Assembly (NCBI GenBank): GCA_903857825.1
Contig: CAIOGI010000009.1
Coordinates: 7,203 to 71,202, forward strand
Direction: 5' to 3'
Origin: Candidatus Tayloriibacteriota bacterium
GTDB lineage: Bacteria > Patescibacteriota > Minisyncoccia > Phycocordibacterales > PALSA-1337
DNA length: 64,000 bases
Part shown: piece by piece, positions 1 through 64,000 of the stretch
How positions within the stretch are numbered: the stretch's first letter is position 1
Layout: each line of letters begins with the position of its first letter
Made by a program: the position numbers and the translations under genes
Notes under the pieces: generated by a model
Seen by the model: the letters and a program-made list of their open reading frames with translations, nothing else
What the model was told of the DNA's origin: nothing
Databases searched by the model: none

Positions 1-523
1 TATTCTCAGTACCACCATCTTTAGGTCTTTCTCCTTCTTGAGTAATTATAACGTCAAAATCTGATTCAGGGAACCAGCCAATTTCATGAGATTCTATTCT
101 AAATATCTGGCGTGAACCAAGTGTATCTTTTTTAGAAAGTCGTTCTATAACAAGCTTAAGTAACTCAGGAGATTTAAGACTTTTTGATGCATGGATAAAG
201 ACCGCCTTTCTTGAATTTCGTTCAACATATTGAGCAATAAATACCCTGGTACAAACTTCGCCAGTAAGACCAGTACTCTTAAGGTCCGCCTTGTCCTCTA
301 TTGTCACGCATTCATTTCTCACGTCAACATTCGTCGGATTATTTAATGATATTTGGTAGTCCTCAATAATATCTGGAAATAATGATTCTAGACGAGCAGA
401 TTCTTTCGTATCTTTTTCTTCCTGTGAAATATACAAACTACTAACAAGAACAGATTCTCTTGCGTAGATAAACACTCCCACTATAACAATTATTACTAGC
501 GCTATAATTAGTATTTTTTTCAT
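1..523 (-). CDS. hypothetical protein with N-terminal signal-anchor/TM helix; C-terminus runs off the window
   Basis: Minus-strand ORF starting at ATG 521-523 (MKKILIIALVIIVIVGVFIYARES...) and continuing to the window edge. Its ATG overlaps the TGA of the GAPDH-tail fragment ORF (ATGA). Confidence 0.4.
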   Translation of the reverse strand, partial: MKKILIIALVIIVIVGVFIYARESVLVSSLYISQEEKDTKESARLESLFPDIIEDYQISLNNPTNVDVRNECVTIEDKADLKSTGLTGEVCTRVFIAQYVERNSRKAVFIHASKSLKSPELLKLVIERLSKKDTLGSRQIFRIESHEIGWFPESDFDVIITQEGERPKDGGTEN

Positions 524-645
524 ATAATTTTAATTATTAAATAATTCTCCCCCGCCTTCACCAAATGCTCCACCAAAATATTCGTATACCCCATTTCATA
601 TCGGTACCATGCTGGCAGATTTTTCATGTTTTTCGACTTTTTCAT
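520..645 (-). pseudogene. displaced GAPDH C-terminal fragment A (att remnant)
   Basis: Translates to MKKSKNMKNLPAWYRYEMGYTNILVEHLVKAGENYLIIKII. The intact gap at 48030-49022 ends ...LAWYDNEMGYTNTLVRHVIEAGKLI. The 21 nt tattcgtataccccatttcat (578-598) are identical to 48071-48091. Confidence 0.7.
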
Positions 646-975
646 AACTTTATTTTAACACGAGATTCAATTTGATTTAAATTCCTAGTACGCTCGTCTT
701 TCAAAATAGCAATAACATTGTGACCTTGAAAGGCGAGCGAGGATTGGAAATTTAGCTGTCAAAGTTCGTTAACATCATCATAAACAAACGCTTGTTTAAT
801 AGCAAGCGTCAAAATACGGCCTTTTTTATGGCCTTAATTCGCCTTTTCTTTCCACTCAACTTCCCCATCAAGCTGAAGTGTTTTTTGCCATATTTGCGGA
901 TCGTTGTTGATCCACCCTTACGACCTAGCTGTTGCGCTGCCTTGTTTTTCACATGTTTATTATAACAGACATAAA

Positions 976-1968
976 CTAGTAGTGAAGTGCTTTAGTTCTT
1001 GGCATTTTGTATTTTCGCATTCTTTGATTCCTTGGTACATTTCTGAATGCATCATATCGTCTCTGCAAATCGGGACCAGTCATCATGGTATAAATCATCG
1101 AGCTCTCCAAGCTGGAATGGCCAAGAATATTTGAAACATCTGAATTCGATCCGCCTTTGTTTACAATATCACGACCCATGAAATGTCTCATAGAGTGAGC
1201 ATTCAGAGTTGGTATGCCAGCACGGTTAGAATTTGTGCGTAACATTTCAGCAACTCCTACCACGGACATTCTTCGTCCTCTTACTGCATTTTGTCCACAT
1301 TTAGAGATCGATATAAATAAGGCATCAAGATCTTCAAAAGTAAAAAGTGAAAACAAATGTCTTCGTTTTTTGACCCATCTCTTTAGAAGAGCATTCGTGC
1401 TTGGTGTCCAGAATATTTCTCGGATCGGACGACGGCCACGAGATTTTTCAGTTCTGATCAGGGCTGTTCTCTTGCTCAAATTTAGGTCGCTTACATTGAG
1501 TGATAGTATTTCTCCATTTCTCGCGCCAGTATCCCATAGCAATGCCATCAGAGCACGATTTCTAATATGATGCGGTTTATTATCCTTCGGTATGGAGTTA
1601 ATAAGTTTTCTATATCCCTGTTCTGTTGCAATACGTGGTATGTTGTACTCCTTACGAGGAGTAGGTATAAGTGATTCGTTAATCACATTGAATTTCTGTA
1701 GGTTATAAAATTCAAAGAATTTCTTAAGCGCTAATGTGACAATAATTATGCCGTTCCGCTTCCAGCCGAGATCTTTCATCATATTCAAATAGTTCATCAC
1801 GTCATTGAGCGTGATGGATTCGATATGCGGATTACGCAAGTAGAGGCAAAATATTTTGAGAACCTTGTCATATCTAACTACGGTATGACTGGATACCTTG
1901 ATCTGTCTCCAATTGCTAAATTCATTTATTGCGTCTTTGAATAACATAATGGCAACCAAAAAGTCCAC
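976..1968 (-). CDS. int: tyrosine recombinase / phage-type integrase (XerC/D family)
   Basis: C-terminal catalytic motifs HSMRHFMGRDIV ... LGHSSLESSMIYT (R..H..R..Y). The ORF track uses GTG at 1968; an in-frame ATG at 1948 (MLFKDAINE...) is the more likely start. Confidence 0.85.
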   Translation of the reverse strand: MDFLVAIMLFKDAINEFSNWRQIKVSSHTVVRYDKVLKIFCLYLRNPHIESITLNDVMNYLNMMKDLGWKRNGIIIVTLALKKFFEFYNLQKFNVINESLIPTPRKEYNIPRIATEQGYRKLINSIPKDNKPHHIRNRALMALLWDTGARNGEILSLNVSDLNLSKRTALIRTEKSRGRRPIREIFWTPSTNALLKRWVKKRRHLFSLFTFEDLDALFISISKCGQNAVRGRRMSVVGVAEMLRTNSNRAGIPTLNAHSMRHFMGRDIVNKGGSNSDVSNILGHSSLESSMIYTMMTGPDLQRRYDAFRNVPRNQRMRKYKMPRTKALHY

Positions 1969-1996
1969 TCGATGCTACTCAAAGTGGACTTTTGGT
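1956..1996. promoter_or_regulatory. strong hairpin (14-15 bp stem, 12 nt loop) at the integrase 5' end
   Basis: accaaaaagtccact-cgatgctactcaa-agtggacttttggt. No T-run follows, so it is not a terminator. It overlaps the integrase start region. Confidence 0.4.
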
Positions 1997-2296
1997 GGCT
2001 GTCAGCTCAACGAGCATCTTGCCATTCCCTAGCTAGGGAGACGTAGTCTTACGACCACATCATTTACATTTTCCCCTATCCTTTCGGAAATAGCAAGGCA
2101 ATGTTAATCAAAAGTCCATTGGTAGCATCTGGCTAGAATAGCCTGATCCCTTTCGGGTACAATGGAATAATATTCGGTTGTCACTACATCCTAGTGTAGT
2201 GTCTAGCCATTGTCAAGAAGGATTATTCATTATGTAGTGTTGTTAAAGCAAAAATACTATATTGTCAATCAAAATAAGGGTATTTTGACCATTCCA

Positions 2297-2331
2297 TAAA
2301 AAAGTCGCAACGGTTTTTAGGCGTTGCGACA
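2297..2331 (-). terminator. rho-independent terminator downstream of ORF 2356-3372
   Basis: On the minus strand: GTCGCAACG-cctaaaaac-CGTTGCGAC followed by TTTTTTAT. Confidence 0.5.
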
Positions 2332-2355
2332 GATTTTTGACGGAATAGACACAGA

Positions 2356-3372
2356 TTAATCCAGTCTTTTCCGCATTTCCTTCAAGAACCAGATTACCTC
2401 GGTATTTAGGGTCGGCAGAGGCTCATTTGTGCCCACCTTTACTGGTATAGAGACCCTTGGATGGATTCCCAGAAGATCCCCTATCACGATGATCCGACCA
2501 CTTTCTTTGCTGATACGGTTGAATAGGTCGATTGCAACATTCAGGAAGGTGACTGATAGCTCCCGAGCATTCTCGGCAGGCATGCTTGTCCACTTTTCCA
2601 TCATACCAAATGGTAAAATGTAAGGATAGGCACAACTGTGGCTTTCCGCTGTTTGAACCGGCGCGAAGCTATGAGCTACATGCACACCGACAACACGTCC
2701 GCATCCAGGAACGAATGGGATAAGGTCGCGGTCGGCGATCCACTCGAACAGATTTTCGAAAGCATGAACGATCACGAGCTCGCCTTTGAAGGCTTTCTCG
2801 ATGACCGCCTTAGCCCCGATATCACAGAAGCCAACGATGACTGTAACAACATTTACGCCACGGGCTTCGAGCTCCTTGAGAATGTAAAGACAGGTATTGC
2901 CCCTGAATGCCCCTTCCTTGGCAAGAATCACGGGGCGGCCTGCAATTCTAAGGGTCAGATCGTCAAACTGCTTGTCGAGGTAATCAAAGCCTGGACGCGG
3001 ACCGTACCCGAGCATTTTGCCGTCCCTATCAAAGAGCCGGTTAATGCTTAGGTTCAGACCTTCCTGATTCGGATTCAAATCGTCCATCTCTGAGCAGGTG
3101 ACCAGAACGGCATGCCGATTATTCACAGCGATACATTCATGGACTTGATCCCAGATTTCTAACCTGAGATCATTCTTGTCGACGGGGTGAATCGCAGCAT
3201 TCGGAAATGCACGAGTTACCCTCTCGAGAAGACTTTGGTGCAGATGTCCGAATATTGGATCATCCAGATTCGGGACCGTCAGACCTTTCGATAGGAACGA
3301 TTGTAGACCGCTTGCTACGTCAAAGGAAACCACGCAGGTTCCCTGACGAGCTACTGGACTGGCAGATTGCAT
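2356..3372 (-). CDS. hypothetical protein (higher-GC gene next to the integrase); function not recognised
   Basis: 338-aa ORF with coding-like composition. No motif assignable with confidence. Confidence 0.45.
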   Translation of the reverse strand: MQSASPVARQGTCVVSFDVASGLQSFLSKGLTVPNLDDPIFGHLHQSLLERVTRAFPNAAIHPVDKNDLRLEIWDQVHECIAVNNRHAVLVTCSEMDDLNPNQEGLNLSINRLFDRDGKMLGYGPRPGFDYLDKQFDDLTLRIAGRPVILAKEGAFRGNTCLYILKELEARGVNVVTVIVGFCDIGAKAVIEKAFKGELVIVHAFENLFEWIADRDLIPFVPGCGRVVGVHVAHSFAPVQTAESHSCAYPYILPFGMMEKWTSMPAENARELSVTFLNVAIDLFNRISKESGRIIVIGDLLGIHPRVSIPVKVGTNEPLPTLNTEVIWFLKEMRKRLD

Positions 3373-3461
3373 AGGAACCTCCCTTTCTTGTGGTTGTTGA
3401 GTTGACTACGTTGAAAGAACACATCTGCTCTAGTCTATATTGGAATCAGCGAGAATGCTAC

Positions 3462-3779
3462 TTATTTATCCTCACCCTTGAGTCGCTCAATCATCATCTT
3501 GTATCCTCCACATCCTTCCTTCAGCCAGCGGTTGATCTTTGTAATGGTTACTGGAGATTCACCTGTTTCTTCTTGAATCTGTGTAAAAGGCACACCAGCG
3601 TAGAGTTTTTTAGCGACTTCCCAACGCATAGCGAATTCTCGGAGATCCCGTTCGCTCATAAGGTCTCGAAAAAAAGCTTTAAGTTCATCCTCGTTTTTGA
3701 TAGATAAAAAAGCCTTGAGCAAATCAGGAGATTTATTCTCTAATTCAGACCATATTCCATTTTTTTCTTCTTCAGTCAT
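3462..3779 (-). CDS. TrpR-like DNA-binding protein (YerC/YecD family)
   Basis: FRDLMSERDLREFAMRWEVAKKLYAGVPFTQIQEETGESPVTITKINRWLKEG matches the YerC/YecD TrpR-like fold. Confidence 0.6.
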   Translation of the reverse strand: MTEEEKNGIWSELENKSPDLLKAFLSIKNEDELKAFFRDLMSERDLREFAMRWEVAKKLYAGVPFTQIQEETGESPVTITKINRWLKEGCGGYKMMIERLKGEDK

Positions 3780-3884
3780 AGATACATTTTATCACTTGTT
3801 ATTAATCAAGCAAAGCCGACATGTTCAAATCGATATGAAATGAGGACATTACTCAATTTTTTATATATATGGTAATTATACCCT

Positions 3885-4187
3885 ATGCCCATATATAAAA
3901 TAGATCCGTTCAAGGAAGCAAGAAAGAACGCCCATATCTGGCGTGGCGAGAATGCCACCATCTGGTACAACGAAAAGCTTGATGGATCGTTCTCTGTTCT
4001 GGTGCTATACGAATTCGGGGATAAAAAACGCAGGCTTTTTTTGGAAATCAACGATCAGGATCGGCTTATAGAATTCAAAAATGATGATTTGCTATCGGAA
4101 CAATTTTCATCATTACTACAAGAAATTCTCACTATAGAAAAGTTAATTTCAAATTCAAAAGATTTGACTGGGTCTTTACCCTTCTGA
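3885..4187 (+). CDS. hypothetical protein
   Basis: 100-aa ORF, the only plus-strand gene in this block. No recognisable domain. Confidence 0.3.
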   Translation: MPIYKIDPFKEARKNAHIWRGENATIWYNEKLDGSFSVLVLYEFGDKKRRLFLEINDQDRLIEFKNDDLLSEQFSSLLQEILTIEKLISNSKDLTGSLPF

Positions 4188-4198
4188 TTCCATCACCC

Positions 4199-5233
4199 CT
4201 ACTGAGTCTGCTCAAATGAATAATTGACGCTCTGGCTAATCGAAGTATTTTTATTGCTAAAATAATTGTTAAATATAAATACTGCACCGATAATAGCCAC
4301 AACTGCAAGTCCGTTGGTGATAAGATCAGGATGTTTTAAATTAAAATTAATGGCAGTATGCAGAACCAACGCCAATAACACTATACCGAGAATAATATAC
4401 AATATAATATTGAATGAATGATGTGGTGAAGCGACGATCCGTTCAAAAAACGAAGGTTCATTTTGATTTTGAGAAGAGACTTGGGCATTATCTGAAGATT
4501 CAGAAATAACCTTATCAGGTATCGTCTGGGTCTTATCATTTGCTTCGGGAATAGCTGTTTCAGCACCTAGAACATTTTCTGTAGGCATATCAATAGCTAC
4601 CGATTGCGTAATAGCTTGAGTATGCACTTCGTCTTTATATGCCATAGCTACTGTTTTAGTTGGCTTTGGGTTTGCGTACACTTGGGCGATAAATACCGTC
4701 TCCCTGCCTTCAAACATCCCGGTTGCCACCCCTGTTCCGACCTCTCGGTATGATGCTTTTACGATGTTTGCCCGATGGGTCGGCGAATTCATCCAGGCTT
4801 TAGTGACATCTTCCGAATCAGTAAAATTAATAGCCAAATTTTCGCCGGCATAATCATATTGATACCCGACAGTATTTAGCCAGTGCCAGGGCGTTATTCC
4901 TTCTGGGCTCGTATGTGCAAAATATCCTTTTTTGGCCATGTCATCGGCTTTCAATTGAGCCGCTTCAGTCAAAAGCGGACTTACAACGAGATCAGGAAGT
5001 TTATTGTGTTCTCTTTCTTCATTTGTCAGGGTGGCAAGAACGGCTGGCAGAACACTAGCGAGATTGGAATTTTGAACAATAGCAACAAATGTTATAGTCG
5101 GTACAATGAAAGCAAGAAGTTCAAGAACCAAAACAATGCCGACTATAGATTGAGCGTTTTTCCCATGCAAAAAATGCGGCCGAAAGTCGTTTCCATGATG
5201 AGGTATAAAATGTTTTTTCAACCAGGAAATCAT
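4199..5233 (-). CDS. CAP/SCP/PR-1 domain protein with N- and C-terminal TM segments
   Basis: GYFAHTSPEG...WMNSPTHRANIVKASYREVGTG is the CAP (YkwD-like) signature. Hydrophobic N- and C-termini. Confidence 0.6.
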   Translation of the reverse strand: MISWLKKHFIPHHGNDFRPHFLHGKNAQSIVGIVLVLELLAFIVPTITFVAIVQNSNLASVLPAVLATLTNEEREHNKLPDLVVSPLLTEAAQLKADDMAKKGYFAHTSPEGITPWHWLNTVGYQYDYAGENLAINFTDSEDVTKAWMNSPTHRANIVKASYREVGTGVATGMFEGRETVFIAQVYANPKPTKTVAMAYKDEVHTQAITQSVAIDMPTENVLGAETAIPEANDKTQTIPDKVISESSDNAQVSSQNQNEPSFFERIVASPHHSFNIILYIILGIVLLALVLHTAINFNLKHPDLITNGLAVVAIIGAVFIFNNYFSNKNTSISQSVNYSFEQTQ

Positions 5234-5300
5234 ATCGTGTTCAATTATACAACAATCCCCCGCCCTTATAAAGATGCGGGGGATTGTATATAAAGCCTTA

Positions 5301-5732
5301 CTATCCGTTGATCTCTGCTCTGGTCAGAGGACCAAAGAATCCAGTGACATATCCGATGCCTGGATGTGCTGCTTGAAACGCTTTCAGCGCCGCAAAGGTG
5401 ACTGGACCGAAATAGCCAGTATCAGTGGGATGCTTGAAAAAGCCTTCAGCGCGGAGGAGTTTCTGGAGCTCCATCACCTCATTGTCTTGCATGCCCATAC
5501 GCAAGTCTTTTGTGAAGAGGAATGTCTCCGCTCCCAAGACTCGAGGGGTTGCAACTGTTACAACGGGCACAGGAACATACCAACCTCCACCACCGCCACC
5601 ACTACTGTAACTACCACTGCTGCTGCTACTGCCACTACTTCCGTAGCCGTACGCCGTACCAAAACCAACTGCTGAAATCAGCACAAGGCTAAGTGCTGTT
5701 AGAGTTGATTTTATGAATATTTTTTTGTTCAT
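5301..5732 (-). CDS. secreted peptidoglycan-binding domain protein with a Gly/Ser-rich linker
   Basis: Signal peptide, then a poly-G/S stretch, then a PG_binding_1-like region (MELQKLLRAEGFF...GYFGPVTFAALKAFQ). Confidence 0.6.
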   Translation of the reverse strand: MNKKIFIKSTLTALSLVLISAVGFGTAYGYGSSGSSSSSGSYSSGGGGGGWYVPVPVVTVATPRVLGAETFLFTKDLRMGMQDNEVMELQKLLRAEGFFKHPTDTGYFGPVTFAALKAFQAAHPGIGYVTGFFGPLTRAEING

Positions 5733-5854
5733 AATTTTTTATTTGGCGATATTATTAAAGCCAAACATTTATTAATAATAATTATACTATAGACCAAACG
5801 CGAAGTTAAGGCTTTTATTCACGTTCCAAACATGTTACCATAAAAGAAAGTTAT

Positions 5855-7363
5855 ATGCAAGAGTCAACTTATCCACAAACAAAAAGGACAAATCTAACAT
5901 ATGGCCTACTGGCTGTGTTCTCTGCCGTTCTGATCTTGGGCGGTTTTTTTCGACTCTATAATCTGGGATCTCAGTCATATTGGATGGATGAAGGATATAC
6001 AATCAACGCGGTCAAGGCGATCCAAGAAAAGGGTTCGACAATTCTTGATTCAGGTCTTCCTTATTTTTGTCCTATGTACTGTTATCCGACGGCACTTATA
6101 TCAAACGCCTTAGGTGCTTCGCCGACAAGTTATCGCTTACTTTCAGTTTTGACAGGTCTGGCATTCATTGTAGCAATGTTTTTTATTACGCGAAAATTGT
6201 TCAATCAGAATGTAGCCATGTTAACATCTGTAGCACTGACTTTTTCATATTGGCAGATCGCATGGTCGCGCCAAGCTCGCTGGTACACCCTGTTTGCTTT
6301 ATTCTTCTGGGTTGCGCTTTATTTTTTTCATCAATCACTTTATGGAGAAAAGAACAGAGCTTGGCATGGTATTTTTGCTGTCGTTTTCACTATCTTCGCA
6401 ATTATGACTCATGGCTTGGGATACCTCTTGCCCTTGATATTCATCGGCTGGATCCTGATTGATCGAATATTCTTAGGCAAAAAAATGAACTTTGGATACC
6501 TGATCAAGGTGATCAGTACCATAGTTGTCTTGGCTACAATCTCGCTAGTATTTCTATCGCAAAAGTTTGGAATTCATTATGAGCTTCCCTACTATGTCAG
6601 TTTTTACATAAGAGCTTATTGGCTTTTCTTGATATTTTTGATAATCGGATTCTTTGCGATTACGCATTCAATGAAACGAGAAATGTATTTCTTACTTTTT
6701 GTTCTATTATCGTATCTTATTCCTCTCTCATTTCTAACAAACATAGTCCATTACAGATACCTTTTTCATGTCACTCCAGTATTCATACTGCTTGGCACAG
6801 CTGGCATGTTAGCGATCAATGATAATTTGAAAAATAACTACACGAAATCATCATTTTGGATCGTACTCACTATCCTATTCTTTACTATCGGCGGCGGAGT
6901 CTTTATTCCACGTACTGAATATTTTTTGGAATCCGATAATCCAGAAACAATCGGTGAGAGACCATCGTACGCCTATACACCGCAACCAGATTGGAATGCT
7001 GCATATGAATTTCTCGAGATAAACAGAGAGGAGGGAGACATTGTCATATCAAGTCAGCCGCAATTTACCAAGATTTTTCTTAATGATCCAGGATATTGGA
7101 TCAAGTACGACTATCTTGGTTTTGCAGACCAGGTAAAGGAACCTACAGGCGACACTGAATACTATGTTGGAGCAAAAGTAATTGATGATCTACAGGAACT
7201 TCAGGTAATTGCTTCGTCTGCGCATGGTTTTGTTATATTCGATCATATGTCCGCGGATGGAAAGATTGCGGAAAATATTATCAGCTACATTCGAGACAAT
7301 TTCAAGTTGGTGTTTGAAAAAAAGACAAACCCTTGGTCAGAGGTGTGGATTTATAAATTCTAA
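5855..7363 (+). CDS. GT-C fold integral membrane glycosyltransferase-like protein (ArnT/PMT, GT39/83-like)
   Basis: Eleven or more predicted TM helices. The N-terminal loop YWMDEGYTINA resembles the polyprenyl-P-sugar dependent GT-C transferases. Confidence 0.5.
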   Translation: MQESTYPQTKRTNLTYGLLAVFSAVLILGGFFRLYNLGSQSYWMDEGYTINAVKAIQEKGSTILDSGLPYFCPMYCYPTALISNALGASPTSYRLLSVLTGLAFIVAMFFITRKLFNQNVAMLTSVALTFSYWQIAWSRQARWYTLFALFFWVALYFFHQSLYGEKNRAWHGIFAVVFTIFAIMTHGLGYLLPLIFIGWILIDRIFLGKKMNFGYLIKVISTIVVLATISLVFLSQKFGIHYELPYYVSFYIRAYWLFLIFLIIGFFAITHSMKREMYFLLFVLLSYLIPLSFLTNIVHYRYLFHVTPVFILLGTAGMLAINDNLKNNYTKSSFWIVLTILFFTIGGGVFIPRTEYFLESDNPETIGERPSYAYTPQPDWNAAYEFLEINREEGDIVISSQPQFTKIFLNDPGYWIKYDYLGFADQVKEPTGDTEYYVGAKVIDDLQELQVIASSAHGFVIFDHMSADGKIAENIISYIRDNFKLVFEKKTNPWSEVWIYKF

Positions 7364-7366
7364 AAA

Positions 7367-8497
7367 ATGAATTTGCTTAAATATCTGAACAGAGGTAAAT
7401 TAATCGTAATGAAACAATTTTGGAATAATGTCAAAGATGGTCAATGGCTCAAATCACATGCTTTTTGGTTAAGATTTTTTGCATACGGGATACCATTTGC
7501 TTTTCTTCTATATATGCTTTATTGGAACTTTTTGCCTTTCGGATACGATAAAGAGTTTGTTATAGATGTCGGATCACCTTCTGATATGTCTGGAGAATTT
7601 AGGCTTAAGCCGTCAGAGTACCTGTCGGATCGAATGTCTACCACTACCATGAATGGTTTTGTAGAGACTTGGAGAGAAATTAGTGGACCAATTTATGCAG
7701 TGTATAACCCTTCAGGAGTTCTTCGCGATAAACGCATGTATATTGATGTTGAAGGTGACAATGTTACAGTAATGCCGTTAGAAATTAGTGACGATTATAG
7801 TAGATATGACTGGGATTATATATGGGATTTCACACATGGTTCCAAACCAGCTGAATTTTATGGTAAAGCAGATTTTTTCTCAGATAACAGTACTCAAGCA
7901 TGTGCTTACTTTGACGGAAATTCGGGAGACCGGCTCGAGTTGTCAAATTCTGCCGATCTTTTTGAAGATCAGGCATTCTCTGTATATGTAAACTGGCAAC
8001 CAGATAACGACGCAACGAGTTCTCAACAAATTGTCGGACATTATAATTGGGAACTCTTTCAAAATCGTGATAGCGTTGTCTTCCAAGTAGGCAGAATGAG
8101 TAATCAGAATGGCCCTTTTTTCTCCATTCGGTATCCTGTCACTCCTGATTTTTTTGGGAGGAAACATGCAGCATTGGCTATATATAATCCCTCCAATGAA
8201 GACGGCCGTATTGATCTGTATATTGACGAACGATATGTTGGCAGGACATATTTTCAGCGGTTGAGAATATGGCCTGGCTATAATAGTAATCGAGATCTTT
8301 CTTTTGGTAAGAGCGAACATGGAAATGGTACATATTTTACAGGATGTATATTTAGATCCGCTATTATGAATGGAGTAGCAATCAGCGATAGAAAAAACTT
8401 ATCATATCGCATAAATGGTATGGGTGAAATCTCCATACCACTAATGACCACAGGAAGATCAGTAATCCGATCCGTAATTTTACGCGTCAATAATTAG
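7367..8497 (+). CDS. membrane-anchored LamG/concanavalin-A-like lectin domain protein
   Basis: One N-terminal TM segment. FSVYVNWQPDN...ALAIYNPSNEDGRIDLYIDERYVG matches the LamG jelly-roll pattern. Confidence 0.4.
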   Translation: MNLLKYLNRGKLIVMKQFWNNVKDGQWLKSHAFWLRFFAYGIPFAFLLYMLYWNFLPFGYDKEFVIDVGSPSDMSGEFRLKPSEYLSDRMSTTTMNGFVETWREISGPIYAVYNPSGVLRDKRMYIDVEGDNVTVMPLEISDDYSRYDWDYIWDFTHGSKPAEFYGKADFFSDNSTQACAYFDGNSGDRLELSNSADLFEDQAFSVYVNWQPDNDATSSQQIVGHYNWELFQNRDSVVFQVGRMSNQNGPFFSIRYPVTPDFFGRKHAALAIYNPSNEDGRIDLYIDERYVGRTYFQRLRIWPGYNSNRDLSFGKSEHGNGTYFTGCIFRSAIMNGVAISDRKNLSYRINGMGEISIPLMTTGRSVIRSVILRVNN

Positions 8498-8498
8498 A

Positions 8499-10442
8499 AT
8501 GACTAACATCTCCACAATTAACAGAAAATCATATAGAGCATGGATCGTATTTCGTACATACTTTGTTACGCCTTTTTGTCTCACTTCGTTTTCAATTGGT
8601 ATAGGACTTTATATCTATTCTTTTTTTTCAAATTCCTTTATTTGTCCAAGCTGGGTATTAATTATTTCATCGATACTCGGATATATAGCGATCCTTAACC
8701 GCATTCATGATAGATTTAGAATATCACTACTGATCTTCATTTCTTGCTTGTTCTATTTGCTGATAATAATTCTAACTGGGGCTGATGGAGTTTTTCTGAA
8801 AATCACAAACTCAGTTGCATTTTCGGTTATGATTTCCTCTTTGGCTTATCTTTGCATTAGTAAAATTTTTTATCACTCAGAGAATAGTTCAGGTCTTGAG
8901 GCCATCAGTAAAAGTAAGAAGGGTCTATACATATTTCCATGTCTGCTGGTCATCCTAATTTCATTTGGAATATTTATACGTATGAAAGGTGTTGCTTCAC
9001 TTGGTTTTTGGTTCGATGAATCGATTTCAGCGCTAGTGGCACAGCGCATCTCCGGTGGATGGTCGGACACATTCCTATCCGGAATTCATTATGGACGGGG
9101 ACTTTTCTATCACTATATACTTTCCCTATTTACTGGATCATTCGAAAATATATATTTTGCCAGTCGACTAGCTAATGTAGTCTTCTTCATTCCAACAAGT
9201 ATTGTTGTTTATCTCTGGACTAAGAGAATTCGTGGCGAATACGCGGCTACTATAGCCACGAGCATATTTTGCTTAGCACCATTTAATATAGCAATGTTTC
9301 GCGAAGCTAGATTCTATGAATTCTTATCACTACTAGTAATTTTGATTGGATTCTTTTCGTATATTCTCATTGAGAAGATCATTAAACAAAATAAAGGGAA
9401 AATACTGATATCTAAAATTAAAATTGACCTGGAAACTATTTTGCTATTCGCAATGATTGTGGTACTGGGTATCTTAGCATTACAAACTAATGAAATTGTC
9501 GCCTATCTGATTTATTTTCCAATTGTTTTTGGTCTATATATGCTGGTAATCTTTCGAGAAAAATTTGGAATTTATCTTATCCTTTCCTTTTTTTCACTAT
9601 TAATCGCAGCACTGCTTATTAAATATGGTCTAGATTTCAAATATATCTATATATTCAAACAACCACAAATACCATGGAAGGCTTTGACATCAGCAGAAAG
9701 TTTCTCGGCTTTCTTTCACTATTTTCTCAGTATTGCCGATCCATATTTTCGAATCATTATTCCAATCGGCTTTCTATGGATTACGACAAGATTAAAGGAT
9801 TGGAAGGCTCAGTATGTATTCCTGTTTGTGATCTGTATCTACTCAATTATAAGCATACAAGGATATGGATTGGCCGGTTTGAGATATTACTATTTTTTAA
9901 TGCCCTTCGTTGCCATTATTATCGGATTAAGTTTATGGAACCTCTTTTTGTTTTCAAATAATAAAATCGTTAGAATTTTTTCATCATTACTAATTATAAT
10001 GATACTTAGCGGCTATTTTATTGCAGGTATAAAAGAATCTAACGCTGTGGTAAATAGTGATTCAGTTGTTGATATTAAAAACGTTCAGCTAAATGATTCG
10101 TTTGCTTATTTACTTAGCCGGCCAGATATCCAAACATCAACAATCATTTCTGATCTGCATAGTTCAGTTCCATTCTACATTTATTCATCACGTATTCCGG
10201 ATTTCTTAATAGCTGAAGATCCTAAAATCGAACCAAACATTGTTCGTAACGGAAAAGATATATACCTTGGTATGAAAACAATAAACTTCACCGATATCGC
10301 TTCCATAAGTGATCAAAATACTTATGTTATTAACTGGTATTCTCCATCCCTGACTCCTAAAAACATGCAGGAGTTTTTACAAAATAATGGTGAATTAATT
10401 TACAAGCATGGACCAGAACGTATTTATCTTATTAGGAAATGA
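8499..10442 (+). CDS. GT-C fold integral membrane glycosyltransferase-like protein (ArnT/PMT-like)
   Basis: 647 aa and polytopic. GFWFDESISALVAQRISGGW loop. Large C-terminal periplasmic domain. Confidence 0.5.
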   Translation: MTNISTINRKSYRAWIVFRTYFVTPFCLTSFSIGIGLYIYSFFSNSFICPSWVLIISSILGYIAILNRIHDRFRISLLIFISCLFYLLIIILTGADGVFLKITNSVAFSVMISSLAYLCISKIFYHSENSSGLEAISKSKKGLYIFPCLLVILISFGIFIRMKGVASLGFWFDESISALVAQRISGGWSDTFLSGIHYGRGLFYHYILSLFTGSFENIYFASRLANVVFFIPTSIVVYLWTKRIRGEYAATIATSIFCLAPFNIAMFREARFYEFLSLLVILIGFFSYILIEKIIKQNKGKILISKIKIDLETILLFAMIVVLGILALQTNEIVAYLIYFPIVFGLYMLVIFREKFGIYLILSFFSLLIAALLIKYGLDFKYIYIFKQPQIPWKALTSAESFSAFFHYFLSIADPYFRIIIPIGFLWITTRLKDWKAQYVFLFVICIYSIISIQGYGLAGLRYYYFLMPFVAIIIGLSLWNLFLFSNNKIVRIFSSLLIIMILSGYFIAGIKESNAVVNSDSVVDIKNVQLNDSFAYLLSRPDIQTSTIISDLHSSVPFYIYSSRIPDFLIAEDPKIEPNIVRNGKDIYLGMKTINFTDIASISDQNTYVINWYSPSLTPKNMQEFLQNNGELIYKHGPERIYLIRK

Positions 10443-11697
10443 TAGGTGCCTTCACCTCTGATCGAACAAGGGCTTTAATTCTCATGAAATAAATAACTCG
10501 GACAGTTACAAGCATGCATATAGATGCTATCAAAGTTGCGTATATCGGTCCCATATATCCCATAAGACGTAATAATATAATACTGAGAACAACATTAAAA
10601 ATGGCAAGTACGGAATAAAATATCGTCATAATTTTTGCATGGCCAGTGGGAATGATGATACCTAAATCAACTGTTAGGGCAGAAGCATAGAAAACAAAAA
10701 TCATTACTGAAAACGGTAAAATTTGAAATAATAGATCATTGTAATATGCCGGATAAAATTGCTTAACGAAAATAGGAATGAGAAACATGCTTATAGTTCC
10801 GATTGTTACTGCCGCCAACATAGTCAGTAGCGTATATTTTTTTAGATGTGAGTGGATACTTTTATATTCCCCCCGCATATTCAAATGAGTGAAGTTTGGT
10901 GCAATTACCTGGGCCAAGATCGCAAAAGGACCCGATAAAATCATAAAGATGCGATTCAAAAAGTCATAGGTGGCAATTTGGTCAAGATACCCGTAGTGAC
11001 CAAGTAAAACTATATCTGTGCGAGAAAAGATCTGGTAACCAACTGCAGCAACCCCACAAATAAATGAATAGGTGGCAATATTCTTTAGGACAGACCGGTC
11101 TATTCTAAAACTCAATTCTTTATGTGCAATCGCTAGTGCGATAATCAGAATGGAATAAAATACAATTTGGCTTACCATCGCTCCGTATATGCCATATTTC
11201 TGGACTAGAAAATATATAGGAATAACGAAAACAATCCCTATACCCATAGTGATCAGTGATAAATATTTAAATCTTTTTAAACCGCGAAAAATCCCATCAT
11301 AAAGATAGGAGATCGGGATTAGAAATGTGAGAATGACTATGAATAAAACATAACTCACTTGCATATGTAGGATGTATGTATTTATAACAATAAAGCCTAG
11401 TGAGAGCGTGGCTGCTACTGTCGCAATCAGTATAAATGAACTTGCTACAATTGATTTTAGTTTTGTCTGGTCGGTTTTCGAGTACTCAGCGACATACTTA
11501 CTTGTGGCTGTCGATATCCCGAAGTCCCCCACTAACCCAAGTAGAACGGCAATTGATGATACATAGCTATAAAGACCCACCTTCCCAGGATCTACAAGAT
11601 GCGCCACGATGAAGAATATGAATATATTCATTCCTTGTTTTACGATTAATTGCGCACCTCTCCAAATGGAGGATTTGATTATATTATTCATGTTCAT
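10432..11697 (-). CDS. Wzx-like oligosaccharide flippase / polysaccharide biosynthesis protein (MOP superfamily)
   Basis: 12-14 TM helices with a polysacc_synt-like layout. Lies next to the GT genes. Confidence 0.55.
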   Translation of the reverse strand: MNMNNIIKSSIWRGAQLIVKQGMNIFIFFIVAHLVDPGKVGLYSYVSSIAVLLGLVGDFGISTATSKYVAEYSKTDQTKLKSIVASSFILIATVAATLSLGFIVINTYILHMQVSYVLFIVILTFLIPISYLYDGIFRGLKRFKYLSLITMGIGIVFVIPIYFLVQKYGIYGAMVSQIVFYSILIIALAIAHKELSFRIDRSVLKNIATYSFICGVAAVGYQIFSRTDIVLLGHYGYLDQIATYDFLNRIFMILSGPFAILAQVIAPNFTHLNMRGEYKSIHSHLKKYTLLTMLAAVTIGTISMFLIPIFVKQFYPAYYNDLLFQILPFSVMIFVFYASALTVDLGIIIPTGHAKIMTIFYSVLAIFNVVLSIILLRLMGYMGPIYATLIASICMLVTVRVIYFMRIKALVRSEVKAPIIS

Positions 11698-12649
11698 TTT
11701 GGAAATAACGATATGAAATCATCGCTGTGTTAATTGTTACAAGTGACAAAGTGTCCATCCAGGGTTTAACAAGGAAACTTTCAAAAAACATTCCTGTCTC
11801 TATAAATGATTTGGCTGACAGACCAAACACGGCCACAATATATGAGATCAATAGTACATTCGATATAAAGGGGGCAATAAATATAGATACCAATAAAAAT
11901 GCTAGTCCAATCAAGGGAATATTATATTTAAATAGAAGACTAAAAGGGTCCTTCTTGTTATTTTTTATCAGAAAATTTCTTGATCTAGCCCCTTTTATCC
12001 ATACCCTGAATAATTCACCAAACTCTGAACGATTTTTATGCAGCAACTTTGCTTGTGGGTTATATTGAATTAAGTAACCAACTTTTCTTACTCTCTGGCA
12101 TATTTCCTTGTCTTCGGATCGAGGTATCTCAATTGATCCATTCTCAAACTTCTCGAGAAAATATCCAGATTCCTCTAACACAGCTCTCCTTATTGTAAGG
12201 TTGCACCCAGGATATGTTTGGACTTTCCTGGTTTTCAGATATCGGGGATATCCCTCAAACAGAGAAACTCCTAAGTAATCAGATACCCATGTTTTTATCA
12301 TAGGCATAACCATTCCTCCCCCAGCCCCCACATTCGGGTTCCTAAATGTCTCCTCATGATATTTCAGATAGTCTTTGTCTAGTTTTAAGTCTACATCCAA
12401 AAAAACCAGTATTGCTCCTGATGAATTAATTATTCCACAATTTCTTGCCTCAGAAAGTCCTCGTCTTTTTTCAGTTAGCACTTTAATAGGATATTTTGAC
12501 GCAACTTTCAGGGAGTTATCAGTCGAATCATTGTCAACATACACTATTTCATACTGATCTTTTGGGTAATCCTGTACAAGACAGGATTCAATGCACGAAT
12601 CCAAATTTTCTTGTTCATTATATCCACAAATAATTAAGCTGAATTTCAT
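11684..12649 (-). CDS. family 2 glycosyltransferase
   Basis: LIICGYNEQENL...VDNDSTDNS...FLDVDLKL, the GT2 DXD pattern. C-terminal TM segments. Confidence 0.75.
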   Translation of the reverse strand: MKFSLIICGYNEQENLDSCIESCLVQDYPKDQYEIVYVDNDSTDNSLKVASKYPIKVLTEKRRGLSEARNCGIINSSGAILVFLDVDLKLDKDYLKYHEETFRNPNVGAGGGMVMPMIKTWVSDYLGVSLFEGYPRYLKTRKVQTYPGCNLTIRRAVLEESGYFLEKFENGSIEIPRSEDKEICQRVRKVGYLIQYNPQAKLLHKNRSEFGELFRVWIKGARSRNFLIKNNKKDPFSLLFKYNIPLIGLAFLLVSIFIAPFISNVLLISYIVAVFGLSAKSFIETGMFFESFLVKPWMDTLSLVTINTAMISYRYFQNEHE

Positions 12650-13767
12650 AAATATTTACTATATTGCCTCGATATAATTTCTCTGTCATAAAACTTAATC
12701 GCTCTTTGCCGTCCTTCGTCTCCGAGAGCGGATATCCTATTCCAGTCCAAAACTAGAAGATTAATCGTCTTACCGATGGTTTGATCGTTTTCAGGAGGAA
12801 CAACTAATCCTGAACCGTTTATTATTTCCACGCAGCCAGAAGAATTACTTGTAATCACAGCACACCCTGCTAACATTGCCTCAAGTAATACCATTCCAAA
12901 ACTCTCATATTTAGATAAAAGACAAAATATGGCCGCCTGCTCCAATAAATCCTTATATTCTTTTCCATTGTTATCAAGCCAGCCATGAAAAATAATTTTT
13001 GTTTTAGATCTTTCAGCGAGTTGCTTGAGTTCATTCATCATCGGACCGTCGCCCGCTATATGGACTTCCCATTTTATATCTTCGTCTGATACAGCCCTGA
13101 TCAAATGCTGAAAACCTTTACTTCGCAATAATCGTCCTGAAGAAAATATTATTTTCCTTTTCGATTGAGGGTGAAACTTTTCAATATCAATTCCATTGGG
13201 AATTATTATTATTTTTTTACGATCAAACCTAGGATATACCTTTACTATCTTATTTCTAAGAAAGTCTGATGGTGAAATAACAATCTTCGCATTGTCCAAT
13301 ATAATTTTCCATATTTTTACAAGAAATGGATATATCATTTTGAATCTAGAATTATACCCAATAACATCGCTTCCATGAGCCGTTACTATAAATGGCAGAC
13401 CAAACTGTTTTTTAAGTATATATGACAAAATTCCTGTAGGAATGATGAAATGGGAGTGGCAGATATCGTAATAATTTTGCTTAAGCAAACTTCTACACTT
13501 TAAATATCCAAACAGTAAATATGTGAGTTGTTCCCAAGGATGACAGATTTCCTTTCTACTTCGTAGAGACTTTACTCGATAGATTCTAAATGAATCGTTA
13601 ATTTTTTCATACGCCGGCAGGAGCTTATAACTCATAGTGACCACATCGATGTCAAATTCTCCAGTTTCGCTCAATCCTTCAGCAATATCATAAGACACTG
13701 GACTTGCTCCGCCACCTAGAGGCGGAAATTCGTAATTTAGCAGAAGTATCCTTTTCTTGGTTGCCAT
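12646..13767 (-). CDS. family 4 (group 1) glycosyltransferase
   Basis: GT4 C-terminal signature ESFGMVLLEAMLAGCAVITSNSSG... Confidence 0.8.
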   Translation of the reverse strand: MATKKRILLLNYEFPPLGGGASPVSYDIAEGLSETGEFDIDVVTMSYKLLPAYEKINDSFRIYRVKSLRSRKEICHPWEQLTYLLFGYLKCRSLLKQNYYDICHSHFIIPTGILSYILKKQFGLPFIVTAHGSDVIGYNSRFKMIYPFLVKIWKIILDNAKIVISPSDFLRNKIVKVYPRFDRKKIIIIPNGIDIEKFHPQSKRKIIFSSGRLLRSKGFQHLIRAVSDEDIKWEVHIAGDGPMMNELKQLAERSKTKIIFHGWLDNNGKEYKDLLEQAAIFCLLSKYESFGMVLLEAMLAGCAVITSNSSGCVEIINGSGLVVPPENDQTIGKTINLLVLDWNRISALGDEGRQRAIKFYDREIISRQYSKYL

Positions 13768-14705
13768 TATTTTCTTATAATTTCGCGCACATAATAACGC
13801 TTTTCATATGGTGAGTTATTCAGATGAATCCGGATCAGGAAATCCATGATGATACCAAAGCTGAAAAACATGATACCCGCGATAAAGAGAAAAGCTGTGA
13901 GAAAGAACCATCCATTTCTATTGAGGGAAAGTCCAAAAACAACTTTTCCATATATAGTCCAGAAACCGGAGAGGAAACCTACAAAAAAAGAGGCGAGACT
14001 AAGGTATCCGAAAAGATGAAGGGGGCGCTGTGAATATTTCTGGATGAACCAGATCTTTATTAGGTCAATAAAGCCACGAATGGCTTTCGTGCAGTTATAT
14101 TTACTTTTTCCGTTAACCCTGGGTCGATGATTTACTATGATCTCACCTATTCTGAAACCTTTCCATTTCAGGATCGGCAGGATATAGCGATGCATCTCAC
14201 CGCCGATATCAAGACTTTTTGCGGCTTCTCTTTTATAAACACGCAGAGTGCAACCAGTATCATGTACAACGTCTGAGATAATAAGCCGACGCATGAGTCT
14301 TCCCATGCGAGTAAGAATATTTATGCTTCCATTATCCTTTCTTTTCTTGCGCCAACCTGCCACAACATCAAGATCGTCCTGTGTCAGTTTCTCAACAAGT
14401 TTGGGAATATCAGCAGGATCATTTTGTCCGTCTCCATCAAGAGAAATTATGAAATTACCGTCCGCCGCCTTGAAGCCAGCATCCAACGCCACAGCTTGTC
14501 CGTAGTTTCGGTTCAAATTGATTATAGTGACACCGTGAAGGGATTTCAGCTCTCCTAGAGTAGAATCGGTACTTCCATCGTTGATATAGATAATCTCGGA
14601 ATAGCCACGAAGATGGCTCATTGCCGACTTTATTTCACTGTCTAGATTTGTTATGTTTCCTGCTTCGTTAAAGACTGGAACAATGACTGAGTATTCATTT
14701 TTCAT
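13767..14705 (-). CDS. polyprenyl-phosphate sugar synthase (GtrB/DPM1/ArnC-like GT2)
   Basis: SVIVPVFNEAGNI...INDGSTD...LDGDGQND, plus two C-terminal TM helices as in GtrB. Confidence 0.8.
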   Translation of the reverse strand: MKNEYSVIVPVFNEAGNITNLDSEIKSAMSHLRGYSEIIYINDGSTDSTLGELKSLHGVTIINLNRNYGQAVALDAGFKAADGNFIISLDGDGQNDPADIPKLVEKLTQDDLDVVAGWRKKRKDNGSINILTRMGRLMRRLIISDVVHDTGCTLRVYKREAAKSLDIGGEMHRYILPILKWKGFRIGEIIVNHRPRVNGKSKYNCTKAIRGFIDLIKIWFIQKYSQRPLHLFGYLSLASFFVGFLSGFWTIYGKVVFGLSLNRNGWFFLTAFLFIAGIMFFSFGIIMDFLIRIHLNNSPYEKRYYVREIIRK

Positions 14706-14779
14706 GTTTTAAAGTATAACACATAATATATTGGTTGTCTATTTATCGTGACTAAGGCTTTTGATTTTAAATCATCTAC

Positions 14780-15148
14780 TTATTCCAAGTGTAAATATAT
14801 TTTTTGCTCCCGAATTTTTGATGCCTCAGCTAGAGCTGATGAAATTTCATTTAAATGAAGTCGGATCATCTCGTTTGGTATGTGCATTGTATCGAATCCA
14901 CTTTTATGTGAGTAGTAACCACGACTTAAATCAGACACAATTTGCTCGGGGTTTGTAAGATGTTGTATACCATCGACCTCGATATTAATTTTTGCCTTAG
15001 GAATCGCTAGATCTATGTGCTTAAATCCATCATGAAGTTCTACCAAAACACGAACTCCCTTTTCCTCCAGAGCATTTTTTAAATCGGATGCTTCCTTTGT
15101 TGGAGTTCGATATTTTTTTATTATAATTTTCTGATTTGTTTCTTCCAT
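14780..15148 (-). CDS. DUF559 endonuclease-domain protein (Vsr/restriction-endonuclease-like fold)
   Basis: HIDLAIPKAKINIEVDGIQH matches the DUF559 D...E.DG..H core. Confidence 0.5.
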   Translation of the reverse strand: MEETNQKIIIKKYRTPTKEASDLKNALEEKGVRVLVELHDGFKHIDLAIPKAKINIEVDGIQHLTNPEQIVSDLSRGYYSHKSGFDTMHIPNEMIRLHLNEISSALAEASKIREQKIYLHLE

Positions 15149-15191
15149 AATAAATCTATAATTCTTCTGCTAATCTATTAACATTTTTTTA

Positions 15192-15947
15192 TTAATAATT
15201 TGGGTCAGCGGCATTTGCTGCTTTTCTATAATTACAATGATCACAATCCTGAGCTGCAATTGGCATTTTTCCATCAAGACATTTTTTGATATCGAACAAA
15301 GATTTTTCAACCCATGTACTGTCACCAGTATAGGGTAAAATATCTATATCAAAATCTATTTTTGCGTCAAAGGCTTCGCGGTCTGTCTTACCGTTGCAAT
15401 ACACGAAATATCCTGTATTTGAAACTTTGAATCCTGTTTGGCGTAATAGCCACTGATACATTTCCATTTGACGTTTATAACCCATCTGCCATTCTGCATC
15501 GAGAGTCACTTTAGCTGGCTTACTAGTCGCTTTATAGTCTACAACCACAATCTCACCAGTTTTATCTACCCATAGGTCATCTACAGCTCCTGTCATTATA
15601 AAATTCGTTGGCTTATGATGGTATTGAACCCCTTTGAAGTTCTCTCGCCATTCATTGATCTTTTCATGCTTAAAGGGGACCATATCGAGGCTATAAGCCT
15701 TCATTAGGGGGTGTGGAGTCCCCTTCGCTCGATGTATGTCAAACTCCTTCTTTAGAAGAGTATCTACAGCCGAATTTATGGCAAATGGAAATGGTGGAAT
15801 CTGGCCTACCCCAAGTCGACGATCGATATAAAAACATTTGGGGCATTTTGTGTATAGTTCGATTTTTGATCGAGACAATTTGAAAGGCTCCGTGCTTGCC
15901 GGATCATAGAGGTTTCGTATTCTGTTCGCCTTATAATATTCTGACAT
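15192..15947 (-). CDS. Cas4-like PD-(D/E)XK nuclease (DUF83, RecB family) with a four-Cys cluster
   Basis: CPKC at the N-terminus and CDHC at the C-terminus. GAVDDLWVD, VVVDYKAT (D-x-K) and the QxxxY motif KRQMEMYQWLL. Confidence 0.6.
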   Translation of the reverse strand: MSEYYKANRIRNLYDPASTEPFKLSRSKIELYTKCPKCFYIDRRLGVGQIPPFPFAINSAVDTLLKKEFDIHRAKGTPHPLMKAYSLDMVPFKHEKINEWRENFKGVQYHHKPTNFIMTGAVDDLWVDKTGEIVVVDYKATSKPAKVTLDAEWQMGYKRQMEMYQWLLRQTGFKVSNTGYFVYCNGKTDREAFDAKIDFDIDILPYTGDSTWVEKSLFDIKKCLDGKMPIAAQDCDHCNYRKAANAADPNY

Positions 15948-15950
15948 GTT

Positions 15951-16847
15951 TTATAGGCTATACTGGTAAGATTGGCTGATATAGTCAAGTGCTGCAACTA
16001 TTTCTTCAGGTTTCTCTATTCTAAACTTCGTTTCTCCGGTTCCCCAGTGTCCTTTTTGACTTACATCATGTAATTCGATTCCATTCCTCTTGATCCTGTC
16101 TACAGGCATCGTTATGTGAATCCATAATCCTTTTGCCTGAGGAATAATCTCGCAAAAAATATTTTCAATTTTATAACTGATATATAGTTTGGTAAACTTT
16201 TCCTCTATGTTGGTATCGAGTTCAAAAATCTTCTCTTTTAGTTGATCATAAAGTTCTCGACTTTCTTTCCAACTATCACGAAATAAATGATTTATCGTGT
16301 ATTCTTTTCCGTATTCCCGGACAGGTTTTTCATCGTCTTCACTTACTAGTTTCTTTGATCCACTTAGTTTGAATCCCTTCTGAAAGTTTTCTACATCAAC
16401 CGAAAGAAGGTCGTCATAGAGACGATATTTTAGAAGCTCGATTGTGAACGGCAAAAACTTCACAAGTCCAAGATCAAATTTGTTATAACTTTCAGCTACA
16501 CAAATGACTCGAGGAGATGACCAATCAACTATTATCTCCAGTTTTTTAGCTTGAACAAGTTTTTCAAACTTCTCCTTATGATCAAGAAGCCATTCAAGAT
16601 ACCATGTAGCTTGATTTATTACAGAATCATTCTGAGTACGCTTATATTCAATTATAACGGGAGATCCATTTTGATCAATTCCGATTGTATCGATTCTACC
16701 TTCATTGGTAGTGAACTCAGTATCAAGAAAATAAATACCTAGAATCTCCTTCAGGTTTTCCTCTATTAATCGTTGAATGTCTCGTTCAACAACGCTTCGC
16801 TTTTCGATCTTCACCGCTTTATTATTTTGTATTTTGAATAGAGGCAT
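15951..16847 (-). CDS. NucS/DUF91-like PD-(D/E)XK nuclease domain protein with C-terminal extension
   Basis: GRIDTIGIDQNGSPVIIEYKRTQNDSVINQATWYLEWL parallels the NucS motif G.IDILA.D..G.LVVIELKR...Q..RY..W. Confidence 0.45.
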   Translation of the reverse strand: MPLFKIQNNKAVKIEKRSVVERDIQRLIEENLKEILGIYFLDTEFTTNEGRIDTIGIDQNGSPVIIEYKRTQNDSVINQATWYLEWLLDHKEKFEKLVQAKKLEIIVDWSSPRVICVAESYNKFDLGLVKFLPFTIELLKYRLYDDLLSVDVENFQKGFKLSGSKKLVSEDDEKPVREYGKEYTINHLFRDSWKESRELYDQLKEKIFELDTNIEEKFTKLYISYKIENIFCEIIPQAKGLWIHITMPVDRIKRNGIELHDVSQKGHWGTGETKFRIEKPEEIVAALDYISQSYQYSL

Positions 16848-16940
16848 ACAATGTGGATGTTCTCAATATGATAACATGCGAAAAGAATTAATTGAAGGCC
16901 TGATATAGATTTCGAACCGTAACTCTGATATAATTATTTA

Positions 16941-18323
16941 ATGAAAAATATCTGGCTTCTCACCGAAGAACGACCTAAAAACGATGTCATTCTCACTATT
17001 TTGAATAAGGTCGGGACAGACAATAATTTTAAAGTTCAATCTGAGGGTGCGAAGGTTATACCTATTATGAAAGATGGTTGTTTTACTTTTTTATACAAAG
17101 TTGAAGATGTTAAATGCGAAGGATTTGAAAATATATTTATTAAAATAGCCAGTGGTAATTCTAGCTTCGTCGATTTTTTGATATTTCTCCAAGAAGCAGA
17201 GCCTGATCAAAGTTCAAAACCTCTCTATGCAATAGAAGAAACGAAAACCGATGATTCAGAATCTCGTAACACAGGAGTCTACCAACGCTGTAGTAAGTTT
17301 GTATATGTAGAATTCTATTATCCGGGCATTAGGAAAATAATGCTCTACAGTTTGCAGATCAAGCAAAAAATAAAACCAACAGTAACCAATATTTTCGGCA
17401 CACGAATGCTACGAACGATAGGCGTTGAAATTCTTGGCAAAACATTTGATGAGGAAGTCATGAGACCATTCACGAGCCTCGATGAGCTAGTTCAAGCAAA
17501 GAGTGCTATGAGAATGCCCCCGACCGGTAATGTCCCTATTCAAATCGAGGTGCACCCTGACAAAATCACAGTATCAGGAAGGCTTTTTAAAGCTGGTGGG
17601 ATAGGCCATGACCCTAATATCGGCGCACTCACCATCATAGCTCTCTGTATTAGACGTTGGGAAAAAGAAAAGCCAATCATCATAACCAAACATGGTTTAT
17701 CTCAAGAACATCTTGGAAGAGGAAACAAATTTATTCAGATCGCCAACAGGCTCAATATCGGGCTTGATGGTTTAAATGTCCAAATTGCAACTCAACATGA
17801 GCTTTATTGGCATTATGAAATGTCCCAAGAAAAGCTAGCCACTATATTTCTCCACGTCCTATTACTCAATTACACGAAAGCAGAAGTCATCTATGCCAAC
17901 CATGGAGGCACGGAGAGAGGATACTTTATGCACAAAGTTCAGGGACCGATCGTGATTGAGAAATATCAAGAAGGAAAACGAGCCGCATATAAGCTTGGCG
18001 ACAAATCTCTGATTATTCACTTACCAGACATGATCATTTTTGATACTGCTAGAAATCAGATCATCAATGTCGAGGGTAAAAAGTATAGTACACGAGCAGC
18101 TGGTATCGAGGAGTTGGCAAACTATTCCTACATTGAAGAAAAAGTGATTCTACCTTCACATAGTCCTTCGGCTTTTATCAGGACCGTTGTTGTTTTTGGT
18201 AGCAAAGAAACTGAACTTAAGGAAAAAGAGATCGGATTTATGCTAAATGAAAATGGAGATCTTGTGTTGGGTAAATATGCTCCTGAAATATTTAAAGAAG
18301 TAGTATCAAAAGCTACAGCCTAG
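16941..18323 (+). CDS. candidate type II restriction endonuclease (context only)
   Basis: 460-aa ORF convergent with the adjacent adenine MTase and overlapping it tail-to-tail by 4 nt. No conserved motif; this is the usual R-M layout. Confidence 0.3.
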   Translation: MKNIWLLTEERPKNDVILTILNKVGTDNNFKVQSEGAKVIPIMKDGCFTFLYKVEDVKCEGFENIFIKIASGNSSFVDFLIFLQEAEPDQSSKPLYAIEETKTDDSESRNTGVYQRCSKFVYVEFYYPGIRKIMLYSLQIKQKIKPTVTNIFGTRMLRTIGVEILGKTFDEEVMRPFTSLDELVQAKSAMRMPPTGNVPIQIEVHPDKITVSGRLFKAGGIGHDPNIGALTIIALCIRRWEKEKPIIITKHGLSQEHLGRGNKFIQIANRLNIGLDGLNVQIATQHELYWHYEMSQEKLATIFLHVLLLNYTKAEVIYANHGGTERGYFMHKVQGPIVIEKYQEGKRAAYKLGDKSLIIHLPDMIIFDTARNQIINVEGKKYSTRAAGIEELANYSYIEEKVILPSHSPSAFIRTVVVFGSKETELKEKEIGFMLNENGDLVLGKYAPEIFKEVVSKATA

Positions 18324-19441
18324 GCCTCTTGTAACGCCAAGTCTTTTTTCTTTAGCTTCCCCACCCTTTTATTTCCAACCTGAGAATTCTCTAGAATATA
18401 TAATTGCTCCTGAATAGTTTTCATATGCTTCGAGTCTCCGTTGCTATTGCTTTTAAACCTGAGGTAATCAATATTCTGCAATGTTACTCGTCCATACTTC
18501 TCTAGAGTTGCAATGATATCTTTCTCAGGCATTGCACCTTCAGAATTGTAGCTCAAAATCAGATAGCGGTATTTAGCTGTTTTTGCCACCTTATCTAAGG
18601 CAAGAAGTGCTGTATTTTTATTACAAAAATCAGATTTTTGATTCTTGTAATCTCTCATTCCTGTTACACCCTTAATCGCAGGACTGTCGTATCGTGCGAT
18701 TGTTTCCAAGAGATGATAGTTCGGTGCATATTGCCGATGGTTATAAGGAGGATCCATATAGAGTATGTCTACATCTAAATCTTCCACTAGATCCATACTG
18801 TTCCTGTTGAACACAGTATGCTCTTTGTCGCCTGAATAAAAACTCATTTCTTTAATTTGAAGCGGCTTTAACGCTCTAGGGTCATACTCCTTAAGAAAAG
18901 CTGCATAGACACCTGAAATATTTGCATAGAAAGGTACACTTTCAATAAGAGAAGCGAGAAGTACAAAATACTCATTTTCATTTATTAATTTTTCTTTCCA
19001 CCATTCTTCTATCAAAAGTCTTATAGCATCAATCTTCTTACCATTCTCGGGTAGAAAGAATTTTCTTTTATGTTCCTGATCCTTAGTTCCTTCATCAGTA
19101 TAATTTTTGTAAATAAAACCTTTAACACCTTTCAATTCGTTCAAATAACTTCTTACAGAATCAAAAGGAGAAGCAAAAAGAATGTTCGATGAGACATCAA
19201 GTGTTTTCAGCAGTTTTTTAAACTCAGGTTCACCATTATTTTCTATATAAGCTTTTTGGAGTACATAAGAAAAATAGAGTAAATCAGAAGACACAATCTC
19301 AAATCCTTTTTCCTTAAAGAATCTTCCAACATTTGAAGTACCAGAAAAGAAATCGCAAAAAACCCCATCTTTTACGCCAGTCGAGGTTACGGCTTGGTAG
19401 ATTCGATCCAGCAATTTTTCTTTGTTGCCAATAAATCTCAT
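18320..19441 (-). CDS. N6-adenine DNA methyltransferase, D12/alpha class
   Basis: Motif X RFIGNKEKLL, motif I FFSGTSNVG, motif IV YMDPPY. Confidence 0.75.
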   Translation of the reverse strand: MRFIGNKEKLLDRIYQAVTSTGVKDGVFCDFFSGTSNVGRFFKEKGFEIVSSDLLYFSYVLQKAYIENNGEPEFKKLLKTLDVSSNILFASPFDSVRSYLNELKGVKGFIYKNYTDEGTKDQEHKRKFFLPENGKKIDAIRLLIEEWWKEKLINENEYFVLLASLIESVPFYANISGVYAAFLKEYDPRALKPLQIKEMSFYSGDKEHTVFNRNSMDLVEDLDVDILYMDPPYNHRQYAPNYHLLETIARYDSPAIKGVTGMRDYKNQKSDFCNKNTALLALDKVAKTAKYRYLILSYNSEGAMPEKDIIATLEKYGRVTLQNIDYLRFKSNSNGDSKHMKTIQEQLYILENSQVGNKRVGKLKKKDLALQEA

Positions 19442-19442
19442 A

Positions 19443-21008
19443 TTAATAGTTTGTGATTAACAGCTCTGCCACCTTGCCGCGCTGATCTTTTTTACTATTC
19501 AAAGTTCGACCAGAGAAAACTTGCTGAATTTTATAACCCTTATAAAGATCCCGAATGAATTCACAATCTGAATTGGAGAGCATCACTTTACAGCCCTTCT
19601 TATCCAAATGATCAATTTTTTCCTTCAGTCTTATTTGATCCTCTTTATGGAATTTCTCTTTAGTATAACGAGTGAAATCAGAATAAACTGATATAGGATA
19701 GTAAGGAGGATCGAGATAAACAAAATCATTAGTGCCAGCATCATTTACCGCCATCTCAAAATCTACTTCTTTTATTGCCACATTTTTTAGAACCGCACTA
19801 GCACTTCTGATTGTATGTTCATCACATATAAGCCGATTGAGAGAGCTGCCTATTGGTACATTAAACTGCCCTTTTTGATTGACCCTATAGATACCATTAA
19901 AACAGGTCTGATTTAGATAAATCATTCTTGCAGCAATTTCAGCTGAATTCAATTTTTGGAAAATATCAATTTCCCGATCTAAATTTCTTACTAAAGGATA
20001 TAATTCTTTTGAGTGTTTTGATCGTAACTCCTTAAGCAGTCTGATCACTTCTTCTGGATTGTCTCGTATACCCTCATACGCCCTGATCAATTCAGTATTG
20101 TTGTCGGCCAGAATCGCCTTTTGAGGTTGGAGATGGAAAAACATTGCCCCTCCACCGAGAAAAGGTTCGTAGTAAGAATTGAATTTTTTAGGTAGAAACT
20201 GTTCGTATTGAGAAATCATCCCTCTCTTGCCTCCTACCCATTGAAGAAAAGGTGTTGCCTTCTCATCTGGTGAAGAATTTGTCTCTCTTTTTACATTTGC
20301 AGTCAGAGGCATGCGTTTCAATAATTTCGTCAATTCGCTTTCATGCGTGTGTACTGATTCAAGCTCTCTAATAATTTTTACAACTACGCCTCTGATCTCA
20401 ACTTCAGTTCTAAAAAAAGGAAGTAGGTTTTGATTTGCCGGTTGCAAACGGAATCTCCCCTTTTCCTTGTAAATCTTTTTTAAGGTTGCCTGATTATCAT
20501 CAATAATTGCGACTACAGTTTGACCATCTTCTGCACTTTGCTGTTCTCGTATAACGACAATATCACCATCAAATATTCCATCATCGATCATGCTGCTTCC
20601 AGCCACCTTTAAAGCGTAGTGCTTTCCTGCATTGGGTATTTCACCCTGAGACAGTACCAACATCTCACCGTGCCTTTCTACTGCTTCAATAGGCAATCCG
20701 GCAGCAATAGTACCTAGAATTGGGACATGAACACTGCCAAGAGCCTTTTTAGGGGCAACAGCTCGAGGTTGATTGATCTCTTTATAAATCAAGCCAGCTT
20801 CCTCAAGTTTTTTTACATGATGATGAGCTGTAGATACCGAAGAAAGTTTTAAATGTCCTTTTATTTCTTCAAGAGAAGGGGCGAACCCATGCTTTTTACT
20901 ATAGGTAGTAAGAAAATCTAATGTCTGTTTTTGTCTTTTAGTTATCATATTACACTTTCGATTTATTTTCGATATCATAATTATAGCGCCACCTAAATTA
21001 AGAAGCAA
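19443..21008 (-). CDS. LexA-like autocleavable repressor (wHTH + S24 peptidase) fused to a Dam-type GATC adenine methyltransferase
   Basis: N-terminal half: MITKRQKQTLDFL..., cleavage site IAAGLP, GSSM (Ser nucleophile), ATLKK (Lys). C-terminal half: FLQWVGGK, FLGGGAMFF, FVYLDPPY, collinear with E. coli Dam. The likely true start is the ATG at 20948 (MITKRQ). Confidence 0.75.
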   Translation of the reverse strand: MLLNLGGAIIMISKINRKCNMITKRQKQTLDFLTTYSKKHGFAPSLEEIKGHLKLSSVSTAHHHVKKLEEAGLIYKEINQPRAVAPKKALGSVHVPILGTIAAGLPIEAVERHGEMLVLSQGEIPNAGKHYALKVAGSSMIDDGIFDGDIVVIREQQSAEDGQTVVAIIDDNQATLKKIYKEKGRFRLQPANQNLLPFFRTEVEIRGVVVKIIRELESVHTHESELTKLLKRMPLTANVKRETNSSPDEKATPFLQWVGGKRGMISQYEQFLPKKFNSYYEPFLGGGAMFFHLQPQKAILADNNTELIRAYEGIRDNPEEVIRLLKELRSKHSKELYPLVRNLDREIDIFQKLNSAEIAARMIYLNQTCFNGIYRVNQKGQFNVPIGSSLNRLICDEHTIRSASAVLKNVAIKEVDFEMAVNDAGTNDFVYLDPPYYPISVYSDFTRYTKEKFHKEDQIRLKEKIDHLDKKGCKVMLSNSDCEFIRDLYKGYKIQQVFSGRTLNSKKDQRGKVAELLITNY

Positions 21009-21130
21009 GTGTGGTGATCAACACCTCAATATGTCAAAGGAAGAAAAAATTAATATTAGAATGATGCAAAAAAACAAAAACGAACAGAGGAAGCTGTAGA
21101 GATACGCAAACGAGGATTTGGTCAGCAATT

Positions 21131-21307
21131 ATTTCCCTGCGAACGGTTCAGATGTTTCTCCTTTATTGGCAAAGTAGAATGAGAAGGCCATAGAAGCCAG
21201 AATCATGAAATCCTTGGGATCTATCTTGCTATAAAACATGCCGATAATTGTTGCCACTGCCATCAGAATAAAGACTATTTTCGATGCTGATGAATATATA
21301 CTTTTCA
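21131..21307 (-). CDS. small membrane protein (59 aa), possible lysis accessory
   Basis: Hand-translated: MKSIYSSASKIVFILMAVATIIGMFYSKIDPKDFMILASMAFSFYFANKGETSEPFAGK. Lies just downstream of the endolysin. Confidence 0.25.
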
Positions 21308-21338
21308 TAAATTTATTTTAATTGATTAATAATTCGAC

Positions 21339-22394
21339 CTAGATCGCAAATTGCGCATTGAGTGCGGCTCTCGTCTTCGGACCGATATGATTTGGCGAGG
21401 GTGCAATCTTATGTGCCTGCTGATACCTGGCATTCGCTGACGCCGTCTTCGGACCGAAGATACCGAGCTCGTCGGCTGGGACGGGTGCGAGAAATCCAAG
21501 TATCATGTACGCTATCTGAGCAAGCTTTACATCTTCATTATTGTCACCGAGAGTAAGGTTCTTCTGCCAAGTGCAATGGAATGCTGATGGGGAGGGCAAA
21601 GCCTTCAGGAAGTCCTGCACATTTGGAGGAATTTCTGCAACCGCCCATTGCTCTATAATATAAGGAGACCATGCTTTCGGATCGTATTTTGCCCTTCCGT
21701 AATTAGCCCAGGACGCACTCCATTCGTTCTGAAGATCGTTATAGATATCGTCTTCCCAACCGAAAGGAGTCATTTGATGTCCTGAAACTATAGTTTTTGG
21801 TATTCGAAGTGGATCTATATCTTTATCTGCCCACGATGGAGTCCATAATTCGTTACCAATTTCAAAGAGTGCGGAAACTGCACCATAAAGATATATGGCT
21901 TCTCGTGTTCTTTGAAAATCGAGAGGAACAGAAACGTAGCCGGGAATTTTATACTTAGCTGCTTCATCAAAAACTTCCTTAGTAAGTTTGTTGTCGTTTC
22001 GATATTCAAGAACCGACAGCGAGGTATCGTTTGGAAGAGTTGCGGTTGTGGCACAGCCATAGAGAACTGCGAGTTTAAATACGAGACGGGGATAAGTTCC
22101 GCCCATTGCTCGATCCTGAAGATCGAACCGTTTTGCAAGTATATCGAGAAAGCGAGGAGAGAAATCGATCATCTTCCCTGTTTTCTTGAGCCAGTAGAGT
22201 TTAAGAGTATCTACGGCACTATGCGATACGCACGCGGGCACGAGTGCTTGCATCATGGGAGATGCGAGTGCTGTTTTGTGTGTAGGAGGAAGTTGTATTC
22301 GTGTTGGAAGTGCTTCGGCTACTGCGGAAGCAACATATCCGTCTCGATAGTCGGGAGGTGAAATAATAGCGCCTGTTGAAAATTGCTCATTCAT
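21339..22394 (-). CDS. endolysin: papain-like cysteine peptidase domain + C-terminal peptidoglycan-binding domain
   Basis: The N-terminus has Q...C (QALVPACVSHSAV), like C1 peptidases. The C-terminus has a PG_binding_1 pattern (LAQIAYMILGF...GIFGPKTASANARYQ). A holin sits immediately upstream. Confidence 0.55.
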   Translation of the reverse strand: MNEQFSTGAIISPPDYRDGYVASAVAEALPTRIQLPPTHKTALASPMMQALVPACVSHSAVDTLKLYWLKKTGKMIDFSPRFLDILAKRFDLQDRAMGGTYPRLVFKLAVLYGCATTATLPNDTSLSVLEYRNDNKLTKEVFDEAAKYKIPGYVSVPLDFQRTREAIYLYGAVSALFEIGNELWTPSWADKDIDPLRIPKTIVSGHQMTPFGWEDDIYNDLQNEWSASWANYGRAKYDPKAWSPYIIEQWAVAEIPPNVQDFLKALPSPSAFHCTWQKNLTLGDNNEDVKLAQIAYMILGFLAPVPADELGIFGPKTASANARYQQAHKIAPSPNHIGPKTRAALNAQFAI

Positions 22395-22398
22395 AAAT

Positions 22399-22599
22399 TT
22401 ATTTGATCATTAAGTTAATAATTCCGGTGATTAATCCGGCAACCGATGCTGTAGCCACAATCCAGAAAAACTTCATAAGCCATTGCTGGTTTGTCTTTAC
22501 GACTGCCATATCCTCTTCAATATGGCTCAAGTGGTTGTCCTTGATTTCTTTGATATCCAACTCAATTTTTTCTATTCTTTTTTCCATATTGTTAGACAT
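22399..22599 (-). CDS. holin-like small membrane protein
   Basis: 66 aa, charged N-terminus and a single C-terminal TM segment. Directly precedes the endolysin. Confidence 0.45.
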   Translation of the reverse strand: MSNNMEKRIEKIELDIKEIKDNHLSHIEEDMAVVKTNQQWLMKFFWIVATASVAGLITGIINLMIK

Positions 22600-23356
22600 A
22601 TGTTATGGCTTTGATTATGAATAGAACGACCGCATACGGTGGCATGTTGTTATGCGCCCCGTTGCTTCCCGCCGTGCCGCTATTCTGCGTGGCATCCTGT
22701 CCACCGCTCGATCTCATGGCGTTCGTAGTACTTCCGGATCCTGACGACGACATGGCTATCGGATGCGAATGCGAAGCCAATTCCGCGGCGGTAAGCTGGT
22801 GCGCCTTTTCTCCTACATAGGCGTTCGGAACGTTGATGTTGTCGAAGTTCGTATCCGATATTTTCTGTCCGTAGGGCGTATAACCACGGAGATCTGGAAG
22901 ATTGAATGTGCTTGAACCGTCCCCTTTGCCCCAGTTCGAGTAATAGACCGTGTGAATGCCGGACTGTGATCCGGAAGTATTTACCGCCGCCCCGCCTCGG
23001 GTCGTCGATACTCTGAAATCATTGGTGCCCAGTCCTGCAGCAATCACGAAGTAATCGGTATTCACTGCAAGTCCCGTCGGCAATGCTCCTGTCGTTTTGA
23101 AGTGAACTTTATCTCCCGTCATAAATCCGTGATTTGAAAATGAGATGACTGTAGGAGAGGCGATAGAGATAGTGCACTGCCCTGATGGACAAAGTGCAGC
23201 GAAGAGTCCGGGATATGCACTTCGCAATACCGCCGATCCGTCACAAGGCAGGAAATCAGCCGGCACCGTCTTGCCCGCAAACGGAATTATGCTTCCTTCG
23301 GGAAGTATCCGATTCATGTCGACTGCAAGTGCTTGTTGTCCTTGTTGAATGGCCAT
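22592..23356 (-). CDS. tail fibre protein with phage tail-collar domain
   Basis: LPCDGSAV..YPGLFAAL...GDGSSTFNLPDLRG...HQLTAAELASHSH...HNNMPPY (Phage_collar/MdpB-like). Confidence 0.8.
   Translation of the reverse strand: MAIQQGQQALAVDMNRILPEGSIIPFAGKTVPADFLPCDGSAVLRSAYPGLFAALCPSGQCTISIASPTVISFSNHGFMTGDKVHFKTTGALPTGLAVNTDYFVIAAGLGTNDFRVSTTRGGAAVNTSGSQSGIHTVYYSNWGKGDGSSTFNLPDLRGYTPYGQKISDTNFDNINVPNAYVGEKAHQLTAAELASHSHPIAMSSSGSGSTTNAMRSSGGQDATQNSGTAGSNGAHNNMPPYAVVLFIIKAITYV
23324..23356 (-). repeat. conserved 5' segment of the tail-fibre genes (MAIQQGQQALA), copy 1
   Basis: ggccattcaacaaggacaacaagc recurs at 24520-24552 and 25370-25402. Confidence 0.6.
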
Positions 23357-23361
23357 GTTTT

Positions 23362-23517
23362 ACTTTTCTTTAAGCTGATGCTCATCACAAAGAGTCAGAT
23401 GTTTAAGATATAGCTCGTTCAAGTCGACCGTTGATTCTGGAGAAAAAGTGATAGAGCCACAGATTTTTCTGCATACAACACATTTCAAATCGTATGTGAT
23501 TTCTTTGTCTTTCATGA
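23362..23517 (-). CDS. small Cys-rich protein (51 aa), possible fibre assembly factor
   Basis: MKDKEITYDLKCVVCRKICGSITFSPESTVDLNELYLKHLTLCDEHQLKEK. Sits between fibre genes. Confidence 0.2.
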
Positions 23518-23520
23518 TGA

Positions 23521-24552
23521 TTATATAAATTCTGTATTAGGAGCTATTAATGAAAAACCATTGCCTCCAGCGCCTCCGTTATAATATCCACCATTTGCAC
23601 CCGAGTTGAATACGCTTCCACCACCTGCGCCTCCAAAGGCTGCACCACCTGAGCTCATTGAAGCAGTACCACCTGTTCCGCCGGCACAGAGGAATGTTCC
23701 AGAATTGGCGACCAAGGTGTTGTAAAGAGCGAGGCCGAAGCCACCGCCACCCCCACCTCCTCCGGCTACAGTAGTATTACCACCCCCTCCTGAATTTCCG
23801 TTGCTTCCTGCAGATCCTGCAACAGAGATGCCACCTGCGGTAGTGAAATTCCAAGCACCACCGCATTCGATTAGAAGTGCACCTCCACCAGTACCACCTG
23901 CCGCAGTATTGCCGTTAAATGATCCTGCATTACCAGTACTGACTCCACCAGCACCACCGCCAGCTCCTGCAAATGTCAGGAAGTTAAATTTCGATAAAAT
24001 AAATGAAAAGATATTTGCTGATATTCCGAAAACTGTCGGTATAGCACCACCGACCGCCGGATTATGTACCCAACCACCTTCACCTGCATTGGTTTGCAAA
24101 GATGATATTTGTGCCGAGTGTCCGCTATTACCAGTTATATAGGACAACGTCCCAATACTTCCTGCGGCACTTGCACCTCCCCCGCCACCAGTATTTCTGC
24201 AATCAATCATCGGAGCCGATGATGAAGTAAGTGTTACATCACCCTGAGATTTCAAAATGACAAATGTCCCGTTTGCATTCGGATTTGTGAATGCTAGTTT
24301 ACCTGTCCCTGTAATCGAGATGGAAGTGTAATTTTTCACGACTACCGAGGCGCCTCCCAGATTGATCGATGTCGTTCCTGAGGAAATAGAGAGTGAACCA
24401 TCAGAACCATTTCCACCAAATTTAACAGTCATAAATGAATTATCAATTTTCCCGCTCGAGTTGAGTTTTGGTACTTTGCCAGCATCATTAGTACCGCCAG
24501 ATGTACTGACGAAATCCGAAGCCAGAGCTTGTTGTCCTTGTTGAATTGCCAT
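23521..24552 (-). CDS. glycine-rich tail fibre protein
   Basis: Shares the MAIQQGQQALASDFV...DNSF N-terminus with its neighbours. Long Gly/Ala/Ser/Asn-rich repeats. Confidence 0.65.
   Translation of the reverse strand: MAIQQGQQALASDFVSTSGGTNDAGKVPKLNSSGKIDNSFMTVKFGGNGSDGSLSISSGTTSINLGGASVVVKNYTSISITGTGKLAFTNPNANGTFVILKSQGDVTLTSSSAPMIDCRNTGGGGGASAAGSIGTLSYITGNSGHSAQISSLQTNAGEGGWVHNPAVGGAIPTVFGISANIFSFILSKFNFLTFAGAGGGAGGVSTGNAGSFNGNTAAGGTGGGALLIECGGAWNFTTAGGISVAGSAGSNGNSGGGGNTTVAGGGGGGGGFGLALYNTLVANSGTFLCAGGTGGTASMSSGGAAFGGAGGGSVFNSGANGGYYNGGAGGNGFSLIAPNTEFI
24520..24552 (-). repeat. conserved 5' segment of the tail-fibre genes, copy 2
   Basis: MAIQQGQQALASDFV. Confidence 0.6.
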
Positions 24553-24553
24553 G

Positions 24554-25402
24554 TTATGTTCTGATTAAGAAATTCACCACCTTGTATGGAGGCATGTTGT
24601 TATGTGCCGCGTTCGAGCCGACCGTCGCCATGCTCATCGGCGTATTTCGAGTGGCCGCGTTGTTTGTCAGAGTCGTGCTGTTTGCGACATACGGAATCGA
24701 CGCTCCGCCCGAACCGTCCTGCCAGGTGATCGGCGTATGGGAGTGCGCCGCCAATTCCGCCACGCTCAATTGATGATTCTTTTCTCCGACGTATGTATTC
24801 GGAGTATCGAGCGTGTCGAAATTGGCATCACTTACGTCATAGCCGAATACCGTCCTGCCCTTGAGATTCGGAAGATTGAACGTGGTCGATCCGTCTCCGG
24901 CACCGGAGTTGAAGACCTGCCACGCATGAATACCAGACTGTGAGCCGGAAGTATTCACAGCGGGACCGCCTCTCGTTGCGGAAACTCGGAATTCATTGGC
25001 GTTCAACCCTGCCGAAATTACATAGTAGTCCGTATTTATAAGGAGTCCTGTCGGCAAAGCGCCTGTGGTTGTGAATCGGATCTTGTCTCCTGCTACAAGG
25101 ACATGGCCGCTTGAAGCGAAGACTGCTGGTGAGGCGATGCTTACCGTAAATCCGGCCGAAGGACACAGGACAGCGAAAAGCGCCGCATATGCGATTCTCG
25201 AAACTGCTTGTCCGTTGCAGAGAAGCCAACCTGTCGGAAATGTTCGACTCATGCTCGGCACGATCATTCCCGTAAGTCCGAGGAAGCTGTTATCAAGGAG
25301 TCCATTTGCATCAGTCTTGACTCCTTTTCCGGCATCAACAGCACCCGCCGTTGATGCGACGAAATCTGAAGCCACTGCTTGTTGTCCTTGTTGTATCGAC
25401 AT
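24554..25402 (-). CDS. tail fibre protein with phage tail-collar domain (paralog of 22592-23356)
   Basis: Collar-domain motifs LLCNGQAV...GDGSTTFNLPNLKG...HQLSVAELAAHSH...HNNMPPY. Central region about 60% identical to ORF 22592-23356. Confidence 0.8.
   Translation of the reverse strand: MSIQQGQQAVASDFVASTAGAVDAGKGVKTDANGLLDNSFLGLTGMIVPSMSRTFPTGWLLCNGQAVSRIAYAALFAVLCPSAGFTVSIASPAVFASSGHVLVAGDKIRFTTTGALPTGLLINTDYYVISAGLNANEFRVSATRGGPAVNTSGSQSGIHAWQVFNSGAGDGSTTFNLPNLKGRTVFGYDVSDANFDTLDTPNTYVGEKNHQLSVAELAAHSHTPITWQDGSGGASIPYVANSTTLTNNAATRNTPMSMATVGSNAAHNNMPPYKVVNFLIRT
25370..25402 (-). repeat. conserved 5' segment of the tail-fibre genes, copy 3
   Basis: MSIQQGQQAVASDFV. Confidence 0.6.
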
Positions 25403-25403
25403 A

Positions 25404-25889
25404 TCAGTTTATTGTTACCTGCATTTCTATGGTCGTGTCTTCCCCACTACCCTTCGTATATGGAACGCCAAACAAGGCATGATTGAATATCTTCCCTGTA
25501 CCAACGCCGGAGCTTCCGTCCACAAATGATCCAAATTCAGTATATGTGCCGTTTGGAAGTACGTTGTCGGCAAAGAAGAACTGCATCGTTGCTATAGCAC
25601 CCGATACTGAGCCAGAGCCGACCGACGCTCTGGCTTGAGGAGTCTGGAGTACTGTATCCGAAGCGTCAGGAGGATTGGTTCCAGTACCCATATCGGCGTG
25701 GGTGAGATTGAGGGAATATGTGTTAATACCAGCCAGTCTCTCCAATATGAGAGTCTTTCCCGTATTAACACCGAGCATGATTAGATTCGAGTACCAATCG
25801 CTTCGTCGCACGATTTCATTCGTACCAGCTTTCTTGGTTAAAATTCGGAATCTTCCCTTCGGTTGTATTTTTTCTTTTTGATTATTCAT
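25404..25889 (-). CDS. phage tail/baseplate-associated hypothetical protein
   Basis: Position between the distal tail protein and the fibres. Confidence 0.3.
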   Translation of the reverse strand: MNNQKEKIQPKGRFRILTKKAGTNEIVRRSDWYSNLIMLGVNTGKTLILERLAGINTYSLNLTHADMGTGTNPPDASDTVLQTPQARASVGSGSVSGAIATMQFFFADNVLPNGTYTEFGSFVDGSSGVGTGKIFNHALFGVPYTKGSGEDTTIEMQVTIN

Positions 25890-25898
25890 ATATTTTTA

Positions 25899-27332
25899 TT
25901 ATCCCCACGTTCCCAATCCCCAATAGAGAGCATTGGGATCCGGTCCCCATTTGTACGGGCCGACTGCTCTTTGTGCTGTAACCGAATCGCCCATAACTGC
26001 GGACTCAGCGAAGATCTCAAGCCTTTGAAGAACTTCGTTGGAGGCGATTGTGATATTTTTCTTATTGCCAGTAAGAAGTTCGACCATAATATCGGTAAAC
26101 GAAACTTGACCTGAAGCAATGAGATAGACCGTGTATTCCATAGACACGCTATCTCTCACCTTTCCAGTGATCTTGTTTATTTTGAATGTCTTATCAACAT
26201 TCCTGATTACGCTGTGCACTCTAATCCTCTGCCCAACCTTGAGGCCGGTCTGGATTGTTTTGAACGAGGCTTCGTAGACACTCTCGGAGTATTTCTTAAG
26301 TTCGGTTTGCGCCCTGGTTTGAGCTTCGCTTATTGATGTAATACTCTTATCAATGACCGCTGCTTGATACTCTCCGTATGTCGATATCGATATCTGATCT
26401 CGAACTTGGGCTATAATAGGAATATACGCATCGCCAAAAACTTTGACCGTATGTCCGGTAATTGGAGCGGTGGTATATTTGATAAATTTCTCGTTGAAGT
26501 TATAGAGCACATCGACCTGGGCAGGATTGGATTGTTGATCTGTACCCACGGTATTTACAGTCGTATTGTCCTTGACAGTAATATTGTCGTACTTGTACGA
26601 GAGCGGAAATACTTTCTGTACGCCATCGCCGACGAATATGTCCTGGGCGTTTGCTTCGGCAATTGTTTTTTTATATTCTCCCCCTCGGACGAATACTGAA
26701 TTCTTTATCTGAGTAATCGTATTATTGACCTCGAGCGAATCCCATTCGTATTTATCTCCGGCATCCGAAAGCTCGAAGGGTGCCGAAAGATTTTCGCTGT
26801 CGAAGAAATGAATATCTTTATCAGCATCGACATACCAATCCCAGCCGATCTGATCTGCCAGCTGTGTGAGACATCTCGTGACTTGCTCGTAGTTAAACTT
26901 AATGGAACCAATCGACGGTGTAGACTGTGCCACGTTGTTTGTGGTGAACCCTGATGTGTATATAGAGACGAGCTCAAGGACAATAGACCGTGCCGTCACA
27001 TTTGTATAGCTTCGGACAACCACTTTGCGGTCGAGATATTGCGAATAATCTTTACAGCGTATATCGTAGGCGATCAATAGCCCTCCTTTAATGATCTGAT
27101 TCCTCTCAGTGATGACCCCGCCGAATATTTTAGTTCCATTTTCTTCAAGCTCTACATCATCGTTTACCGATGGAATCGTTTTTGCTGGCGTCTTCATTAT
27201 TTGAAATTCCAGACGATCAACTTCTTTGGAAAGAACTTCAGTCACTACCAAGGAATCCCATTTCACATGGTCTGTTCGATCTATGTTGTTTATTCTTAGT
27301 ATCAATGCCATGTGATTATGCTCGGATTCCAC
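25899..27332 (-). CDS. phage distal tail protein (Dit/Sipho_tail-like), candidate
   Basis: 477 aa, immediately downstream of the tape measure gene. Confidence 0.4.
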   Translation of the reverse strand: MESEHNHMALILRINNIDRTDHVKWDSLVVTEVLSKEVDRLEFQIMKTPAKTIPSVNDDVELEENGTKIFGGVITERNQIIKGGLLIAYDIRCKDYSQYLDRKVVVRSYTNVTARSIVLELVSIYTSGFTTNNVAQSTPSIGSIKFNYEQVTRCLTQLADQIGWDWYVDADKDIHFFDSENLSAPFELSDAGDKYEWDSLEVNNTITQIKNSVFVRGGEYKKTIAEANAQDIFVGDGVQKVFPLSYKYDNITVKDNTTVNTVGTDQQSNPAQVDVLYNFNEKFIKYTTAPITGHTVKVFGDAYIPIIAQVRDQISISTYGEYQAAVIDKSITSISEAQTRAQTELKKYSESVYEASFKTIQTGLKVGQRIRVHSVIRNVDKTFKINKITGKVRDSVSMEYTVYLIASGQVSFTDIMVELLTGNKKNITIASNEVLQRLEIFAESAVMGDSVTAQRAVGPYKWGPDPNALYWGLGTWG

Positions 27333-28671
27333 CGAGGTTTATCTGATTTTTAATAATGCGTGCCAATTCGTTTCCGAATTCTTCAGCCACTTCTGTAGAT
27401 GTGTAAAAGTCCCCGCTCAGATTTATCGTTATTCCTCCAGCTCCACCCATTCTACTCAATGGGATGATTGCCTCAGGACCAGCTTCGCCAACAAGACCGA
27501 GAGTAGGGCCGGTGACAATACCGCCGTCTGCAAACTTCGACACAACCGTCTTTACGGCGTTCACAGCCCCTTTTATTGGAGCACTTACGGCTGATACCAC
27601 GCTGTTATATGCACTCTGAATCGAGGCTATGGCACTCTTGATCTTCTCTATGCCCGCGTTGAATAGATCAACAATTCCATTCCATATCGAGGTAAAGAAA
27701 TCTTTGATACCATTCCATGCTTCGACAAATACACCCTTGATGTTTTCCCATTGTGTTTTCCAGAGCGTATAGAAAAAGATAATCACCGCACCTATGGCGG
27801 CGATCGCAGCAATGATGAGACCTAAGGGACCTAGAAGTGTGAGAGCAGCTGCGGCAGCAACAATAAGTCCCGCAACAAAGAGTGCGGTCAGAAGACTTCC
27901 AACAACAATCAGAAGAGTACGGTTGTCCTCAAGAAATTTATTTATTCCACCTTGTGCTCCAATCCAGTTTTGTATTCCTTTTGTAACCATTTCAATTGCC
28001 GGTGCAAAAAGACTTCCCAACGCTTCAGCACCTTCACCTCCAAGCTGTCGCGTAATATCGAGCTGACCTTTCAGAGTTTCTGAATATGCAGCAGCCTGAC
28101 CATGAACAGTTTTCATGATGGCAGCAAGGATAGTTTCCTTAGATGCGTGATCATCGACTTCGATTCCGAATTGTTTCAGAAGTCGTGCATTACCTTGAAA
28201 GGCAAGAATCAAAGCCTGGGTCGACTCCTCGAGTCCAATACCCTTATAACGTGCCAGATCCATGGCTGCAGTAAATGCTTCAAAGGCAAAAGGGCCGTCA
28301 TTAGTTGCTTGAAGAAGTTTGGCAATCGAGACAGCCGCTTCCTCATTGTCGAAACCGAACTTATTGAGCGCCTCATCTGCAACCGCAAGTATCTGGCCTC
28401 TCAAAGCTTGCAGGTTTGGAGGAAGGGTTTTGAGAATTGCATCAAAGCGAGTCATCTGTACTTCTGCCTCAGCAAAGGCACCGATCACACTTTTCAATAT
28501 TGCCCCTGCGCCAATCGTCTGAAGCACTCCCGCCAATGCACCGACCTTGTCGCCTGCAAAACCAAACTGCCCACCAAGATCTGATAGGCTATTACTCATA
28601 CTTCGGATTGCAGTACTTGCTTCATCCCGAAGTTGAACCAATATTTGTAGTTTGCTTATTGACTCTGCCAT
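27316..28671 (-). CDS. tail tape measure protein
   Basis: Coiled-coil N-terminus, central hydrophobic segment, C-terminal NGIKDFF/NGIVDLF repeats. Follows the frameshifted chaperone pair. Confidence 0.7.
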   Translation of the reverse strand: MAESISKLQILVQLRDEASTAIRSMSNSLSDLGGQFGFAGDKVGALAGVLQTIGAGAILKSVIGAFAEAEVQMTRFDAILKTLPPNLQALRGQILAVADEALNKFGFDNEEAAVSIAKLLQATNDGPFAFEAFTAAMDLARYKGIGLEESTQALILAFQGNARLLKQFGIEVDDHASKETILAAIMKTVHGQAAAYSETLKGQLDITRQLGGEGAEALGSLFAPAIEMVTKGIQNWIGAQGGINKFLEDNRTLLIVVGSLLTALFVAGLIVAAAAALTLLGPLGLIIAAIAAIGAVIIFFYTLWKTQWENIKGVFVEAWNGIKDFFTSIWNGIVDLFNAGIEKIKSAIASIQSAYNSVVSAVSAPIKGAVNAVKTVVSKFADGGIVTGPTLGLVGEAGPEAIIPLSRMGGAGGITINLSGDFYTSTEVAEEFGNELARIIKNQINLGGIRA

Positions 28672-28883
28672 GATGATTTATTCTTTTTCTTTATCTCTGC
28701 ACTCTCCGCTTTGAGCATTTCGATAATAGTGTCAATGAAAGTTGTGGGTTGATTTTCATACTCTTGTAACGTCCACTTCATTTCTCTGCATATCATCGCC
28801 GCTACCATTTCATCAGTGAGAGAGGCTTTCAAACCTGCGAAGTACCTCTCCCACGCATACCCTACTTCGCCGACTGAAAATTT
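28656..28883 (-). CDS. -1 frameshift extension of the tail assembly chaperone (gpGT-like)
   Basis: Slippery heptamer A_AAT_TTT in the zero frame at 28877-28883 (minus strand), 6 codons before the stop. The -1 frame continues for 74 aa (SVGEVGYAWERYFAGLKASL...KKKNKSSWQSQ) and ends 15 nt inside the tape measure start. Confidence 0.5.
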   Translation of the reverse strand, partial: KFSVGEVGYAWERYFAGLKASLTDEMVAAMICREMKWTLQEYENQPTTFIDTIIEMLKAESAEIKKKNKSSWQSQ

Positions 28884-29206
28884 CCCTTCGTGACTTTATT
28901 CAACTCCGCAACCACGAAGTCATATTCCGCAGGCGTTGCTTGCTCAAGCCTGTCGGCAATGTTCTCCGAGCTACCGGCATACGAGACAATGAGCTGTTCA
29001 AAGGTTCTATTCTCGGCTTTGAGCATGATTGAAGCATCGACATCCTTCATAATACTTTCGCCTTCACTTGCGATATCATTCGGGTCGATCTTGATGCCTT
29101 CAAGGAAGGCGCTTTTAATAGCATTTCTTTCCTTGGCGTTCATGAAAGACTTGATAACGAGTTCTTTTCCGAGAGGCGTTGTGAGTTTTATTGTTTCTCT
29201 TTCCAT
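28862..29206 (-). CDS. tail assembly chaperone (gpG-like)
   Basis: 114-aa acidic protein between the major tail and tape measure genes. Ends at a slippery site. Confidence 0.55.
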   Translation of the reverse strand: MERETIKLTTPLGKELVIKSFMNAKERNAIKSAFLEGIKIDPNDIASEGESIMKDVDASIMLKAENRTFEQLIVSYAGSSENIADRLEQATPAEYDFVVAELNKVTKGNFQSAK

Positions 29207-29224
29207 AATGGTTAATTATTTTGA

Positions 29225-30214
29225 TTAATATGATGCGACTGCATTTGTTGCTAATGCTGAAATCATCAAGGTGTCGCTAATACTGTAGTGAGCCTTGAAT
29301 GAAAGTGTCTGACGGACCAAGTCATTGACCTTCACTGGTCGTGTGATTTCTTTAAAGATCACTTTGGCAAGATCAATACGGATTTCAGGGTTGGCAGCAC
29401 TACCGATCGTGACATCAGAGTTTACGAGGTCGAGTCTCATAGCTTTAGCGGTTGTCGCAAGTGCAGCAGTCTTGTAATCAGATTCGTTTTGCCACAATGC
29501 CTCAAAGGTTCCTTCAATTGAAAACTGCTTGTTAAGGAAATCAGATGGCGTAGCGCTTCCGAGAACATCATCGTCTTCAATATTTTGGTCAATCTTCAAG
29601 GTTAGAGACTTGATACTCATGGCTGAAGCTGCACCGAGACCAGAATATGATGATGCGAGCTTGAAGGTGAGGTGTTGAGGGAGGAATCTGTTCTCAGTTG
29701 TAGCTGCAGGAGTCAGAGTAGCCGTTGCTCCCTTCTTTGCCTTGAGTCCGAGAGTGTAATCAAGGAACTTATTGAGCTCATACGAGATCTCAAGAGAGGT
29801 CACTGCTCCGTTACCATGCTTGTAGTCCTGCGCTCCGAGTGGATCGTCAATAAAGAGCGAGAGTGCCTGATGTTGAGAGCTTTGAGCAACTGTAATGGTG
29901 TGATCTTTGATGGTCGCATCGGAGTCTGCGTTATCTCCGGTTGAAAGCGAACCGAGAATCGAATAAAGAATGAGAGGAAAGTGCTTATCACCAATTGGTG
30001 CTTTGACTGATCCTTCTGCCCACTCCTTTACTTTGCTCTGGCCGACCGAATCCTCAATCACCCCACGTGACTGATCGTCGGTCACGAGCGAAAATTTCTC
30101 ATTGATATCGAGTTCTGAAAATGGAATCCAGTAGGTTGCAGCCGATTCCGGCGTACCTCGGGAGGTTTCCTTTGCGATTCCGAACTGTATTAATCTTCCT
30201 ATTCCTTTTGACAT
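29225..30214 (-). CDS. major tail (tube) protein, candidate
   Basis: 329 aa, upstream of the G/GT pair. Ser/Thr/Ala-rich beta-type composition. Confidence 0.5.
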   Translation of the reverse strand: MSKGIGRLIQFGIAKETSRGTPESAATYWIPFSELDINEKFSLVTDDQSRGVIEDSVGQSKVKEWAEGSVKAPIGDKHFPLILYSILGSLSTGDNADSDATIKDHTITVAQSSQHQALSLFIDDPLGAQDYKHGNGAVTSLEISYELNKFLDYTLGLKAKKGATATLTPAATTENRFLPQHLTFKLASSYSGLGAASAMSIKSLTLKIDQNIEDDDVLGSATPSDFLNKQFSIEGTFEALWQNESDYKTAALATTAKAMRLDLVNSDVTIGSAANPEIRIDLAKVIFKEITRPVKVNDLVRQTLSFKAHYSISDTLMISALATNAVASY

Positions 30215-30416
30215 ATATTTTTATAATTAATTATTTTCTTGTAATGGCTTTTCGACTTTCACTCTCGACTCACTCCACACTCTCTCCGCTTCTTCCTGAC
30301 TATCAGCTCGGATGGTCTGAGGAAGATATTCCTGCCCTCCGGAGAAGAAGTATTCCTGCTTGTTTTTCGCATCCTCCTTCCCTATCATTTTGTTTTTATT
30401 ATTTGTTTGCATAAAT

Positions 30417-30860
30417 TTAGAATGATAAATTTTTAATAGCTTTGGCTTTTACTGAGACCGTAAAGACAATGAATGTACCGTCACCTGAAGTGATACTCTC
30501 GGGAGTCGAGGAAGATGGCTCAACACCGCCGTTTGCTGTACCTCCTAATGTTGGATCCTCATCGAAGGCGTTAATGATAGTTTCCATGAGCTCCTCGATG
30601 TTGTTTGCAGAGGCAACATTCTCTCCCTTTTGAATGATTCCGATCGTAAAGTTGTGAGTACGGAGATTATCACGGTTGGTTTCAGCAGCTCCCTCAAGAG
30701 AGGGTGAGGCAAGGATAGCTGCAGGAAAAGTTCCAATATCCTTGTATGCAAATCCATCCTGCTTGAAGTCATCAACAATGACTTGACCGAGCGTAGTCGG
30801 GACCAAGGAGTCGAGCTTTGCCTTCACTGCATTTTTAATTGTGGTTACAATTGCTGTCAT
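30417..30860 (-). CDS. tail completion/terminator-like protein, candidate
   Basis: Position only. Confidence 0.25.
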   Translation of the reverse strand: MTAIVTTIKNAVKAKLDSLVPTTLGQVIVDDFKQDGFAYKDIGTFPAAILASPSLEGAAETNRDNLRTHNFTIGIIQKGENVASANNIEELMETIINAFDEDPTLGGTANGGVEPSSSTPESITSGDGTFIVFTVSVKAKAIKNLSF

Positions 30861-31243
30861 AGTCGTGTTTGATTAGCTATCTGCCTATTCACTATGTCCT
30901 GGGCTTCACGAAATATTTTGTTTACCTCAGGCTCAGCTTTTTTGATAATCTTGAGCATGAAAGGGTTGGCTTTTATATATTTCGTACCGTCATGCACAAA
31001 GATTGCGTAATGAGCTGTCGGATACCAAGCAGCTTGAAGCCTTGCTGTTTTGTATCGAAACGATTGCAGAAGATTTCCTGTCCTCCACGGGACCGGATTA
31101 TCTTTCAAAGTATTTTTTGCGAAGATTGCCCCGGTTGCCATGACTGCTTTCTGAAATATCGGTTCAGAAATCTTCGGGTAATTTCTAAAAGCGAAGTTAA
31201 GCTCCTTAAGTCCTCGTATTTCAATTTTGAAATCTCCAGCCAT
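30857..31243 (-). CDS. HK97 gp10-like head-tail joining protein, candidate
   Basis: Size (128 aa) and position between the connector and tail genes. Confidence 0.35.
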   Translation of the reverse strand: MAGDFKIEIRGLKELNFAFRNYPKISEPIFQKAVMATGAIFAKNTLKDNPVPWRTGNLLQSFRYKTARLQAAWYPTAHYAIFVHDGTKYIKANPFMLKIIKKAEPEVNKIFREAQDIVNRQIANQTRL

Positions 31244-31247
31244 ATGA

Positions 31248-31871
31248 TTAAAAGAAATTTACCCTCCTGTATTTATTAATCGTCTCTTGGTCTTCCGTAT
31301 TAAGAAGATCTTTCCAGGTGATCGACCCACCGTTAAAGTCCTCTCGTGCTTTCCCTTCCGCTTCCCGTCTTTTAAAGAGCTTTATAACAAGCCTCTCAGC
31401 AAGATCTGTAAGATCTGCCGGTAGGGTATGCGTACTACTGTCTCCGTAATTAGCGAAGTTAATTTTGTAGCCTGCTGTATATGTCGCACGGACATTATTT
31501 GTCCCGTGAATAACGGCACCACGAAACTCGATGATTCCTGATGTGCCATCATCCAACAATTCCCAATCATCTGCTATAAAATCTGTCCAATTCGGATTAC
31601 TTTTCAAGCCAGCTCTAAATTGAAGATATGAAATGGCAGAGACCGGAGATTGTTTTAATACGAGAAGGTTATTACCATTGCTTTGCATCGAATACAATTC
31701 ATTCATATAAACTGCTACTTTGAATCGTCTATTGCATTCACCTTCAATGAAATCCGTCACACTGTTTATCAAATACAAAAGTATCGTGTCGTGAGTGGAC
31801 ACAGTGATTGTGAGTCGAGTCTTTACTCGAGCTACGGTTGTAAGAGCGTATGTTAGTAATGCTTCTGCCAT
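31248..31871 (-). CDS. head-tail connector (gp6-like), candidate
   Basis: N-terminal ALTTVARVKTRLTIT...LINSVTDFIEGECNRRF resembles Phage_connect_1. Confidence 0.45.
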   Translation of the reverse strand: MAEALLTYALTTVARVKTRLTITVSTHDTILLYLINSVTDFIEGECNRRFKVAVYMNELYSMQSNGNNLLVLKQSPVSAISYLQFRAGLKSNPNWTDFIADDWELLDDGTSGIIEFRGAVIHGTNNVRATYTAGYKINFANYGDSSTHTLPADLTDLAERLVIKLFKRREAEGKAREDFNGGSITWKDLLNTEDQETINKYRRVNFF

Positions 31872-31937
31872 AAATATTTTATTCGGGTTAAATCCCCGCT
31901 TCTTCCTCCCATGTAAATGAGAGGAAGTGGCTGGAAC

Positions 31938-32360
31938 TTAAGCAGCAGTCGAGCTGTTGCCCACTGGTTCCTTGAACGCATGTCCAAGGAGAGCAGTTGC
32001 TCCGATAAGTGCCGCCGGTGATGTACCGCCGACAAATGCAGGAGTCAGACTGATCTTCAAGTATCGCAAGCGAGATGTACCTAGTCCTTCGACTCGGATC
32101 TGCGCATGTTTACCGTCAGCTGCAAGCGTAGCTGTCGCTCCGCTCACATCGGTGTATGAACCACCTGAAGTGGCGCATTCCGTAACCTTGCACGCCACTG
32201 AATATGAATCAGGTGTACCTGTTGCCGCACCCGTATTCACTTCAATGAGCGCGCTGTTGTAACCGAGCGTATCGATTGCAGCAGAAAGTTTTTCTGAGGC
32301 TCCCTGTGCAATCGGAGCAATGCCGAGCACTGCTTTTATTCCGTCATATACTGAACGCAT
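31938..32360 (-). CDS. phage head-associated hypothetical protein (Gly/Ala/Thr-rich)
   Basis: Position between the capsid and connector genes. Confidence 0.3.
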   Translation of the reverse strand: MRSVYDGIKAVLGIAPIAQGASEKLSAAIDTLGYNSALIEVNTGAATGTPDSYSVACKVTECATSGGSYTDVSGATATLAADGKHAQIRVEGLGTSRLRYLKISLTPAFVGGTSPAALIGATALLGHAFKEPVGNSSTAA

Positions 32361-32469
32361 ATGTATGATGTTTCCCTATTGGCTTGTCAGCCCTTTCAAG
32401 TTCGACTTGAGTTGGAATCGGACGATCCCGTCTCAACAAGAAAGCTATGGTGTAGAAAAGGGTTAGCCT

Positions 32470-32748
32470 TTAATCCTCGTGACTCTCATTGGCAGGGTCG
32501 GTCGCCTGACCTGGCTCCTTTTCAAAGGAACCCTCACCGTTTCCATCCGTAGATGGAACAGATGCACCCTCGCTTGCCCCTTCCTCTTTTGGAGGTTCAA
32601 TTTGCTCGGTTTGAGCGTGGGCGAGCTCCACATCGAGACCAATGTTTGCTGCTTCTTCGTCAGTCAGATTCACAGTTGCACCTTTTTCAAGGCGGTCACC
32701 ATTGAATCCAATCGGACGAACAACAGTATATTTTTTTGTATCGCTCAT
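32470..32748 (-). CDS. hypothetical phage protein
   Basis: 92-aa ORF immediately downstream of the capsid gene. Confidence 0.3.
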   Translation of the reverse strand: MSDTKKYTVVRPIGFNGDRLEKGATVNLTDEEAANIGLDVELAHAQTEQIEPPKEEGASEGASVPSTDGNGEGSFEKEPGQATDPANESHED

Positions 32749-32829
32749 ACGTTATATTGCTTAATTGATAAAATCTGATATTTGTTTTTACTTTTCGGAA
32801 TGAAGGTAAAAACATACTCAGAGAAAGAA

Positions 32830-34029
32830 CTATGACGCTGCGGTCTTCACGACCACGAATGCAGCAGGCAGTGCCACGACCAAAGCCACACGTTTCTTGT
32901 AAACGAGTGCTCTCTGATCGGCAAGCGCAATTTCCTTTCCTCCGAAGGTACCTGACTCGTGTTGTGACACGGTCATCTCGCCTTTTTCACCGAAGGCCAA
33001 AGCCTTCAAGTTTCCAAAGACGATGTACTTCGTCGAAACGGCAGTCGCGCTGTTTGCAGGCAAGTGCTTTGAGGTAAAGACTGGGAAGCCACCGAGCTCT
33101 CCCATAGGCTTGATGCCTCCGCCAGTTGGGTTGTTCGCAAGAACTCCCGCAGAAACAGCTCCTGCCTGAGGCAAGATAAATGCTCCTGCTGAATCCTTTT
33201 GTGTGCGAACTTTTGCCCAGACAGTGCGGTTCATGTACCACGCAGCACCGTCAAGCACTGATTCCTCAACCTGTGCGATTGTGTCAGCCGTATCAATGAC
33301 AGCATCGAATTCAGCAAAGGTGTCTTTGCCGGATGCAAGCGTAAATACAGTAACGTCAGGATGATTCAAGACTCCGACGAACGGAGCTCCTGTACCAACC
33401 AATCCCTGCTTGTCAGTCATGTTAGCGAGTGCTTCGCCTCCAAGAGCAAGCAGCCAATCCGCAAGCTGAACGTCAGCGTCAACCAAGAGGTCGTTTCCGA
33501 CCACGAAGGCGAGCTGCCATTTCTTGGCGATGAGGTTGGCCGCACCGAATGTGATTCCGGTAACAGAGCCAGCGGCATCAACGCCGAGGAATTCTCCTTC
33601 AAGGAATGCGCCAGTGTAACTTGGGATTGCCTTCTCATCAGTGCCCATAGGCCACTTCTGAGCTTGGCTCATCACAAGACCGACGGAAGCTGCGATTCGA
33701 AGAATTGCAGATTCGACTTCCTTGGAAACGAGGTAACCTCCACGGTTATCCTGTTCAGAGATCAATGCTTCATTTGCCTTGACCTTGAGACCTGCGGCGG
33801 CACGGACAACGTCGACAAACTGAGACTTCTGCTCTCCGGAGAGACCAGTCATATCCTTGCCGAAAATTGCACGCTCCATCTGCATCTTCTCCACGATTGC
33901 ACGAGTTTCCTTGGCAACGAGAGGCGACACAGCTTCGCCGAGACGCTTCTCCATGACCTCCTCAACGGCGGTCTGAAGCTGGCTCTTGATCAATTCCAAT
34001 TGTTTTTGATCCATACTATTTTGTGTCAC
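32830..34029 (-). CDS. major capsid protein, HK97 fold
   Basis: 399 aa, directly after the protease/scaffold gene. Length and composition are typical of HK97-family capsid proteins. Confidence 0.65.
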   Translation of the reverse strand: MTQNSMDQKQLELIKSQLQTAVEEVMEKRLGEAVSPLVAKETRAIVEKMQMERAIFGKDMTGLSGEQKSQFVDVVRAAAGLKVKANEALISEQDNRGGYLVSKEVESAILRIAASVGLVMSQAQKWPMGTDEKAIPSYTGAFLEGEFLGVDAAGSVTGITFGAANLIAKKWQLAFVVGNDLLVDADVQLADWLLALGGEALANMTDKQGLVGTGAPFVGVLNHPDVTVFTLASGKDTFAEFDAVIDTADTIAQVEESVLDGAAWYMNRTVWAKVRTQKDSAGAFILPQAGAVSAGVLANNPTGGGIKPMGELGGFPVFTSKHLPANSATAVSTKYIVFGNLKALAFGEKGEMTVSQHESGTFGGKEIALADQRALVYKKRVALVVALPAAFVVVKTAAS

Positions 34030-35137
34030 GAGCGGTGTTATCGTTGATTTTTCTCAACGCTTCGCTCGTGATGTTGTTGATCATCCGCAAGACCTGACGG
34101 TTTACATTGAAGCTCTTTAAAGCCTCGATGACTTCCGACCCTGCGGCATTCGACCTTTTCTTCAGGGCATCTCCATCGAGATGTTCCTTCCCTTCGGCAC
34201 CCTCGAGCAGTTCCTCTAAGGCGGCGATTGTGGCTTTCATGCCATTGATGGCTATTTTGATTTTTGTGCGACTCATCAGTTGTCGCACTCGTGCTGTCTT
34301 TTCTGCCTTTGCTTCATCGCTCTCATCTCCGGATTCCACCGTGATCAAACTTATGATCTCTTTGGAATGAGCGATGATGCTTGCATCCGTCTCTGACTGA
34401 ATTGCGGAAAGTTCAGCACCGATTTTCTGAACAAGTTCCGGTTCTTCCGCCTTCGCTTCAACTGGAGCTTCGGCTTTCGCTTCCTCCTTTATCGTACACA
34501 CGAGCGCACCGGAACCATCAGGAAGCATCGTGCCTTCCTTGTCGTCACCAGTTGTACACGGATCCCCTTCCTGGGGTTCAGCTTTTACAAAGAGTCCTTT
34601 TGTCATGAGTTCAGAAGCATTGAGGTTAAGTTCCTTTGCCAAGGAGAGAGCCATTGGGTTTGCAGGGACCGGAACGAATGAGAACTCAAGCAATTCTGCT
34701 TTTGTAATCACATTCCCTTCCATCTCCCGAGCAATGAATCCTACGGAGGTAGTCTTCACAATCTTTGCATCATAGAGTCGGCGCACTTGCTGAGCAAAAG
34801 GATTGGCTTCTTCAGGTGCGAATCGTCCTTTTGCAATCGTCTGACCTTTGTCATTGGTGAAAATCTCATCAGTTACTCCGATTGGAAGTTCGTAGTAGTT
34901 GTGGCCCCAGAGGACAACGGGGTTATTCTTATAGTTGATGAAATCCCAACCATCTTGATCAATGACTTCTCCCTGTCTATCTTCGTCAGCTGTGGAAATG
35001 ATGACCTCGAAGGTTCCTGAGTCGGTTGCGGCTTTGGTCTTCTCGATCGCATCCTTGAATTCCTTTGTGGCGAACGCCAACGAGACCTTCTCGAGGATTT
35101 CATTATTTATTTTTTGAAATGTTGCTTCTTTTTTCAT
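34016..35137 (-). CDS. prohead protease (HK97/U35 family) fused to a coiled-coil scaffold domain
   Basis: N-terminus FEVIISTADEDRQGEVIDQDGWDF...PVVLWGHN is the prohead protease pattern. The C-terminal 150 aa are Ala/Glu/Lys-rich coiled coil. Confidence 0.6.
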   Translation of the reverse strand: MKKEATFQKINNEILEKVSLAFATKEFKDAIEKTKAATDSGTFEVIISTADEDRQGEVIDQDGWDFINYKNNPVVLWGHNYYELPIGVTDEIFTNDKGQTIAKGRFAPEEANPFAQQVRRLYDAKIVKTTSVGFIAREMEGNVITKAELLEFSFVPVPANPMALSLAKELNLNASELMTKGLFVKAEPQEGDPCTTGDDKEGTMLPDGSGALVCTIKEEAKAEAPVEAKAEEPELVQKIGAELSAIQSETDASIIAHSKEIISLITVESGDESDEAKAEKTARVRQLMSRTKIKIAINGMKATIAALEELLEGAEGKEHLDGDALKKRSNAAGSEVIEALKSFNVNRQVLRMINNITSEALRKINDNTARDTK

Positions 35138-35159
35138 GGTTTTATTTATTTTTTATTAA

Positions 35160-37382
35160 TTACCCCTCGATACTTATCTCCTCCGGCCTCGTGTAGCACC
35201 TACAACTCACATGGAGTGGCGGAGATCCAACATCGCTGTATGAAATATCAAGCTGTGATCCGTCAGCACCCGTGTGGGTATCGCCTTTATCATAGAAATT
35301 GTCATCGATGCCAATCACTTTGCCATTCATGTTCTCGCACCAAGGGCAGACCATTTCATCAGCTGCTGTGTACCACTTAATGGTCTTCACTACTCCTGTC
35401 TGCTTCCATGCTTCCTTGGTTGAATCATTGGCAATTCGGAATGTTTCCGTTCGAGCAACCTGAGCAGCGCGGACCTCATCACTAAATGCGTAAATATTTG
35501 AGATTTTACTTGTAAGTTCAGGAAGTGACGCACCTTCAGCCAAGCCTTCCTCAATTCCATCTTTCAAAAGTCCGAGAGTTGTGTCGTTGTAGCTTTCTGC
35601 AAGAAGTTTCATAGCTCGCTCAAGAGCAAGGCGTACTTCGGAGGTGAGTCTGAATCCGCTTGAGCCAAGAAGTTGCATTGCTTCAGCTCCTTCGTTTGTA
35701 TATAGATCTGTTAGTATTGGATTGGAAAGGTCAATCATTGCACCTACCCACGTCTCACGATTAAATATATCCTCTACTACTATTTTCCAGCCCTTCTTAT
35801 CAAAGAATCTGTTTAGATTTGCGATAACCACTGCTTTCTGATTATTGTTAAACTTCTTGATCCCCTCGATCATTAAATTCTCATAGCGAGTAACTCGAAG
35901 TACAAAACCTTTATAAAGAACTTCATATTCAGCGTGAGATAGATTTGATAAATCCTTGCGAGCTTTCTGCTTTACTTCTTCAAATTGCTTTTTACTTGCA
36001 TCAATGGAATCAGCCACTCGTTTTGCAATTTCTTCAGACATAACTTTTCGTGCTTTTGTATTCTTTGCACCCCGAGTCGAAGGTTTCTTGTCTCCCGTAC
36101 TTGTTTTTCTACCTGAACGATTGACTGACTTAGGTTTTGGCTTACCGAGAGCAATCTTTGAGAAATCAGTCATAACATTTTCCCCGTTATCAATTCCATC
36201 GAGTCCGAAGTATTCTTCACGGGCTTCGTTAACACTCATGACTGGCTGACCTGCAAGAGCTGCTTTCATTTCTTCAGTCTTCTGTAGCCTGTCCTCTGGG
36301 ACCGGATCTACAAAATCGAGATATAGGTTGTCACCATATCGAGGCACAAGAAATTCATTGAGTTGTTGAACGATCATTTCCATCTTCGGTTTTATGGTTC
36401 GAGCTGCAAAAACATAATTTGAGGTTTCTGCGGTCGCTCGATTGGTTTCTGATTCTGATCCTCCGAGAATTGTTTTGGGAACACGGAAACCCGCAAGGAT
36501 TTTGTCTCGCATAACTTGCTGGAGATTGGCGAAGTCCATATCTTTCGGATTACTTGAGGCTTCGTCATACTTCACACCTTTCGGAAGTACTGCTACTCGA
36601 TATGCATTGCCTGCACCTTTGTAAAGATTCTCAAATGAGGCACGGAGTACCTTCATCTGTGCATCAGTAATTGCGTTCTCGGAACTCAAGAGTCCACCGA
36701 GACGCGCACCATTTTTGAAATAGTTGAGATTAACCTCAGATGCAAAATTATCAGAATCTATCCAATCGAGAATTGCCTGGACTGTACCGATACCTTGATA
36801 CGGATCATTGGGATCTGGATATTTCAAATGCAGAATTTGCGCCTGCTTGTATGTAACAGTTTTTCCATCTATCGAATAACTGTATCCCTTAATGAATTCT
36901 GGAAGCGGTGCAGGAATCGGATTTGTATATCGAGGATTCAAAAGAAATATTGCTTTTGGTTTATCAGTATCTTTTTCAACCCCATCCAATAGCCAATATG
37001 AATTACCTGAAAGCTCAAGATGTGATCCTGTAAGATACCGAAGTTCGTATCCAGTTTGGAAGGGATTCACCCCATCGAGTAAATCAAGAAGCTCATGATC
37101 AAATATTTCTTCATGCACTCCATCCTTATTCACCTGGAACAGCCGGAAGGAAATCTTTGCAAGTTCTTCTGCAATCGCACGGATAGCGGCATACGTCCAT
37201 GCGTTATATGTACCCATCGCTTTATCAATCGACACTTTTCTTGAGCGACTCCAAAGAGTGAACGGATCATCGTTTGAAAGACCAGAAGCAAGCGGGGGAT
37301 TTAATCCTTTGCGAGTGAGACCTATGAGTTTTAATGTCTTATCGAAAATATTCATACAAATAAAAAAGGGCTTGCGGTGCAA
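35160..37382 (-). CDS. portal protein fused to a C-terminal MuF/SPP1 gp7-like head morphogenesis domain
   Basis: The N-terminal 450 aa are portal-like. The C-terminus ...ARTETFRIANDS...WYTAADEMVCPWCENMNGKVIGID is the Phage_Mu_F motif. Confidence 0.7.
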   Translation of the reverse strand: MHRKPFFICMNIFDKTLKLIGLTRKGLNPPLASGLSNDDPFTLWSRSRKVSIDKAMGTYNAWTYAAIRAIAEELAKISFRLFQVNKDGVHEEIFDHELLDLLDGVNPFQTGYELRYLTGSHLELSGNSYWLLDGVEKDTDKPKAIFLLNPRYTNPIPAPLPEFIKGYSYSIDGKTVTYKQAQILHLKYPDPNDPYQGIGTVQAILDWIDSDNFASEVNLNYFKNGARLGGLLSSENAITDAQMKVLRASFENLYKGAGNAYRVAVLPKGVKYDEASSNPKDMDFANLQQVMRDKILAGFRVPKTILGGSESETNRATAETSNYVFAARTIKPKMEMIVQQLNEFLVPRYGDNLYLDFVDPVPEDRLQKTEEMKAALAGQPVMSVNEAREEYFGLDGIDNGENVMTDFSKIALGKPKPKSVNRSGRKTSTGDKKPSTRGAKNTKARKVMSEEIAKRVADSIDASKKQFEEVKQKARKDLSNLSHAEYEVLYKGFVLRVTRYENLMIEGIKKFNNNQKAVVIANLNRFFDKKGWKIVVEDIFNRETWVGAMIDLSNPILTDLYTNEGAEAMQLLGSSGFRLTSEVRLALERAMKLLAESYNDTTLGLLKDGIEEGLAEGASLPELTSKISNIYAFSDEVRAAQVARTETFRIANDSTKEAWKQTGVVKTIKWYTAADEMVCPWCENMNGKVIGIDDNFYDKGDTHTGADGSQLDISYSDVGSPPLHVSCRCYTRPEEISIEG

Positions 37383-37976
37383 ACCTTCTTCGTGAGAAGA
37401 AGACTTACATCACAAGCCCTCTGGGGTATCCAGTCGGACTATACGAACACAATTTTGAAAGGTACTGTTACATCATATCGGACCAACAACATTCACACCA
37501 GAGAGTGTGTGGATAAATAATTTCATTGAAAAATGTTGCTGTTCCTATATCGTGACATGTTCCTGATCATCAATATCCATGCTTTTACGAAGTAGTTCAT
37601 TTCTCCTATCTCCCAACTTCTTCTCAAGACGAATTATTTCTTCATCGGTTCCATGAGCAAGTGTTTGACTGATATATTCCATGTCAGGATTTTCACCATA
37701 TGCATTACTAAGTTCGGCCACATGATTCATCACTTCTTTTTTTGTATCTTCTATATTCATAACAATATTGTACCAATAATTTATTTTTTTTGCATTCCTA
37801 TAGTTCCTTTACCTCAAAATCATTCGGATCAGTTGGCTTCTTCTGGACTGTATATTCTACTAGAGTGACTTTCTTTTCATTAACTCTAAGAACAATCTGA
37901 CCATGTGGAATTTTATCGGCAAGCTCCATGATGTCCTGCCATTCTTTCGTTATTTCTTTCATAATTCTGGTTGGTA

Positions 37977-39440
37977 TCATATAAGTCCGATTACTTCTGG
38001 ATTCTGCATTCCCTGCTGCACCAAGCCGAGAATAAGATACACGAGCGCATCGACGAGGTCGTCGTGTTCTTCGATTCCGAATCCGAGAAGCTGGATAATG
38101 AGATCTTCACAACCTGTGTGTGGAAAGACTACTGTCCCGTTTTGAATGTAGACGGCAACTGCTCGAAGCCTAGCCCTCTTGTCGCCCCCTGCCGTCATCG
38201 CAATTACTGGTAGGAGTGCACGCTCCATTTCTTCTATGGCCGCTTTCTGATATGCCACATTTTCCACAAAGAAAAGTGAGAAAGGATTCGCTGTAGACAT
38301 CGCTTTAGTTGTTTCTATCGTTTCATGGAATGAGAGACGTGCATTGAGCGGATTCGGCCTAATATATATTTTTGGTATACCGTCTTTTACGAATGAAGTG
38401 CCCGATACCATCGCAGTACAATCCGCGGTTTCTTTCTTGCTGATTGCCAAGTCGACTCCTGTCCCAGAGAGTCCAGTTTGCAGTTCCGGAGGCTCAATAT
38501 CATAATACTGAATCCATTCCTCTTTAATATCTGAACCTTCTTCAGGAACAATCTTGAGAAGATACTCCCTTTGCCATGCGGTTGCTCCCACCTTATCGCG
38601 CTGATCATCGAGTGCTTGCTTGGTAGGATATTTTGCTGACCATCTCGTTTTTTCATTCTTAATAAGTGCATACTCAAGATGTTTGAATGATTTGTATCTA
38701 TTCAGCCGTGCCATGAGTGCATCAGTATGGAGTTGGTTTCCGATAACGATAAGCCTTCCCTGTGCTTCGTCTATTGCAGGGATAATTTCCCCTCTCAGCC
38801 ATCTTTCCGTTTTATCTCTATTTTCTTTTGTACGAACCCATTCCAAATCTTCAGGGTCATCAATGATCACAAGACTCGGTCTGTTTTGTCTGTGACGAAG
38901 ACCTCTGACTTTCTGTCCTCTCGATCGGGCTAGAATGCGGACACCATTGGAGAGCAGCATGTTTTTTGCCTGCCATTCTTCTTCGCTTTCAAGAGTGAAG
39001 TCCTCACCGAACTTTCCCTTGATCTCTCCGTAGTCCTGCATAATGAGTGTATTATTTTCAAGCTCCTCCTTGATGTTTGCAATATTGATAGCCGACTGAA
39101 GTCCCGTATCAGCAATAGGTAGGATGAACGGATACAGGTCAGGATGTTCAAGAGCCGCCCACAACGGCAGAGCCAGGGACCCGAACGTTGATTTTGCACT
39201 TCCACGAAATCCCAAGACCTCGATCATTTTTTCTCTATGATCTCCTAGTGCTGTTAGAAGCTCATCATGGAAATCGGCGGGGGCTATGGTTAAATAATGC
39301 GGAAGATAAATTAAACAAAAGCCTTTGAGCGTACGCGCCATCTTACGGCGCATCTCATGATCATCAAGAAAACTTTTATTTTGCCACCACGATTGCAGTG
39401 GTTGGATTGGATCCATTGTTAGTGTTTTTTGTTTCTGCAT
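37977..39440 (-). CDS. terL: terminase large subunit
   Basis: Walker A GFRGSAKST, Walker B LVIIDDPE, C-terminal nuclease region. Confidence 0.85.
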   Translation of the reverse strand: MQKQKTLTMDPIQPLQSWWQNKSFLDDHEMRRKMARTLKGFCLIYLPHYLTIAPADFHDELLTALGDHREKMIEVLGFRGSAKSTFGSLALPLWAALEHPDLYPFILPIADTGLQSAINIANIKEELENNTLIMQDYGEIKGKFGEDFTLESEEEWQAKNMLLSNGVRILARSRGQKVRGLRHRQNRPSLVIIDDPEDLEWVRTKENRDKTERWLRGEIIPAIDEAQGRLIVIGNQLHTDALMARLNRYKSFKHLEYALIKNEKTRWSAKYPTKQALDDQRDKVGATAWQREYLLKIVPEEGSDIKEEWIQYYDIEPPELQTGLSGTGVDLAISKKETADCTAMVSGTSFVKDGIPKIYIRPNPLNARLSFHETIETTKAMSTANPFSLFFVENVAYQKAAIEEMERALLPVIAMTAGGDKRARLRAVAVYIQNGTVVFPHTGCEDLIIQLLGFGIEEHDDLVDALVYLILGLVQQGMQNPEVIGLI

Positions 39441-39951
39441 CTTCTTTTGAAATAATTCCCCAATTTACAAGGGCATCAAACATTCTCTGTTTTTGTTCAG
39501 GTTCGAGAGGTCTTGAGCGAGCCTCAAGTGCTATCTTTCCTATGTGTCGCTCGAAGATTCCCGCATCCATTTCCGCTCCAAGTATCGCAAGATCGAGTTT
39601 GATGATTGAATTGAGTGCTGCGATCTGGTCCTTGTAGCTTGGTGGAGGCATCCCTTCCTTTTTCAAATCGTCGGTATAGAAAGCGATGCGGACCAACCTA
39701 TCAACAACAATCCTTTGTCGCTCTTTGAGCTGTGCTATGCGACCCGACATTTGTTGCCTATCTACCTGTCGCGCCAAGTCTCCATTAATCTTCCAAATTA
39801 TTCTTGAAAGGTAGTGGAGATTGGCGATTCGTATGCCTTTTTTCTCAAGCGCATCTTGAAGCGAACGCAGGGAAATAAGAGGGTCGATGACGATAGCGTC
39901 TCGCACCGCCCGCATTATTTTTTCTTCTGCCGGTTTGAGAATCTTTGGCAT
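39376..39951 (-). CDS. terminase small subunit, candidate
   Basis: 191-aa HTH-like protein immediately upstream of terL and overlapping it. Confidence 0.4.
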   Translation of the reverse strand: MPKILKPAEEKIMRAVRDAIVIDPLISLRSLQDALEKKGIRIANLHYLSRIIWKINGDLARQVDRQQMSGRIAQLKERQRIVVDRLVRIAFYTDDLKKEGMPPPSYKDQIAALNSIIKLDLAILGAEMDAGIFERHIGKIALEARSRPLEPEQKQRMFDALVNWGIISKEDAETKNTNNGSNPTTAIVVAK

Positions 39952-39967
39952 GTGTATCTTTGTGTAT

Positions 39968-41095
39968 CTATTTTCGTTTGACCCTTGTAAATACTAGCTT
40001 TTCCACGATCGCCTGAACGACGTTTACCGTTACCGCATTACCCAAGCACTTGTACCTTTGAGTGTCGCTTGCACCGAGAGTCCACTCGTCAGGAAAGCCT
40101 TGTAACCGTTCACACTCCATAGGCGTAAGGCGACGAATTTTCTGTAGCCCTTTGACGGCATACAGTCCCGTCTTCGCCCCAAGGCCTCCTGCTTGGCTTG
40201 CAAGAGTCGTGGCTATACCTCTTGCATCATATATTCGACTTCCTTGTGGAAAGTTACGACTAAGTTGTTTCCCATCATCAAGCCATTTCTTATTCTTCTC
40301 GCTCATGACAGCTCCGATATATTTCAAATCTTTATGTGCCGGTCTTTTACCAACATAAGTTCCGTTCGAGTCTGCGGTAACACGTGTCGTGATGGTTGGT
40401 AGGATAATATCCTCGCTTGCGTTTTGGGAGAGAGGAAATACTTCCGGTCTGGGCGTGCCTCTAAGATGTCCGACAATGAAGACTCGCTCTCTGTTCTGGG
40501 GTACTCCGAAATTCTTGCTGTTAAGCACCTGCCATTGGAGGTCATACCCAAGACCATCCAGTGTGCGGAGGATAATGCCGAAGGTACGCCCTTTCTCGTG
40601 AGAGAGAAGCCCTTTAACATTCTCAAGGAGTAGAAGCCGTGGTCTTTTGGTAGCGATAATGCGAGCAATCTCAAAGAACAATGTCCCTCGAGTGTCTTCA
40701 AAGCCCTTTCTCTTGCCGGCAATAGAGAAAGATTGGCAAGGAAAACCTCCAATGAGTAGGTCGAAATCGGGTAGATCTCTTGATTTGATTTTTCTGATGT
40801 CTCCATAATTTGTGTGCTTGAAATATTTTTCATAAATTTTGATTGCGTGTTTGTCGATCTCGGAGTAACCCACGCAAGTAAGCGATTCTTGTCGTAAGCC
40901 GTCGCAGTGATGGTGTTTGCAAGATAGTCCTCCCTCGGTACCAACTTCTTTAGACTTCTTGTATCCTTTACCACCCCGAGCCTTCGAAGTCGCTTTGCCT
41001 CCTCTGTCCTTCTTTCTGTTAACTGTTTCCACATATGCGTTGTGTATGCCGAGTTCGAAGCCTCCAATTCCCGAAAAGAGACTGAAGTACCTCAT
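39968..41095 (-). CDS. DNA cytosine-5 methyltransferase
   Basis: FSGIGG (I), GGFPCQSFS (IV), LLLENV (VI), QNRERVFIVG (VIII). A ~50-aa Lys/Gly-rich insertion with CKHHHCDG follows motif I. Confidence 0.9.
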   Translation of the reverse strand: MRYFSLFSGIGGFELGIHNAYVETVNRKKDRGGKATSKARGGKGYKKSKEVGTEGGLSCKHHHCDGLRQESLTCVGYSEIDKHAIKIYEKYFKHTNYGDIRKIKSRDLPDFDLLIGGFPCQSFSIAGKRKGFEDTRGTLFFEIARIIATKRPRLLLLENVKGLLSHEKGRTFGIILRTLDGLGYDLQWQVLNSKNFGVPQNRERVFIVGHLRGTPRPEVFPLSQNASEDIILPTITTRVTADSNGTYVGKRPAHKDLKYIGAVMSEKNKKWLDDGKQLSRNFPQGSRIYDARGIATTLASQAGGLGAKTGLYAVKGLQKIRRLTPMECERLQGFPDEWTLGASDTQRYKCLGNAVTVNVVQAIVEKLVFTRVKRK

Positions 41096-42402
41096 TGCTT
41101 TATTTTATTAATTCTCTCCCATCTATTGCGTATAACATCGCAGAACTTAGGATCAAGCTCGATCATGTATGCCCGTCGGCCGACCTTTTCCGCTGCAGCC
41201 ATTGTGCTGCCGGACCCTCCGAATGGATCGAGAACGATGTCATTTCTTTTTGTGGAATTGCGAAGCGCTCTCATTGCAAGCCAGTCTGGTTTCTCTGTCG
41301 GATGGAGATAATGAGCTACTGCCTTTCTTGGCATTTCCCAGACGTCGTATTCATTGTCGCCGTAAAATTTATGAGTGCCTTCTTTCCAGCCGTAAATGAT
41401 GCTTTGTGCCGTTTTTGGATCAGGCTTTTTTGCACGAGCTATCCATTCATGCTTGTAGCGATAATCATTCCATCCCATACTCGGCACGTTCTTCACCCAG
41501 ATGATCACTCCGGAATGCTGGAAACCATTTTGAAACATGCTTTGGAGAAATTGTGGATACGAGCTCCAACCTGAGCAGATGTAGAAGGAAGATCCCTCTT
41601 TAGTGTTGAAGAACATCTCATGGAAGGCTCCGTCTATAAATGTCTTGAAATCGGCGTCGTTCATATTGTCGTTTTTGATTGATTCATTGCCTTCGTCTTT
41701 TAATTTCTCGCCACGACTTTTATAGTTGACGTTGTACGGTGGATCAGTGAAGACCATATCAGCTTTTTCCTTTCCGAGAAGTTTTCTATACGTCTCTGGG
41801 TCGGTCGAATCTCCGCAAATCAACCTATGTGACCCGAGCTCATAAATTTCGCCAAGCTTTGAGCGTGGTTCCTTTTCAGATTCATCGCCTTCACCCTCAT
41901 CTTCCTCCTCGTCCTCAAGAGTCTGATCGAGTATCCGACTAATCTCGTCGTCTCGAAATCCTGAGGCGGGAATTGATGGAGATTCTTTGAGATCAACAAT
42001 TATTTCAAAGAGCTTTTTTTCATCCCACTTTCCCTTTATTTTATTTAGTGCAAGATTGAGGAGCTTTTCTTCTGCAAGGTGCAAATCCACGAGATTTGCG
42101 GGAATATAGGCCACTCCATCCTTGGTTTCTATGCCCTTTATAGCCTCACTTTGGGCCACAAGCCCCTCTACGGCGGTAGTTCTTTGGTGACCTCCTACCA
42201 GGACCCATTTTCGGTCGCCACATTCGTCACAGGTGTGAGTGTTTACCACAACAGACTCCACAAAGCCGAAGGTCTTGATACTTGTCTTCAAGGCCGCCAT
42301 TTCGATCTCTGGCATGATGCGGGGATTGTATTCAGCGCGCCTCAGGTCGGTTATTTTAATTTTGGTCGCTTCCATAGGTTTCTGCGAATTTGATTCGCGC
42401 AT
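41092..42402 (-). CDS. ParB-like nuclease domain fused to a beta-class N6A/N4C DNA methyltransferase
   Basis: N-terminus VLVGGHQR (ParBc). MVFTDPPYN (motif IV) precedes LDPFGGSGST (motif I), which is the beta-class order. Confidence 0.8.
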   Translation of the reverse strand: MRESNSQKPMEATKIKITDLRRAEYNPRIMPEIEMAALKTSIKTFGFVESVVVNTHTCDECGDRKWVLVGGHQRTTAVEGLVAQSEAIKGIETKDGVAYIPANLVDLHLAEEKLLNLALNKIKGKWDEKKLFEIIVDLKESPSIPASGFRDDEISRILDQTLEDEEEDEGEGDESEKEPRSKLGEIYELGSHRLICGDSTDPETYRKLLGKEKADMVFTDPPYNVNYKSRGEKLKDEGNESIKNDNMNDADFKTFIDGAFHEMFFNTKEGSSFYICSGWSSYPQFLQSMFQNGFQHSGVIIWVKNVPSMGWNDYRYKHEWIARAKKPDPKTAQSIIYGWKEGTHKFYGDNEYDVWEMPRKAVAHYLHPTEKPDWLAMRALRNSTKRNDIVLDPFGGSGSTMAAAEKVGRRAYMIELDPKFCDVIRNRWERINKIKQ

Positions 42403-42733
42403 TGATCTGGTCGACCTTTTCTTTTTCCTTACTTGTATTCACCTTGATTGCAGTAATTGTCTCATCACACGAAAGCGTAAATTCTTCGGCAGCCGCAATC
42501 TTTTTCTCGAGGTCTTTTCTTTTGACCCGAGTGACCTTCGTGGTATCGGCAAGATCGATCTTTTTGAATTCTCCATTGAGCTCATCGAGTTGCTGGAACC
42601 TGTCATCTCGGAGCTTTTCAATATCAGGAATCTTGGAGAGATCAAAGGCGATATTCATCTCCTTGCGCCAGACTTGTTCTTCAAGTTCTGCTAGGAATTC
42701 TTTTTTGTAAACTTTTATATTTTCTTTTGTCAT
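42356..42733 (-). CDS. hypothetical phage protein (coiled-coil)
   Basis: 125-aa ORF. Confidence 0.3.
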   Translation of the reverse strand: MTKENIKVYKKEFLAELEEQVWRKEMNIAFDLSKIPDIEKLRDDRFQQLDELNGEFKKIDLADTTKVTRVKRKDLEKKIAAAEEFTLSCDETITAIKVNTSKEKEKVDQINARIKFAETYGSDQN

Positions 42734-42738
42734 ATTTT

Positions 42739-43152
42739 TTAATTAATTGTGATAATTATTTCGACCCGACCTTTCCCATCCTTGGCGATTTCGCTTTTGA
42801 ATGAGCCGTCGAGATTCTTGTCGTTGTAAAAGAGAGCGTCAGCGATTGAGCCAAAGATATTCTCGGGATCGCCATGAGTGTTGTCTTTCCAGAAAATACG
42901 GATATCCATGACTGCTTTCTGACCCTCATCGAGCTTGATTGGTTTTTTGGCGACCCGCAGGGACCGCACGTAGACTTTGAAATCGATGCTTACGAGGGAT
43001 CGGAGGAATTCATCTTGGACATATACTTTCCATGCAGTGTATCTCTGAGCTTCTGGCGTCCACTGCTGCCGATATGTTTTTCTGATCTTCGGTATGGCAT
43101 TTCCCAGCCTGTCTTCCTGATTGCCGTTTAGTGTAAATGAGAATTGCTTCAT
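42739..43152 (-). CDS. RusA-like Holliday junction resolvase, candidate
   Basis: 137 aa. GDPENIFGSIADALFYNDKNL resembles the RusA catalytic D-x-DN region. Confidence 0.35.
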   Translation of the reverse strand: MKQFSFTLNGNQEDRLGNAIPKIRKTYRQQWTPEAQRYTAWKVYVQDEFLRSLVSIDFKVYVRSLRVAKKPIKLDEGQKAVMDIRIFWKDNTHGDPENIFGSIADALFYNDKNLDGSFKSEIAKDGKGRVEIIITIN

Positions 43153-43715
43153 GGTTTTTGATTAGTGGTTTTTAAAGAGAACCGATCCGTGAGATCCGCC
43201 CTGAGCCTTAAAAACTCAGGGCGGTTATCCACAGGTGGATCGGTCGAACCCCTAATACTAGGTTTCTCTTTGTTTCCTTGGTTTTGTGTGTCTACTAGGT
43301 AGACCGATTTTGGTCTATTCTTTAGACCACTTTTGGTCAATTTTCTAGACTGGTCTACTAGATTGACTACTTTATCCACAGCCATTTCGAGATTAATTTT
43401 ATAGAAATTCCCTTTGCTGTTTTTGATCGAAATGACTACCCCTGCACGGACCAGATTTTTGAGCCCTTGTGAGACTGACTGGCGGGACAATCCAGTGCCA
43501 TAATCAAGAACCACACCTCTCCGGTCCTTGATCCCTTCCATAAATTGCGAAAAACTAATGCGATCCGATTCCTTTTGAAAACCAAAGGTGCGACGGCATA
43601 TGTAAATTAAGCATCGTGCTTCAGCTTCAGGAATAAGAGGAATAATTTTGTCGAGAAGAATATTTGGTAACTGAGTGCTATTCGGTATTAAATTGTATTT
43701 TTTGTGTTCTTCCAT
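43149..43715 (-). CDS. replication initiator (phage replisome-organiser N-terminal-like wHTH); coding region contains ori-like iterons
   Basis: N-terminal YNLIPNSTQLPNILLDKIIPL..EARCLIYICRRTFG pattern. GGTCTA/TAGACC repeats and a 10-bp hairpin lie in its 3' third (43197-43370). Confidence 0.5.
   Translation of the reverse strand: MEEHKKYNLIPNSTQLPNILLDKIIPLIPEAEARCLIYICRRTFGFQKESDRISFSQFMEGIKDRRGVVLDYGTGLSRQSVSQGLKNLVRAGVVISIKNSKGNFYKINLEMAVDKVVNLVDQSRKLTKSGLKNRPKSVYLVDTQNQGNKEKPSIRGSTDPPVDNRPEFLRLRADLTDRFSLKTTNQKP
43285..43370. repeat. iteron-like cluster of GGTCTA/TAGACC direct and inverted repeats (candidate phage origin)
   Basis: tctactaggtagacc, ttttggtcta-ttcttt-agacca, ttttggtcaa, ctagactggtctactag. 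Confidence 0.45.
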
Positions 43716-43828
43716 TTTGATGAAGAAAGAAAGCGCCGGTAGGCGTTATCTTCCCTTGGCCTTCTGATCTCAATCCTCGTGCCGCTGCGGCGAGGACTGA
43801 GTCAGCGGCCAAAGTCAGCGCTTTCTCT

Positions 43829-44974
43829 CTATTTTGTTTTTGCCTTGGCCTCTGTTTTCTTGGCTGGCTTTTCGACCTTTGGTTCCGCTTGTTTCACCTC
43901 CGCAGCTTGTATCTGAATATGCTTCTGCACGAAGTCCTGGACTCTCTTGAATCCAGCTTCCAATGCTTCAGGTCGCAATGATTCGACTACCGTCCAGCTC
44001 ATGGTATCGAATGCGTATTTGATAGCGTCGATTTTGAGCTTCTTCTGGTCAGCAGATTGTCCTGGCCAAACAGAGACAAGATAGTTCTCGATCTCCTCAA
44101 GCCAACGCTTTTTCATCTGCTTCCACTCGTACTTCTCTTCCTCTGTTCGGAAGAGCGTTCCTGCATCACGTTCAGCGGTAGTCTCAAGTTTTTCGGGAGC
44201 TTCGAGCATCACATCGATCGCTGGTGCAAAGTCTTTGAAGTCAGGATTTTCGAATACCTTGCCATCGATTACTGTTGAACGGTCTTTGATGACAATGCCC
44301 TGTCTTGTTACCTTTTTAATCGAACCTCCTTCCATCTCCTGCATGCGTTCCATGAGGACAAGGAGATCTGGCTCGTAGGCTGTCTCTCCCTCGACCTTCA
44401 TCTTTATTCCCGACTTATAAATTTCTCTTTTTCCAGTTTCCTTATTGATCTCATTCTCATATTCATATCCGGCACGTCCGGTCATGATGATGTGATAAGG
44501 ATCGCGAACGAAGACATCGGAGAACTCTGTTTTCCATGTGGGTTTAATCACACCCCAGTCTTGGAATTCCAATCTGGTGCGTCGGACTTTCTCTGCGTAT
44601 GATTTGAGGAAGTCCTCCCAGACATGACTGATAGAGTCGATGATGAGAACATCGCTTGCGCCTTCTCTCATGCGGGTCATCGTTTCTTTGAGGTCGGCGA
44701 GGGATTTTGATTCGCGGACCATTACCTCGATTCCTTCCGCTGCAAACATGGATTTGAGGAACTTAGCCGCTTTCTCGGTGTCAAAGATAATGACTGGTTT
44801 CTTTGATCCGACTCTCTTATGTAGACCTATGGCAACTTTCGCTGCCGTGTAGGTTTTCCCCGTTCCGGCGAAGCCTTCGAAGGCTGCCTTGAAGTAGGGC
44901 TTGGTGTTGCCAATCAATGCGAAGAAGTTATCTTGCACTCTTGGCTTACCTGTTGTTAAATTTTGTGTGTTCAT
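43829..44974 (-). CDS. RecA-fold AAA ATPase (Sak4-like phage replication/recombination protein)
   Basis: Walker A GFAGTGKT, Walker B LIIDSISH. Lys-rich tail. Confidence 0.55.
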   Translation of the reverse strand: MNTQNLTTGKPRVQDNFFALIGNTKPYFKAAFEGFAGTGKTYTAAKVAIGLHKRVGSKKPVIIFDTEKAAKFLKSMFAAEGIEVMVRESKSLADLKETMTRMREGASDVLIIDSISHVWEDFLKSYAEKVRRTRLEFQDWGVIKPTWKTEFSDVFVRDPYHIIMTGRAGYEYENEINKETGKREIYKSGIKMKVEGETAYEPDLLVLMERMQEMEGGSIKKVTRQGIVIKDRSTVIDGKVFENPDFKDFAPAIDVMLEAPEKLETTAERDAGTLFRTEEEKYEWKQMKKRWLEEIENYLVSVWPGQSADQKKLKIDAIKYAFDTMSWTVVESLRPEALEAGFKRVQDFVQKHIQIQAAEVKQAEPKVEKPAKKTEAKAKTK

Positions 44975-45052
44975 TTTGGTTATTGACTTCCCGAGAGGTA
45001 TTTGAGAGAATGGATTTATCTTACGAATCCTATCTCTCCTCGCGGGGAGATT

Positions 45053-45346
45053 TTATTTTTTGAATAATTTAGTAATTCTTTTGTCTGCTGCGGTAAGCTG
45101 AACTTTTGTGGTCTGACCGATGATCTCACTTAACAATCCGTCATAGATGATTCCATGAGCCATAGTTATAGCTTTGTCATCTTCAGCATCGAGGTTAGTT
45201 AGCTTACCCATAAGTTCGCCCGTGTAATGGGCTACCTCGTCTAGTGCTTCAGGAAGGATCCGCTCATCAACTATCGACGGCGCTCTATCCTTCACTAGTT
45301 TCAATGCTTCTCTGGCCAATGCTTTCATTTGTGCTTGTGTTTTCAT
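45053..45346 (-). CDS. hypothetical phage early protein
   Basis: 97-aa ORF. Confidence 0.3.
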   Translation of the reverse strand: MKTQAQMKALAREALKLVKDRAPSIVDERILPEALDEVAHYTGELMGKLTNLDAEDDKAITMAHGIIYDGLLSEIIGQTTKVQLTAADKRITKLFKK

Positions 45347-45632
45347 GTGCGTATCCTATGATTCTCCGTCTGCGGATTTCTGCTTTCTCTCTGAGCATGG
45401 CTTGTCGCTCCTTACTGAGAGATGGGTTCTTCCGTAGTCGAATTTCTTTAGGTTGATAATCTATATCGATAACATCACCTATGTTCAATCGATATTTTCC
45501 TGTGAGCCATTTTCCTTCGAGGATGAGGGCGGGGATGCCATATCTTCTATAGGTAACTGCTCGAGTACTTTTATTTTTGTTTTTCATTGGTAGCATCTGC
45601 CGTTGTACATCGGCTGATCCCGTTAGGGACAA
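45285..45632 (-). CDS. SpoVT/AbrB-like swapped-hairpin DNA-binding protein, candidate
   Basis: GIPALILEGKWLTGKYRLNIGDVIDIDYQPKEIRL resembles AbrB/MazE-type barrels. Confidence 0.3.
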   Translation of the reverse strand: MSLTGSADVQRQMLPMKNKNKSTRAVTYRRYGIPALILEGKWLTGKYRLNIGDVIDIDYQPKEIRLRKNPSLSKERQAMLREKAEIRRRRIIGYAHENTSTNESIGQRSIETSEG

Positions 45633-45638
45633 TGATGA

Positions 45639-45998
45639 TTAGATTCCCTTTCCCTCTACCGCTTCATTAGCAAAATGGTTTTTAAGGAACTGATCTACAA
45701 GTTCACGCTTTCCTTTGCTACCTATGTGCCAAGTTGTAATCTCACAAATTGGCTGATCACTTTTGTATTCGTAGATTGTGACAATGGTTGGTTTTTTCAC
45801 ACCTCCAGTTTTGAAAGCCCATTCAACACGAACTTTACCGTCACCAGATTTCCACTCACCTTCTTGCGTGCAGTCATGTGGCTCTCCAAACTTTTCGACA
45901 AGCTGTTCATATGTAGCTTTTATGTAGCAGTAGAAACCAGATCCCCATACTTCCTTAAATTTAGCTTTTGCGAATTTAGAGTTAATTTTCATAATCAT
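45639..45998 (-). CDS. hypothetical protein (first gene inside the prophage boundary)
   Basis: 119-aa ORF. Confidence 0.35.
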   Translation of the reverse strand: MIMKINSKFAKAKFKEVWGSGFYCYIKATYEQLVEKFGEPHDCTQEGEWKSGDGKVRVEWAFKTGGVKKPTIVTIYEYKSDQPICEITTWHIGSKGKRELVDQFLKNHFANEAVEGKGI

Positions 45999-46039
45999 TT
46001 ATTGGTTAATAATTTCGACCTTTGTAGACGATTCCCGGA

Positions 46040-46066
46040 TATAGAAAAGACCCGGTGTTACCAGGT
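46040..46066 (-). terminator. rho-independent terminator ending the gap-cassette transcript before the prophage
   Basis: Minus strand: AAAGACCTGG-taacac-CGGGTCTTT then TTCTATAT. Located ~40 nt after the stop of fragment B. Confidence 0.45.
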
Positions 46067-46102
46067 CTTTAAATCAAATTATTAAGTTGTGAATCTTTGT
46101 CG

Positions 46103-46177
46103 CTAGACTAATCTACCCGCAGCAATGACATGATTTACGAGGGTGTATGTGTACCCCATTTCATCAATATGCCACGT
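46103..46177 (-). pseudogene. displaced GAPDH C-terminal fragment B
   Basis: Translates to TWHIDEMGYTYTLVNHVIAAGRLV*. Shares taccccatttcat with the gap 3' end. Abuts the stop of ORF 46177-46515. Confidence 0.65.
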
Positions 46178-46515
46178 CAATCTCCATCATATTTTTTATC
46201 GTACTTTCGCGAACCGAAGATCGTAATTAGAATTGGAATTAAAATTAATATCCACGTCCATGAGTCTATGGCTCTAATTGTAAGTTTTTCAACATTGCAA
46301 ACTACTCCACCATAATAACCACAAGGTGATCCTTTGATCATGAACAATATATTTGTGTGAAAGAAATTATCAGTAACATAGAAGATTCCCACCAAAACGA
46401 TTCCAACTGTCATAACAACTGATATGCAGTAAGTAATAAAACCAAGAAAGCTCAAAGAAAAAATCCACTTTATTAGCTTTTTTGTTGGATCACTATTATT
46501 TGTTTTCATATTCAT
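46177..46515 (-). CDS. small integral membrane protein (112 aa), cargo of module 2
   Basis: Three predicted TM helices. Its start lies 6 nt after the stop of fragment C. Confidence 0.45.
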   Translation of the reverse strand: MNMKTNNSDPTKKLIKWIFSLSFLGFITYCISVVMTVGIVLVGIFYVTDNFFHTNILFMIKGSPCGYYGGVVCNVEKLTIRAIDSWTWILILIPILITIFGSRKYDKKYDGD

Positions 46516-46521
46516 TGATTA

Positions 46522-46572
46522 TTAAACTACCCTCCCCGCCTTCACCACATGCTCCACCAACATATTCGTATA
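46522..46572 (-). pseudogene. displaced GAPDH C-terminal fragment C (17 codons)
   Basis: YTNMLVEHVVKAGRVV**. Nucleotides 46531-46572 are ~95% identical to 546-587 of fragment A. Confidence 0.6.
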
Positions 46573-46705
46573 CTTTACATAATTATTATAACACTTAATT
46601 CTAATGTTTCTAATATCATCATGAAAATATATGCTTAATACATGTGGGAATTTATGATTATTTTGTTTCAAAGAATTAGCAAATTATATACAAACACTTT
46701 AAAAA

Positions 46706-47149
46706 CTATTTTAGACTAGTGGTTAAATAACACCTAAAAACATGTTGCTCAATAACACTAAGGTGAAGATAAATATTACCAACACCCCAAGATTGAGATT
46801 TTTCATTTAATTCATTCTCGGTTTCTATTTCCGAAGGTTTGCCAAAAATTTTAATGAGATGCTCTGACACTTTATCAAATCCAGACAATGAGAGCTTGTC
46901 CTCCCACAAACCCTCTGGGTTCAATCCAATGTACGCAGTGATTGATTTAAAAGATTCGTCCTTTGCTATTCCATTATCCGAATAAAGAGGATACTCCAAT
47001 CCCTGTAAGTAAGTTACAGAATTCCAGGAGTACCTGTCTCCAAACCAAATTCCACCAGTATCTTTCGCTAATTCATTTAATGGCTTCCCCCATTCTAAAA
47101 TAATATCGGGTTTTTCTAAAGGAAAACCTTTTAAAAAAGGATTATTCAT
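46706..47149 (-). CDS. hypothetical protein (147 aa), cargo of module 3
   Basis: Clean ORF with no recognisable domain. Its start lies 5 nt after the stop of fragment D. Confidence 0.4.
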   Translation of the reverse strand: MNNPFLKGFPLEKPDIILEWGKPLNELAKDTGGIWFGDRYSWNSVTYLQGLEYPLYSDNGIAKDESFKSITAYIGLNPEGLWEDKLSLSGFDKVSEHLIKIFGKPSEIETENELNEKSQSWGVGNIYLHLSVIEQHVFRCYLTTSLK

Positions 47150-47154
47150 TGTAT

Positions 47155-47241
47155 TTATTTAACAAGTTCATTAGTTCCTATTACACACCTCACCAATGTA
47201 CGGGTGTACCCCATCTCATTGTCGTACCAAGCCAGCTTCAT
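47155..47241 (-). pseudogene. displaced GAPDH C-terminal fragment D
   Basis: MKLAWYDNEMGYTRTLVRCVIGTNELVK*. Differs from the intact gene at synonymous positions (GAC/GAT, GAG/GAA), so it is a diverged mimic, not a recent duplicate. Confidence 0.65.
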
Positions 47242-47351
47242 GGACTTATTATATCACAATCTTAGAAAAAACATCCCGCGCTCACCTCTTCCAAACTCGA
47301 TAGTTCAAGTGCAAACCAATCATAAATCCACCCCTGACGAATAGCAAGGAG

Positions 47352-48026
47352 TTAGGCTTTGGGTGTATAAGTTATCTGCTGCCATATTTCCGTCATTTTG
47401 GGCATATTAAATGTTATACTCTTCTGCTGCTTATTCCAATTTTTGTTCCACTCATCGATTGACACGCTGAAAACTTTTTGAATAATTGCATCCTCATCAC
47501 CTTCCATTTTTACTCTCAAACTAACACCATTAAAAGTCACGGTCCCATCGTAATAAATGCTTCCAATTTTTTCTCCCCATTTTCCTTCTGATACCCATGT
47601 AGTAATATTTGCAGACCAATCCACTATAAACCCTTCCGAACTATACTTCTTAAAGGAAATATCATTGCCAGTGAGACATCCATCAAGATCATTACCTAAG
47701 ACACCTTCCCAATAAAAGCGATAATCATCTTTAAAAGGATCCTTCCAAGTTTCTACACAATGAACACCCACAAGATTATGAATTGAAGAAAACTTTTCAA
47801 AATTTTCTAAAACAGGAAACATGAGGTTTGGTGCAGCAAAACCATCTTCACCAGAGTTTTTTGAAATATCAACACCTATTGTTCCCTGTGCATAATTGTT
47901 ATAATTTGACCCATATTCCTCCCAAGTTCCCGTGTGTATGAATATAGATAATTGAGCTTTTGAGGATTCAAAAGTTCCGTTGATTTCTTTGCTGTATGGG
48001 TAATCTTGAATTTTGAAAGTATTCAT
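47352..48026 (-). CDS. hypothetical protein (224 aa), cargo of module 4, immediately downstream of gap
   Basis: Clean ORF starting 4 nt after the gap stop. No recognisable domain. Confidence 0.4.
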   Translation of the reverse strand: MNTFKIQDYPYSKEINGTFESSKAQLSIFIHTGTWEEYGSNYNNYAQGTIGVDISKNSGEDGFAAPNLMFPVLENFEKFSSIHNLVGVHCVETWKDPFKDDYRFYWEGVLGNDLDGCLTGNDISFKKYSSEGFIVDWSANITTWVSEGKWGEKIGSIYYDGTVTFNGVSLRVKMEGDEDAIIQKVFSVSIDEWNKNWNKQQKSITFNMPKMTEIWQQITYTPKA

Positions 48027-48029
48027 ATA

Positions 48030-49022
48030 CTAAATTAGTTTTCCTGCTTCAATTACGTGTCTAACCAACGTATTCGTATACCCCATTTCATTATCGTACC
48101 AAGCCAATACCTTTACCAAATTCCCCCCAACTACTCGTGTAAACGCAAGATCTGCAATAGATGCATGCAGATTACCCTTTATATCTGAAGAAACCAAATC
48201 TTCTTCTGTAACTGTAAATATACCTTTCCAACGTGCTTCACTGGCAGCTTTCTTTAGGATTGCATTTACTTCTTCTGTTGTTGTATTTTTCTTTGAAATG
48301 AAAGTAATATCCACAATAGAACCTGTAACAACTGGAACTCGTATAGAAATACCATCAAAAAGTCCATTCAAGCTAGTCATAATCTTCGTGACAGCGATAG
48401 CTGCACCAGTCGATGAAGGAACTATGTTCTGAGCAGCTGCACGGCCTTCTCGCATGTCCTTCTTGCTTGGACCATCAACTATAGCTTGGCTGGCTGTATA
48501 GGCATGTACAGTGTTTAATAAAGCTTTTTCTACGCCAATAGCTTCATCAAGAATAGCAAGCAGAGGACTTCCAGCGTTTGTGGTACATGAGGCATTTGAT
48601 GAAATCTGACATGTGCTAAGTTTCTCCTCATTCATTGCCATTAAAACAGTTTCACCCTTTATAACTGAAGCTGGATCATCTTTTAATGGAGCTGTAACGA
48701 CAACTCTCTTTGCGCCAGCAGTGATATGAGCTTGTGCTTTATCACTAGATGTAAACAAACCAGTTGATTCAACAACAACATCAACACCAAGATCACCCCA
48801 AGGAAGTTTTGTTGGATCTTTTTCACTTAAATATTTCACTCCTTCTAATGTGCAGTCGCTCTTTCCATAAACTGAATCGTATTTTAATAGATAATTTACA
48901 TTTTCTAGAGATGTTAAATCATTTACAGCAATAACTTCTATATTTTCATTTTGCTTTGCTAATTTATAAAAAGCACGTCCTATGCGGCCGAAGCCATTAA
49001 TTGCTACTTTAATTTTTTTCAT
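48030..49022 (-). CDS. gap: glyceraldehyde-3-phosphate dehydrogenase
   Basis: NGFGRIGR NAD-binding motif, active site SNASCTTN, C-terminal WYDNEMGYTN. Confidence 0.95.
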   Translation of the reverse strand: MKKIKVAINGFGRIGRAFYKLAKQNENIEVIAVNDLTSLENVNYLLKYDSVYGKSDCTLEGVKYLSEKDPTKLPWGDLGVDVVVESTGLFTSSDKAQAHITAGAKRVVVTAPLKDDPASVIKGETVLMAMNEEKLSTCQISSNASCTTNAGSPLLAILDEAIGVEKALLNTVHAYTASQAIVDGPSKKDMREGRAAAQNIVPSSTGAAIAVTKIMTSLNGLFDGISIRVPVVTGSIVDITFISKKNTTTEEVNAILKKAASEARWKGIFTVTEEDLVSSDIKGNLHASIADLAFTRVVGGNLVKVLAWYDNEMGYTNTLVRHVIEAGKLI

Positions 49023-49315
49023 AAGAAAGGAATTATATTAAAATCAGATGTAGATGCAAAATATCCTAACAAGAATACCGTCATTATAGTTAGCAGTAAA
49101 TTGGTTATGCCCCAAACATAATTTCTTTGTTTAAATGATTTTATACTAAAAATAATTGAAAAAATTATTAAAATTGGTAAAAATACAATAGAAAATAATA
49201 TAAGTAAAATAATTACGATTACATATATACTATTATGAACTAATATAAAACGAACAAATAAAGTAATACAAGACCAAATCACAAAAGAAACTAATGGTAT
49301 TTTAAAATTTGTCAT
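49019..49315 (-). CDS. small polytopic membrane protein
   Basis: 98 aa with three hydrophobic helices. Overlaps the gap start by 4 nt. Confidence 0.3.
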   Translation of the reverse strand: MTNFKIPLVSFVIWSCITLFVRFILVHNSIYVIVIILLILFSIVFLPILIIFSIIFSIKSFKQRNYVWGITNLLLTIMTVFLLGYFASTSDFNIIPFL

Positions 49316-49381
49316 AATAATTAATTATAAGTATACCACCATAATCACTTTTTACAAATATATAAGTCTATATACAATCAA

Positions 49382-50419
49382 TTATTGAGTCTCAACACCC
49401 TTACACATTTTTTTCACCAGTCCTGGTCCCACAAAGATTAATCCGCTGATAATCTGTATGAGGTCGGCACCTGCATCAAGTTTTTCTTGTGCGGTTTCAA
49501 CTGACATTACTCCACCACATCCAATAATAGTAAATCTTTTCCCATATAGTTCTTTTGTCTTTTTTATCAGTTCTGTTGATAATTTTTGACATGGTTTGCC
49601 ACTTAATCCTCCTCGGTATTCAATTGGCGCCTCATCACGATATTCCAAATCATCATAATTTTTATTTAAATTCCCTATTATTACTCCTTGTAAACCATGT
49701 TTATCTATTACATTTAATAATTTACTAAATTCATCCCAAGGCTTATTTATTGGCATCTTTATATATATCGGCTTTGAACAACTATTTTTTTTAATTTCTA
49801 TCAGAAGTCTTTCTAGTAGAACAGGGTCTGAGAATGACTCGCCTCCAAATGCATTTGGGCAAGAAATATTGATAGTATAGTAATCACCGACACTCTCTTC
49901 ATTTAATCTTTTAAATGAATAAACGTAATCGGCAATACCAGCTTCAACAGAAACTGACTTATCGTCATTTGTCCTTGCGATACTGACTCCAATGACAAAA
50001 TCAATATTTCTTTTGTATCTCTTAATTCTTTCAATTATTCTATCGACTCCTTCATTTTTCAGACCTTTATTTACAAGAATACTTTTAGATTTCTTTAGAC
50101 GAGTTAGTCTTGGTTTTTCATTTCCACCACATGGCCTAGCCGTAACTGAACCTATCTCCTCTCCACCAAGCCCTATGGAAGGTAGAATATTGGCCAGTCT
50201 TCCATTGTAGTCAAAACCAGCAGATAGAAGAAATGGCGTCCTGTACTTTATTCCATCAACAGTTTTTGATATATCTTTGCCTCTATAGTTATACATCAAA
50301 CCAATTTTCCATCTACCAATACATGTTTTTCCAGCAAATTCTCCAAATGACACAAAGAGATTGTGTACATTCTCAGGATTAAACATGAATAATATAGGTT
50401 TTAATACTTTTTCATACAT
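49382..50419 (-). CDS. pyrD: dihydroorotate dehydrogenase (quinone), class 2
   Basis: GLGGEEIGSVTARP, NISCPN, GGLSGKP, IIGCGGV; collinear with E. coli PyrD. Confidence 0.9.
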   Translation of the reverse strand: MYEKVLKPILFMFNPENVHNLFVSFGEFAGKTCIGRWKIGLMYNYRGKDISKTVDGIKYRTPFLLSAGFDYNGRLANILPSIGLGGEEIGSVTARPCGGNEKPRLTRLKKSKSILVNKGLKNEGVDRIIERIKRYKRNIDFVIGVSIARTNDDKSVSVEAGIADYVYSFKRLNEESVGDYYTINISCPNAFGGESFSDPVLLERLLIEIKKNSCSKPIYIKMPINKPWDEFSKLLNVIDKHGLQGVIIGNLNKNYDDLEYRDEAPIEYRGGLSGKPCQKLSTELIKKTKELYGKRFTIIGCGGVMSVETAQEKLDAGADLIQIISGLIFVGPGLVKKMCKGVETQ

Positions 50420-50440
50420 AATATTTATAGTATATAACTC

Positions 50441-50836
50441 TCATTCCGTTGTCTTTCCATCGAAATGTTCTTCAACAGCATCAGCTTTTGTCTTGTGTAC
50501 TGTTCCATCAATATGATTTGCCGGAGAGTAAACTGTATAAAGCTGAAGATTTATTGTTGTAGAAGTGTTAATTACATTATGTTCAGAACCTGCTGGCACA
50601 ATGACTACGTCGCCATTAGAAACTGAGTATTCAAATCCATTGATAATCACCTTCCCTGTCCCCAATTCAAAACGAAAAAACTGATCAACTGTGTCGTGAA
50701 CTTCCACCCCTATCTCTTCACCAGGTTTCAATGACATTAAAACGAGCTGACTGTGCTCACCAGTGTAAAGCACGCGACGAAAGTCTGTATTCTGCATTGT
50801 TAAGTCTTCAATATTTACGTGAAATCCTTTTTTCAT
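50441..50836 (-). CDS. cupin domain protein
   Basis: GEEIGVEVHDTVDQFF...GDVVIVPAGSEHNV, the cupin_2 motifs. Confidence 0.7.
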   Translation of the reverse strand: MKKGFHVNIEDLTMQNTDFRRVLYTGEHSQLVLMSLKPGEEIGVEVHDTVDQFFRFELGTGKVIINGFEYSVSNGDVVIVPAGSEHNVINTSTTINLQLYTVYSPANHIDGTVHKTKADAVEEHFDGKTTE

Positions 50837-50849
50837 ATTATTTTATTTA

Positions 50850-51551
50850 TTATTTTTTATAAAAATCCTTCTCTTTATTTGAGAAATGCTCTATAGCATA
50901 TGATAACATAATCCTTGGCATTTTTTTAGCATGTTTATCTAGGAATTTCATTTCTATAGGTCTAGAAATGCGTTTACCCACCTCACGCAACATCCAACCC
51001 GTGGCTTTGTATATTAAATCATGCTTATCACCTAGCAATATCTCGCAAATTTTGAAAGTATCCTCATATTGCCCTTCCTTTATAAATGCATGTGTTGAAA
51101 TAATAGAAATCCTCCTTTCCCACAAGTTCTTTGACTTTACCAATTTATACAAAATACCCCTATCTCTTTTCAGCAAATAATCACCAACGATATAACTTGC
51201 GGAGAGATCAACCAAATCCCAGTTATTTATAGATTTAGTATTTTTTAAGTAGAATTTATAGATTTTCTCTTTCAACTTTTCATCTTTAGTCTTTTCATAT
51301 TTCGCTACAAGTATTTCAAGGGCTGTAAGGCGATACTCATGTATTTTACTATCAAGCAATTCTTGAATAGTCTCAAAATCTGCATCTATAAACTGATGTG
51401 CAACTTTTCTTATTTTCGGCACTACAATTCCAATGAATATATCACCTTCTCCATATTCACCCTTACCAGTTTTAAAGTACCCTGAAAGAATCTTGGCTTT
51501 TTCTGGGTCTGCCACTGCCTGTAGCTCTTTTGATATTTGAGTGAAATTCAT
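50850..51551 (-). CDS. DNA alkylation repair protein (AlkD/AlkC HEAT-like repeat family)
   Basis: DPEKAKILSGYFKTGKGEYGEGDIFIGI, NNWDLVDLSA, WERRISIIST pattern. Confidence 0.7.
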   Translation of the reverse strand: MNFTQISKELQAVADPEKAKILSGYFKTGKGEYGEGDIFIGIVVPKIRKVAHQFIDADFETIQELLDSKIHEYRLTALEILVAKYEKTKDEKLKEKIYKFYLKNTKSINNWDLVDLSASYIVGDYLLKRDRGILYKLVKSKNLWERRISIISTHAFIKEGQYEDTFKICEILLGDKHDLIYKATGWMLREVGKRISRPIEMKFLDKHAKKMPRIMLSYAIEHFSNKEKDFYKK

Positions 51552-51865
51552 AGTTATGTATTATAGCAATATTTGACTGTGGATATCTAATTTGACACAC
51601 TGTGCTTAGTATTATACTATTATAAACATGAAAAATTGGAGAAATAACACGAATATGCATTGCAAGCCGCAGTCCCTTACTGTCGGATCAATTTTCGCGT
51701 ATGCCAGAACAGGCACACTTACGCTCAGTCGTGATATTTCTCATATACTTATGAACTAATCTATTCATTAAAATGTACTCTAGAAAAATCCCGACTGGAC
51801 GCAAGTTGGGATTTTTTCTAATTCCACGTCCAGGGTAGTTAATACGGTTCATCGAAAACAAAACA

Positions 51866-53059
51866 ATGAAGACGAAAATCATTAGACAGTACTATGTCCT
51901 GTCCTGTTTATTCAGTGCAGGTGGTCTATCATTCATCAGTGCGGTATATGTTACCTATCTGATGAAGCACGGTCTCGACTTGTTCGAGGTAAACATCGTA
52001 AATGCAATGTACTTCCTCACCTTGTTCCTCTGTGAAATACCAACTGGAGCATTTGCCGATATTTTCGGCAGGAAGACATCGTTCGTAATGGCTTGTGCAT
52101 TGATGGGTATCAGCATGTTCGTCTACGGGCTTTCAGATAGCATGGCTGGCTTTATCATCGCAGAGATGATCGGCGCAGTAGGTATGACATTTAAAAGTGG
52201 TGCTTTCAAAGCATGGCTTGTTGATAGCCTTAAACATCACGGTGATCATGGTCCATATACGAAAGTGTTCGCACGTGAAAATCTTATTTGTCAAATCGTT
52301 GGAGGGTTCGGTGCGGTACTTGGTTCATACCTTGCAGTAAAAAATCCTTCATTGCCGTGGATTGCCGGTGGCATTTCCCTGCTCATCACCACGGCCATTG
52401 CCATACTCACAATGAAAGAAGAATACTTCAAGAGAAGCACTCTGTCATTCGCCAAAGGTCTCAAGTCTATGCGAGACATTGCAGCTTCGAGTATTCGCTA
52501 TGGTAAGGAGCACTCGGCAGTACGCTTCATCCTGATGATCACAGCTATTCAGATCTTTGCTATTCAAGCACTTAACATGTATTGGCAGCCGTTCTTCAAC
52601 AAAAGAGGAGTCGCTGAAAAGAATTATGGTTACTTGTTTGTTGGTATCTTGATTTGCACAGCCTTCGGAGCATATGTCATCTCAAAAATGAATACAAAAA
52701 ACAATGAAAGAAAGATTATCATTAAATCCTATATCATTGTCGGCATCTTGATCATTGCGATGGCACTTTCACCAGGATTGTCTCTTCCCGTCATGTTCTT
52801 CCTTTTGCACGAGATTGTTCGTGGTACGTGGAATCCGATGATTGATAGTTACTTGCAAGTTCGTATCCCATCTGATGAGCGCGCAACGATTTCTTCGTTC
52901 TGTGCCATCGCCCCGCATATCGGTGGGGCTATCGGTCTCGTTGTGAGTGGAATCATTGCCAAATTCTTTGGCCCAGAGACAGCGTGGGTTGTCTCCGGAG
53001 TTTCGTTTGTTCTTGCGTCTGTGCTTGTTGCTAGAAATGGCAAAGGTAAATCAGATTGA
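51866..53059 (+). CDS. MFS transporter
   Basis: 12 TM helices. The loop between TM2 and TM3 is GAFADIFGRK. Confidence 0.8.
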   Translation: MKTKIIRQYYVLSCLFSAGGLSFISAVYVTYLMKHGLDLFEVNIVNAMYFLTLFLCEIPTGAFADIFGRKTSFVMACALMGISMFVYGLSDSMAGFIIAEMIGAVGMTFKSGAFKAWLVDSLKHHGDHGPYTKVFARENLICQIVGGFGAVLGSYLAVKNPSLPWIAGGISLLITTAIAILTMKEEYFKRSTLSFAKGLKSMRDIAASSIRYGKEHSAVRFILMITAIQIFAIQALNMYWQPFFNKRGVAEKNYGYLFVGILICTAFGAYVISKMNTKNNERKIIIKSYIIVGILIIAMALSPGLSLPVMFFLLHEIVRGTWNPMIDSYLQVRIPSDERATISSFCAIAPHIGGAIGLVVSGIIAKFFGPETAWVVSGVSFVLASVLVARNGKGKSD

Positions 53060-53080
53060 CGGTTTGAATTGAATAACTAC

Positions 53081-53119
53081 AGCGGCTGGGCCCTTCAAGG
53101 TCCCAGCCGCTTTTTTTAT
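53081..53119 (+). terminator. rho-independent terminator of the MFS gene
   Basis: AGCGGCTGGG-cccttcaaggt-CCCAGCCGCT followed by TTTTTTTA. Confidence 0.7.
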
Positions 53120-53190
53120 TCTGATGTATTTACTTGCTTGACCGCCCAATAGTACATATTATTGTATAAATTTTCTGCTATAATATATAT

Positions 53191-53859
53191 ATGAAAGGTT
53201 TCTTTCACAAACTACCAAAAAATATTATTCGTATTTTTTCTCTACACAAACTTATTTATCATTTAGTTGCAATTGCCTCTACCTACATACTAGTTGTCTC
53301 TGGCTTTGATTGGTTTTGGTTTACTACTATGAATGACAAAACTATTCATGATATTCTTTTCCCATCAATTATAATAGGTGCAGTAGTTCCAATTTTAATT
53401 CCTCTCGGCTTACTACTAATTGGTAAAATTAGAAAGAGTAAAAGTATATGGGAAGGTAAAAAAATTATGAATACTGCATGGGCGATTGGACAAGCGGCTT
53501 TGCTTGGCTCGATTATCTCTTCTTTATATAAAGCATTCACAGGAAGGATTCAACCTGATCTATCGAATTTTGTTACAGACATAAGTAACAATTTCCAATT
53601 CGGTTTTTGGAATCATGGTATATTTTGGGGATGGCCATCTTCACACACTACAATAGCATTTGCAATGGCTGTCACACTTATAATCCTCTACCCACGAAAT
53701 AAAATAATTAAATATCTAGCATTATTATATGCCCTGTATATCGGTGTAGGTGTATCTATAGACATACATTGGTTTTCTGAATTCATCGCCGGAGCAATAA
53801 TTGGATCAGTCATAGGAGTAGTTGTTGGAAAGTCTTTTAAGGAAAAATTGAATAATTAA
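53191..53859 (+). CDS. polytopic membrane protein, PAP2-like
   Basis: PSSHT and IDIHWFSE partially match the PAP2 SxH and H motifs. Confidence 0.35.
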   Translation: MKGFFHKLPKNIIRIFSLHKLIYHLVAIASTYILVVSGFDWFWFTTMNDKTIHDILFPSIIIGAVVPILIPLGLLLIGKIRKSKSIWEGKKIMNTAWAIGQAALLGSIISSLYKAFTGRIQPDLSNFVTDISNNFQFGFWNHGIFWGWPSSHTTIAFAMAVTLIILYPRNKIIKYLALLYALYIGVGVSIDIHWFSEFIAGAIIGSVIGVVVGKSFKEKLNN

Positions 53860-53862
53860 TTA

Positions 53863-54648
53863 TCAATCGATTCCCTTAGCTCTAGAATATAGAGTCGCGG
53901 TTGTTGCTTCATCTTGCTTACTTTCCATAAAAATCTTGGCATTGGGACAAAACCTAGTTGCCAAACTTAAAGCAGTTTCTTGTTTTTTTATAAAACTTGG
54001 ACTTTCTCCTGAGGGAACATACATATGAATAACTTTTATATAATCTCTAAATTTCATAAACCATGGTTCTAGCACCATTCCGTATTTATCACCTTCATAA
54101 CCATGTAAAGCATGATTAATATCCAAGGTAATACCAATAGACTTTTTCACTGTCGACTGCTCAAGACCAAGAGCTAACATTAGTTTTTCCATCTCAGTGA
54201 TTAATAACATAAGTTCTTCCGGATTCTGTCCCCAAGCACCTTCCTCACCCTTGGTTGGCATATTTTCAATCGCGACAGTAAGAGTTTTACCACCAATAAT
54301 CGCCTTTTGAATTGATCCGACATATAAGGCAAGATAATTAATTATAATTGCCTTTCCGACCGACTCTTCAAGTCCAGAAAACATTTTAGTATTGATATGT
54401 GGTGGATGTACAGTACAAAGACTTCCATCAATTTCTTGCAGAATACTTAATTCTCGAAGTAATCGCTCAGCATTCTTCATCGCCAAACTTGATTCATCAA
54501 TTTCGGATGTACTTCCATGTATCAAAATTATCATGTCAGGATTTCTTTTGTGAAATTCGACTAGCTCGCCAAGGGCCGCATCAATCTCCTCAACTCCTCT
54601 ATTCCTAAAATCAAATTGTACGCTTTTTAGACCCATTCTCTCTGCCAA
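53863..54648 (-). CDS. xylose-isomerase-like TIM-barrel (sugar-phosphate isomerase/endonuclease IV fold) protein
   Basis: LTVAIENMP and ITLDINHALHGYEGD, the metal-site pattern of this fold. Confidence 0.45.
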   Translation of the reverse strand: MAERMGLKSVQFDFRNRGVEEIDAALGELVEFHKRNPDMIILIHGSTSEIDESSLAMKNAERLLRELSILQEIDGSLCTVHPPHINTKMFSGLEESVGKAIIINYLALYVGSIQKAIIGGKTLTVAIENMPTKGEEGAWGQNPEELMLLITEMEKLMLALGLEQSTVKKSIGITLDINHALHGYEGDKYGMVLEPWFMKFRDYIKVIHMYVPSGESPSFIKKQETALSLATRFCPNAKIFMESKQDEATTATLYSRAKGID

Positions 54649-54654
54649 TATTAT

Positions 54655-55098
54655 CTACTCACTTAATGGGCGAGTAGCACCTTCTTTATTTTTTGTGCAT
54701 AAAGTCACACCAAGACCTTCTACCAAGCTCTTTCTTTTTCTCATTTGAATTTCTAGAGCATCTTGCATATATTCCCATTCTCCACTCTCATCATTGAATT
54801 CAGCAATATTATGACCACTCACAGGAAAATCGTCTTCATAAAAAGTTACTAATACTATACTAGTCTTAGCCTTATCCCCACCTGGGTCATCTCCTTTCCT
54901 TTGAAAACGATATTCGCAATATTCTCCAGACTTTTCTCCATTAACCCTAACTTCATATATGCGTAATCCTCTCTCGTCAACAACTTCACGAGTAAATTCA
55001 GGAACAACTTCAGCGTCATTTGTCCAGTCAGAAATTATATTGACGACTTTTTCTTTTGTGGGTACTCTCTCATTTGATTGTTCAATTGGGTTCTCCAT
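54655..55098 (-). CDS. hypothetical protein
   Basis: 147-aa ORF. Confidence 0.3.
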   Translation of the reverse strand: MENPIEQSNERVPTKEKVVNIISDWTNDAEVVPEFTREVVDERGLRIYEVRVNGEKSGEYCEYRFQRKGDDPGGDKAKTSIVLVTFYEDDFPVSGHNIAEFNDESGEWEYMQDALEIQMRKRKSLVEGLGVTLCTKNKEGATRPLSE

Positions 55099-55103
55099 TT
55101 TTA

Positions 55104-55691
55104 TTATTTTAAGTTCAATATTAACTCCTTTGCCCTTTGATAGTCTTCTCTTATTTCATCTCTAATTTCATCAAAGAATATCTTATTATTTAAGTCTCTT
55201 TCTATCTTTGCCAATGCCCAAGATCGAACCTGCTCTACAGGTTCATCTTTCGTCTTCATTTCAAGTGAAAAATCGTAAAAACTACTCTGAAGGTGCGCCC
55301 TTGCATCTGCGCTTGCCATAATCTTCCCTTCGACAGTCTTTGGTAAATTACCGTTTTTGCATCCATGATATTCAATGGCATCATCAATTACTATTTTCGA
55401 TTCTTCATCACTGTATCCACACATCAACAGAAACTCTCTAGCAATTTCCTTACTTTTATTTTCATGTTCTGGATTTTCTCTGGCCATAACGGAATCGGCA
55501 ATATCGTGTAGCATTGCAGCTGCAATAGCTAAATCATTTTTTACTCCAAGTCTAATTGACAGTTCATCAGCGAACTTTGCTACAAGAAATACGTGGTTAG
55601 CAGACAGCCAATCAGCCCACTCCTCTCTTGTACTCTCCTTCCTATCGTAAATTTCATGAACCATTTTTTCTAATTTTTGAGTTCTGTTCAT
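55104..55691 (-). CDS. HD-domain phosphohydrolase
   Basis: AAMLHDIADS (H..HD motif). Confidence 0.65.
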   Translation of the reverse strand: MNRTQKLEKMVHEIYDRKESTREEWADWLSANHVFLVAKFADELSIRLGVKNDLAIAAAMLHDIADSVMARENPEHENKSKEIAREFLLMCGYSDEESKIVIDDAIEYHGCKNGNLPKTVEGKIMASADARAHLQSSFYDFSLEMKTKDEPVEQVRSWALAKIERDLNNKIFFDEIRDEIREDYQRAKELILNLK

Positions 55692-55716
55692 AAAGATAGT
55701 ATATCACTCTGAATAA

Positions 55717-56325
55717 TCAAATCCACCCGATTTTCTCTAATTCTCCCTTAATTTTCTCAAAGTATTTCCTATGACCCTCAGCATTTGGATGTATACCATC
55801 ATCTAAATCTGCAATATCTAGTAAACCGAAGACATCTATAAATGTAATCATGTTTTTATCACAAACAGCTTTCATGATTGTATTATATTTTACAATATTC
55901 TCATTGGTAAAAAACACATTTGCCCACGCAATAGGCATAGTTCTTGACTCATCACAGTTTTCTGCACCGATAAATATTATTTTATCCATTATCTTTCTAG
56001 CCTTGTCAATAATTTCTTGTATATTTTTCTCAAATTTTTCTACAGAAATCCATTGATTATGTGAGGCATCCTTATATGAACAATCATTAGCACCTGATTG
56101 AAAGATCAGTGCATCTGCCTTTCTAATTTTTGCTTCAGATTCAAAGCGAGCTAGTATTGTATCAGTGGTAGCTCCAGAGATACTTAGATTGTGAAGTTCT
56201 ACATAATCCTCATCTCTATTTCCAATGTATAACCAAAGACGATTTGGCCATCCACCTTTTTCATGATCCCATGCACCCCACGAAGTACTATCTCCAAATA
56301 TGCAAATTGATTCTGGTTTTTTCAT
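55717..56325 (-). CDS. SGNH/GDSL hydrolase
   Basis: ICIFGDSTSWG (block I) and DGIHPN (block V). Confidence 0.75.
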   Translation of the reverse strand: MKKPESICIFGDSTSWGAWDHEKGGWPNRLWLYIGNRDEDYVELHNLSISGATTDTILARFESEAKIRKADALIFQSGANDCSYKDASHNQWISVEKFEKNIQEIIDKARKIMDKIIFIGAENCDESRTMPIAWANVFFTNENIVKYNTIMKAVCDKNMITFIDVFGLLDIADLDDGIHPNAEGHRKYFEKIKGELEKIGWI

Positions 56326-56334
56326 ATACGTATA

Positions 56335-56868
56335 TTATACCAAATACCCCCTCAATTTCTTCAATGCTTTGTTTCTCATTGATATTGGCACATGTTCTTC
56401 ATTTGTCATTTCTGCATATGTTTTACTATATCCGTCTGGAATAAACACCGAAGACCAACCGAAACTATTATCACCTTTCGGAGACATGGCCACCGTCCCC
56501 TCCATTGATCCGCTAAATAGCTTTATTTCTTTTCCATCATGTAATCCATAGCAAACAGTAGCTACACATTTACGATCTTTACGATGCAATAGATTACAGA
56601 GGCCTTCATTTCCAAGCTCTTTCAAAAACCATTTTATAAGTGGTCCTGGCAACTTATTGTACGCATGAAAAACAAAAGATACATCTTCAACGATTACAGG
56701 TTTTTTTATGATTTCGTAAGCCCTCGTTACTTTATCCTTAACAATTTCCTCTAAATCAAGAGATTGAATTTCATCCAAATCAAGCTTTTCATGATCAATC
56801 GGTATGCCTAGATATCTAGACATTTCCTCTGCCTTTCCTGCATTACCCGTTATAAAAGTGAGCTTCAT
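56335..56868 (-). CDS. non-canonical purine NTP pyrophosphatase (Ham1/RdgB)
   Basis: FITGNAGKAEE, FGWSSVFIPDGYSKTYAEM, ISMRNKA. Confidence 0.85.
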   Translation of the reverse strand: MKLTFITGNAGKAEEMSRYLGIPIDHEKLDLDEIQSLDLEEIVKDKVTRAYEIIKKPVIVEDVSFVFHAYNKLPGPLIKWFLKELGNEGLCNLLHRKDRKCVATVCYGLHDGKEIKLFSGSMEGTVAMSPKGDNSFGWSSVFIPDGYSKTYAEMTNEEHVPISMRNKALKKLRGYLV

Positions 56869-56872
56869 AAAA

Positions 56873-57421
56873 TTAAACCGTTTTAAACACCCTCTTCAAC
56901 TCAAACTTCGGATTCTCCATAACCTTCGTATAGAACCAAGGTGCAAGTATCGAGGCAAAAGCAATATTTCCAACTAAATGTCTTAGGGTAAATGGTATCT
57001 GGCCAACAATAGCTTGCATCCAAGGCTGTCCGTACAATAATGGCCCCATAAGTACACCAGTTATCAAATCAAAAAATAATGTTCCCACAATACTCATCAC
57101 CACAAAGTTCCTTGCTGTTGCACTTTTATTCTTCAAGAAGTACCCAGCAGCTATTCCAACAATTCCATATGTTATAGAAGTAATTAGTGTCCACAAACCA
57201 ACCTTCCCCATAATAATATCGAGCAAGGCAATACTTAGTGCGCCATATAAACCACCGACTAGAGGACCATAAGCCTTGGATCCTGCCAGTTCCGTAGCCA
57301 TCAAAGGTGATACATTCCACAAGCCAAAAAAGGGCGATAACAGTCTAAAAATCAAGGTTCCTATAAAGCCAAGTGTATATTTTGGAATTCCAAGCAAAGG
57401 TTTTGATATTTGATTATTCAT
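56873..57421 (-). CDS. ECF-transporter S-component-like membrane protein
   Basis: Five or six TM helices with Gly-rich helix packing. Confidence 0.35.
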   Translation of the reverse strand: MNNQISKPLLGIPKYTLGFIGTLIFRLLSPFFGLWNVSPLMATELAGSKAYGPLVGGLYGALSIALLDIIMGKVGLWTLITSITYGIVGIAAGYFLKNKSATARNFVVMSIVGTLFFDLITGVLMGPLLYGQPWMQAIVGQIPFTLRHLVGNIAFASILAPWFYTKVMENPKFELKRVFKTV

Positions 57422-57529
57422 GTCCCGTATTATACCTCAACTCGTAATTCAAGAATAGGAAGACGTAAAAAAACAAAACCATCAATATTTTTTGATGGTT
57501 TTATTTTGACCCTCACTATGACTCCCGCC

Positions 57530-58039
57530 TTAGTGTATCATCTCCATACCCATGTTCTGCTGCAATATCTCTGGCTGTTTCCAACCGAGTATTGAAGGGT
57601 TCAACATGCCGAATATCATGGCAATATGAGCAACGATTAGAAACACAGCAACAAATATTGCATGTGTCTTTAGTTTTTCCTCAGGACTCTTACCTTTCTT
57701 GATAAGACCAAACTCCAATAGTGCCAAACCAGCCAAAGGAATGACCCCTGCAAGATAGAATCCGACTGCGATTATGTCTCCTATCCCCCTCCACTCTCCT
57801 CCTAACGTTAATGGAATAACGGCATTGATAAATAGATATATGAATACACCGACGAAATATACACCAACCATCATACCTGCGATTGAATTCACTTTTTTCC
57901 ACCAATTAGAGAATTTTCTAGTAAACAAAAGATAAAGCTCTGTAACGGCTATTGTCTCGGCAAGAATAACTGGTATCGCCATGAATAATATTAGATTCCA
58001 AGGCTGATTATCAGCCAAGAGCTGCATATAATGTGTCAT
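57530..58039 (-). CDS. polytopic membrane protein
   Basis: 169 aa with four or five TM helices. Confidence 0.4.
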   Translation of the reverse strand: MTHYMQLLADNQPWNLILFMAIPVILAETIAVTELYLLFTRKFSNWWKKVNSIAGMMVGVYFVGVFIYLFINAVIPLTLGGEWRGIGDIIAVGFYLAGVIPLAGLALLEFGLIKKGKSPEEKLKTHAIFVAVFLIVAHIAMIFGMLNPSILGWKQPEILQQNMGMEMIH

Positions 58040-58076
58040 TTTTTAATTAATTAGAATTAGTAATAGAAGCAAAAAA

Positions 58077-58448
58077 CTAATTCGTAGGAGGTGATCGTAA
58101 ATTTATTGCTTGCCATTTCAATTCCCCACGTTTGAGTACAAAGTAACTAAAAAAGGTTTCTGCATTAAGTAGACCACTTCTAAGAACTTTTAAATTAGAA
58201 AAGTATAAAACCAATAAAAGCAATATTGAAGTCGCGAAAAGTACAATAGATATAATGGTGGCGAGAGAAAGTGAACCAGCATGATCAATGTGTGAATTTG
58301 CTGAGATAGGAACATTATGAGTATGACCAGCGTGACCAGTGTGAGCTGTTGGCAAACTGATATGTGAACATAGGATAAAAGACAGGCTAAGTGAGAGAAT
58401 TATTATTGCGGAAAAAGTATTATTAAATCTAAAATTCCTAATGTTCAT
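58077..58448 (-). CDS. membrane protein with His-rich periplasmic segment
   Basis: HTGHAGHTHNVPISANSHIDHAGS lies between two TM helices. Confidence 0.35.
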   Translation of the reverse strand: MNIRNFRFNNTFSAIIILSLSLSFILCSHISLPTAHTGHAGHTHNVPISANSHIDHAGSLSLATIISIVLFATSILLLLVLYFSNLKVLRSGLLNAETFFSYFVLKRGELKWQAINLRSPPTN

Positions 58449-58487
58449 ATTCAGATTTTATCACAAACAATCATTCCTACCAATCAC

Positions 58488-58871
58488 CTATATAATATAA
58501 TGCCCAAAAACTAGAATACCAATAACAACAGCTACTGTGGCTGAAATAAGAACAGCACCCGCAGCAACGTCCTTTGTATCACGAGCATATGGATGATATG
58601 AGGGTGAAGTAAGGTCTATATCTATTTCAATAGCAGTATTAAATGCCTCAGAAACGAAAACAAAGCCAACTGCAAATACCAACATCATCCATTCAAATTT
58701 TGTAATATTAAAATATATACCAAGAACAATTACCAATACTAAAGCCATTAAGTGTATCCATGCATTATGAGTAGTTTTTATAAAAATCCAAACTCCTCTT
58801 CCTGCATGCACGAAGCTCTTTGCCCTTTTTATAATTGAAAACTTTTTACTAATATCTGTAGTGTTTGTCAT
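58488..58871 (-). CDS. dgkA: diacylglycerol kinase (prokaryotic DgkA family)
   Basis: AFNTAIE...ARDTKDVAAGAVL and three TM helices. Confidence 0.7.
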   Translation of the reverse strand: MTNTTDISKKFSIIKRAKSFVHAGRGVWIFIKTTHNAWIHLMALVLVIVLGIYFNITKFEWMMLVFAVGFVFVSEAFNTAIEIDIDLTSPSYHPYARDTKDVAAGAVLISATVAVVIGILVFGHYII

Positions 58872-59392
58872 TGCTTAATCGTAACACAAATGGGTCAAAA
58901 TCACATTTAGATTATTCTGAGTACTAAAGGCTGGACATTATTAGTGCATTGTGTAATATATGAATGGAATTGCTTGCCTTGACAGAAGAAGGAGCAATCA
59001 GGAACAACAGAAGACCACTATTCGATGATAGTAGATAGTACTAGTGGCAACCCTCTGCCTGAAGCCTTCTTTCACTTAGGTCATATCCGCTGGAAATACG
59101 ACACTCTCGTGAATTCGGCGACAAGGCCTCTGTCCCTTAGGCTCAAACTGGGGCAGTGGTTAAAGTGAGGTGAATCGAGCACCTGAAAAAGGACAGAAGA
59201 GGCTGGCAAGGTTATCTGTAGCTTGGTAGTAATTGGATATACCACACAGACACGGCGTCGGTTTTCTCAGAGTCTGAAGCGTGGCATGTGAAAAGTGCTA
59301 AATTTACGCTATTGTCCTGAGGTGAGCAATTCCACCATCTTCTCCATAGGTACCGGACCTATGGAGATCTTCTTTTACTAAATTATCTATTT
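58872..59392 (+). ncRNA. candidate structured ncRNA locus (class unassigned), ORF-free and GC-rich with a 3' intrinsic terminator
   Basis: No ORF of 60 aa or more on either strand across 520 bp. GC ~47% against ~33% in the flanks. Ends at a terminator hairpin at 59356-59392. Confidence 0.35.
59356..59392 (+). terminator. intrinsic terminator hairpin
   Basis: CTCCATAGG-taccgga-CCTATGGAG followed by ATCTTCTTTT. Confidence 0.5.
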
Positions 59393-60070
59393 TCACTTAC
59401 TAGAGAAGGCATCATTTATTACCCGAAGTAATTCACCTGGTTTATAAATTATCTTAAATGGATTACCAATCTCTAGTCTTTCTTTCTCATGGAAACCCCA
59501 ACTGACCCCTATGCTTTTTACATTTAGAACGTTTGCTTCTCTGATATCTCCAAGTGTGTCGGTAACAAATACACAGTGCTCAGCATCAGTATTGTACTTT
59601 GAAAAAACCATTCTAATCTTTTCAACCTTGCTAGCATGTACATCATTACCCATTATTTCAATAAAGTATTGATCGATTTTATATCCTTTCAGTAAGTCTA
59701 CAATCATATCACTCATGGATGATGAAATAATGATCATTGAATATTCTTTCGACAATTCTTTAATTATCTCATCTATACCAGGTATCATTACTGCTGAATT
59801 TCGCATTCTAGGATTATATTCTTCAAAAAACTTTATATCGTGTCGGCATTTTTCATCATGCTTAATAGGATCAACTTTCACATCGTTAATATTGCCTTCA
59901 AAAATCTTTCTTTGTTCTTCTACGGTAACATTTGGGCACATCATTTTCTTTACTTCAAAGGCAATCTGAAATGAATCAACGATAACACCGTCAAAGTCGA
60001 AAAGTATAAATTTTGTTTTCATAATTAATTTATAATCCATCTGAACTTTCAACATCAAAACTCTAGCCAT
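59393..60070 (-). CDS. HAD-superfamily hydrolase
   Basis: ILFDFDGVIVDS, motif I. Confidence 0.75.
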   Translation of the reverse strand: MARVLMLKVQMDYKLIMKTKFILFDFDGVIVDSFQIAFEVKKMMCPNVTVEEQRKIFEGNINDVKVDPIKHDEKCRHDIKFFEEYNPRMRNSAVMIPGIDEIIKELSKEYSMIIISSSMSDMIVDLLKGYKIDQYFIEIMGNDVHASKVEKIRMVFSKYNTDAEHCVFVTDTLGDIREANVLNVKSIGVSWGFHEKERLEIGNPFKIIYKPGELLRVINDAFSSK

Positions 60071-60288
60071 AATATGATCACCTATTTCTCCACAGTCAAA
60101 GTATTTTCATTTTATGTATCAACGCTACTCGAATGCAATAACTTATTTTGCGAAATTGCTGCGGGACTTGGAATCGGACCAAGATTTTCTCCTTCAAAGG
60201 GAGACGTACTACCATTATACGATCCCGCAATTTTCTAAAATACCCTTAATCCAACCTGCAATCTTGCGATTCAAATCAGTACTTGCAA

Positions 60289-60906
60289 CTATATTAACCC
60301 GTAAAAGGCCAATATACAAGACTCCTGTATTTTTCGTCTAGTATTTATCTTATTCTTCTTAAAATAAATATTATTAAAGAAACTTAGTGGTAGATTGAGA
60401 TAATTACTCCACAATTTTTTAACCTCCATTATTCTATCACTGTGAGATTCATGTATATACAAACTTAATATTAAGTCATCATTTTTTAGTCCTATACATT
60501 CCTTAATCCATTTTATAAATAATGCAATCATTTTTGGATCAGAATTAGAGAAACTGACTCTACTTGATGGCCTATAGTCTTTCTCTTTAGCACCTTCTGC
60601 CCAGTATAGAGCAGTACCAATTAACCATAACTCCCTTTTGGATATAGATTTTATATCTTTTAATGCATTTTCGATCAAATCTGTTTGCTTTTTTATTCTC
60701 TTACTCCTCTGTGCATCTGCACCTCGCTTTTGTGCTTGTTGCCTTTTCACAGTTATGTTCTGTCTTTGAGCAACACTAAGACCGACCTCTCTTAGCCAGA
60801 GAGATATTGTAGATTTCGCAACAGGAACTTCTTTCATAATTTCAGAGTATGTTTTTCCTTGCTTGCGAAGAGTTATTGCTTTTTGCTTTAAGTCTTGCTT
60901 TACCAT
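60289..60906 (-). CDS. HTH + LAGLIDADG-like endonuclease-domain protein
   Basis: N-terminal HTH (GKTYSEIMKEVPVAKSTISLWL). LIGTALYWAEGAK resembles the LAGLIDADG helix. Confidence 0.4.
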   Translation of the reverse strand: MVKQDLKQKAITLRKQGKTYSEIMKEVPVAKSTISLWLREVGLSVAQRQNITVKRQQAQKRGADAQRSKRIKKQTDLIENALKDIKSISKRELWLIGTALYWAEGAKEKDYRPSSRVSFSNSDPKMIALFIKWIKECIGLKNDDLILSLYIHESHSDRIMEVKKLWSNYLNLPLSFFNNIYFKKNKINTRRKIQESCILAFYGLI

Positions 60907-61010
60907 TATCGAACAAAGATTGTTAGTATCATTATATTATATCTGGGTTCGAAGGCAAAAAGAAAACGCCAGATCTCTCCAGCGTGTTGTGATTTAGACA
61001 AAGACAACTC

Positions 61011-61745
61011 CTACTTTTCATCCTCCATACGATAGCAAACAATGAAATCCTTACCTCGGCAAAGGGTCCCTGGATCTTCCTCGGCACCATAGTATAATTG
61101 CAAATCTTGGCAATATTCGAACGCATACCGAGTGCCGCACTGAGATCTCAAGTATGGATATATTGTGCATTTAGCTTCACCACATCTCGGTATCGTAACC
61201 AACCTTACCTTTGGGAAGATAATCCGACCACCTTTATTGATGATTTCCCACCAAGACTTAGGAATAAATTCCTGATGATGCATTAACCATTCACCATGCC
61301 AGAAACTGCAGACTACTATCTTGGTGCTTGAAATGTCTTTCAACCCATCTAATACACTCTTAAGTGTTAGTGATTTTACTGGTGTATTTTTTGGGAATGG
61401 CGACATCAAGAATAGCGTTTCGAGATTAATCTGCTCATCAAACAGATGGAGATCTTCAGGCTCCACTTTGTAATGGTAGCGATTGCCTTCTCGGAATTTC
61501 CATGATTCCCCTTCGCCACATTTACTTGAATCATACATTTTAACAAGTCCAGACTGTAGCTGTAAATTGACCAGTCCTAAATGTGCCAAGTATGCCACAC
61601 GAGCCAAACCTTTACTAGCATCTCCGAATTTTGTATCAGGTAGTTGCCTGACAAATTCTTCAAACGAGCCGTCAGTAAAACCAGCAGCCTGCATTTTCTT
61701 TGAGAAATCTTCAAGAAGCCGAGCCGCATAGACGAATGTGTTCAT
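61011..61745 (-). CDS. hypothetical protein
   Basis: 244-aa ORF, Cys-rich C-terminus. Confidence 0.35.
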   Translation of the reverse strand: MNTFVYAARLLEDFSKKMQAAGFTDGSFEEFVRQLPDTKFGDASKGLARVAYLAHLGLVNLQLQSGLVKMYDSSKCGEGESWKFREGNRYHYKVEPEDLHLFDEQINLETLFLMSPFPKNTPVKSLTLKSVLDGLKDISSTKIVVCSFWHGEWLMHHQEFIPKSWWEIINKGGRIIFPKVRLVTIPRCGEAKCTIYPYLRSQCGTRYAFEYCQDLQLYYGAEEDPGTLCRGKDFIVCYRMEDEK

Positions 61746-61842
61746 TATTTTCTTCCTTATTCAATTGTAATTTGTTCAACCACTAAAACAAATAATATAC
61801 TTAATGAGTTAATCAAATATAGCGAAGGCGCCTTCGGTAAAA

Positions 61843-62469
61843 CTAAATCCCTAGAGCATCAGTAGATGCGTCGAGAAATGAATCATACTTAGTCATCTTC
61901 TTTTTCCAATCACTTACAAACTTTAACAATTCCCTTTTAGCAATCTTGTCTTTTATTTTTTGAATCTTCTCTTTGAGTTTTGGTGCAATCAACTCAATAT
62001 CATTCTTCTTCAATTGTCCATTAAACAATTTGTAATGTGTAACTTCTAGATAATCAGCAACTTTTGCTATATGTGCCTCATCTGATTCTGAATCTAGGAT
62101 TTCCCTTGTAAGGTCTTGAACGTCTTTTTGATTATTAAAATACTTAGAAAGAAATTTTTGATTTTCTTCTTCAAATTTCTTTGCGCATGTGCGAGCAGCT
62201 GGATTTGCCTTTGCATAGTACATGCCGATATCACCGCCAAATAGTTCTCCGATATCGTGTAGCAAGCAAAACTTTGTAACTTTATGTATATCAATATTTG
62301 CCCCTTTTGAATTTACGAATTCAGAAAGTTGCCAACCTAGCATGGTCACTAAATAGTGATGTTCAGCAAGATTTCCGATCCTGGTATTACCTCCAGCTAC
62401 AGCATAGCCATATTGAGGCTGTATTCGACTGATTTGTAATATGTTGGTTAATTCAATAATATTATTCAC
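61843..62469 (-). CDS. HD-domain phosphohydrolase (YfbR-like)
   Basis: HHYLVTML...LLHDIGELFGGD. Confidence 0.6.
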   Translation of the reverse strand: MNNIIELTNILQISRIQPQYGYAVAGGNTRIGNLAEHHYLVTMLGWQLSEFVNSKGANIDIHKVTKFCLLHDIGELFGGDIGMYYAKANPAARTCAKKFEEENQKFLSKYFNNQKDVQDLTREILDSESDEAHIAKVADYLEVTHYKLFNGQLKKNDIELIAPKLKEKIQKIKDKIAKRELLKFVSDWKKKMTKYDSFLDASTDALGI

Positions 62470-62600
62470 GAGTTAATAATACATTTTGAAAAATATAAAA
62501 AAAGTGAGGATATACTCGGCAAATGAAGGGCCAATTTGAACCAAAAAAAACCGCCACTCGAGGTGACGGCAGTTTCGCAAAACCAAAAGTGGAGATTCGC

Positions 62601-63173
62601 TCACTTTGGCCTCTTTGGCCTATAGCGAACAAAGATCTGGCAAATCGAGGAAAAGCTTTGCATCCTATACATGTCTCCGAAAAGTAGGCAAGTCTTCCCT
62701 TTTGCATCATTCTCAAAAGAGAATATTCCATCATCAAGTTCGCGAGACTTTAGTGGACGAATTCCGACCCAATGATCGGTCACTATGGGTACCTTCCCAA
62801 AGAGGTTTAGTAAAATGATGGCGTCATAAACTTTGCAAAACGAAACTTGTCCGTGATGTAGGTGCTGATTAATCGAATCAAAAGTATCATCGGACAATAA
62901 TTCTCCTCGACCAATGATTCTATCTCCTCCAAACATAGACCATGAGATGGACGCAAAATGTATGATGCTACTGCTATCTTCGTCGTCGAGCAGAAAGTGT
63001 CTATCATCAATTTCATCAGGCCGACTTACGAATTCAGCGCGCCCGACCAAGTATTCTACTTGATAAATCAGTGACCGCACTTTCAATTTATCCAATTCTG
63101 CTTGAGACATTCTCAGTGAATGTTCAGCAAAAATGCACTTATCTAGTTCAGGAACCGACGGTGTAACTTTCAT
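62601..63173 (-). CDS. hypothetical protein
   Basis: 190-aa ORF. Confidence 0.3.
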   Translation of the reverse strand: MKVTPSVPELDKCIFAEHSLRMSQAELDKLKVRSLIYQVEYLVGRAEFVSRPDEIDDRHFLLDDEDSSSIIHFASISWSMFGGDRIIGRGELLSDDTFDSINQHLHHGQVSFCKVYDAIILLNLFGKVPIVTDHWVGIRPLKSRELDDGIFSFENDAKGKTCLLFGDMYRMQSFSSICQIFVRYRPKRPK

Positions 63174-63271
63174 ATTGATAGATTTCTGTGATGTATTTGT
63201 TTTTGTGATACCAGCCTCAATAAATATATCCGTATTCGATGTTAAAACTAGTGAGCTATTACTCGGTAAAA

Positions 63272-63988
63272 CTATATCTTGTCACTCTTTATTACTTCTT
63301 CGAAAATAAATGGCATTTTATAAATTGAGCCATCTTTTATCGCTTTCAAAACTGTTACTATTGTGTTTATAGAATCATATTCGTCAATCTGTTCATTTTT
63401 AATAGCTTCATCTATCGGTACCCACATATTATGCCCAAAGTCGCTGTCCTCAATGAGGTCTCCAAAGTATTCATCAGCATGGGCAATTGGGAACATTACA
63501 TCAGAAAATATTTCACCCGCTTTATACATTATTCTTCTTTCACAACCGACAAGTCGAAAGTCTGCATCGAGTCCTGTTTCTTGCTTTAATTTCCTAGTAG
63601 CAGCAGGCTCTATAAGTTCCCCCTTCAAAACAACCCCGCCCATTACACCCACCTTGCCATATGAGGGATTGGACTTTCTAACTTGATTTAGAATCTCTAT
63701 TTTCTTATCAACAATGCGCGAGACTATTGTTATTACATTTATTTTGAACAAACTAGTTATGGCGTCATTGGTAGTATATGGATCCGCAACATGTTTTATG
63801 CCAGTTTCAGAAAGTGAGTATCCATCACCTGTTTTTATAACAAAATCTTTCTTGACCAAGAATTGAAGATGATAATTGTAAAGATCATTTGGAATCTTTT
63901 CAGGCTGCATTTCACTATAGCGAAGAGACTTAGCGTTCTTCAGCTTTGATAGTATGTGATTTTGAATTGGGGAGAAGTTGTGGAGCAT
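63272..63988 (-). CDS. NUDIX hydrolase with N-terminal winged-helix domain
   Basis: Nudix box GGVVLKGELIEPAATRKLKQETG, preceded by an HTH-like 90 aa. Confidence 0.65.
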   Translation of the reverse strand: MLHNFSPIQNHILSKLKNAKSLRYSEMQPEKIPNDLYNYHLQFLVKKDFVIKTGDGYSLSETGIKHVADPYTTNDAITSLFKINVITIVSRIVDKKIEILNQVRKSNPSYGKVGVMGGVVLKGELIEPAATRKLKQETGLDADFRLVGCERRIMYKAGEIFSDVMFPIAHADEYFGDLIEDSDFGHNMWVPIDEAIKNEQIDEYDSINTIVTVLKAIKDGSIYKMPFIFEEVIKSDKI

Positions 63989-64000
63989 TATGATTTATTA

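Follow-up and report, generated by a model that had tools for sequence, protein, structure and literature searches.

Three adjacent genes of a prophage in the window (the whole 64-kb stretch of DNA analyzed here) encode proteins that begin with almost the same dozen residues and continue into bodies of different kinds. What does such a short common start do, and how did it come to stand in front of different proteins? With a probability of roughly two in three, we believe that the three genes, here called A, B and C, form a receptor-binding protein (RBP) cassette of a siphovirus-like prophage, in which each protein would combine a short docking anchor with an interchangeable receptor-binding body, and in which bodies would be exchanged at the anchor-coding 5' ends. 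The host of the prophage is probably an uncultivated bacterium of the Patescibacteria (CPR). To our knowledge, the phages of this group are almost uncharacterised, and we know of nothing on how they recognise their hosts.

The prophage is complete and siphovirus-like. Its structural operon, also complete, encodes a portal, protease, major capsid protein, adaptors, tail tube, tape measure, a 470-aa protein, a 161-aa protein, the three RBPs, a holin and an endolysin, and the cassette sits between the conserved 161-aa tail-tip gene and the lysis genes (Table 1). The 470-aa gene probably starts at the ATG at 27311 rather than at the GTG at 27332; its orthologues in two related loci (L001 and L002) are 470 aa long and begin at the equivalent Met. 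The 470-aa protein matched PHROG 4930 'baseplate hub' weakly (E 7e-5) and no PDB sequence. At the other end of the cassette, the true start of the holin gene is likely at 22587, and a counterpart in L111 is predicted as a 62-aa gene.

Table 1. Positions in the window of the cassette genes, their anchors and their neighbours
Feature	Position	Strand	Remarks
Tape-measure gene	27316-28671		Upstream of the 470-aa gene; matches tape-measure PHROGs
470-aa tail-tip/baseplate-hub-like protein	25899..27311	(-)	Directly after the tape-measure gene
161-aa conserved small tail-tip protein	25404..25889	(-)	Candidate docking platform (adaptor) for the anchors
RBP A	24554..25402	(-)	282 aa; protein start MSIQQGQQAVASDF; from ORF list
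Anchor core of A	25367..25402	(-)	Codons 1-12, MSIQQGQQAVAS
Anchor extension of A	25280..25366	(-)	Codons 13-41, DFVASTAGAVDAGKGVKTDANGLLDNSFL; common to B, missing in C
RBP B	23521..24552	(-)	343 aa; protein start MAIQQGQQALASDF; from ORF list
Anchor of B	24430..24552	(-)	Codons 1-41
51-aa CxxC...C..H ORF	23360..23515	(-)	Between B and C; travels with the Gly-343 module
RBP C	22592..23356	(-)	254 aa; protein start MAIQQGQQALAVDM; from ORF list
Anchor core of C	23321..23356	(-)	Codons 1-12
XhlA-like holin	22399..22599	(-)	XhlA/hemolysin PHROG 1193; right-hand cassette boundary
Endolysin-like protein	21339..22394	(-)	PG_binding_1 domain; part of the lysis module after the cassette

A preliminary description of this DNA had placed three tail-fibre genes with divergent C-terminal halves at this locus. 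In the ORF list all three lie on the minus strand at exactly the coordinates it gave, and the analysis agreed with it on the halves: Collar in A, Gly-rich in B and Collar again in C. The receptor-binding part of the label stood, the long fibre did not; at 254-343 aa and without a shaft, the proteins are better called compact RBPs. The inventory of three genes was correct as far as it went and had missed a conserved 51-aa CxxC ORF between B and C. RBP A consists of a long anchor of 41 aa, a Collar head domain split by an ~80-aa insertion and a Gp10_C-like C-terminus, an architecture identical in its orthologues (P0001-P0017). The exact sequence of protein A was present in 63 assembly blocks. 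RBP C (orthologues P0033 and P0025) carries the short anchor alone (codons 1-11/12), directly followed by the Collar head domain. Both proteins scored well over the Pfam gathering threshold of 24 bits for Collar (PF07484; A, 52.1 bits; C, 58.2 bits), each in two stretches owing to the insertion. For Gp10_C (PF21939, baseplate protein Gp10 C-terminal domain; threshold, 27 bits) A scored 30.7 bits over residues 181-282, and C remained under threshold at 20.1 bits. Identity between A and C was roughly 60-65% over residues 61-215, close to the ~60% that had been claimed for their middle part. A PDB sequence search with A gave nothing useful. In RBP B, the 41-aa anchor is followed by a Gly-rich body (25% Gly in the protein) that had no significant match in Pfam or PHROG. 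Its predicted structure is a confident beta-helix that superposes on beta-solenoid proteins, as would be expected of a beta-solenoid tailspike or adhesin.

The start M[AS]IQQGQQA[LV]A, already pointed out in the preliminary description, is common to A, B and C over 11-12 residues rather than over the fewer than 8 that chance might explain. A degenerate 26-nt pattern (ATGNCNATHCARCARGGNCARCARGC) occurred three times in the window, solely at the starts of the three genes, and not once in 100 dinucleotide shuffles. At the DNA level, the ~33 nt said to be conserved at the gene starts were recovered as a repeat family (D2) of 35 nt with 80-91% identity; 17 nt (CAACAAGGACAACAAGC) are identical in all three genes and 20 nt in B and C. 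The longer N-terminus attributed to two of the genes was likewise found in A and B, which share 24 of their first 41 residues (59%; 94 nt at 72%) and are unrelated beyond them. Over the cassette, the core motif reads M-[AST]-I-x-x-G-Q-x-A-[LVI]-A, and the extension of ~30 aa in A and B reads DF..s.G..DAGK..K....G.lD.SF.

We compared the locus with related contigs from IMG/VR and metagenomes and with prophages in two CPR-labelled MAGs. The pattern M-x-I-x-x-G-Q-x-A was common to 27 paralogues in 10 loci with unrelated bodies, and the anchor varied among loci (QQGQQ, T[AQ]GQT, [EQ]SGQ[TQ]). Unrelated paralogues within a locus were 0.84 identical over the first 12 residues (body identity 0.25), compared to 0.77 for orthologous modules from different loci (body identity 0.79). 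By this comparison, the anchor follows the genome and not the module. Codons 2, 3 and 9-13 showed synonymous variation among the 27 paralogues with the residues kept, which indicates that selection acts on the anchor at the protein level. In BLASTP and tblastn searches of phage records, nothing matched the anchor region. A profile built from the anchor only (residues 1-43), run against a collection of 5.8 billion proteins, returned 42 candidates and two fragment matches and was uninformative on body diversity, and a scan of IMG/VR with the degenerate DNA of the anchor found only eight stretches, mostly from contigs already in the comparison.

The slot downstream of the 161-aa gene held one to four genes in the relatives, all with the same N-terminal motif and with differing bodies, order and number. 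This variation bears out directly the earlier proposal of a modular receptor-binding cassette. The body types were Collar-282, Collar-254, several Gly-rich types (327-373 aa), a 314/317-aa type and a 153-aa type. In the window, the order is Collar282, Gly343, the 51-aa ORF and Collar254; L001 has Collar281 and Gly373; L002 has Gly343, a small ORF, Gly345 and Gly373; L081 has Collar282, a 314-aa type and Collar254; and L086 has Gly373, Collar273 and Collar254. Four genes each were present in L090 and L097, the latter with the 153-aa and 317-aa types among them. Wherever the C type was present, it closed the array (window, L081, L086 and L090). Near-identical modules were also seen in MAGs labelled Tayloriibacteriota and Saccharibacteria, which fits host breadth and equally fits an artefact of binning or labelling.

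Homology between relatives broke off either within the anchor-coding 5' ends, 33-77 nt into the gene, or just ahead of an ATG, and it restarted at the ATG of the next gene or at the holin gene. Between the window and L081, collinearity (87%) ran from the 470-aa gene across A to 77 nt into B (24476); beyond this point the two were unrelated, with homology back from 23360, 4 nt ahead of the ATG of C. Collinearity with L002 stopped 77 nt into A (25326), within its anchor extension. The block made up of B, the 51-aa ORF and the first 33 nt of C (24556-23324) corresponds to gene 1, the small ORF and the first 33 nt of gene 2 in L002, and identity of 96% at the nucleotide level returned at the holin start (22587). 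Because homology breaks in or near the anchor 5' ends and resumes at the next gene start, this comparison indicates that modules are exchanged at the anchor. The preliminary description had suggested that the shared 5' repeats could mediate such swapping; the breakpoints agree with it in placing the exchange points there. Within one genome, nt 1-36 of the anchors were 67-92% identical with a longest identical run of 6-26 nt. Since the repeats are so short and imperfect, they may drive recombination or may simply lie at the sole viable junctions. Recent gene conversion among the anchors of one genome was unsupported, as synonymous differences were frequent and identical runs reached just 6-26 nt.

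Could the conserved start serve a purpose other than docking? It may be a self-assembly element, a trimerisation nucleus or fold cap, with the tail attached by another surface. Many trimeric fibres require N- or C-terminal registration elements, and in the monomer model of B residues 1-50 form short helical and strand elements (pLDDT 73-82) and are not scored as disordered. We nevertheless consider this unlikely, as the Collar head and the beta-helix are unrelated folds, for which a common 12-residue nucleus would be unexpected, the motif varies along with the genome and not with the body, and Collar-body homologues with wholly different N-termini (P0018-P0040) indicate that the body folds without the motif. 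Alternatively, the conservation may reside in the nucleotides, as a translation-initiation or coupling signal in an A-rich, unstructured 5' coding region or as a recombination site, the peptide being incidental. The window anchors use CAA for 12 of 12 Gln and GGA for three of three Gly (prophage, CAA 49% and GGA 38%), codons 6-7 are GGA CAA in 27/27 paralogues examined, and the genes of the array are separated by only 1-5 nt, which makes translational coupling likely. The codon bias is, however, explicable by a preference for A-rich codons at gene starts with no extra function. The synonymous freedom at codons 2, 3 and 9-13 extends to anchors within one genome, the extension shared by A and B is better conserved as protein (59%) than as DNA (nt 37-120, 56%), and distant relatives retain a related peptide pattern, [IV]xxG[DQ]xxxA[AS][QD][YF], with different DNA. 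On these grounds a purely nucleotide-level function appears quite improbable.

The cassette might also have arisen by plain tandem duplication and divergence, with the N-terminus as the slowest-evolving remnant and without modular exchange. A and C, at 51% overall identity, are clearly paralogous, and some Gly-rich types are interrelated (body identity 0.31-0.50). This history would leave little room for the B, 314-aa, 317-aa and 153-aa types, which share only the anchor with the Collar proteins, or for close relatives with flanks 77-96% identical that differ in gene order and content with sharp breakpoints at the anchors, and we regard it as highly improbable. Least of all do we expect alternative tips under switching, by an invertible segment, a shufflon or DGR-type diversification, with one RBP expressed at a time. 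The arrangement recalls the Sc/Sv organisation of the invertible fibre segments of Mu and P1, and the Mu G and P1 C segments and shufflons likewise join a constant N-terminal part to alternative C-terminal receptor-binding parts. Here, however, the alternatives are separate, complete genes on the same strand, each with its own start codon, and the variation lies between genomes, with no within-genome switch seen. Positions 21000-29000 contained no significant inverted repeats flanking the genes and no TR/VR-like repeat pair, the sole 3' repeat (22612-22663 and 24562-24613, 75%) being the homologous C-termini of A and C; no invertase, recombinase or reverse transcriptase was present among the prophage proteins scanned, which covered part of the window's ORFs.

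We therefore favour the reading of the N-terminus as a docking anchor. Each RBP would consist of this anchor and an interchangeable body, with A and C bearing Collar-type heads and B a Gly-rich beta-helix. The anchor would seat each RBP, presumably as a trimer, on a common tail-tip site, and all three proteins would be present in the virion. The best candidate for the docking site is the 161-aa protein encoded immediately upstream, and the alternative is the 470-aa hub-like protein. N-terminal docking is well motivated: the anchor goes with the genome, a baseplate-type fold is predicted for the adjacent 161-aa protein, and the Klebsiella phage KP32 provides an experimental precedent (PMC13352976). 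Bodies could then be inserted, deleted or replaced via recombination within or beside the anchor-coding 5' ends, and tail assembly would be undisturbed, since nothing but the anchor is shared. The outcome would be a lineage with one to four RBPs per member in varied combinations, presumably with different or broader host recognition.

Some phages attach tailspikes or fibres through an adaptor, as SP6 and K1-5 do with their gp37-type adaptors. The 161-aa protein showed modest structural similarity and no sequence similarity to the fiber-tail adaptor of Ralstonia phage GP4 (PDB 8jou). Searches with it against PDB sequences, as a single sequence and as a profile, gave nothing useful, and tblastn against 50,697 phage records gave no match. 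There were hints of a P2-type fibre in PHROG 4176 (positions 10-151 of 309) and in a weak PF12571 match of one relative (E 0.035); the idea that the protein is the detached N-terminal domain of such a fibre was not supported, as the 150 best representatives were all short standalone proteins without fibre fusions. Between anchor class and the 161-aa protein, co-variation at 12 segregating positions was inseparable from phylogeny. In the archaeal siphovirus HFTV1, the baseplate hub anchors three trimeric tail fibres (PMC12494034; PDB 9h4p). The matched domain there belongs to a 953-aa hub that carries one fibre type, whereas here a standalone protein is followed by several RBP genes.

The closest parallel is in podophages of Klebsiella (KP32, K11 and KP34), in which a 'conserved peptide' of RBP2 docks on the branching domain of RBP1 (PMC13352976). 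KP32 RBP2 needed its first 29 aa to be built into virions, and these residues also allowed a foreign enzymatic domain fused to them to be incorporated (PMC13352976). As in KP32, a short N-terminal peptide is the sole conserved part before unrelated bodies (29 aa in KP32, a 12-aa core or 41 aa here), bodies are exchangeable behind it, and several RBPs are encoded side by side. Unlike in KP32, every RBP here bears the anchor and none has a large anchor plus branching domain to act as RBP1. At most ~44 residues precede the body in the cassette proteins, so a KP32-type primary RBP (large anchor and T4 gp10-like branching domain) was not found among them, and the only Gp10-related Pfam signal in the cassette is the C-terminal head of A. 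Here a separate 161-aa protein is the candidate partner, the phage is of siphovirus-like rather than podovirus type, and up to four RBPs are encoded per genome. The evidence is experimental for KP32; for A, B and C, docking is inferred. The Collar heads have relatives of their own among phage proteins with this domain, such as T4 gp12 and 'minor tail proteins' of Microbacterium and Arthrobacter phages. The bodies of A and C are 35-38% identical to minor tail proteins of the Microbacterium phages Gack, Eden and Franklin22, which align from residue 44 on only and thus lack the anchor. Unlike known Collar proteins, A and C are shaftless and have the Collar domain split.

That a phage can encode several RBPs, in which exchangeable C-terminal bodies follow a conserved N-terminal anchor, is an established principle, and the conceptual gain here is incremental: the cassette is a new example of a known phage route to change or widen host range. 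It provides a defined, sequence-searchable marker for the receptor-binding genes of one lineage of CPR phages, an inventory of seven or more body types, among them a large family of Gly-rich beta-helix proteins without a Pfam model, and natural breakpoints that reveal where bodies can be swapped. Should the 12-residue anchor suffice for docking, few known plug-in connectors would be shorter, and it would offer a useful design rule for engineering by RBP swapping. A bolder and rather doubtful extension is that all RBPs of a genome compete via the identical anchor for one class of docking site on the 161-aa adaptor, yielding a stochastic mixture with up to four unrelated heads per virion and thus combinatorial, bet-hedging particles. 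Phages of episymbiotic CPR could in that case attach to different CPR lineages, or to an epibiont and its bacterial host.

The 51-aa CxxC ORF had no family match in Pfam or PHROG and was predicted as a gene in an independent assembly. A conserved small ORF also immediately followed the Gly-343 gene in L002, L089 and L090 and was absent after other module types. Its product is a candidate module-specific assembly factor or chaperone.

The three adjacent receptor-binding protein (RBP) genes of the prophage, A, B and C, are complete ORFs whose products share the N-terminal start M[AS]IQQGQQA[LV]A (the anchor), as the preliminary description had reported. The degenerate pattern ATGNCNATHCARCARGGNCARCARGC matched three times in the 64 kb, only at the A, B and C starts, and not at all in 100 shuffles. 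At the DNA level the starts form a 35-nt repeat with 80-91% identity and a 17-nt core identical across all three, in agreement with the nucleotide conservation described earlier. The longer N-terminal stretch attributed to two of the genes belongs to A and B, which are identical at 24 of 41 N-terminal residues (94 nt at 72%) and have no common sequence past residue 41. The bodies were likewise of the collar, Gly-rich and collar types: A and C matched Pfam Collar well above threshold and were 51% identical overall, with about 60-65% in the centre (~60% had been estimated), and B, which is 25% glycine, had no significant match in Pfam or PHROG. What did not hold was the label 'tail-fibre': A, B and C are too short for fibres with shafts and are thus compact RBPs. 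The 51-aa ORF between B and C was absent from that account.

Coordinates of the RBP cassette and neighbouring prophage genes (window positions)
Feature	Position	Strand	Product
Tape measure	27316-28671	-	
Hub-like gene	25899-27311	-	470 aa
161-aa gene	25404-25889	-	161 aa
RBP gene A	24554-25402	-	282 aa
RBP gene B	23521-24552	-	343 aa
CxxC...C..H ORF	23360-23515	-	51 aa
RBP gene C	22592-23356	-	254 aa
LexA/S24/D12 fusion ORF	19443-21008	-	521 aa
Second Dam-type methylase	18320-19441	-	

Related loci were collected via A and via the 161-aa protein, and the genes after the 161-aa gene were then tabulated. In this same slot each close relative carried one to four tandem genes starting M-[AST]-I-x-x-G-Q-x-A-[LVI]-A, with bodies, order and number varying, which bears out the modular cassette proposed earlier. 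None of the non-Collar bodies in the tabulated cassettes had a Pfam match. Distant relatives, in which the 161-aa protein is 49-61% identical to that of the window, carried a single RBP each; the starts of these (for example MAKASKVNAGDTATAAQYNNL and MKSIKVNIGDNVLASQYNDL) aligned with the anchor under the pattern [IV]xxG[DQ]xxxA[AS][QD][YF]. Judging from this short motif, the anchor probably predates the multiplication of RBP genes.

Genes following the 161-aa gene in the window and related loci (body type with protein length in aa)
Locus	Genes in order
Window	Collar282, Gly343, 51-aa ORF, Collar254
L001	Collar281, Gly373
L002	Gly343, small ORF, Gly345, Gly373
L081	Collar282, 314-aa non-Gly type, Collar254
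L086/L094	Gly373, Collar273, Collar254
L090	Gly343, small ORF, Gly343', Gly373, Collar254
L095/L096	Collar286, Gly373, Gly327
L097	153-aa type, Collar294, 317-aa type, Gly363

The strongest result of the analysis is the position of the module junctions, mapped by pairwise blastn of the window against relatives and converted to window positions. Against L081 the window showed collinear homology at 87% from the 470-aa gene across the 161-aa gene, A and the first 77 nt of B, ending at 24476; beyond this point the bodies were unrelated (Gly343 with the 51-aa ORF versus the 314-aa type), and homology restarted at 23360, 4 nt ahead of the ATG of C. Against L002 collinearity stopped at 25326, 77 nt inside A. 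The segment 24556-23324, which comprises B, the 51-aa ORF and 33 nt from the start of C, corresponded at 81% to a stretch of L002 made up of gene 1, the small ORF and the opening 33 nt of gene 2. Homology, now at 96%, restarted where the holin gene begins, at 22587. These breakpoints indicate that the left-hand module boundaries all lie in, or a few nt ahead of, the anchor-coding 5' end, and that the array is bounded on its right by the holin gene. Strong mosaicism was also seen among these prophages: the holin region and the compared part of the endolysin gene were 96% identical between window (21339-22599) and L002 (10179-11427), and the adjacent tail-tip genes only about 77% (25404-27311 and 4896-6803, respectively); L001 and the window are almost identical in their tape-measure proteins, yet in RBP A the identity is 74%.

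An exchange of modules at their common 5' ends had been suggested earlier, with the repeats mediating recombination. The breakpoints support exchange at these ends but do not prove the repeats to be its driver. Within one genome the first 36 nt were only 67-92% identical, the longest identical runs were 6-26 nt, and synonymous differences were frequent among the anchor-coding starts. Scattered breakpoints, of which only those keeping the anchor intact survived, are an alternative to repeat-driven recombination. Among 27 paralogues, codons 2, 3 and 9-13 varied synonymously with their residues kept, which points to selection acting on the anchor peptide. Codons 6-7 were GGA CAA in 27/27, and in the window anchors Gln was CAA in 12/12 and Gly GGA in 3/3, compared to 49% CAA and 38% GGA in the whole prophage. 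This excess leaves some room for an mRNA-level effect, but would be accounted for if gene starts favour A-rich codons. As far as tested, invertible segments and a diversity-generating (DGR) arrangement are excluded: 21000-29000 held no meaningful inverted repeats and no TR/VR-like repeat pair.

The anchor variant was genome-specific: QQGQQ in the window, L002, L081 and L090, T[AQ]GQT in L001, L084-86 and L097, and [EQ]SGQ[TQ] in L095/96. We compared identity over the first 12 residues with that of the remaining body. Unrelated paralogues of one locus had identities of 0.84 and 0.25, respectively, and orthologous bodies from different loci 0.77 and 0.79. Evolution of the anchor therefore follows the resident tail instead of the body, as expected of a docking element fitting a partner encoded elsewhere in the genome.

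In every close relative examined, the 161-aa gene directly preceded the first RBP gene. The very confident model of its product (pLDDT 96.6) had baseplate or fibre-attachment proteins as best PDB neighbours; the hub is where the three fibres of HFTV1 are anchored (PMC12494034). Position and fold make the 161-aa protein a reasonable candidate docking platform. A detached fibre N-terminus was ruled out, as the best 150 of the family's 505 cluster representatives were all standalone proteins of about 60-300 aa. The 161-aa positions that segregate with anchor class are inseparable from phylogeny.

The closest functional analogue is the KP32/K11/KP34 system, in which virion incorporation of RBP2 depends on its first 29 aa; these residues also enabled incorporation of a foreign enzymatic domain when fused to it, and they dock on the RBP1 branching domain (PMC13352976). 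The window cassette lacks one defining feature of this type, an RBP1 with anchor and branching domain; the anchor is common to all of its RBPs, whose likely partner is a small protein encoded separately. This brings it closer to adaptor-mediated systems. The modelled similarity of the 161-aa protein to the GP4 adaptor is modest; SP6/K1-5 gp37 would be a further candidate for comparison. The preliminary observation was thus confirmed and its interpretation supported; the comparison of loci shows the modular cassette and where its modules join, and docking through the anchor is inferred. The principle is already familiar. The novelty lies in how short the universal anchor is, in the presence of as many as four RBPs in one genome, in the maps of natural breakpoints, in a beta-helix RBP family that lacks annotation and in a probable CPR (Patescibacteria) host.

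That family is represented by B, whose model from 44 homologues (pLDDT 88.9, pTM 0.83) had no Foldseek match in the PDB and is predicted to be an adhesin- or tailspike-like beta-helix. Its 562 detected homologues have no Pfam model, with no significant domain except PF09327 in two members (homologues P0121-P0240 listed), and share the N-terminal block KFGGxGSDGALSISSGTTTI...KNYTSISITGTGKL. This Gly-rich family, modelled as a beta-solenoid, would merit definition. The Collar heads of A and C are split by an insertion of about 80 aa (24900-25150, A residues ~84-165; 22850-23100 in C) reading SIASPxVF...GDK[IV]xFxTTGALPTGL..NTDY[YF]VI...FRVSxTRGGxAVNTSGSQSG. It shows high conservation across hundreds of homologues, for many of which JGI gives the annotation 'microcystin-dependent protein', and has a match to PHROG 30390 and a weak one to a baseplate wedge PHROG. 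The nearest phage relatives of A and C are minor tail proteins from Microbacterium phages; their alignment begins only at residue 44, so they lack the anchor.

The 51-aa ORF had no Pfam or PHROG match. It has conserved counterparts (L002 7836-8001; L089/L090 9519-9683) and, in the loci compared, was found only downstream of the Gly343 beta-helix type; it therefore travels with that module, the behaviour expected of an assembly factor specific to one fibre, and is a candidate module-specific chaperone. A longer (101-aa) CxxC ORF follows the Gly-rich RBP of L100.

A, B and C stand at the end of the structural genes in a siphovirus-like prophage, and their region has ~45% GC inside ~36% GC surroundings. 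Genes spaced by 1-5 nt run, on the minus strand, from replication and methylase genes through portal, protease, major capsid protein, head-tail adaptors, tail completion protein, 329-aa tail protein, tape measure, hub-like protein and 161-aa protein to A, B, the 51-aa ORF, C, an XhlA-like holin and endolysin. The closest genome hits were prophages, one from a MAG with the label Candidatus Tayloriibacteriota (L001) and the other from a MAG with the label Candidatus Saccharibacteria (L002), and one B homologue is labelled 'Patescibacteria group'. The host is therefore probably a CPR bacterium, on the labels of related loci, not the window's own flanks. L001 and L002 are closely related prophages in MAGs assigned to different CPR phyla, reflecting either cross-lineage host range or binning/labelling artefacts. 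Public assemblies contained the exact protein A in 63 blocks, where the contigs were 20-200 kb long.

The holin ORF was listed from 22599 (66 aa); a start at 22587 gives 62 aa, matching L001, L002 and L111, is probably the true one, and abolishes an apparent 8-nt overlap with C. For the hub-like gene, called as a 477-aa ORF with a GTG start, the ATG at 27311 (470 aa) is the probable start. Adjoining the lysis genes on their outer side, the 521-aa ORF encodes a D12-class (Dam) N6-adenine methyltransferase fused to two further domains, a DNA-binding one of LexA type and an S24 peptidase, with the second methylase directly downstream. The pair may be a prophage repressor or moron; such a repressor-methylase fusion is unusual.

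Follow-up and report, generated by a model that had tools for sequence, protein, structure and literature searches.

A candidate lambda-type replication origin inside the initiator gene of a Patescibacteria prophage

A short internal segment of a lambda-O-like initiator gene, codons ~113-164, probably doubles as the replication origin of the prophage that carries the gene, and this origin would be operated by the encoded initiator together with the DnaA protein of the bacterial host. It is on account of the anatomy of the segment, the comparative evidence from homologous loci and the analogy with well-studied replicons that we infer origin function, and with it initiator binding, the site of unwinding, the involvement of DnaA and the loading of the helicase. 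In the sense of the gene, the segment consists of a first DnaA box, four iterons (A to D) joined by A4 linkers, a 38-nt A-rich tract, an 18-nt spacer and a second DnaA box, which is followed by a hairpin.

The window, that is, the complete 64,000-nucleotide stretch of a Candidatus Tayloriibacteriota contig that was analyzed here, includes an element of ~25 kb that is a prophage integrated in a Patescibacteria genome, as is clear from the presence of terminase and portal genes, from the island of elevated G+C that it forms (~0.45 over ~21-46 kb of the window vs ~0.35 beyond) and from the cellular genes on both sides (outside the island, these encode GAPDH, dihydroorotate dehydrogenase, an MFS transporter and PAP2). 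The genes of this element that are relevant here are the following.

35160-37382: portal gene of the prophage
37977-39440: large terminase gene of the prophage
42739-43152: RusA-like resolvase gene, the ATG of which overlaps the stop codon of the initiator gene (ATGA)
43149-43715, minus strand: initiator gene, encoding 188 amino acids with a lambda-O-like winged-helix domain at amino acids ~15-110
43829-44974: Sak4-like ATPase gene, the upstream neighbor of the initiator gene

A gene for a ParB_N-N6 methylase (an N6 methyltransferase) is located ~1 kb downstream of the initiator gene, and a C5 methylase is also encoded nearby. All genes around the initiator gene are on the minus strand, and since every phage gene occupies a single strand, the G+C skew is uninformative: across the window, the cumulative curve runs monotonically and has no turning point at 43 kb. 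Clustering of GATC (Dam) sites was considered as an additional feature of the origin and dropped, given that GATC is common throughout the window (4.7 sites per kb, against four sites per 400 bp at the origin). Among the genes of the replication module that were scanned, no phage helicase, helicase loader or primase was recognized, and at the nucleotide level, no similarity to known phages was detected except for a 54-nt fragment of a methylase gene. The nearest relatives of the initiator (94-97% identity) come from contigs of 108-204 kb in three metagenome-assembled genomes labeled Ca. Taylorbacteria or Saccharibacteria, and further homologs carry the source labels Patescibacteria, Nomurabacteria and Doudnabacteria.

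The assignment of the initiator to the O-like family is based on several lines of evidence. The protein matches the Pfam family Phage_rep_O (PF04492) over amino acids 14-98 (37.7 bits vs a cut-off of 28.7, E = 3e-9) and PHROG 678, 'replication initiation O-like' (E = 4e-19); no Rep_3-type match was found in the initiator, Phage_rep_O being the sole hit. In a BLASTP comparison with lambda O, only the N-terminal part aligns (amino acids 2-60 with 18-77, E = 2e-5), and the tblastn match to known phages is likewise confined to the N-terminal domain (amino acids 8-117). No sequence relatives of the initiator were found in the PDB. The AlphaFold2 model shows pLDDT values of 80-91 for amino acids 30-110, with a helix at 78-91 that is followed by a β-hairpin wing, whereas amino acids 125-165 have pLDDT values of 45-66 and are predicted to be disordered. 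The tail of the protein, amino acids ~111-188, is encoded by the putative origin DNA, and the reading frame terminates 24 codons past the second DnaA box, immediately after the origin. The first-pass annotation had placed the repeats in the 3' third of ORF 43149-43715, which is right given that this ORF is on the minus strand, and its designation as a replication initiator gene agrees with the Phage_rep_O match.

The iterons are four 15-bp dyad units, GTCTAnnnnnTAGAC, at codons 117-142 of the initiator gene, with start-to-start spacing of 23, 23 and 17 bp by coordinate.

43353-43367, unstranded: iteron A, the first in gene sense, GTCAATCTAGTAGAC in sense, frame 0
43336-43350, unstranded: iteron B, GTCTAGAAAATTGAC in sense, frame 2
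43313-43327, unstranded: iteron C, GTCTAAAGAATAGAC in sense, frame 1
43290-43304, unstranded: iteron D, GTCTACCTAGTAGAC in sense, a perfect dyad, frame 0

Iteron C is bordered by phased A4/T4 tracts (43308-43311 and 43331-43334). When one mismatch at most is allowed, the iteron motif occurs five times in the window, four of these within a single 78-bp stretch, and there is no second iteron cluster in the window. The GGTCTA/TAGACC direct and inverted repeats from which the existence of iterons had been proposed are all present, namely 'ttttggtcta' at 43308-43317, 'ttttggtcaa' at 43331-43340 and 'ctagactggtctactag' at 43345-43361.

Could these repeats and the boxes that flank them be by-products of constraint on the protein, or of chance, with no function in the DNA? 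The tail is indeed conserved in its amino acid sequence, with KVV, Q122, Q144 and G147 invariant; LVD appears in the translation of two iterons, so that one might think of LVDQ/LVDTQ repeats; and both DnaA boxes yield V-D-K/N in the same frame. Nevertheless, this explanation is already disfavored, and we give it next to no credence. Within an 87-nt block, the iterons begin at offsets 3, 20, 43 and 66 and are accordingly read in frames 0, 2, 1 and 0, encoding the unrelated peptides VNLVD, (Q)SRKLT, (G)LKNR(P) and VYLVD, in frame order, so the use of three different reading frames rules out an origin of the iterons in amino acid repeats. To address conservation, we examined >200 homologs of the protein and 84 distinct loci overall; a set of 117 related loci was reduced to 84 distinct genes, for which a codon alignment was built. 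All four iterons are present in 81 of the 84 distinct homologous genes, where the 87-nt block contains no indel and the iterons keep fixed offsets. Thus, neither of the two outcomes that the first-pass annotation had named as damaging to its proposal, repetition in the protein or absence of the repeats from homologs, was observed. Furthermore, the half-sites differ by lineage, the types being GTCTA (as in the window), GTTCA(G), GTTAA/GTAAA, GTTCG/GTCCG and some rarer ones, and all four iterons of a locus share the type and switch in concert: the commonest 5-mer of a locus fills 5.15 of its eight half-sites, compared to 0.34 of eight in loci of other types.

The same conclusion is suggested by synonymous sites, which are kept far better here than in the folded domain. 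Where the amino acid is the same, the codon is also the same with a frequency of 0.76 over codons 112-164 vs 0.43 over codons 1-110 (Mann-Whitney p = 1.7e-15), and the maximum for the gene, 0.83, is reached over codons 143-156, which make up the A-rich tract. Taken together, the different frames, the switching of half-sites, the conservation of synonymous sites and the disorder predicted for the tail indicate that the conservation of the tail is mainly conservation of DNA. A partial reservation applies to amino acids 113-132, which are encoded in part by the iterons and are predicted to be helical (pLDDT 66-78 in the AlphaFold2 model), so that conservation of this portion could to some extent act on the protein.

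The half-site type is coupled to the sequence of the initiator itself. The best predictor of iteron type in the protein is residue 79 (MI/H = 0.88), located at the second position of the predicted recognition helix (amino acids 78-91), with the following correspondence.

Residue 79 Q: half-site GTCTA
Residue 79 A: half-site GTTCA
Residue 79 P: half-site GTTAA or GTAAA
Residue 79 S: half-site GTTCG

On a neighbor-joining tree of the N-terminal domain that was built with residues 76-84 left out, these pairs turn up repeatedly, in several distinct clades; Fitch parsimony counts about 17-19 changes, a number that is inflated by errors in the tree and by recombination. The pattern would be explained either by a recognition code or by transfer of the helix and the origin together as a single module, and each of these explanations would imply that the initiator binds these repeats.

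Unmentioned in the first-pass annotation, two perfect DnaA boxes, TTATCCACA(G), bracket the iterons.

43372-43380, plus strand: DnaA box 1, TTATCCACA on the plus strand and TGTGGATAA in gene sense, a perfect match, encoding V113-D114-K115
43225-43233, plus strand: DnaA box 2, TTATCCACA on the plus strand and TGTGGATAA in gene sense, a perfect match, encoding V162-D163-N164

The DnaA-box consensus, TTATNCACA, is near-universal, being common to most bacteria (PMC10797057). There are four perfect boxes in the window, compared to ~0.74 expected from base composition, and across all loci, the density of perfect boxes is 4.75 per kb within the 260-nt origin segments vs 0.054 per kb outside them, in 423 kb of flanking sequence, an enrichment of ~88-fold that refers to the general bacterial consensus, which may not be that of the DnaA of Patescibacteria. 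The boxes are among the best-conserved parts of the origin segment. The downstream box appears to be maintained as such: 18 loci have a perfect box that points the other way, TTATCCACA, which encodes L-S-T in place of V-D-N and is situated 10 nt beyond the position of box 2, and several loci contain the downstream box in both orientations, back to back. Being kept in either orientation with different residues, the downstream box is best understood as a DNA element, which further weakens the case for protein-level constraint.

The boxes are distributed unevenly between initiators of different length. With one mismatch at most, the position of box 1 is occupied in 59 of the 64 short-form homologs (<215 amino acids) vs 5 of the 21 long ones (238-302 amino acids), and the corresponding numbers for box 2 are 60 of 64 and 2 of 21; on the tree, however, the link between a short protein and the boxes amounts to only ~2-3 independent events, and three homologs of ~200 amino acids have no boxes. 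The long homologs possess an additional, unannotated C-terminal domain that shows no similarity to the C-terminal domain of lambda O. The neighborhoods of the two forms are alike, with the Sak4-like ATPase gene upstream and the genes for RusA and the methylases downstream, and in those neighborhoods that were examined, no helicase or loader gene was recognized next to either the long- or the short-form initiators.

Between the last iteron and box 2 lie two further elements.

43252-43289, minus strand: candidate DNA-unwinding element, ACACAAAACCAAGGAAACAAAGAGAAACCTAGTATTAG on the A-rich gene-sense strand; the plus strand is pyrimidine-rich
43234-43251, unstranded: spacer GGTGGATCGGTCGAACCC, rich in G+C, which separates the A-rich tract from DnaA box 2

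The 38-bp tract, which directly adjoins the last iteron on its downstream side, has an AT content of no more than 60-67%, near the host average, which counts against it as an unwinding element; it stands out by its strong strand asymmetry, the purine fraction of the plus strand being 0.27-0.33. The spacer includes a 12-nt lineage-specific insertion (codons 157-160), so that it is 18 bp long in the window vs ~6 bp in homologs that have no such insertion.

The remaining feature of the segment directly abuts DnaA box 2.

43196-43224, minus strand: hairpin CCGCCCTGAG-N9-CTCAGGGCGG, 10 bp as DNA and 13 bp, with G·U pairs, as sense RNA
43181-43244, unstranded: 64-bp imperfect palindrome that encloses DnaA box 2, formed by an outer 8-bp inverted repeat, ACCGATCC / GGATCGGT

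A perfect 10-bp inverted repeat with a 9-nt loop had been described by the first-pass annotation and is indeed there, albeit 2-3 nt away from the position assigned to it (43199-43226). On its own, a single hairpin of this kind is weak evidence because about one is expected by chance: ~0.85 perfect 10-bp hairpins per 64-kb Markov-1 sequence, with at least one in 53% of the simulations. The DNA fold of 43176-43250 has a free energy of -22.4 kcal/mol (z = -6.3). The hairpin is restricted to one subclade, with the tail NR(P/L)E(F/L)…, and is missing in most homologs, so it is not a core or essential element of the origin; the outer inverted repeat is seen in the window and in a single related locus, L112. 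Across 14 relatives that have the hairpin, 91.8% of the stem cells are paired, four pairs are altered on both sides (for example, C-G has become U-A at one position in six sequences), and pairing falls to at most 52% when the partner strand is slid. On the sense strand, a number of stem pairs are G·U or U·G, which would be C·A mismatches on the other strand. The terminator scan did not report the hairpin, an Rfam search yielded no match to it at E <= 1, and there is no U-tract, so that the interpretations as an intrinsic terminator or a known RNA were rejected.

Whether this structure belongs to the origin DNA at all is a fair question. It might instead act in the mRNA, as a 3' stabilizing stem or in translational coupling to the RusA-like gene, a possibility that we take seriously, even if we lean somewhat against it. 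The G·U pairs favor the sense strand, with 13 pairs in the sense RNA; the overlapping start of the gene that follows is ~45 nt downstream of the stem; and most of the homologous origins do without it. By contrast, the lack of a U-tract, of a terminator-like call and of an Rfam family, the exact abutment on DnaA box 2 and the outer inverted repeat around the box, which suggests a palindrome at the DNA level, all speak against a role in the mRNA, and the covariation rests on few independent events. Should the hairpin belong to the origin, it would be an accessory of one sublineage, which might act as a DNA cruciform or a single-strand structure; the mRNA stem is the third form that such an accessory could take.

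The anatomy of the segment suggests the following chain of events. Dimers of the initiator would bind the four 15-bp dyad iterons via the winged-helix domain, with the recognition helix at amino acids 78-91 making the contact and residue 79 setting half-site specificity. Together with the phased A-tracts, this binding may wrap and bend the DNA as in the lambda 'O-some', and the stress of wrapping would be relieved through melting of the adjacent A-rich tract at 43252-43289. Host DnaA at the two flanking boxes could then help to open the A-rich tract and bring in the host helicase, just as DnaA acts on behalf of Rep proteins at the origins of iteron plasmids. A part for host DnaA is proposed because the initiator has no P-binding C-terminal domain and because no phage helicase, loader or primase was recognized among the scanned genes of the module.

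Two further readings accept that the array functions at the DNA level and differ from ours in the function itself. The iterons might be a mere operator, inside the gene itself, at which the O-like protein autoregulates or blocks transcription and DnaA co-represses, with replication starting elsewhere. Repeats bound by initiators, as well as DnaA boxes, do serve as sites of transcriptional control in plasmids and in lambda, where DnaA acts at pR (PMC7466680), and the sites in question are inside a transcribed operon in which the next gene overlaps by ATGA. However, what is found here is the full lambda-type package, in the lambda order and directly after the same domain, and the window contains neither a second iteron cluster nor, within the replication module, another candidate origin, so that we regard the operator as improbable. 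Still less probable, in our estimation, is a partition or packaging site, for instance a pac site or one that acts like a centromere for the methylase with the ParB domain. The proximity of the ParB_N-N6 methyltransferase gene and the fact that clustered dyad repeats are also typical of parS and pac sites are what make this option worth raising, but iteron type varies together with the recognition helix of the O-like protein, which the same DNA encodes, and the terminase genes are ~4 kb away. Moreover, we know of no role of DnaA boxes in packaging.

To our knowledge, almost nothing has been established experimentally about phage replication in Patescibacteria (CPR). The present analysis provides a sequence-defined candidate origin and initiator for a widespread group of Patescibacteria phages and indicates that the lambda plan, with the origin inside gene O, extends well past the enterobacterial lambdoid phages; given this wide spread, the design appears to be old. 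The series that links one residue to the half-site amounts to a directly testable specificity code, and the data suggest a trade-off between a C-terminal domain of the initiator and boxes for host DnaA. For annotation, the implication is that the conserved 'protein' tail of these initiators largely reflects conservation at the DNA level and should not be called a protein domain. One could go further and propose that a lambda-type initiator which lost, or never had, the C-terminal domain that recruits the loader has embedded an oriC-like DnaA module in its own gene, such that host DnaA licenses replication, with the C-terminal domain and the boxes as alternatives and residue 79 as the determinant of a recognition code. 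This extended scenario is put forward tentatively, as one that we would not yet favor over its negation; if it is true, phage replication is licensed directly by host DnaA.

How does the putative origin compare to those that are already known? At the level of the DnaA module, there is a certain likeness to oriC. The sequence of the sense strand is 5'-CCTAGTATTAG-[G+C-rich spacer]-TGTGGATAA, compared to 5'-CTCTTATTAG-GATCGCACTGCCC-TGTGGATAA in E. coli, and the A-rich tract is 5' of TGTGGATAA, in the same orientation as that of the right 13-mer of E. coli relative to the R1 box. Read 3'→5', CCTAGTATTAG gives GAT-TAT-GAT, which fits the (NAN)x3 / 3'-GAT-5' rule for the DnaA-trio (PMC8287927), although an A-rich tract can fit NAN by chance. 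There are, however, just three trio-like units here, and the 18-bp spacer of the window exceeds the 16-bp limit (PMC8287927). The resemblance to oriC and to the DnaA-trio is thus only a lead.

The origins of iteron plasmids (P1 oriR, F, pSC101, RK2) are similar in that repeats for the initiator, DnaA boxes and an A+T-rich unwinding element, for which the A-rich tract is the candidate here, are combined in a compact origin, where DnaA boxes aid the Rep proteins (PMC10797057). There are also differences from the plasmids. The protein encoded here has the single winged helix of Phage_rep_O rather than the two winged helices of Rep (RepE / TrfA / pi); the entire origin belongs to the translated reading frame of the initiator; and the iterons are internally dyad-symmetric, which implies that dimers would bind. 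In P1 oriR, as here, DnaA boxes are located at both ends.

The remaining parallel is lambda. The comparison with ori within gene O that had been offered in the first-pass annotation is borne out and turns out to be stronger than was claimed, as four dyad iterons and then an A-rich tract come right after the N-terminal domain in both cases. The lambda origin, which lies midway along gene O, comprises four 18-bp hyphenated dyads linked by adenines and an AT-rich region of 39 bp (PMC6022878; PMC7466680), and in the annotation of NC_001416, the iterons occupy O codons 117-145 in frames 0, 2, 2 and 1, with spacing of 20, 24 and 23 bp. The likeness includes the Phage_rep_O family of the N-terminal domain and a set of shared PHROGs (678, 277, 2365, 5810, 18020); the position of the origin within the initiator ORF, directly after the N-terminal domain; the four hyphenated-dyad iterons spaced by about two helical turns (20/24/23 bp in lambda, 17/23/23 bp here); the A-tract linkers and the placement of iterons in different reading frames; and the A-rich tract of the sense strand after iteron 4, which starts with ACACAAAA in both. 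Among lambdoid phages, the sequence of the iterons and the specificity of the N-terminal domain vary together between relatives, and the same joint variation is shown here by sequence comparison. Direct DNA alignment of ori-lambda with the origin of the window revealed a comparable layout and no meaningful sequence identity. The two systems differ in several respects. The 188-aa protein lacks the P-binding C-terminal domain, and its downstream neighbor is a RusA-like rather than a P-like gene; the iterons and the A-rich tract lie between two perfect DnaA boxes, whereas none are annotated in ori-lambda; the iterons are 15 bp long, as opposed to 18 bp, and are unrelated in sequence; and the host is a Patescibacteria (CPR) bacterium. 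Thus, the design itself is known from lambda, and what is new here is the truncated O protein, the in-frame DnaA boxes and the occurrence of this arrangement in phages of Patescibacteria.

The DNA at DnaA box 2 of the initiator gene and that upstream of DnaA box 1 each comprise a further feature:

43225-43262 (gene sense): oriC-like segment, 5'-CCTAGTATTAG-GGGTTCGACCGATCCACC-TGTGGATAA
43390-43419: second A+T-rich stretch (73% A+T), located 5', in gene sense, of DnaA box 1

To judge by its sequence, the oriC-like segment appears to resemble the right 13-mer, spacer and R1 box of Escherichia coli oriC, 5'-CTCTTATTAG-GATCGCACTGCCC-TGTGGATAA. Taken in the 3' to 5' direction, the same segment contains GAT-TAT-GAT, a series that looks like putative DnaA-trios (PMC8287927). 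The second A+T-rich stretch falls within the wing-encoding codons of the winged-helix domain, and it is here, from codon ~101, that synonymous conservation in the initiator gene begins to rise. Outside the origin segment, perfect TTATCCACA sites occur only twice in the window, each of them isolated:

5869-5877, + strand: perfect site in host DNA
37508-37516, - strand: perfect site in phage DNA, near the portal/terminase junction

Several genes for DNA methyltransferases lie in the prophage or at its border:

18320-19441, - strand: second D12 methyltransferase ORF, adjoining the following one
19443-21008, - strand: single ORF of 521 aa that joins DNA-binding (LexA) and peptidase (S24) domains to a D12 (Dam-type) adenine methyltransferase
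39968-41095: C5 cytosine methylase, next after the following ORF
41092-42402, - strand: one ORF that encodes an N6/N4 DNA methylase with a fused ParB_N domain

The fusion of a repressor with a methylase that is seen in the 521-aa protein is unusual. The two D12 ORFs (18320-21008) are situated where the prophage has its left G+C boundary. The order of the other two genes, ParB_N-methylase followed by C5 methylase, is kept beside the initiator gene in many homologous loci.

Some loci (L027, L028, L045, L096 and L097) possess mixed iteron blocks, in which the outer iterons are of the GTTCAG type and the inner ones of the GTCTAG or GTATAG type; such sets may represent an intermediate state, or a recombination product, between one specificity type and another.

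About one quarter of the initiator homologs are long forms of 238-302 aa that carry an extra C-terminal domain past the origin segment (loci L036, L038, L042, L043, L045, L095-L098, L102 and others; proteins P0070, P0081, P0103 and P0105), and from which DnaA boxes are mostly absent. This domain has no match in Pfam or PHROG, and shows no similarity to the C-terminal domain of lambda O. Its presence puts the origin of the long forms in the middle of the gene, which is also the arrangement in lambda O.

Follow-up and report, generated by a model that had tools for sequence, protein, structure and literature searches.

Tandem gap-tail repeats bounding one-gene modules and a prophage in a Paceibacteria bacterium: probable serial integration at the 3' end of gap

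RESULTS

Gene order downstream of gap

In the window analysed here (the whole 64,000-nt stretch of DNA, from an uncultured Paceibacteria (CPR) bacterium), a gap gene encoding a 330-aa GAPDH occupies 48030-49022 on the minus strand, the strand of every feature described below. It was taken from the ORF list, and an identical product is recorded with the Pfam domains Gp_dh_N and Gp_dh_C; GAPDHs of Paceibacteria relatives are 88-91% identical to it. The last ~78 nt of gap (48107-48030) are its current functional tail and the attB-type target. Downstream lie, in order, ORF1, ORF2, ORF3 and a prophage, and leftover copies of the final ~75 bases of gap bound these three one-gene inserts and the 45-kb prophage. 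The ORFs, likewise from the ORF list, are the cargo of modules 1 to 3: ORF1 (47352-48026, 224 aa), whose ATG lies 3 nt past the gap stop; ORF2 (46706-47149, 147 aa), a soluble protein; and ORF3 (46177-46515, 112 aa), a small membrane protein with two conserved Cys.

Four displaced gap tails occur in the window, all on the same strand as gap. With an nhmmer profile built from 76 gap tails and tblastn within the window, we found frag1 (47235-47155; LAWYDNEMGYTRTLVRCVIGTNELVK and stop; tblastn E 1.6e-6, nhmmer 1.2e-11), frag2 (46590-46522; ending in KYTNMLVEHVVKAGRVV and stop; 2e-3 and 8.7e-4) and frag3, the prophage attL (46180-46103; LTWHIDEMGYTYTLVNHVIAAGRLV and stop; 8.6e-6 and 7.9e-10); frag4 (630-547), which has a 1-nt insertion, was found by nhmmer (1.2e-7). 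Because this fourth tail closes the prophage, the array extends over ~47.5 kb. All tails share one orientation and the same left boundary near TGGTA, and the core can be written as TGGTA..ATGGGGTA. The ATGGGGTA part is intact in gap, frag1, frag3 and frag4, while frag2 is truncated and its core left half, GAAATGGGG, is missing.

A preliminary description of this DNA, made from its letters and open reading frames, had proposed three single-ORF modules bounded by gap-tail fragments, and the tblastn and nhmmer results confirm that anatomy. The fourth displaced tail (630-547) is absent from its count. The fragment stops do lie a few nt from the next ORF, with spacers from stop to ATG of 3 nt (gap/ORF1), 5 nt (frag1/ORF2) and 6 nt (frag2/ORF3). 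That each ORF ends in a tail fragment does not hold: ORF1 and ORF2 stop 115 nt ahead of the next tail, and only ORF3 overlaps its tail, by 4 nt. A terminator was correctly placed after the third tail; folding gives an intrinsic hairpin at 46070-46041 (feature 46041-46070) with an 11-bp stem and a U run (-18.6 kcal/mol, z -2.5). It belongs to the P' side of the phage and is kept in the IMG/VR phage attP and in locus L004. No terminator was found between gap and 46070, and the sites gave no Rfam match, with no tRNA in the region.

The array is 100% identical in 11 contigs from several samples and is therefore not an assembly artefact. The population occurs in the metagenomes ERZ27313478, ERZ27313523, ERZ18658887 and ERR4221522 and in JGI 3300045653, 3300045708 and 3300045710. 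None of the 11 contigs lacks a module or the prophage.

Cargo proteins

ORF1-3 have no recombinase domain and no match in Pfam (also at E up to 1), PADLOC, PHROG or NCBIfam, and sequence and profile searches of the PDB gave nothing significant; the modules had been described as recombinase-less and their proteins as unlike anything recognisable, and both statements survive the HMM searches. The AlphaFold2 models were unusable (ORF1, pLDDT 32 from a single sequence; ORF2, pLDDT 42 from two sequences). For ORF1 a word-seeded search returned only the query, while a full phmmer search found five relatives (best 43% identity, E 1.5e-30), whose alignment shows conserved SGEDGxPAP and GND motifs. ORF2 has one homologue, 64% identical, on L081, likewise behind a truncated tail in a gap array. 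Homologues of ORF3 are 71% (L087), 65% (L090/L093) and 45% (L120) identical. A gap tail directly precedes each of these, and a second tail follows, directly in L087 and L120 and past a 64-aa ORF in L090.

Values of dN/dS are 0.25 for ORF1, 0.19 for ORF2 and 0.11-0.25 for ORF3, and all three are under purifying selection. The cargo ORFs are best read as real genes, presumably accessory in role.

The prophage and its attR

The integrated element (prophage plus cargo region) spans 631-46040, with evidence from Pfam hits of neighbours, PHROGs, PADLOC, the GC profile and IMG/VR homology. Its first gene, p119 (45639-45998), is followed by replication, methylase, portal and tail genes. A low-GC region at about 2000-21000 encodes an R-M system, glycosyltransferases and a CAP-domain protein, and a 338-aa phage-conserved gene lies at 2356-3372. 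The integrase (976-1968, 330 aa) is a Xer-like tyrosine recombinase (PF00589, 1.4e-24; PF02899) whose two domains are a SAM-like N domain and a catalytic one, without an arm-binding domain; it matches NCBIfam XerA, XerC and XerD over its full length, below their cut-offs. A small ORF (952-809) lies downstream of it.

The fourth displaced tail lies 346 nt downstream of the integrase gene, and a gap tail lies 350-700 nt downstream in 10 of the 13 integrase relatives that have at least 50% identity and more than 600 nt of downstream flank. At the prophage attR (520-660) we recognise a putative P-arm promoter, TGTTAAAAT (660-652), a candidate leaderless mini-ORF (645-520) and the fourth tail; the mini-ORF ends in a TGA that overlaps the start codon (ATG, 523-521) of the host gene that follows.

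Integration at the 3' end of gap

Relatives in IMG/VR were found via an integrase alignment and p119; a scan with the single integrase sequence gave nothing. On the IMG/VR contig L086/L105/L116 the attP order is integrase, a 79-aa HTH gene, P arm, tail, terminator and p119. The attP of these temperate phages, which encode a Xer-like tyrosine integrase, combines a P arm with a gap-tail copy and a terminator. The attP tail reads YTYTLVNHVIAAGRLV and stop. The same YTYTLVNHVIAAGRLV and stop is found in frag3, which is phage-derived from 46164 downward, and the 82-84% DNA identity to IMG/VR phage contigs begins at 46164 of the window. In L004 it is the functional gap itself that ends in exactly this phage tail, with the terminator and genes of the phage behind it. 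A crossover at the stop codon, which would leave the host its own tail, was rejected for the phage on account of L004. The other end is seen in L121, whose attR consists of integrase, tail and, 3 nt on, rpiB; L106 and L114 have the same layout.

In the native Paceibacteria arrangement rpiB lies directly behind gap. Of 63 loci, 22 have at most 40 nt between the two genes and the others 0.06-4 kb; the gap|rpiB junction is an insertion hotspot in Paceibacteria. The suggestion of a gene-capture platform at a housekeeping gene is supported to the extent that the hotspot is real and that a prophage with a tyrosine integrase uses it.

Since the phage attP matches and a GAPDH ends in a phage tail (L004), we interpret the array as the product of serial integration, and consider it likely that the whole region is a tandem array of att sites, built as elements integrated site-specifically, time after time, into the final ~75 nt of gap. 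On integration the phage's copy of the tail becomes the working end of gap, and the old tail, together with the gene coupled to it, is pushed to the far junction; repeated rounds would stack units of the form tail, 2-12 nt, ORF.

Could ORF1-3 instead be native, vertically inherited genes of a gap operon, with tails that arose by slippage, by homologous recombination with transformed DNA or by chance? Homologues of ORF3 are indeed syntenic 3' of gap in L087 and L093, as is the ORF2 homologue in L081, and the native gap-rpiB state also has tight stop-to-start spacing. However, throughout the class it is rpiB that natively adjoins gap, neither ORF1 nor ORF2 occurs in the closest relatives (L087, L001 and L002), the tails are statistically secure and share their boundary and orientation, and there are documented phage attP and attR sites that contain this tail and are linked to an integrase. 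The preliminary description had noted that conserved synteny in relatives lacking the prophage and the fragments would speak against it; the ORF2 and ORF3 homologues of prophage-less relatives prove to be tail-flanked too. We regard the native-operon reading as largely refuted and very improbable.

Cassette arrays in related genomes

Extra gap tails were found in L001, L008 (3-4), L023, L035, L068, L081 (2), L087, L090/L093 (4), L102 and L120 (4), only downstream of gap and on its strand. The best homologues of ORF1 (L102), ORF2 (L081) and ORF3 (L087, L093, L120) are flanked by such tails. A second cassette family, of YWLRGG membrane proteins, has six members spread over four arrays and shows this junction geometry too, and other genomes hold cassettes with AbiEii, PemK and Fic genes besides small membrane proteins. 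Cassette content differs between genomes with 84-91% identical GAPDH, and the survey thus agrees with the expectation of different cassettes at the same position. Most arrays have no integrase within 10 kb. A literature search of limited coverage gave no prior description of gap-targeting elements in Patescibacteria, which speaks only weakly for novelty.

The window, L087 and L001 each have a different gene behind gap, yet their functional tails are nearly identical. If the tail travels strictly with the cargo, this would require cassette exchange among close relatives or gene conversion.

Origin of the modules

The 115-nt spacer at the right end of module 1 (47236-47351) is a remnant of a phage-type P arm: its Smith-Waterman z against shuffles is 12.6-20.9 for six integrase-linked P arms. 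Alignment to the phage attP shows internal deletions, with only the right half of the arm's inverted repeat left. The remnant is of the L116-type integrase subclade (54% identical to the window integrase), not that of the resident prophage's arm. Because this arm is retained, module 1 is CIME-like, and would be a CIME-type derivative of an integrative element of the kind described above, reduced to ORF1 and the P-arm remnant. The left flanks of frag2 and frag3 have no significant similarity to any P arm; a by-eye likeness for modules 2 and 3 was not significant and was dropped. These two modules are bare cassettes, minimal in that each would comprise one ORF and one ~75-nt site. The earlier suggestion of CIME-like or heavily decayed elements therefore holds for module 1, and modules 2 and 3 give it no such support.

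Should all modules be full prophages or integrative elements after internal deletion, the ORFs would be surviving end genes (morons) that were never mobile as mini-units. The deletions in the module 1 arm fit this, and so do the truncation of frag2 and of L081 fB, the fixation of the array in the population and the definition of CIMEs as decay products in the account of PMC5704250. Moreover, L120 contains a gutted, gene-less module consisting of a tail, a terminator, about 200 nt and a P arm, from which it follows that plain internal deletion of full elements happens. Against general decay, modules 2 and 3 and many cassettes elsewhere lack any P arm or P' terminator, and their ORFs fill the tail-to-tail space exactly, starting 2-12 nt past one stop and abutting the next tail at their end, a fit that random deletions should not yield repeatedly. 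In the ORF3 and YWLRGG families, the array position varies from genome to genome while both junctions are conserved. Cargo GC (0.31-0.35) is host-like, versus 0.45 for the prophage, and a scan of IMG/VR phage contigs with the ORF1 and ORF3 family alignments found no relatives. Finally, the synonymous divergence of ORF3 from its L087 homologue is 0.45 (bootstrap 0.33-0.58), below the 0.63-0.77 of the flanking host genes gap, pyrD and cupin. Decay as the sole origin of the modules is possible, though in our judgement somewhat unlikely; we favour serial integration, with modules 2 and 3 most likely having spread formerly as units of one ORF and its site, either carried in cis or served in trans by these integrases.

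Whether such traffic continues is a separate matter. A currently active platform would capture and excise, at the 3' end of gap, sub-kb one-gene circles bearing a ~75-nt gap-tail site; the Xer-like integrase would act in trans from the resident prophage or an infecting phage, and the gap-nearest cassette would be expressed by coupling. The cassettes have the right format (0.4-0.9 kb, one ORF and one site), the arrays are compatible with insertion at the site nearest gap, a two-domain integrase without an arm-binding domain might need no more than a short site, and intact ATGGGGTA copies are at hand in gap, frag1, frag3 and frag4. Cassette turnover between genomes at 84-91% GAPDH identity and an ORF3 that looks younger than the host divergence point the same way. 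Yet the array is invariant among the 11 contigs, most arrays are without an integrase within 10 kb, cassette orthologues are just 45-71% identical, so that no recent transfer is visible, and neither an IntI nor attC-like folding was found (below). Lacking the left half of its core, frag2 does not now allow modules 2 and 3 to be excised one by one through recombination at this site, and both are probably fixed. This defect, and a module 1 P arm of another subclade, also weaken the case for mobilisation of the modules by the resident integrase. Ongoing cassette traffic at this locus is accordingly a doubtful proposition, and we think it quite unlikely.

Promoters and mini-ORFs

A generic promoter and terminator scan was dropped, as it gave 26 promoter-like sites versus 21.5 expected from shuffles and missed the real terminator; it was replaced by the specific geometry of TGNTANAAT relative to the ATG. 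A mini-ORF is present at all 13 sites tested, and at 10 of them TGNTANAAT ends 6-9 nt before its ATG; the same promoter-to-start geometry is seen for 10 of 20 such motifs within the window.

The cargo had been described as riding on the gap promoter, which is plausible only for ORF1, presumably transcribed by read-through from gap. Upstream of ORF2 and ORF3 there are leaderless-type motifs of their own. The module 1 P arm holds a perfect extended -10, TGATATAAT (47256-47248), upstream of ORF2, and frag1 can be read as a leaderless mini-ORF (MKLAWYDNEMGYTRTLVRCVIGTNELVK and stop, 47155-47241) with its ATG 6 nt past the -10 and its stop 5 nt before ORF2. In frag2 (here 46522-46593) a perfect extended -10, TGTTATAAT, lies at 46593-46585, and the orthologous L093 tail, ahead of the ORF3 homologue, carries TGGTATAAT. 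Since P arms have an apparent leaderless promoter together with a mini-ORF extending through the tail, it is probable that ORF2 and ORF3 are expressed from leaderless-type promoters of their own, in the P arm or in the tail. An arm promoter with an in-frame mini-ORF running through the displaced tail to the old stop could restore the coupling that the downstream gene once had to gap. Our proposals on promoters and coupling are read from motifs.

Taken to its full extent, this would give the Paceibacteria a phage-serviced cassette system with an integron-like layout and a distinct mechanism. Sub-kb circles of one ORF and a ~75-nt gap-tail site would be taken up at the 3' end of gap through Xer-like phage integrases working either in cis or in trans, expressed by gap coupling and pushed outward later, while att-arm promoters and start codons would turn displaced tails into leader mini-ORFs and so keep downstream genes coupled and expressed. 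We offer this larger picture tentatively and consider it unlikely.

DISCUSSION

The genomes of CPR bacteria are tiny, and characterised mobile elements from this group are few. The locus shows a route by which they gain and shuffle accessory genes, through a single gap|rpiB hotspot and a family of temperate phages. It goes beyond textbook tandem integration in two respects: (i) many units are a single ORF and a site, with integron-like geometry in the absence of an integron, and (ii) a promoter and a mini-ORF appear to be part of the att arm and would repair the polar damage of integration to a translationally coupled operon. If confirmed, the system would offer a defined pair of integrase and att site for work on CPR bacteria, where genetic tools are scarce, and gap-tail repeats would be a marker for phage hosts and past lysogeny in metagenomes.

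The closest precedents come from tandem accretion. According to the account in PMC5704250, which cites Pavlovic 2004 and Bellanger 2011, CIMEs and tandem accretion are known from ICESt1/ICESt3-related elements at fda of Streptococcus thermophilus. Here too, a glycolytic gene has at its 3' end a functional integrative element and, in tandem with it, integrase-less att-flanked units. The modules have no integration or transfer genes, each encoding one protein of 112-224 aa without a recombinase domain. As for attL and attR, the gap core and frag1 around module 1 keep ATGGGGTA and a P arm is present, whereas the frag2 shared by modules 2 and 3 lacks the core left half. Derivation by deletion is visible in module 1, which keeps an element-type arm homologous to integrase-linked arms (z 12-21), and has left no trace in modules 2 and 3. 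Unlike at fda, the partner is a temperate phage rather than an ICE, the host is a CPR bacterium, and each unit is a single ORF (0.4-0.9 kb), with no recognisable element arm in two of the three.

At ssrA of Dehalococcoides, more than 12 direct repeats of the 3' end of this single-copy gene lie downstream of it and form the boundaries of tandem islands; 15 of these islands have no integration module, and it was proposed that they are CIMEs (PMC3146451). Repeats of the 3' end of a single-copy gene likewise bound tandem units downstream of gap, but the ssrA target is a tmRNA gene with a 20-bp repeat, a serine recombinase and multi-kb islands with rdhA cargo (PMC3146451), whereas here GAPDH function depends on the protein-coding ~75-nt tail, the recombinase is a Xer-like integrase and there is a single gene per cassette.

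Prophage e14 and phage 21 integrate into the 3' end of icd in E. coli, in the account of PMC6379469, citing Hill 1989. There, as here, an essential metabolic gene receives its replacement 3' end from a prophage, and a pseudo-3' fragment is left displaced at the far junction. At gap, the attP copy of the target's 3' end becomes the functional end (IMG/VR attP, L004), and frag4 is the 3' fragment displaced to the distal junction by a tyrosine integrase. The icd locus differs in having a single element and a single pseudo-fragment, with no multi-cassette array, and we know of no att-borne promoter or mini-ORF reported there.

IMEX elements exploit Xer at dif, as in the CTX/TLC arrays of Vibrio. 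They share with the gap modules the reliance of recombinase-less elements on a Xer-type recombinase encoded elsewhere and the tandem pile-up at one site; the site here, however, is the 3' coding end of gap and not dif, all repeats are gap tails, and the only candidate recombinase identified is phage-encoded.

With integrons the array shares promoterless-looking single-ORF cassettes, one site each, stacked by a strongly expressed position in an arrangement that fits newest-nearest order. The platform, though, is a housekeeping gene and not attI, the sites are imitations of gap coding sequence, and each cassette seems to arrive with a promoter or to acquire one. The integrase is not an IntI (TIGR02249, 43.7 bits versus a cut-off of 265; NF011946, 24 bits versus 435); the only integrase, Xer-like, is 45 kb away, and there is no IntI next to an attI. 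No attC-like folding was detected, with z from -0.9 to +1.0 versus shuffles for single-stranded DNA folds of the top strand at four sites and of the bottom strand at the gap tail and frag1 only. The locus is a tandem accretion with integron-like geometry, not an integron.

Displaced gap tails in the window

The preliminary description had placed three recombinase-less one-gene modules behind the GAPDH gene gap, with displaced copies of the gap 3' end (tails, ~75 nt) and a terminator, and tblastn, nhmmer and terminator folding bear this out. On the minus strand, gap (49022-48030, 330 aa) is followed by ORF1 (48026-47352, 224 aa), starting 3 nt past the gap stop; frag1 (47235-47155), a copy of the last ~26 gap codons; ORF2 (47149-46706, 147 aa), starting 5 nt past the frag1 stop; frag2 (46590-46522), a truncated tail; ORF3 (46515-46177), encoding a 112-aa membrane protein and starting 6 nt past the frag2 stop; and frag3 (46180-46103), a third displaced tail, after which comes the terminator (46070-46041, 11-bp stem). 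ORF1 and ORF2 each stop 115 nt before the next tail, contrary to the claim that every ORF ends in one. A tyrosine integrase gene (976-1968) has a fourth tail, frag4 (630-547), downstream of it at a distance of 346 nt, both likewise on the minus strand. The tails are statistically secure, with E-values of 1.6e-6 to 2e-3 by tblastn within the window and 1e-11 to 9e-4 by nhmmer with a profile built from 76 Paceibacteria gap tails. A 13-bp sequence, ATGAAATGGGGTA, is common to frag3 and frag4, and ATGGGGTA is kept in gap, frag1, frag3 and frag4; that half is missing from frag2. The array is no assembly artefact, since 11 of 11 contigs, drawn from several public samples, agree at 100% identity across it, with no polymorphism.

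Between pyrD and gap lies a 98-aa membrane ORF (49019-49315, minus) of extreme AT content (GC 0.21, GC3 0.13), which shares 4 nt (ATGA) with the start of gap. In the closest relative, L087, pyrD abuts gap directly without this ORF, which looks like a separate insertion.

The best GAPDH relatives come from uncultured Paceibacteria/Parcubacteria MAGs. Among 63 loci with both gap and rpiB visible, 22 have the rpiB start no more than 40 nt from the gap stop, in many cases with -4 to +9 nt of overlap or spacing, so tight stop-to-start spacing is the native state of this junction; the remaining loci hold 0.06-4 kb of inserted DNA, which marks the junction as a class-wide insertion hotspot.

Phage attP sites and the tail swap

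A search with p119 (45998-45639), the first prophage gene, led to IMG/VR contigs L085, L086 and L105, where an integrase 54% identical to that of the window is followed by a gene for a 79-aa HTH protein, an arm of ~190 nt, a copy of the gap tail, the terminator seen in the window and p119, an arrangement that constitutes the attP of the free phage. The window matches these contigs at 82-84% DNA identity, starting at 46164, inside frag3. In L004, another Paceibacteria genome, the functional gap ends in the phage tail YTYTLVNHVIAAGRLV*, behind which lie the terminator and phage genes; integration thus puts the phage tail on gap and displaces the old one, and the C-terminal helix of GAPDH is routinely phage-derived in lysogens, since the functional protein at L004 ends in a phage-encoded tail. 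That tail (L004:10950-11180) is identical to window frag3. Other loci place the integrase and a gap tail directly before rpiB, 3 nt further on (L121), or before a 129-aa ORF and rpiB (L106 and L114). Overall, 10 of 13 integrase relatives with at least 50% identity and >600 nt of downstream flank have a gap tail 350-700 nt downstream of the integrase. The window integrase gives full-length matches to the XerA, XerC and XerD models, all below cut-offs, and domain and model searches found no arm-binding domain in it.

Directly downstream of the integrase stop is a 47-aa basic ORF (809-952, minus) that begins VKNKAAQQLGRKGGSTTIRKYGKKHF and starts 6 nt after a perfect TGTTATAAT; in relatives this position is occupied by an HTH protein of 62-79 aa, which may be an excisionase or a regulator. 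The region at ~2000-21000 lies inside the frag3-frag4 bounds, yet has host-like GC (0.34-0.39). It encodes a type II restriction enzyme (16941-18323), a PMT_2 glycosyltransferase, a CAP-domain protein and two DNA methyltransferases, of which one (19443-21008) carries a fused CI/UmuD-like repressor domain. Phage conservation was shown only for the integrase and a 338-aa gene (2356-3372); the region may represent either an island of cargo within the prophage or a second element lacking an att of its own.

Origin of the modules

The 115-nt stretch that separates ORF1 from frag1 shows homology to the P arms (integrase-side arms of attP) of six independent integrase-linked att sites (z 12.6-20.9 against shuffles), which identifies module 1 as a probable CIME-type remnant, i.e. 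an integrase-less, att-bounded one. The arm of module 1 is of the L116 integrase subclade rather than that of the resident prophage. The same type of P arm precedes the ORF2 homologue in L081 and a gene-less module in L120. The latter (L120:5086-5404) consists of a gap tail, a GC-rich terminator hairpin, ~200 non-coding nt, a remnant of the P arm that nearly matches the one in window module 1, and the next tail; it is the scar of a completely gutted element.

No homology to integrase-linked P arms was found in modules 2 and 3 by the same comparison with shuffles; in each, as in many cassettes elsewhere, an ORF fills the interval between two tails. Because the ORF3 and YWLRGG families recur with both junctions conserved, we infer that ORF-plus-site units have propagated as such. 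The truncation of frag2 and the invariance of the population argue that the window copies are now fixed. The interpretation proposed earlier is supported in part. Serial site-specific integration leaving CIME-like or cassette remnants is likely; an active, integron-like capture platform made up of these cassettes is rather doubtful.

Arrays in other genomes and their cargo

The preliminary description had called for a survey of relatives, and this uncovered extra-tail arrays with other cargo at the same position, in every case downstream of gap and sharing its strand. One extra tail occurs in L001, L023, L035, L068 and L087, two in L081 and L102, three to four in L008 (AbiEii genes included), and four in L090/L093 (PemK and Fic genes nearby) and in L120, where the array is preceded by the attR of a prophage. 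Most of the cargo is unique: few families recur among 285 ORFs from these intervals, namely the YWLRGG small membrane family (six copies, four genomes), a MazG-like 100-aa family and the ORF3 family.

ORF1 matched nothing but itself in a word-seeded search; full phmmer found five relatives, the best (43% identical) between two gap tails on L102. A distant one, P0009 (32% identical), sits in a contig of a different kind, within a run (L109:972-7089) of at least seven unannotated genes (146-324 aa) beside a Por_Secre_tail protein. This run is reminiscent of immunity-gene arrays, a possible lead on ORF1 function. For ORF2 a single homologue, with 64% identity, was found on L081, where the order is gap, AdoMet_dc gene, tail, reverse ORF, P arm, truncated tail and ORF2 homologue. 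Homologues of ORF3 (71% identical in L087, 65% in L090/L093, 45% in L120) each start 1-6 nt after a tail, and their places in the arrays are position 1, position 3 and the first one behind a prophage. In L087 and L120 the next tail comes right after the homologue; in L090 a 64-aa ORF stands in between.

With dN/dS of 0.11-0.25, ORF1-ORF3 are real genes; domain, defence, phage-family and PDB sequence/profile searches gave no functional match for them. At 0.31-0.35, cargo GC resembles that of the host; the prophage has 0.45. Compared with L087, ORF3 shows a synonymous divergence of 0.45 (bootstrap 0.33-0.58), versus 0.63 for gap, 0.77 for pyrD and 0.76 for the cupin gene, all three flanking, a weak hint, from one small gene, that the ORF3 cassette is younger than the host split.

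Predicted promoters in the att arms

In the window, 10 of 20 TGNTA[ACT]AAT motifs end up 6-8 nt upstream of a start codon (for example at 16926, 51568, 53176, 56342 and 58463). This spacing fits the geometry of leaderless promoters and suggests that promoters and start codons in this CPR organism are usually arranged for leaderless mRNAs. An ATG in frame with the tail is present at each of the 13 P-arm, attP or attR sites inspected, and at 10 of these a motif of this type ends 6-9 nt upstream of that ATG. Integration would therefore bring a promoter together with a mini-ORF that reads across the displaced tail and ends at the former gap stop codon, 2-12 nt short of the following gene, and the element would restore transcription and translational coupling to genes cut off from gap. 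The frag1 mini-ORF encodes MKLAWYDNEMGYTRTLVRCVIGTNELVK* and stops 5 nt before ORF2; that of frag4 (645-520) has a terminal TGA overlapping the ATG of the downstream host gene; and frag2 bears a perfect TGTTATAAT ~65 nt upstream of ORF3. ORF2 and ORF3 are thus probably not solely dependent on the gap promoter.

The conserved gap coding sequence TGGTATGATAAT (W-Y-D-N; e.g. L081:764-790 and L087:9919-9945) needs a single substitution to become a perfect extended -10, so a displaced tail can readily serve as a promoter for the next cassette; displaced tails have turned into TGTTATAAT in window frag2 and TGGTATAAT in L093.

Comparison with known systems

The gap array is not an integron. A limited literature search found no earlier account of such gap-targeting elements. 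Three forms of the general mechanism have been described: tandem accretion with CIMEs at a housekeeping gene's 3' end (PMC5704250); Dehalococcoides ssrA arrays, with 15 islands lacking integration modules (PMC3146451); and e14 at icd, where the 3' end is replaced and a pseudo-fragment displaced (PMC6379469). The gap array differs from these in that its site is the tail of the protein-coding gene gap, its cassettes are single ORFs of <1 kb, it recurs across a CPR class, and its att arm carries a predicted promoter and mini-ORF.

Follow-up and report, generated by a model that had tools for sequence, protein, structure and literature searches.

Generic bacterial sRNA and ncRNA genes combine a sigma70-like promoter with a hairpin/T-run terminator, do not encode protein, lie in variable islands and are specific to a strain or lineage. 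The candidate RNA gene described here shares these attributes. Typical base-pairing sRNAs are 50-250 nt long, whereas the candidate would measure ~370-410 nt, and its 16-bp end-to-end helix is more typical of stable RNP RNAs. Stable bacterial RNAs are usually built in this way, with a long end-to-end helix that protects both ends.

The tmRNA (SsrA, RF00023) is likewise ~370 nt in length, its 5'-GG... pairs with ...CC-ACCA-3', and its encoded CCA stands directly before the terminator, as in the candidate. In contrast to tmRNA, the candidate has no T-arm, no D-loop analog and no tag frame, carries A3-U instead of G3-U, and gives no ARAGORN or Rfam match; its helix is continuous over 16 bp, where tmRNA has a 7-bp acceptor stem. 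The RNase P RNA (RF00010/RF00011, including the diverged CPR forms, PMC8172020) is comparable in size and has a P1-like helix joining the ends, and further likeness lies in a long hairpin followed by GAAGCC and in an ACAGAA-GAGGCU stretch that is able to pair with this GAAGCC. However, CR-I (GAGGAAAGUCC) and CR-V (ACAGAAnnnGGCUUA) are both absent from 58872-59392 at ≤2 mismatches, the bulged U is lacking, and the P4-like 3' strand of the candidate is 114 nt from P1' instead of adjacent to it, leaving 124 nt for the whole S-domain and P15-P18.

The precursor of 4.5S/SRP RNA has a terminal helix directly before an RCCA-like single-stranded 3' tail, an arrangement that the candidate repeats and that forms the minimal RNase P substrate determinant. 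The candidate is three to four times larger than 4.5S/SRP RNA, has no SRP domain IV motif and no Rfam SRP match, and its processing would be predicted from this likeness. Taking the locus as a whole, we give about an even chance to the explanation that the gap encodes a stand-alone, lineage-specific ncRNA gene of ~370-410 nt on the plus strand, without a match to any family.

The ORF-free gap and its neighbors

The gap at 58872-59392 belongs to a 64,000-nt stretch of DNA that was analyzed as a whole and is called the window. The composition of the window (1-64000) is heterogeneous, with GC of ~0.42-0.51 at 22-46 kb and 0.33-0.39 elsewhere, and from 40 kb onward the minus strand carries nearly all of the genes. 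With 518 bp, the gap is the biggest ORF-free gap in the window. The original prediction had stated that it contains no ORF of 60 aa or more on either strand and is located between two minus-strand genes, and both statements proved correct. ORFs running from start to stop reach at most 47 aa (plus strand) and 54 aa (minus strand), no stretch between stops is longer than 61 aa, and the flanking genes encode a prokaryotic diacylglycerol kinase (DAGK) and a HAD phosphatase (Table 1). The ORF-free status of the gap is real. The gene array around it is compact and runs on one strand, and the ncRNA candidate, on the plus strand, is antisense in orientation to all its neighbors. Further ORF-free gaps of 280-450 bp occur at 530-975, 1975-2355, 21018-21338 and 51561-51838, none with an Rfam match at E ≤ 5.

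The same prediction had set a GC content of ~47% against a ~33% genome. This contrast is overstated: the core (59000-59300) has 0.48-0.50 and the flanks ~0.33-0.37, whereas the gap overall has 0.43, the mean of the 64-kb window is 0.40 and coding stretches reach 0.56. The GC excess is thus local, relative to the immediate neighborhood rather than to the window, and the case shows that local GC excess by itself overstated the evidence for an RNA gene. The GC skew is positive in the body of the candidate and negative in the flanks (flank GC ~0.35).

Table 1. Positions of the features in and beside the gap, in the numbering of the window.
Feature	Position	Strand	Remarks
DAGK (prokaryotic diacylglycerol kinase)	58488-58871	-	flanks the gap
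Sigma70-like promoter	58932-58959	+	-35 TGGACA 58932-58937, 16-nt spacer, -10 TAATAT 58954-58959; 9/12 consensus matches
Proposed primary transcript	58966-59377	+	~412 nt; predicted from promoter, P1, ACCA and terminator
Body, start to ACCA	58966-59337	+	372 nt
P1 5' strand, GGAAUUGCUUGCCUUG	58966-58981	+	pair probability 0.98 for the first 15 pairs
Predicted long interrupted hairpin	58998-59062	+	RNA 33-97; UCAGG/CCUGA p=0.99, CAGA/UCUG 0.86, CCACU/AGUGG 0.95; single-sequence prediction
Predicted hairpin with symmetric AA/AA internal loop	59088-59120	+	RNA 123-155; pair probabilities 0.94-0.95; prediction
Predicted GC-rich hairpin, 13-nt loop UUAGGCUCAAACU	59130-59156	+	RNA 165-191; p=0.83; long-range pairings compete
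P1 3' strand, UGAGGUGAGCAAUUCC	59318-59333	+	pairs with 58966-58981
ACCA	59334-59337	+	directly after P1; acceptor-stem-like 3' end, possible mature 3' terminus
Intrinsic terminator	59341-59377	+	11-bp perfect stem, 5-nt loop (59341-59367), then TCTTCTTTTA (T-rich tail 59368-59377)
HAD phosphatase	59393-60070	-	flanks the gap

Signals at the two ends of the candidate RNA

The promoter-like site predicts a transcription start at G58966, which is also the first base of the terminal helix P1. The promoter match is of chance frequency in this AT-rich DNA, since a 1.4-kb scan found 6 sigma70-like sites where 6.2 were expected.

The P1 helix comprises 16 bp (12 Watson-Crick and 4 G-U pairs) and appears when 58960-59380 is folded, in the MFE as well as the centroid structure. 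When the 372-nt body was shuffled with its dinucleotides preserved, long-range stems had a mean maximum length of 10.2 bp (sd 1.1), and none of 120 shuffles reached 16 bp (z=5.1). All four non-Watson-Crick pairs of P1 are G-U on the plus strand and turn into A-C mismatches on the minus strand. The mismatches of the repeat are therefore G-U compatible on one strand, which suggests pairing at the RNA level.

The P1 helix is followed directly by ACCA, and GCAATTCC-ACCA at 59326-59337 pairs with GGAATTGC at 58966-58973. The gene for tRNA-Gln in the window has no encoded CCA, its discriminator being followed by CAATTT (60140-60157), so that the ACCA after P1 is not a general habit of the tRNA-like genes of this genome. 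The terminator starts 7 nt past P1, in the order ACCA, 3 nt and hairpin, and its T-run is found on the plus strand only, the minus strand continuing with AGATGGTGGA. Perfect hairpins of at least 9 bp number only four in the 64 kb, the one at 59341-59367 among them. Another of the four, an 11-bp AT-rich perfect hairpin at 57475-57502 just after the DUF6803 gene, has T at 7 of 10 positions on the minus strand against 4 of 10 on the plus strand, and so resembles a terminator of the minus strand.

Both strands of ~0.95 Mb, made up of the window and the fetched loci, were scanned for a helix of at least 12 bp combined with NCCA and a terminator; the combination occurs only here, apart from one far weaker case at locus L057, with a 14-bp helix holding 8 Watson-Crick pairs and a terminator stem of 6 bp. 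In sum, a promoter-like site (by consensus only) and a strong terminator lie on the same strand of a gap that has no coding capacity, and the whole looks like one plus-strand transcription unit, in which a promoter precedes a 372-nt body closed end to end, followed by ACCA and the terminator.

The original prediction of a candidate ncRNA ending in a terminator agrees with this anatomy, in which a promoter-like +1 falls on the first base of P1 and ACCA and a plus-strand terminator follow, and with the lack of any coding signal. Its plus-strand hairpin with T-run is confirmed, and the stem is corrected to 11 bp at 59341-59367 in place of 9 bp at 59356-59392. It had found by eye no tRNA-like 3' end of a tmRNA, thereby overlooking an end of that sort in GCAATTCC-ACCA. 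In folding, P1 lies beyond the shuffles (0/120), while the overall energy (z about -2.4 to -2.7) is within the background of the contig.

Folding of the interior

Between the two strands of P1, single-sequence folding predicts three hairpins (Table 1). For the 372-nt body, the plus strand gives an MFE z of -2.4 to -3.0 and the minus strand one of -1.2; the minus strand of 58960-59380 gives -2.8. Control windows of equal length, 58 in number and taken from this contig, had a mean MFE z of -0.66, with an sd of 1.5 and a 5th percentile of -3.5. The z of the body is inside the range of the coding windows of the contig, and the overall folding energy is therefore not exceptional. Furthermore, the ensemble diversity and positional entropy of the body equal those of shuffles, and the interior offers many mutually exclusive, competing helices. 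By these folding models, the evidence for structure falls short of what the anatomy implies, and apart from P1 the thermodynamic measures are unremarkable.

Comparison with known RNA families

In the 64-kb window, the Rfam 15 models (4227) recovered only tRNA-Gln (60158-60229, minus strand) at gathering score. Relaxing the cut-off to E ≤ 10 for 901 nt and 386 nt, and to E ≤ 5 for the whole window, added only chance-level matches to eukaryotic snoRNAs, miRNAs and lncRNAs, in searches where scores below roughly 15-20 bits would not show. ARAGORN found no tmRNA at thresholds from 100 to 70%, and at 80% its tRNA search gave one spurious match outside the element. The RNaseP_bact_a/b, tmRNA, SRP and 6S models, which the original prediction had named for such a search, thus gave no match at E ≤ 10; its suggestion, from size, of RNase P RNA or tmRNA found no support on the 386 nt at this threshold or from ARAGORN down to 70%, while its failure to find the universal P4 sequences of RNase P RNA was borne out by the absence of CR-I and CR-V.

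Each family was also compared with the gap by its own motifs. For RNase P RNA, RF00010 and RF00011 gave no match at gathering score or at E ≤ 10 (64 kb, 901 nt and 386 nt), and the sole P4-like pairing (GAAGCC with ACAGAAGAGGCU, RNA 98-103/234-239) has the wrong spacing and no bulged U. For tmRNA, the third acceptor pair is A-U and not G3-U70, the 17 nt before the acceptor strand are unable to form a T-arm, no GGTTCGANTCC-like T-loop motif is found in the region, and there is no Ala-started tag frame with a hydrophobic ...AA tail, the plus frames ending in ...TTIR, ...GQWLK, ...LKRGM and ...FTLLS. Group I introns have been reported in some CPR tRNAs (PMC8172020). Here, the first 35 and the last 40 nt cannot pair into a D-stem or a T-stem, and neither a tRNA nor an Intron_gpI match appeared at E ≤ 10. 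The SRP and 6S RNAs gave no Rfam match at E ≤ 10, and the SRP domain IV motif is absent. Threading by hand onto the topologies of RNase P RNA, tmRNA, intron-bearing tRNA, SRP RNA and group I introns failed through missing motifs or a wrong topology, and all these identities are rejected. By eye, 59206-59245 resembles the 3' end of 16S rRNA (helix 45), a likeness without Rfam support.

A highly diverged CPR housekeeping RNA, either RNase P RNA or tmRNA, could be missed by standard models. The RNase P RNAs of 10 of 35 circularized CPR genomes were reported to be under the Rfam cut-offs, and the threshold of RF00010 was lowered to 5 bits in that study (PMC8172020). The 372-nt size, the paired 5' and 3' ends and the tmRNA-like order of ACCA and terminator would fit such an RNA, as would GAAGCC after a long hairpin and ACAGAAGAGGCU, which by eye recall the two P4 strands. 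Against it stand the negative searches for RNase P RNA, tmRNA, SRP and 6S RNAs (E ≤ 10 on 386 nt and 901 nt, ARAGORN to 70%), the absence of GAGGAAAGUCC and ACAGAANNNGGCUUA at ≤2 mismatches and of a T-loop motif, the A3-U pair, the lack of a T-arm by the acceptor strand and of an Ala-started tag ORF, and the distance of the P4-like 3' strand from P1'. Moreover, a site in a variable island that is empty of the RNA at the syntenic place of a close relative is unlike that of a housekeeping gene. This reading is largely refuted, and we regard it as extremely improbable.

Coding potential

The original prediction had allowed for a short overlooked protein gene, and nothing of the kind emerged. No stop-free segment of the gap had a Pfam match at E ≤ 1, and all six frames, concatenated and compared with 5.8 billion protein clusters, had no match at E ≤ 10, a search that would also catch spurious ORF calls over homologous RNAs. 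The pseudogene test showed no similarity between the gap and the genes of the relatives' islands and no trace of a decayed gene. The putative transcript contains short plus-strand ORFs, such as the 47-aa ORF at 59025-59168 or a 24-aa ORF from 58964, and one of these might be a small-protein gene. However, none is preceded by a Shine-Dalgarno sequence at the proper distance, in addition to the missing Pfam and cluster homologs, and gene callers left the gap empty on both contigs that showed this locus, out of 15 read. There is hardly any likelihood left for a small-protein gene.

Distribution and the stretch downstream of tRNA-Gln

The source organism is a Paceibacteria (Patescibacteria/CPR) bacterium with a tiny genome. 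Its public contigs are near-identical, with 0-1 differences in 6.4-6.7 kb, so that the species is clonal in the databases, and the flanking proteins do not cluster with any others at ≥90% identity. An nhmmer search of 144 fetched loci (0.89 Mb) found no sequence related to the candidate RNA, and a covariance model of its 118-nt core, run on the window and 96 Paceibacteria loci (656 kb together), matched nothing but the core itself. BLAST against phages and plasmids gave no match to the candidate, nor did two pattern scans of viral contigs give a homolog. One metagenome pattern scan (AAAAARRACAGAAGARRCTGG) returned 44 unrelated matches, the source organism itself not being among them. In 80 GTDB loci around DAGK homologs of 59-80% identity there were no common neighbors and no nhmmer match, and the HAD homologs, all ≤60% identical, had no adjoining gap in any case. 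As no homolog was found anywhere searched, there is no conservation and no covariation for the candidate RNA.

The HTH protein at 60289-60906 (minus strand), located beside tRNA-Gln, has homologs of up to 80% identity, which yielded 15 loci. The pair of HTH protein and tRNA-Gln(UUG) (60158-60906, minus strand) is kept in all of these loci (L048, L131-L144) and is found in many Paceibacteria. The HTH protein has 205 aa in the window versus 230 aa in nearly all homologs, and the 3' end of the gene overlaps the start of the tRNA in the homologs, while the copy in the window stops 60 nt before the tRNA (60230-60288). This difference of ~25 aa suggests a C-terminal truncation or frameshift in this lineage. 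The N-terminal HTH of the protein weakly resembles the HTH domains of IS630/Sleeping Beauty transposases.

The closest relative found is represented by the JGI contigs Ga0558716_01288 and Ga0558126_00083, with amino acid identities of 92% for Ham1, 89% for DUF6803 and 84% for GDSL. The candidate RNA is absent from the syntenic site there, which is taken by other genes. Every genome examined has different DNA immediately after tRNA-Gln. In the window, this stretch holds HAD, the candidate RNA and DAGK; the close relative has two hydrolase-like and two NUDIX genes, and L048 has DAGK only, directly after tRNA-Gln. Other loci carry DUF5672/MliC, RhuM/SNase, or two transposases plus a toxin-antitoxin pair. 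The stretch is an apparent insertion hotspot. In L131 (9446-9934) and L133 (5061-5549), both of the close relative, an apparent gap of 490 bp is an uncalled homolog, with 64% amino acid identity, of the His-rich membrane protein at 58077-58448, in place of which the database has a spurious 40-aa minus-strand ORF.

Alternative explanations

The main rival to an RNA gene is that the gap, as part of a hypervariable island, is spacer or relic DNA without function. The hairpin would then end or stabilize convergent transcription (the 3' end of the HAD mRNA), the inverted repeat and ACCA would be leftovers or products of chance, and a discrete functional RNA would not arise. This rival is favored by the segment from tRNA-Gln to unk123/DUF6803, which differs in every relative examined and contains the RNA in none, by the lack of a homolog anywhere searched, by an interior no better defined than shuffles with an MFE z within the contig background, and by the chance-level promoter match. 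Such DNA would have had to produce a 16-bp helix far beyond the shuffles, and the coincidence of this helix with the predicted +1 and with a plus-only terminator 7 nt downstream is an unlikely one. Neutral DNA should here drift to a GC of 0.27-0.35, as in the gap at 46519-46705, and not to 0.48-0.50, and a decayed-gene trace was not found. We consider the spacer or relic origin doubtful, and still a serious contender.

The same inverted repeat could belong to DNA instead of RNA, as the terminal inverted repeats of a MITE-like non-autonomous mobile element (~370 bp) or of what is left of one. Inverted ends that match perfectly over 10 bp (TGGAATTGCT/AGCAATTCCA), the insertion hotspot by tRNA-Gln with transposases there in relatives (L139), and the weak IS630-type HTH of the neighboring conserved protein speak for a mobile element. 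However, it would be a single copy, neither the 64 kb nor the 0.89 Mb of other loci containing a second body or end sequence, and target-site duplications are absent at both boundaries. It is also GC-rich, not AT-rich, and has its own terminator, and the G-U compatibility of the four mismatches in the extended repeat points to pairing in RNA; a MITE is very unlikely here. A minus-strand feature, namely a long structured intercistronic region or DAGK 5' leader in a HAD-DAGK transcript, would agree with the neighboring genes, all of which are on the minus strand, with possible read-through given that no minus-strand T-run follows HAD, and with the z of -2.8 for the minus strand of 58960-59380. 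When the hairpin is left out, though, the body gives z=-1.2, and the G-U pairs of P1 are lost as A-C mismatches. In addition, 130-430 nt separate the GC-rich part from the start of DAGK, a promoter-like site on the minus strand (58964-58937) directly precedes DAGK, none of the riboswitch or leader families matched, and DAGK of L048 directly follows tRNA-Gln without this region. We rate a minus-strand leader as low in probability as a MITE.

Interpretation and significance

For the stand-alone plus-strand RNA gene, the following course can be proposed from the sequence. Transcription would start at G58966 from the sigma70-type promoter and would end at the intrinsic terminator. Nucleotides 1-16 would pair with nucleotides 353-368 into a long terminal helix, which would close a multi-branched, GC-rich body and shield both ends. 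The 40-nt terminator trailer may then be trimmed to give the acceptor-stem-like ACCA end; the precursors of tRNA, tmRNA and 4.5S RNA undergo such 3' trimming. Because the site is in a hypervariable stretch and the nearest relative recovered does not have the RNA there, we infer that it is probably an accessory RNA, regulatory or protein-binding, rather than a housekeeping one.

A further-reaching reading, that CPR/Paceibacteria have a class of stable, structured RNA of ~370 nt not described before, carried in the variable region linked to tRNA-Gln, with a long terminal helix, an acceptor-like ACCA and a protein partner, appears unlikely. With no homolog found and with unremarkable thermodynamic measures apart from P1, "structured" and "novel RNA class" are putative labels, and the present status is that of a single-species candidate in an accessory region. 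The main practical value of the analysis is negative, in that the gap is not to be annotated as rnpB or ssrA. To our knowledge, hardly any of the non-coding RNA repertoire of CPR bacteria has been explored, and a well-delimited RNA gene of ~370 nt with an acceptor-like end and without a matching family would be a useful entry point to it, if it is expressed and has relatives.
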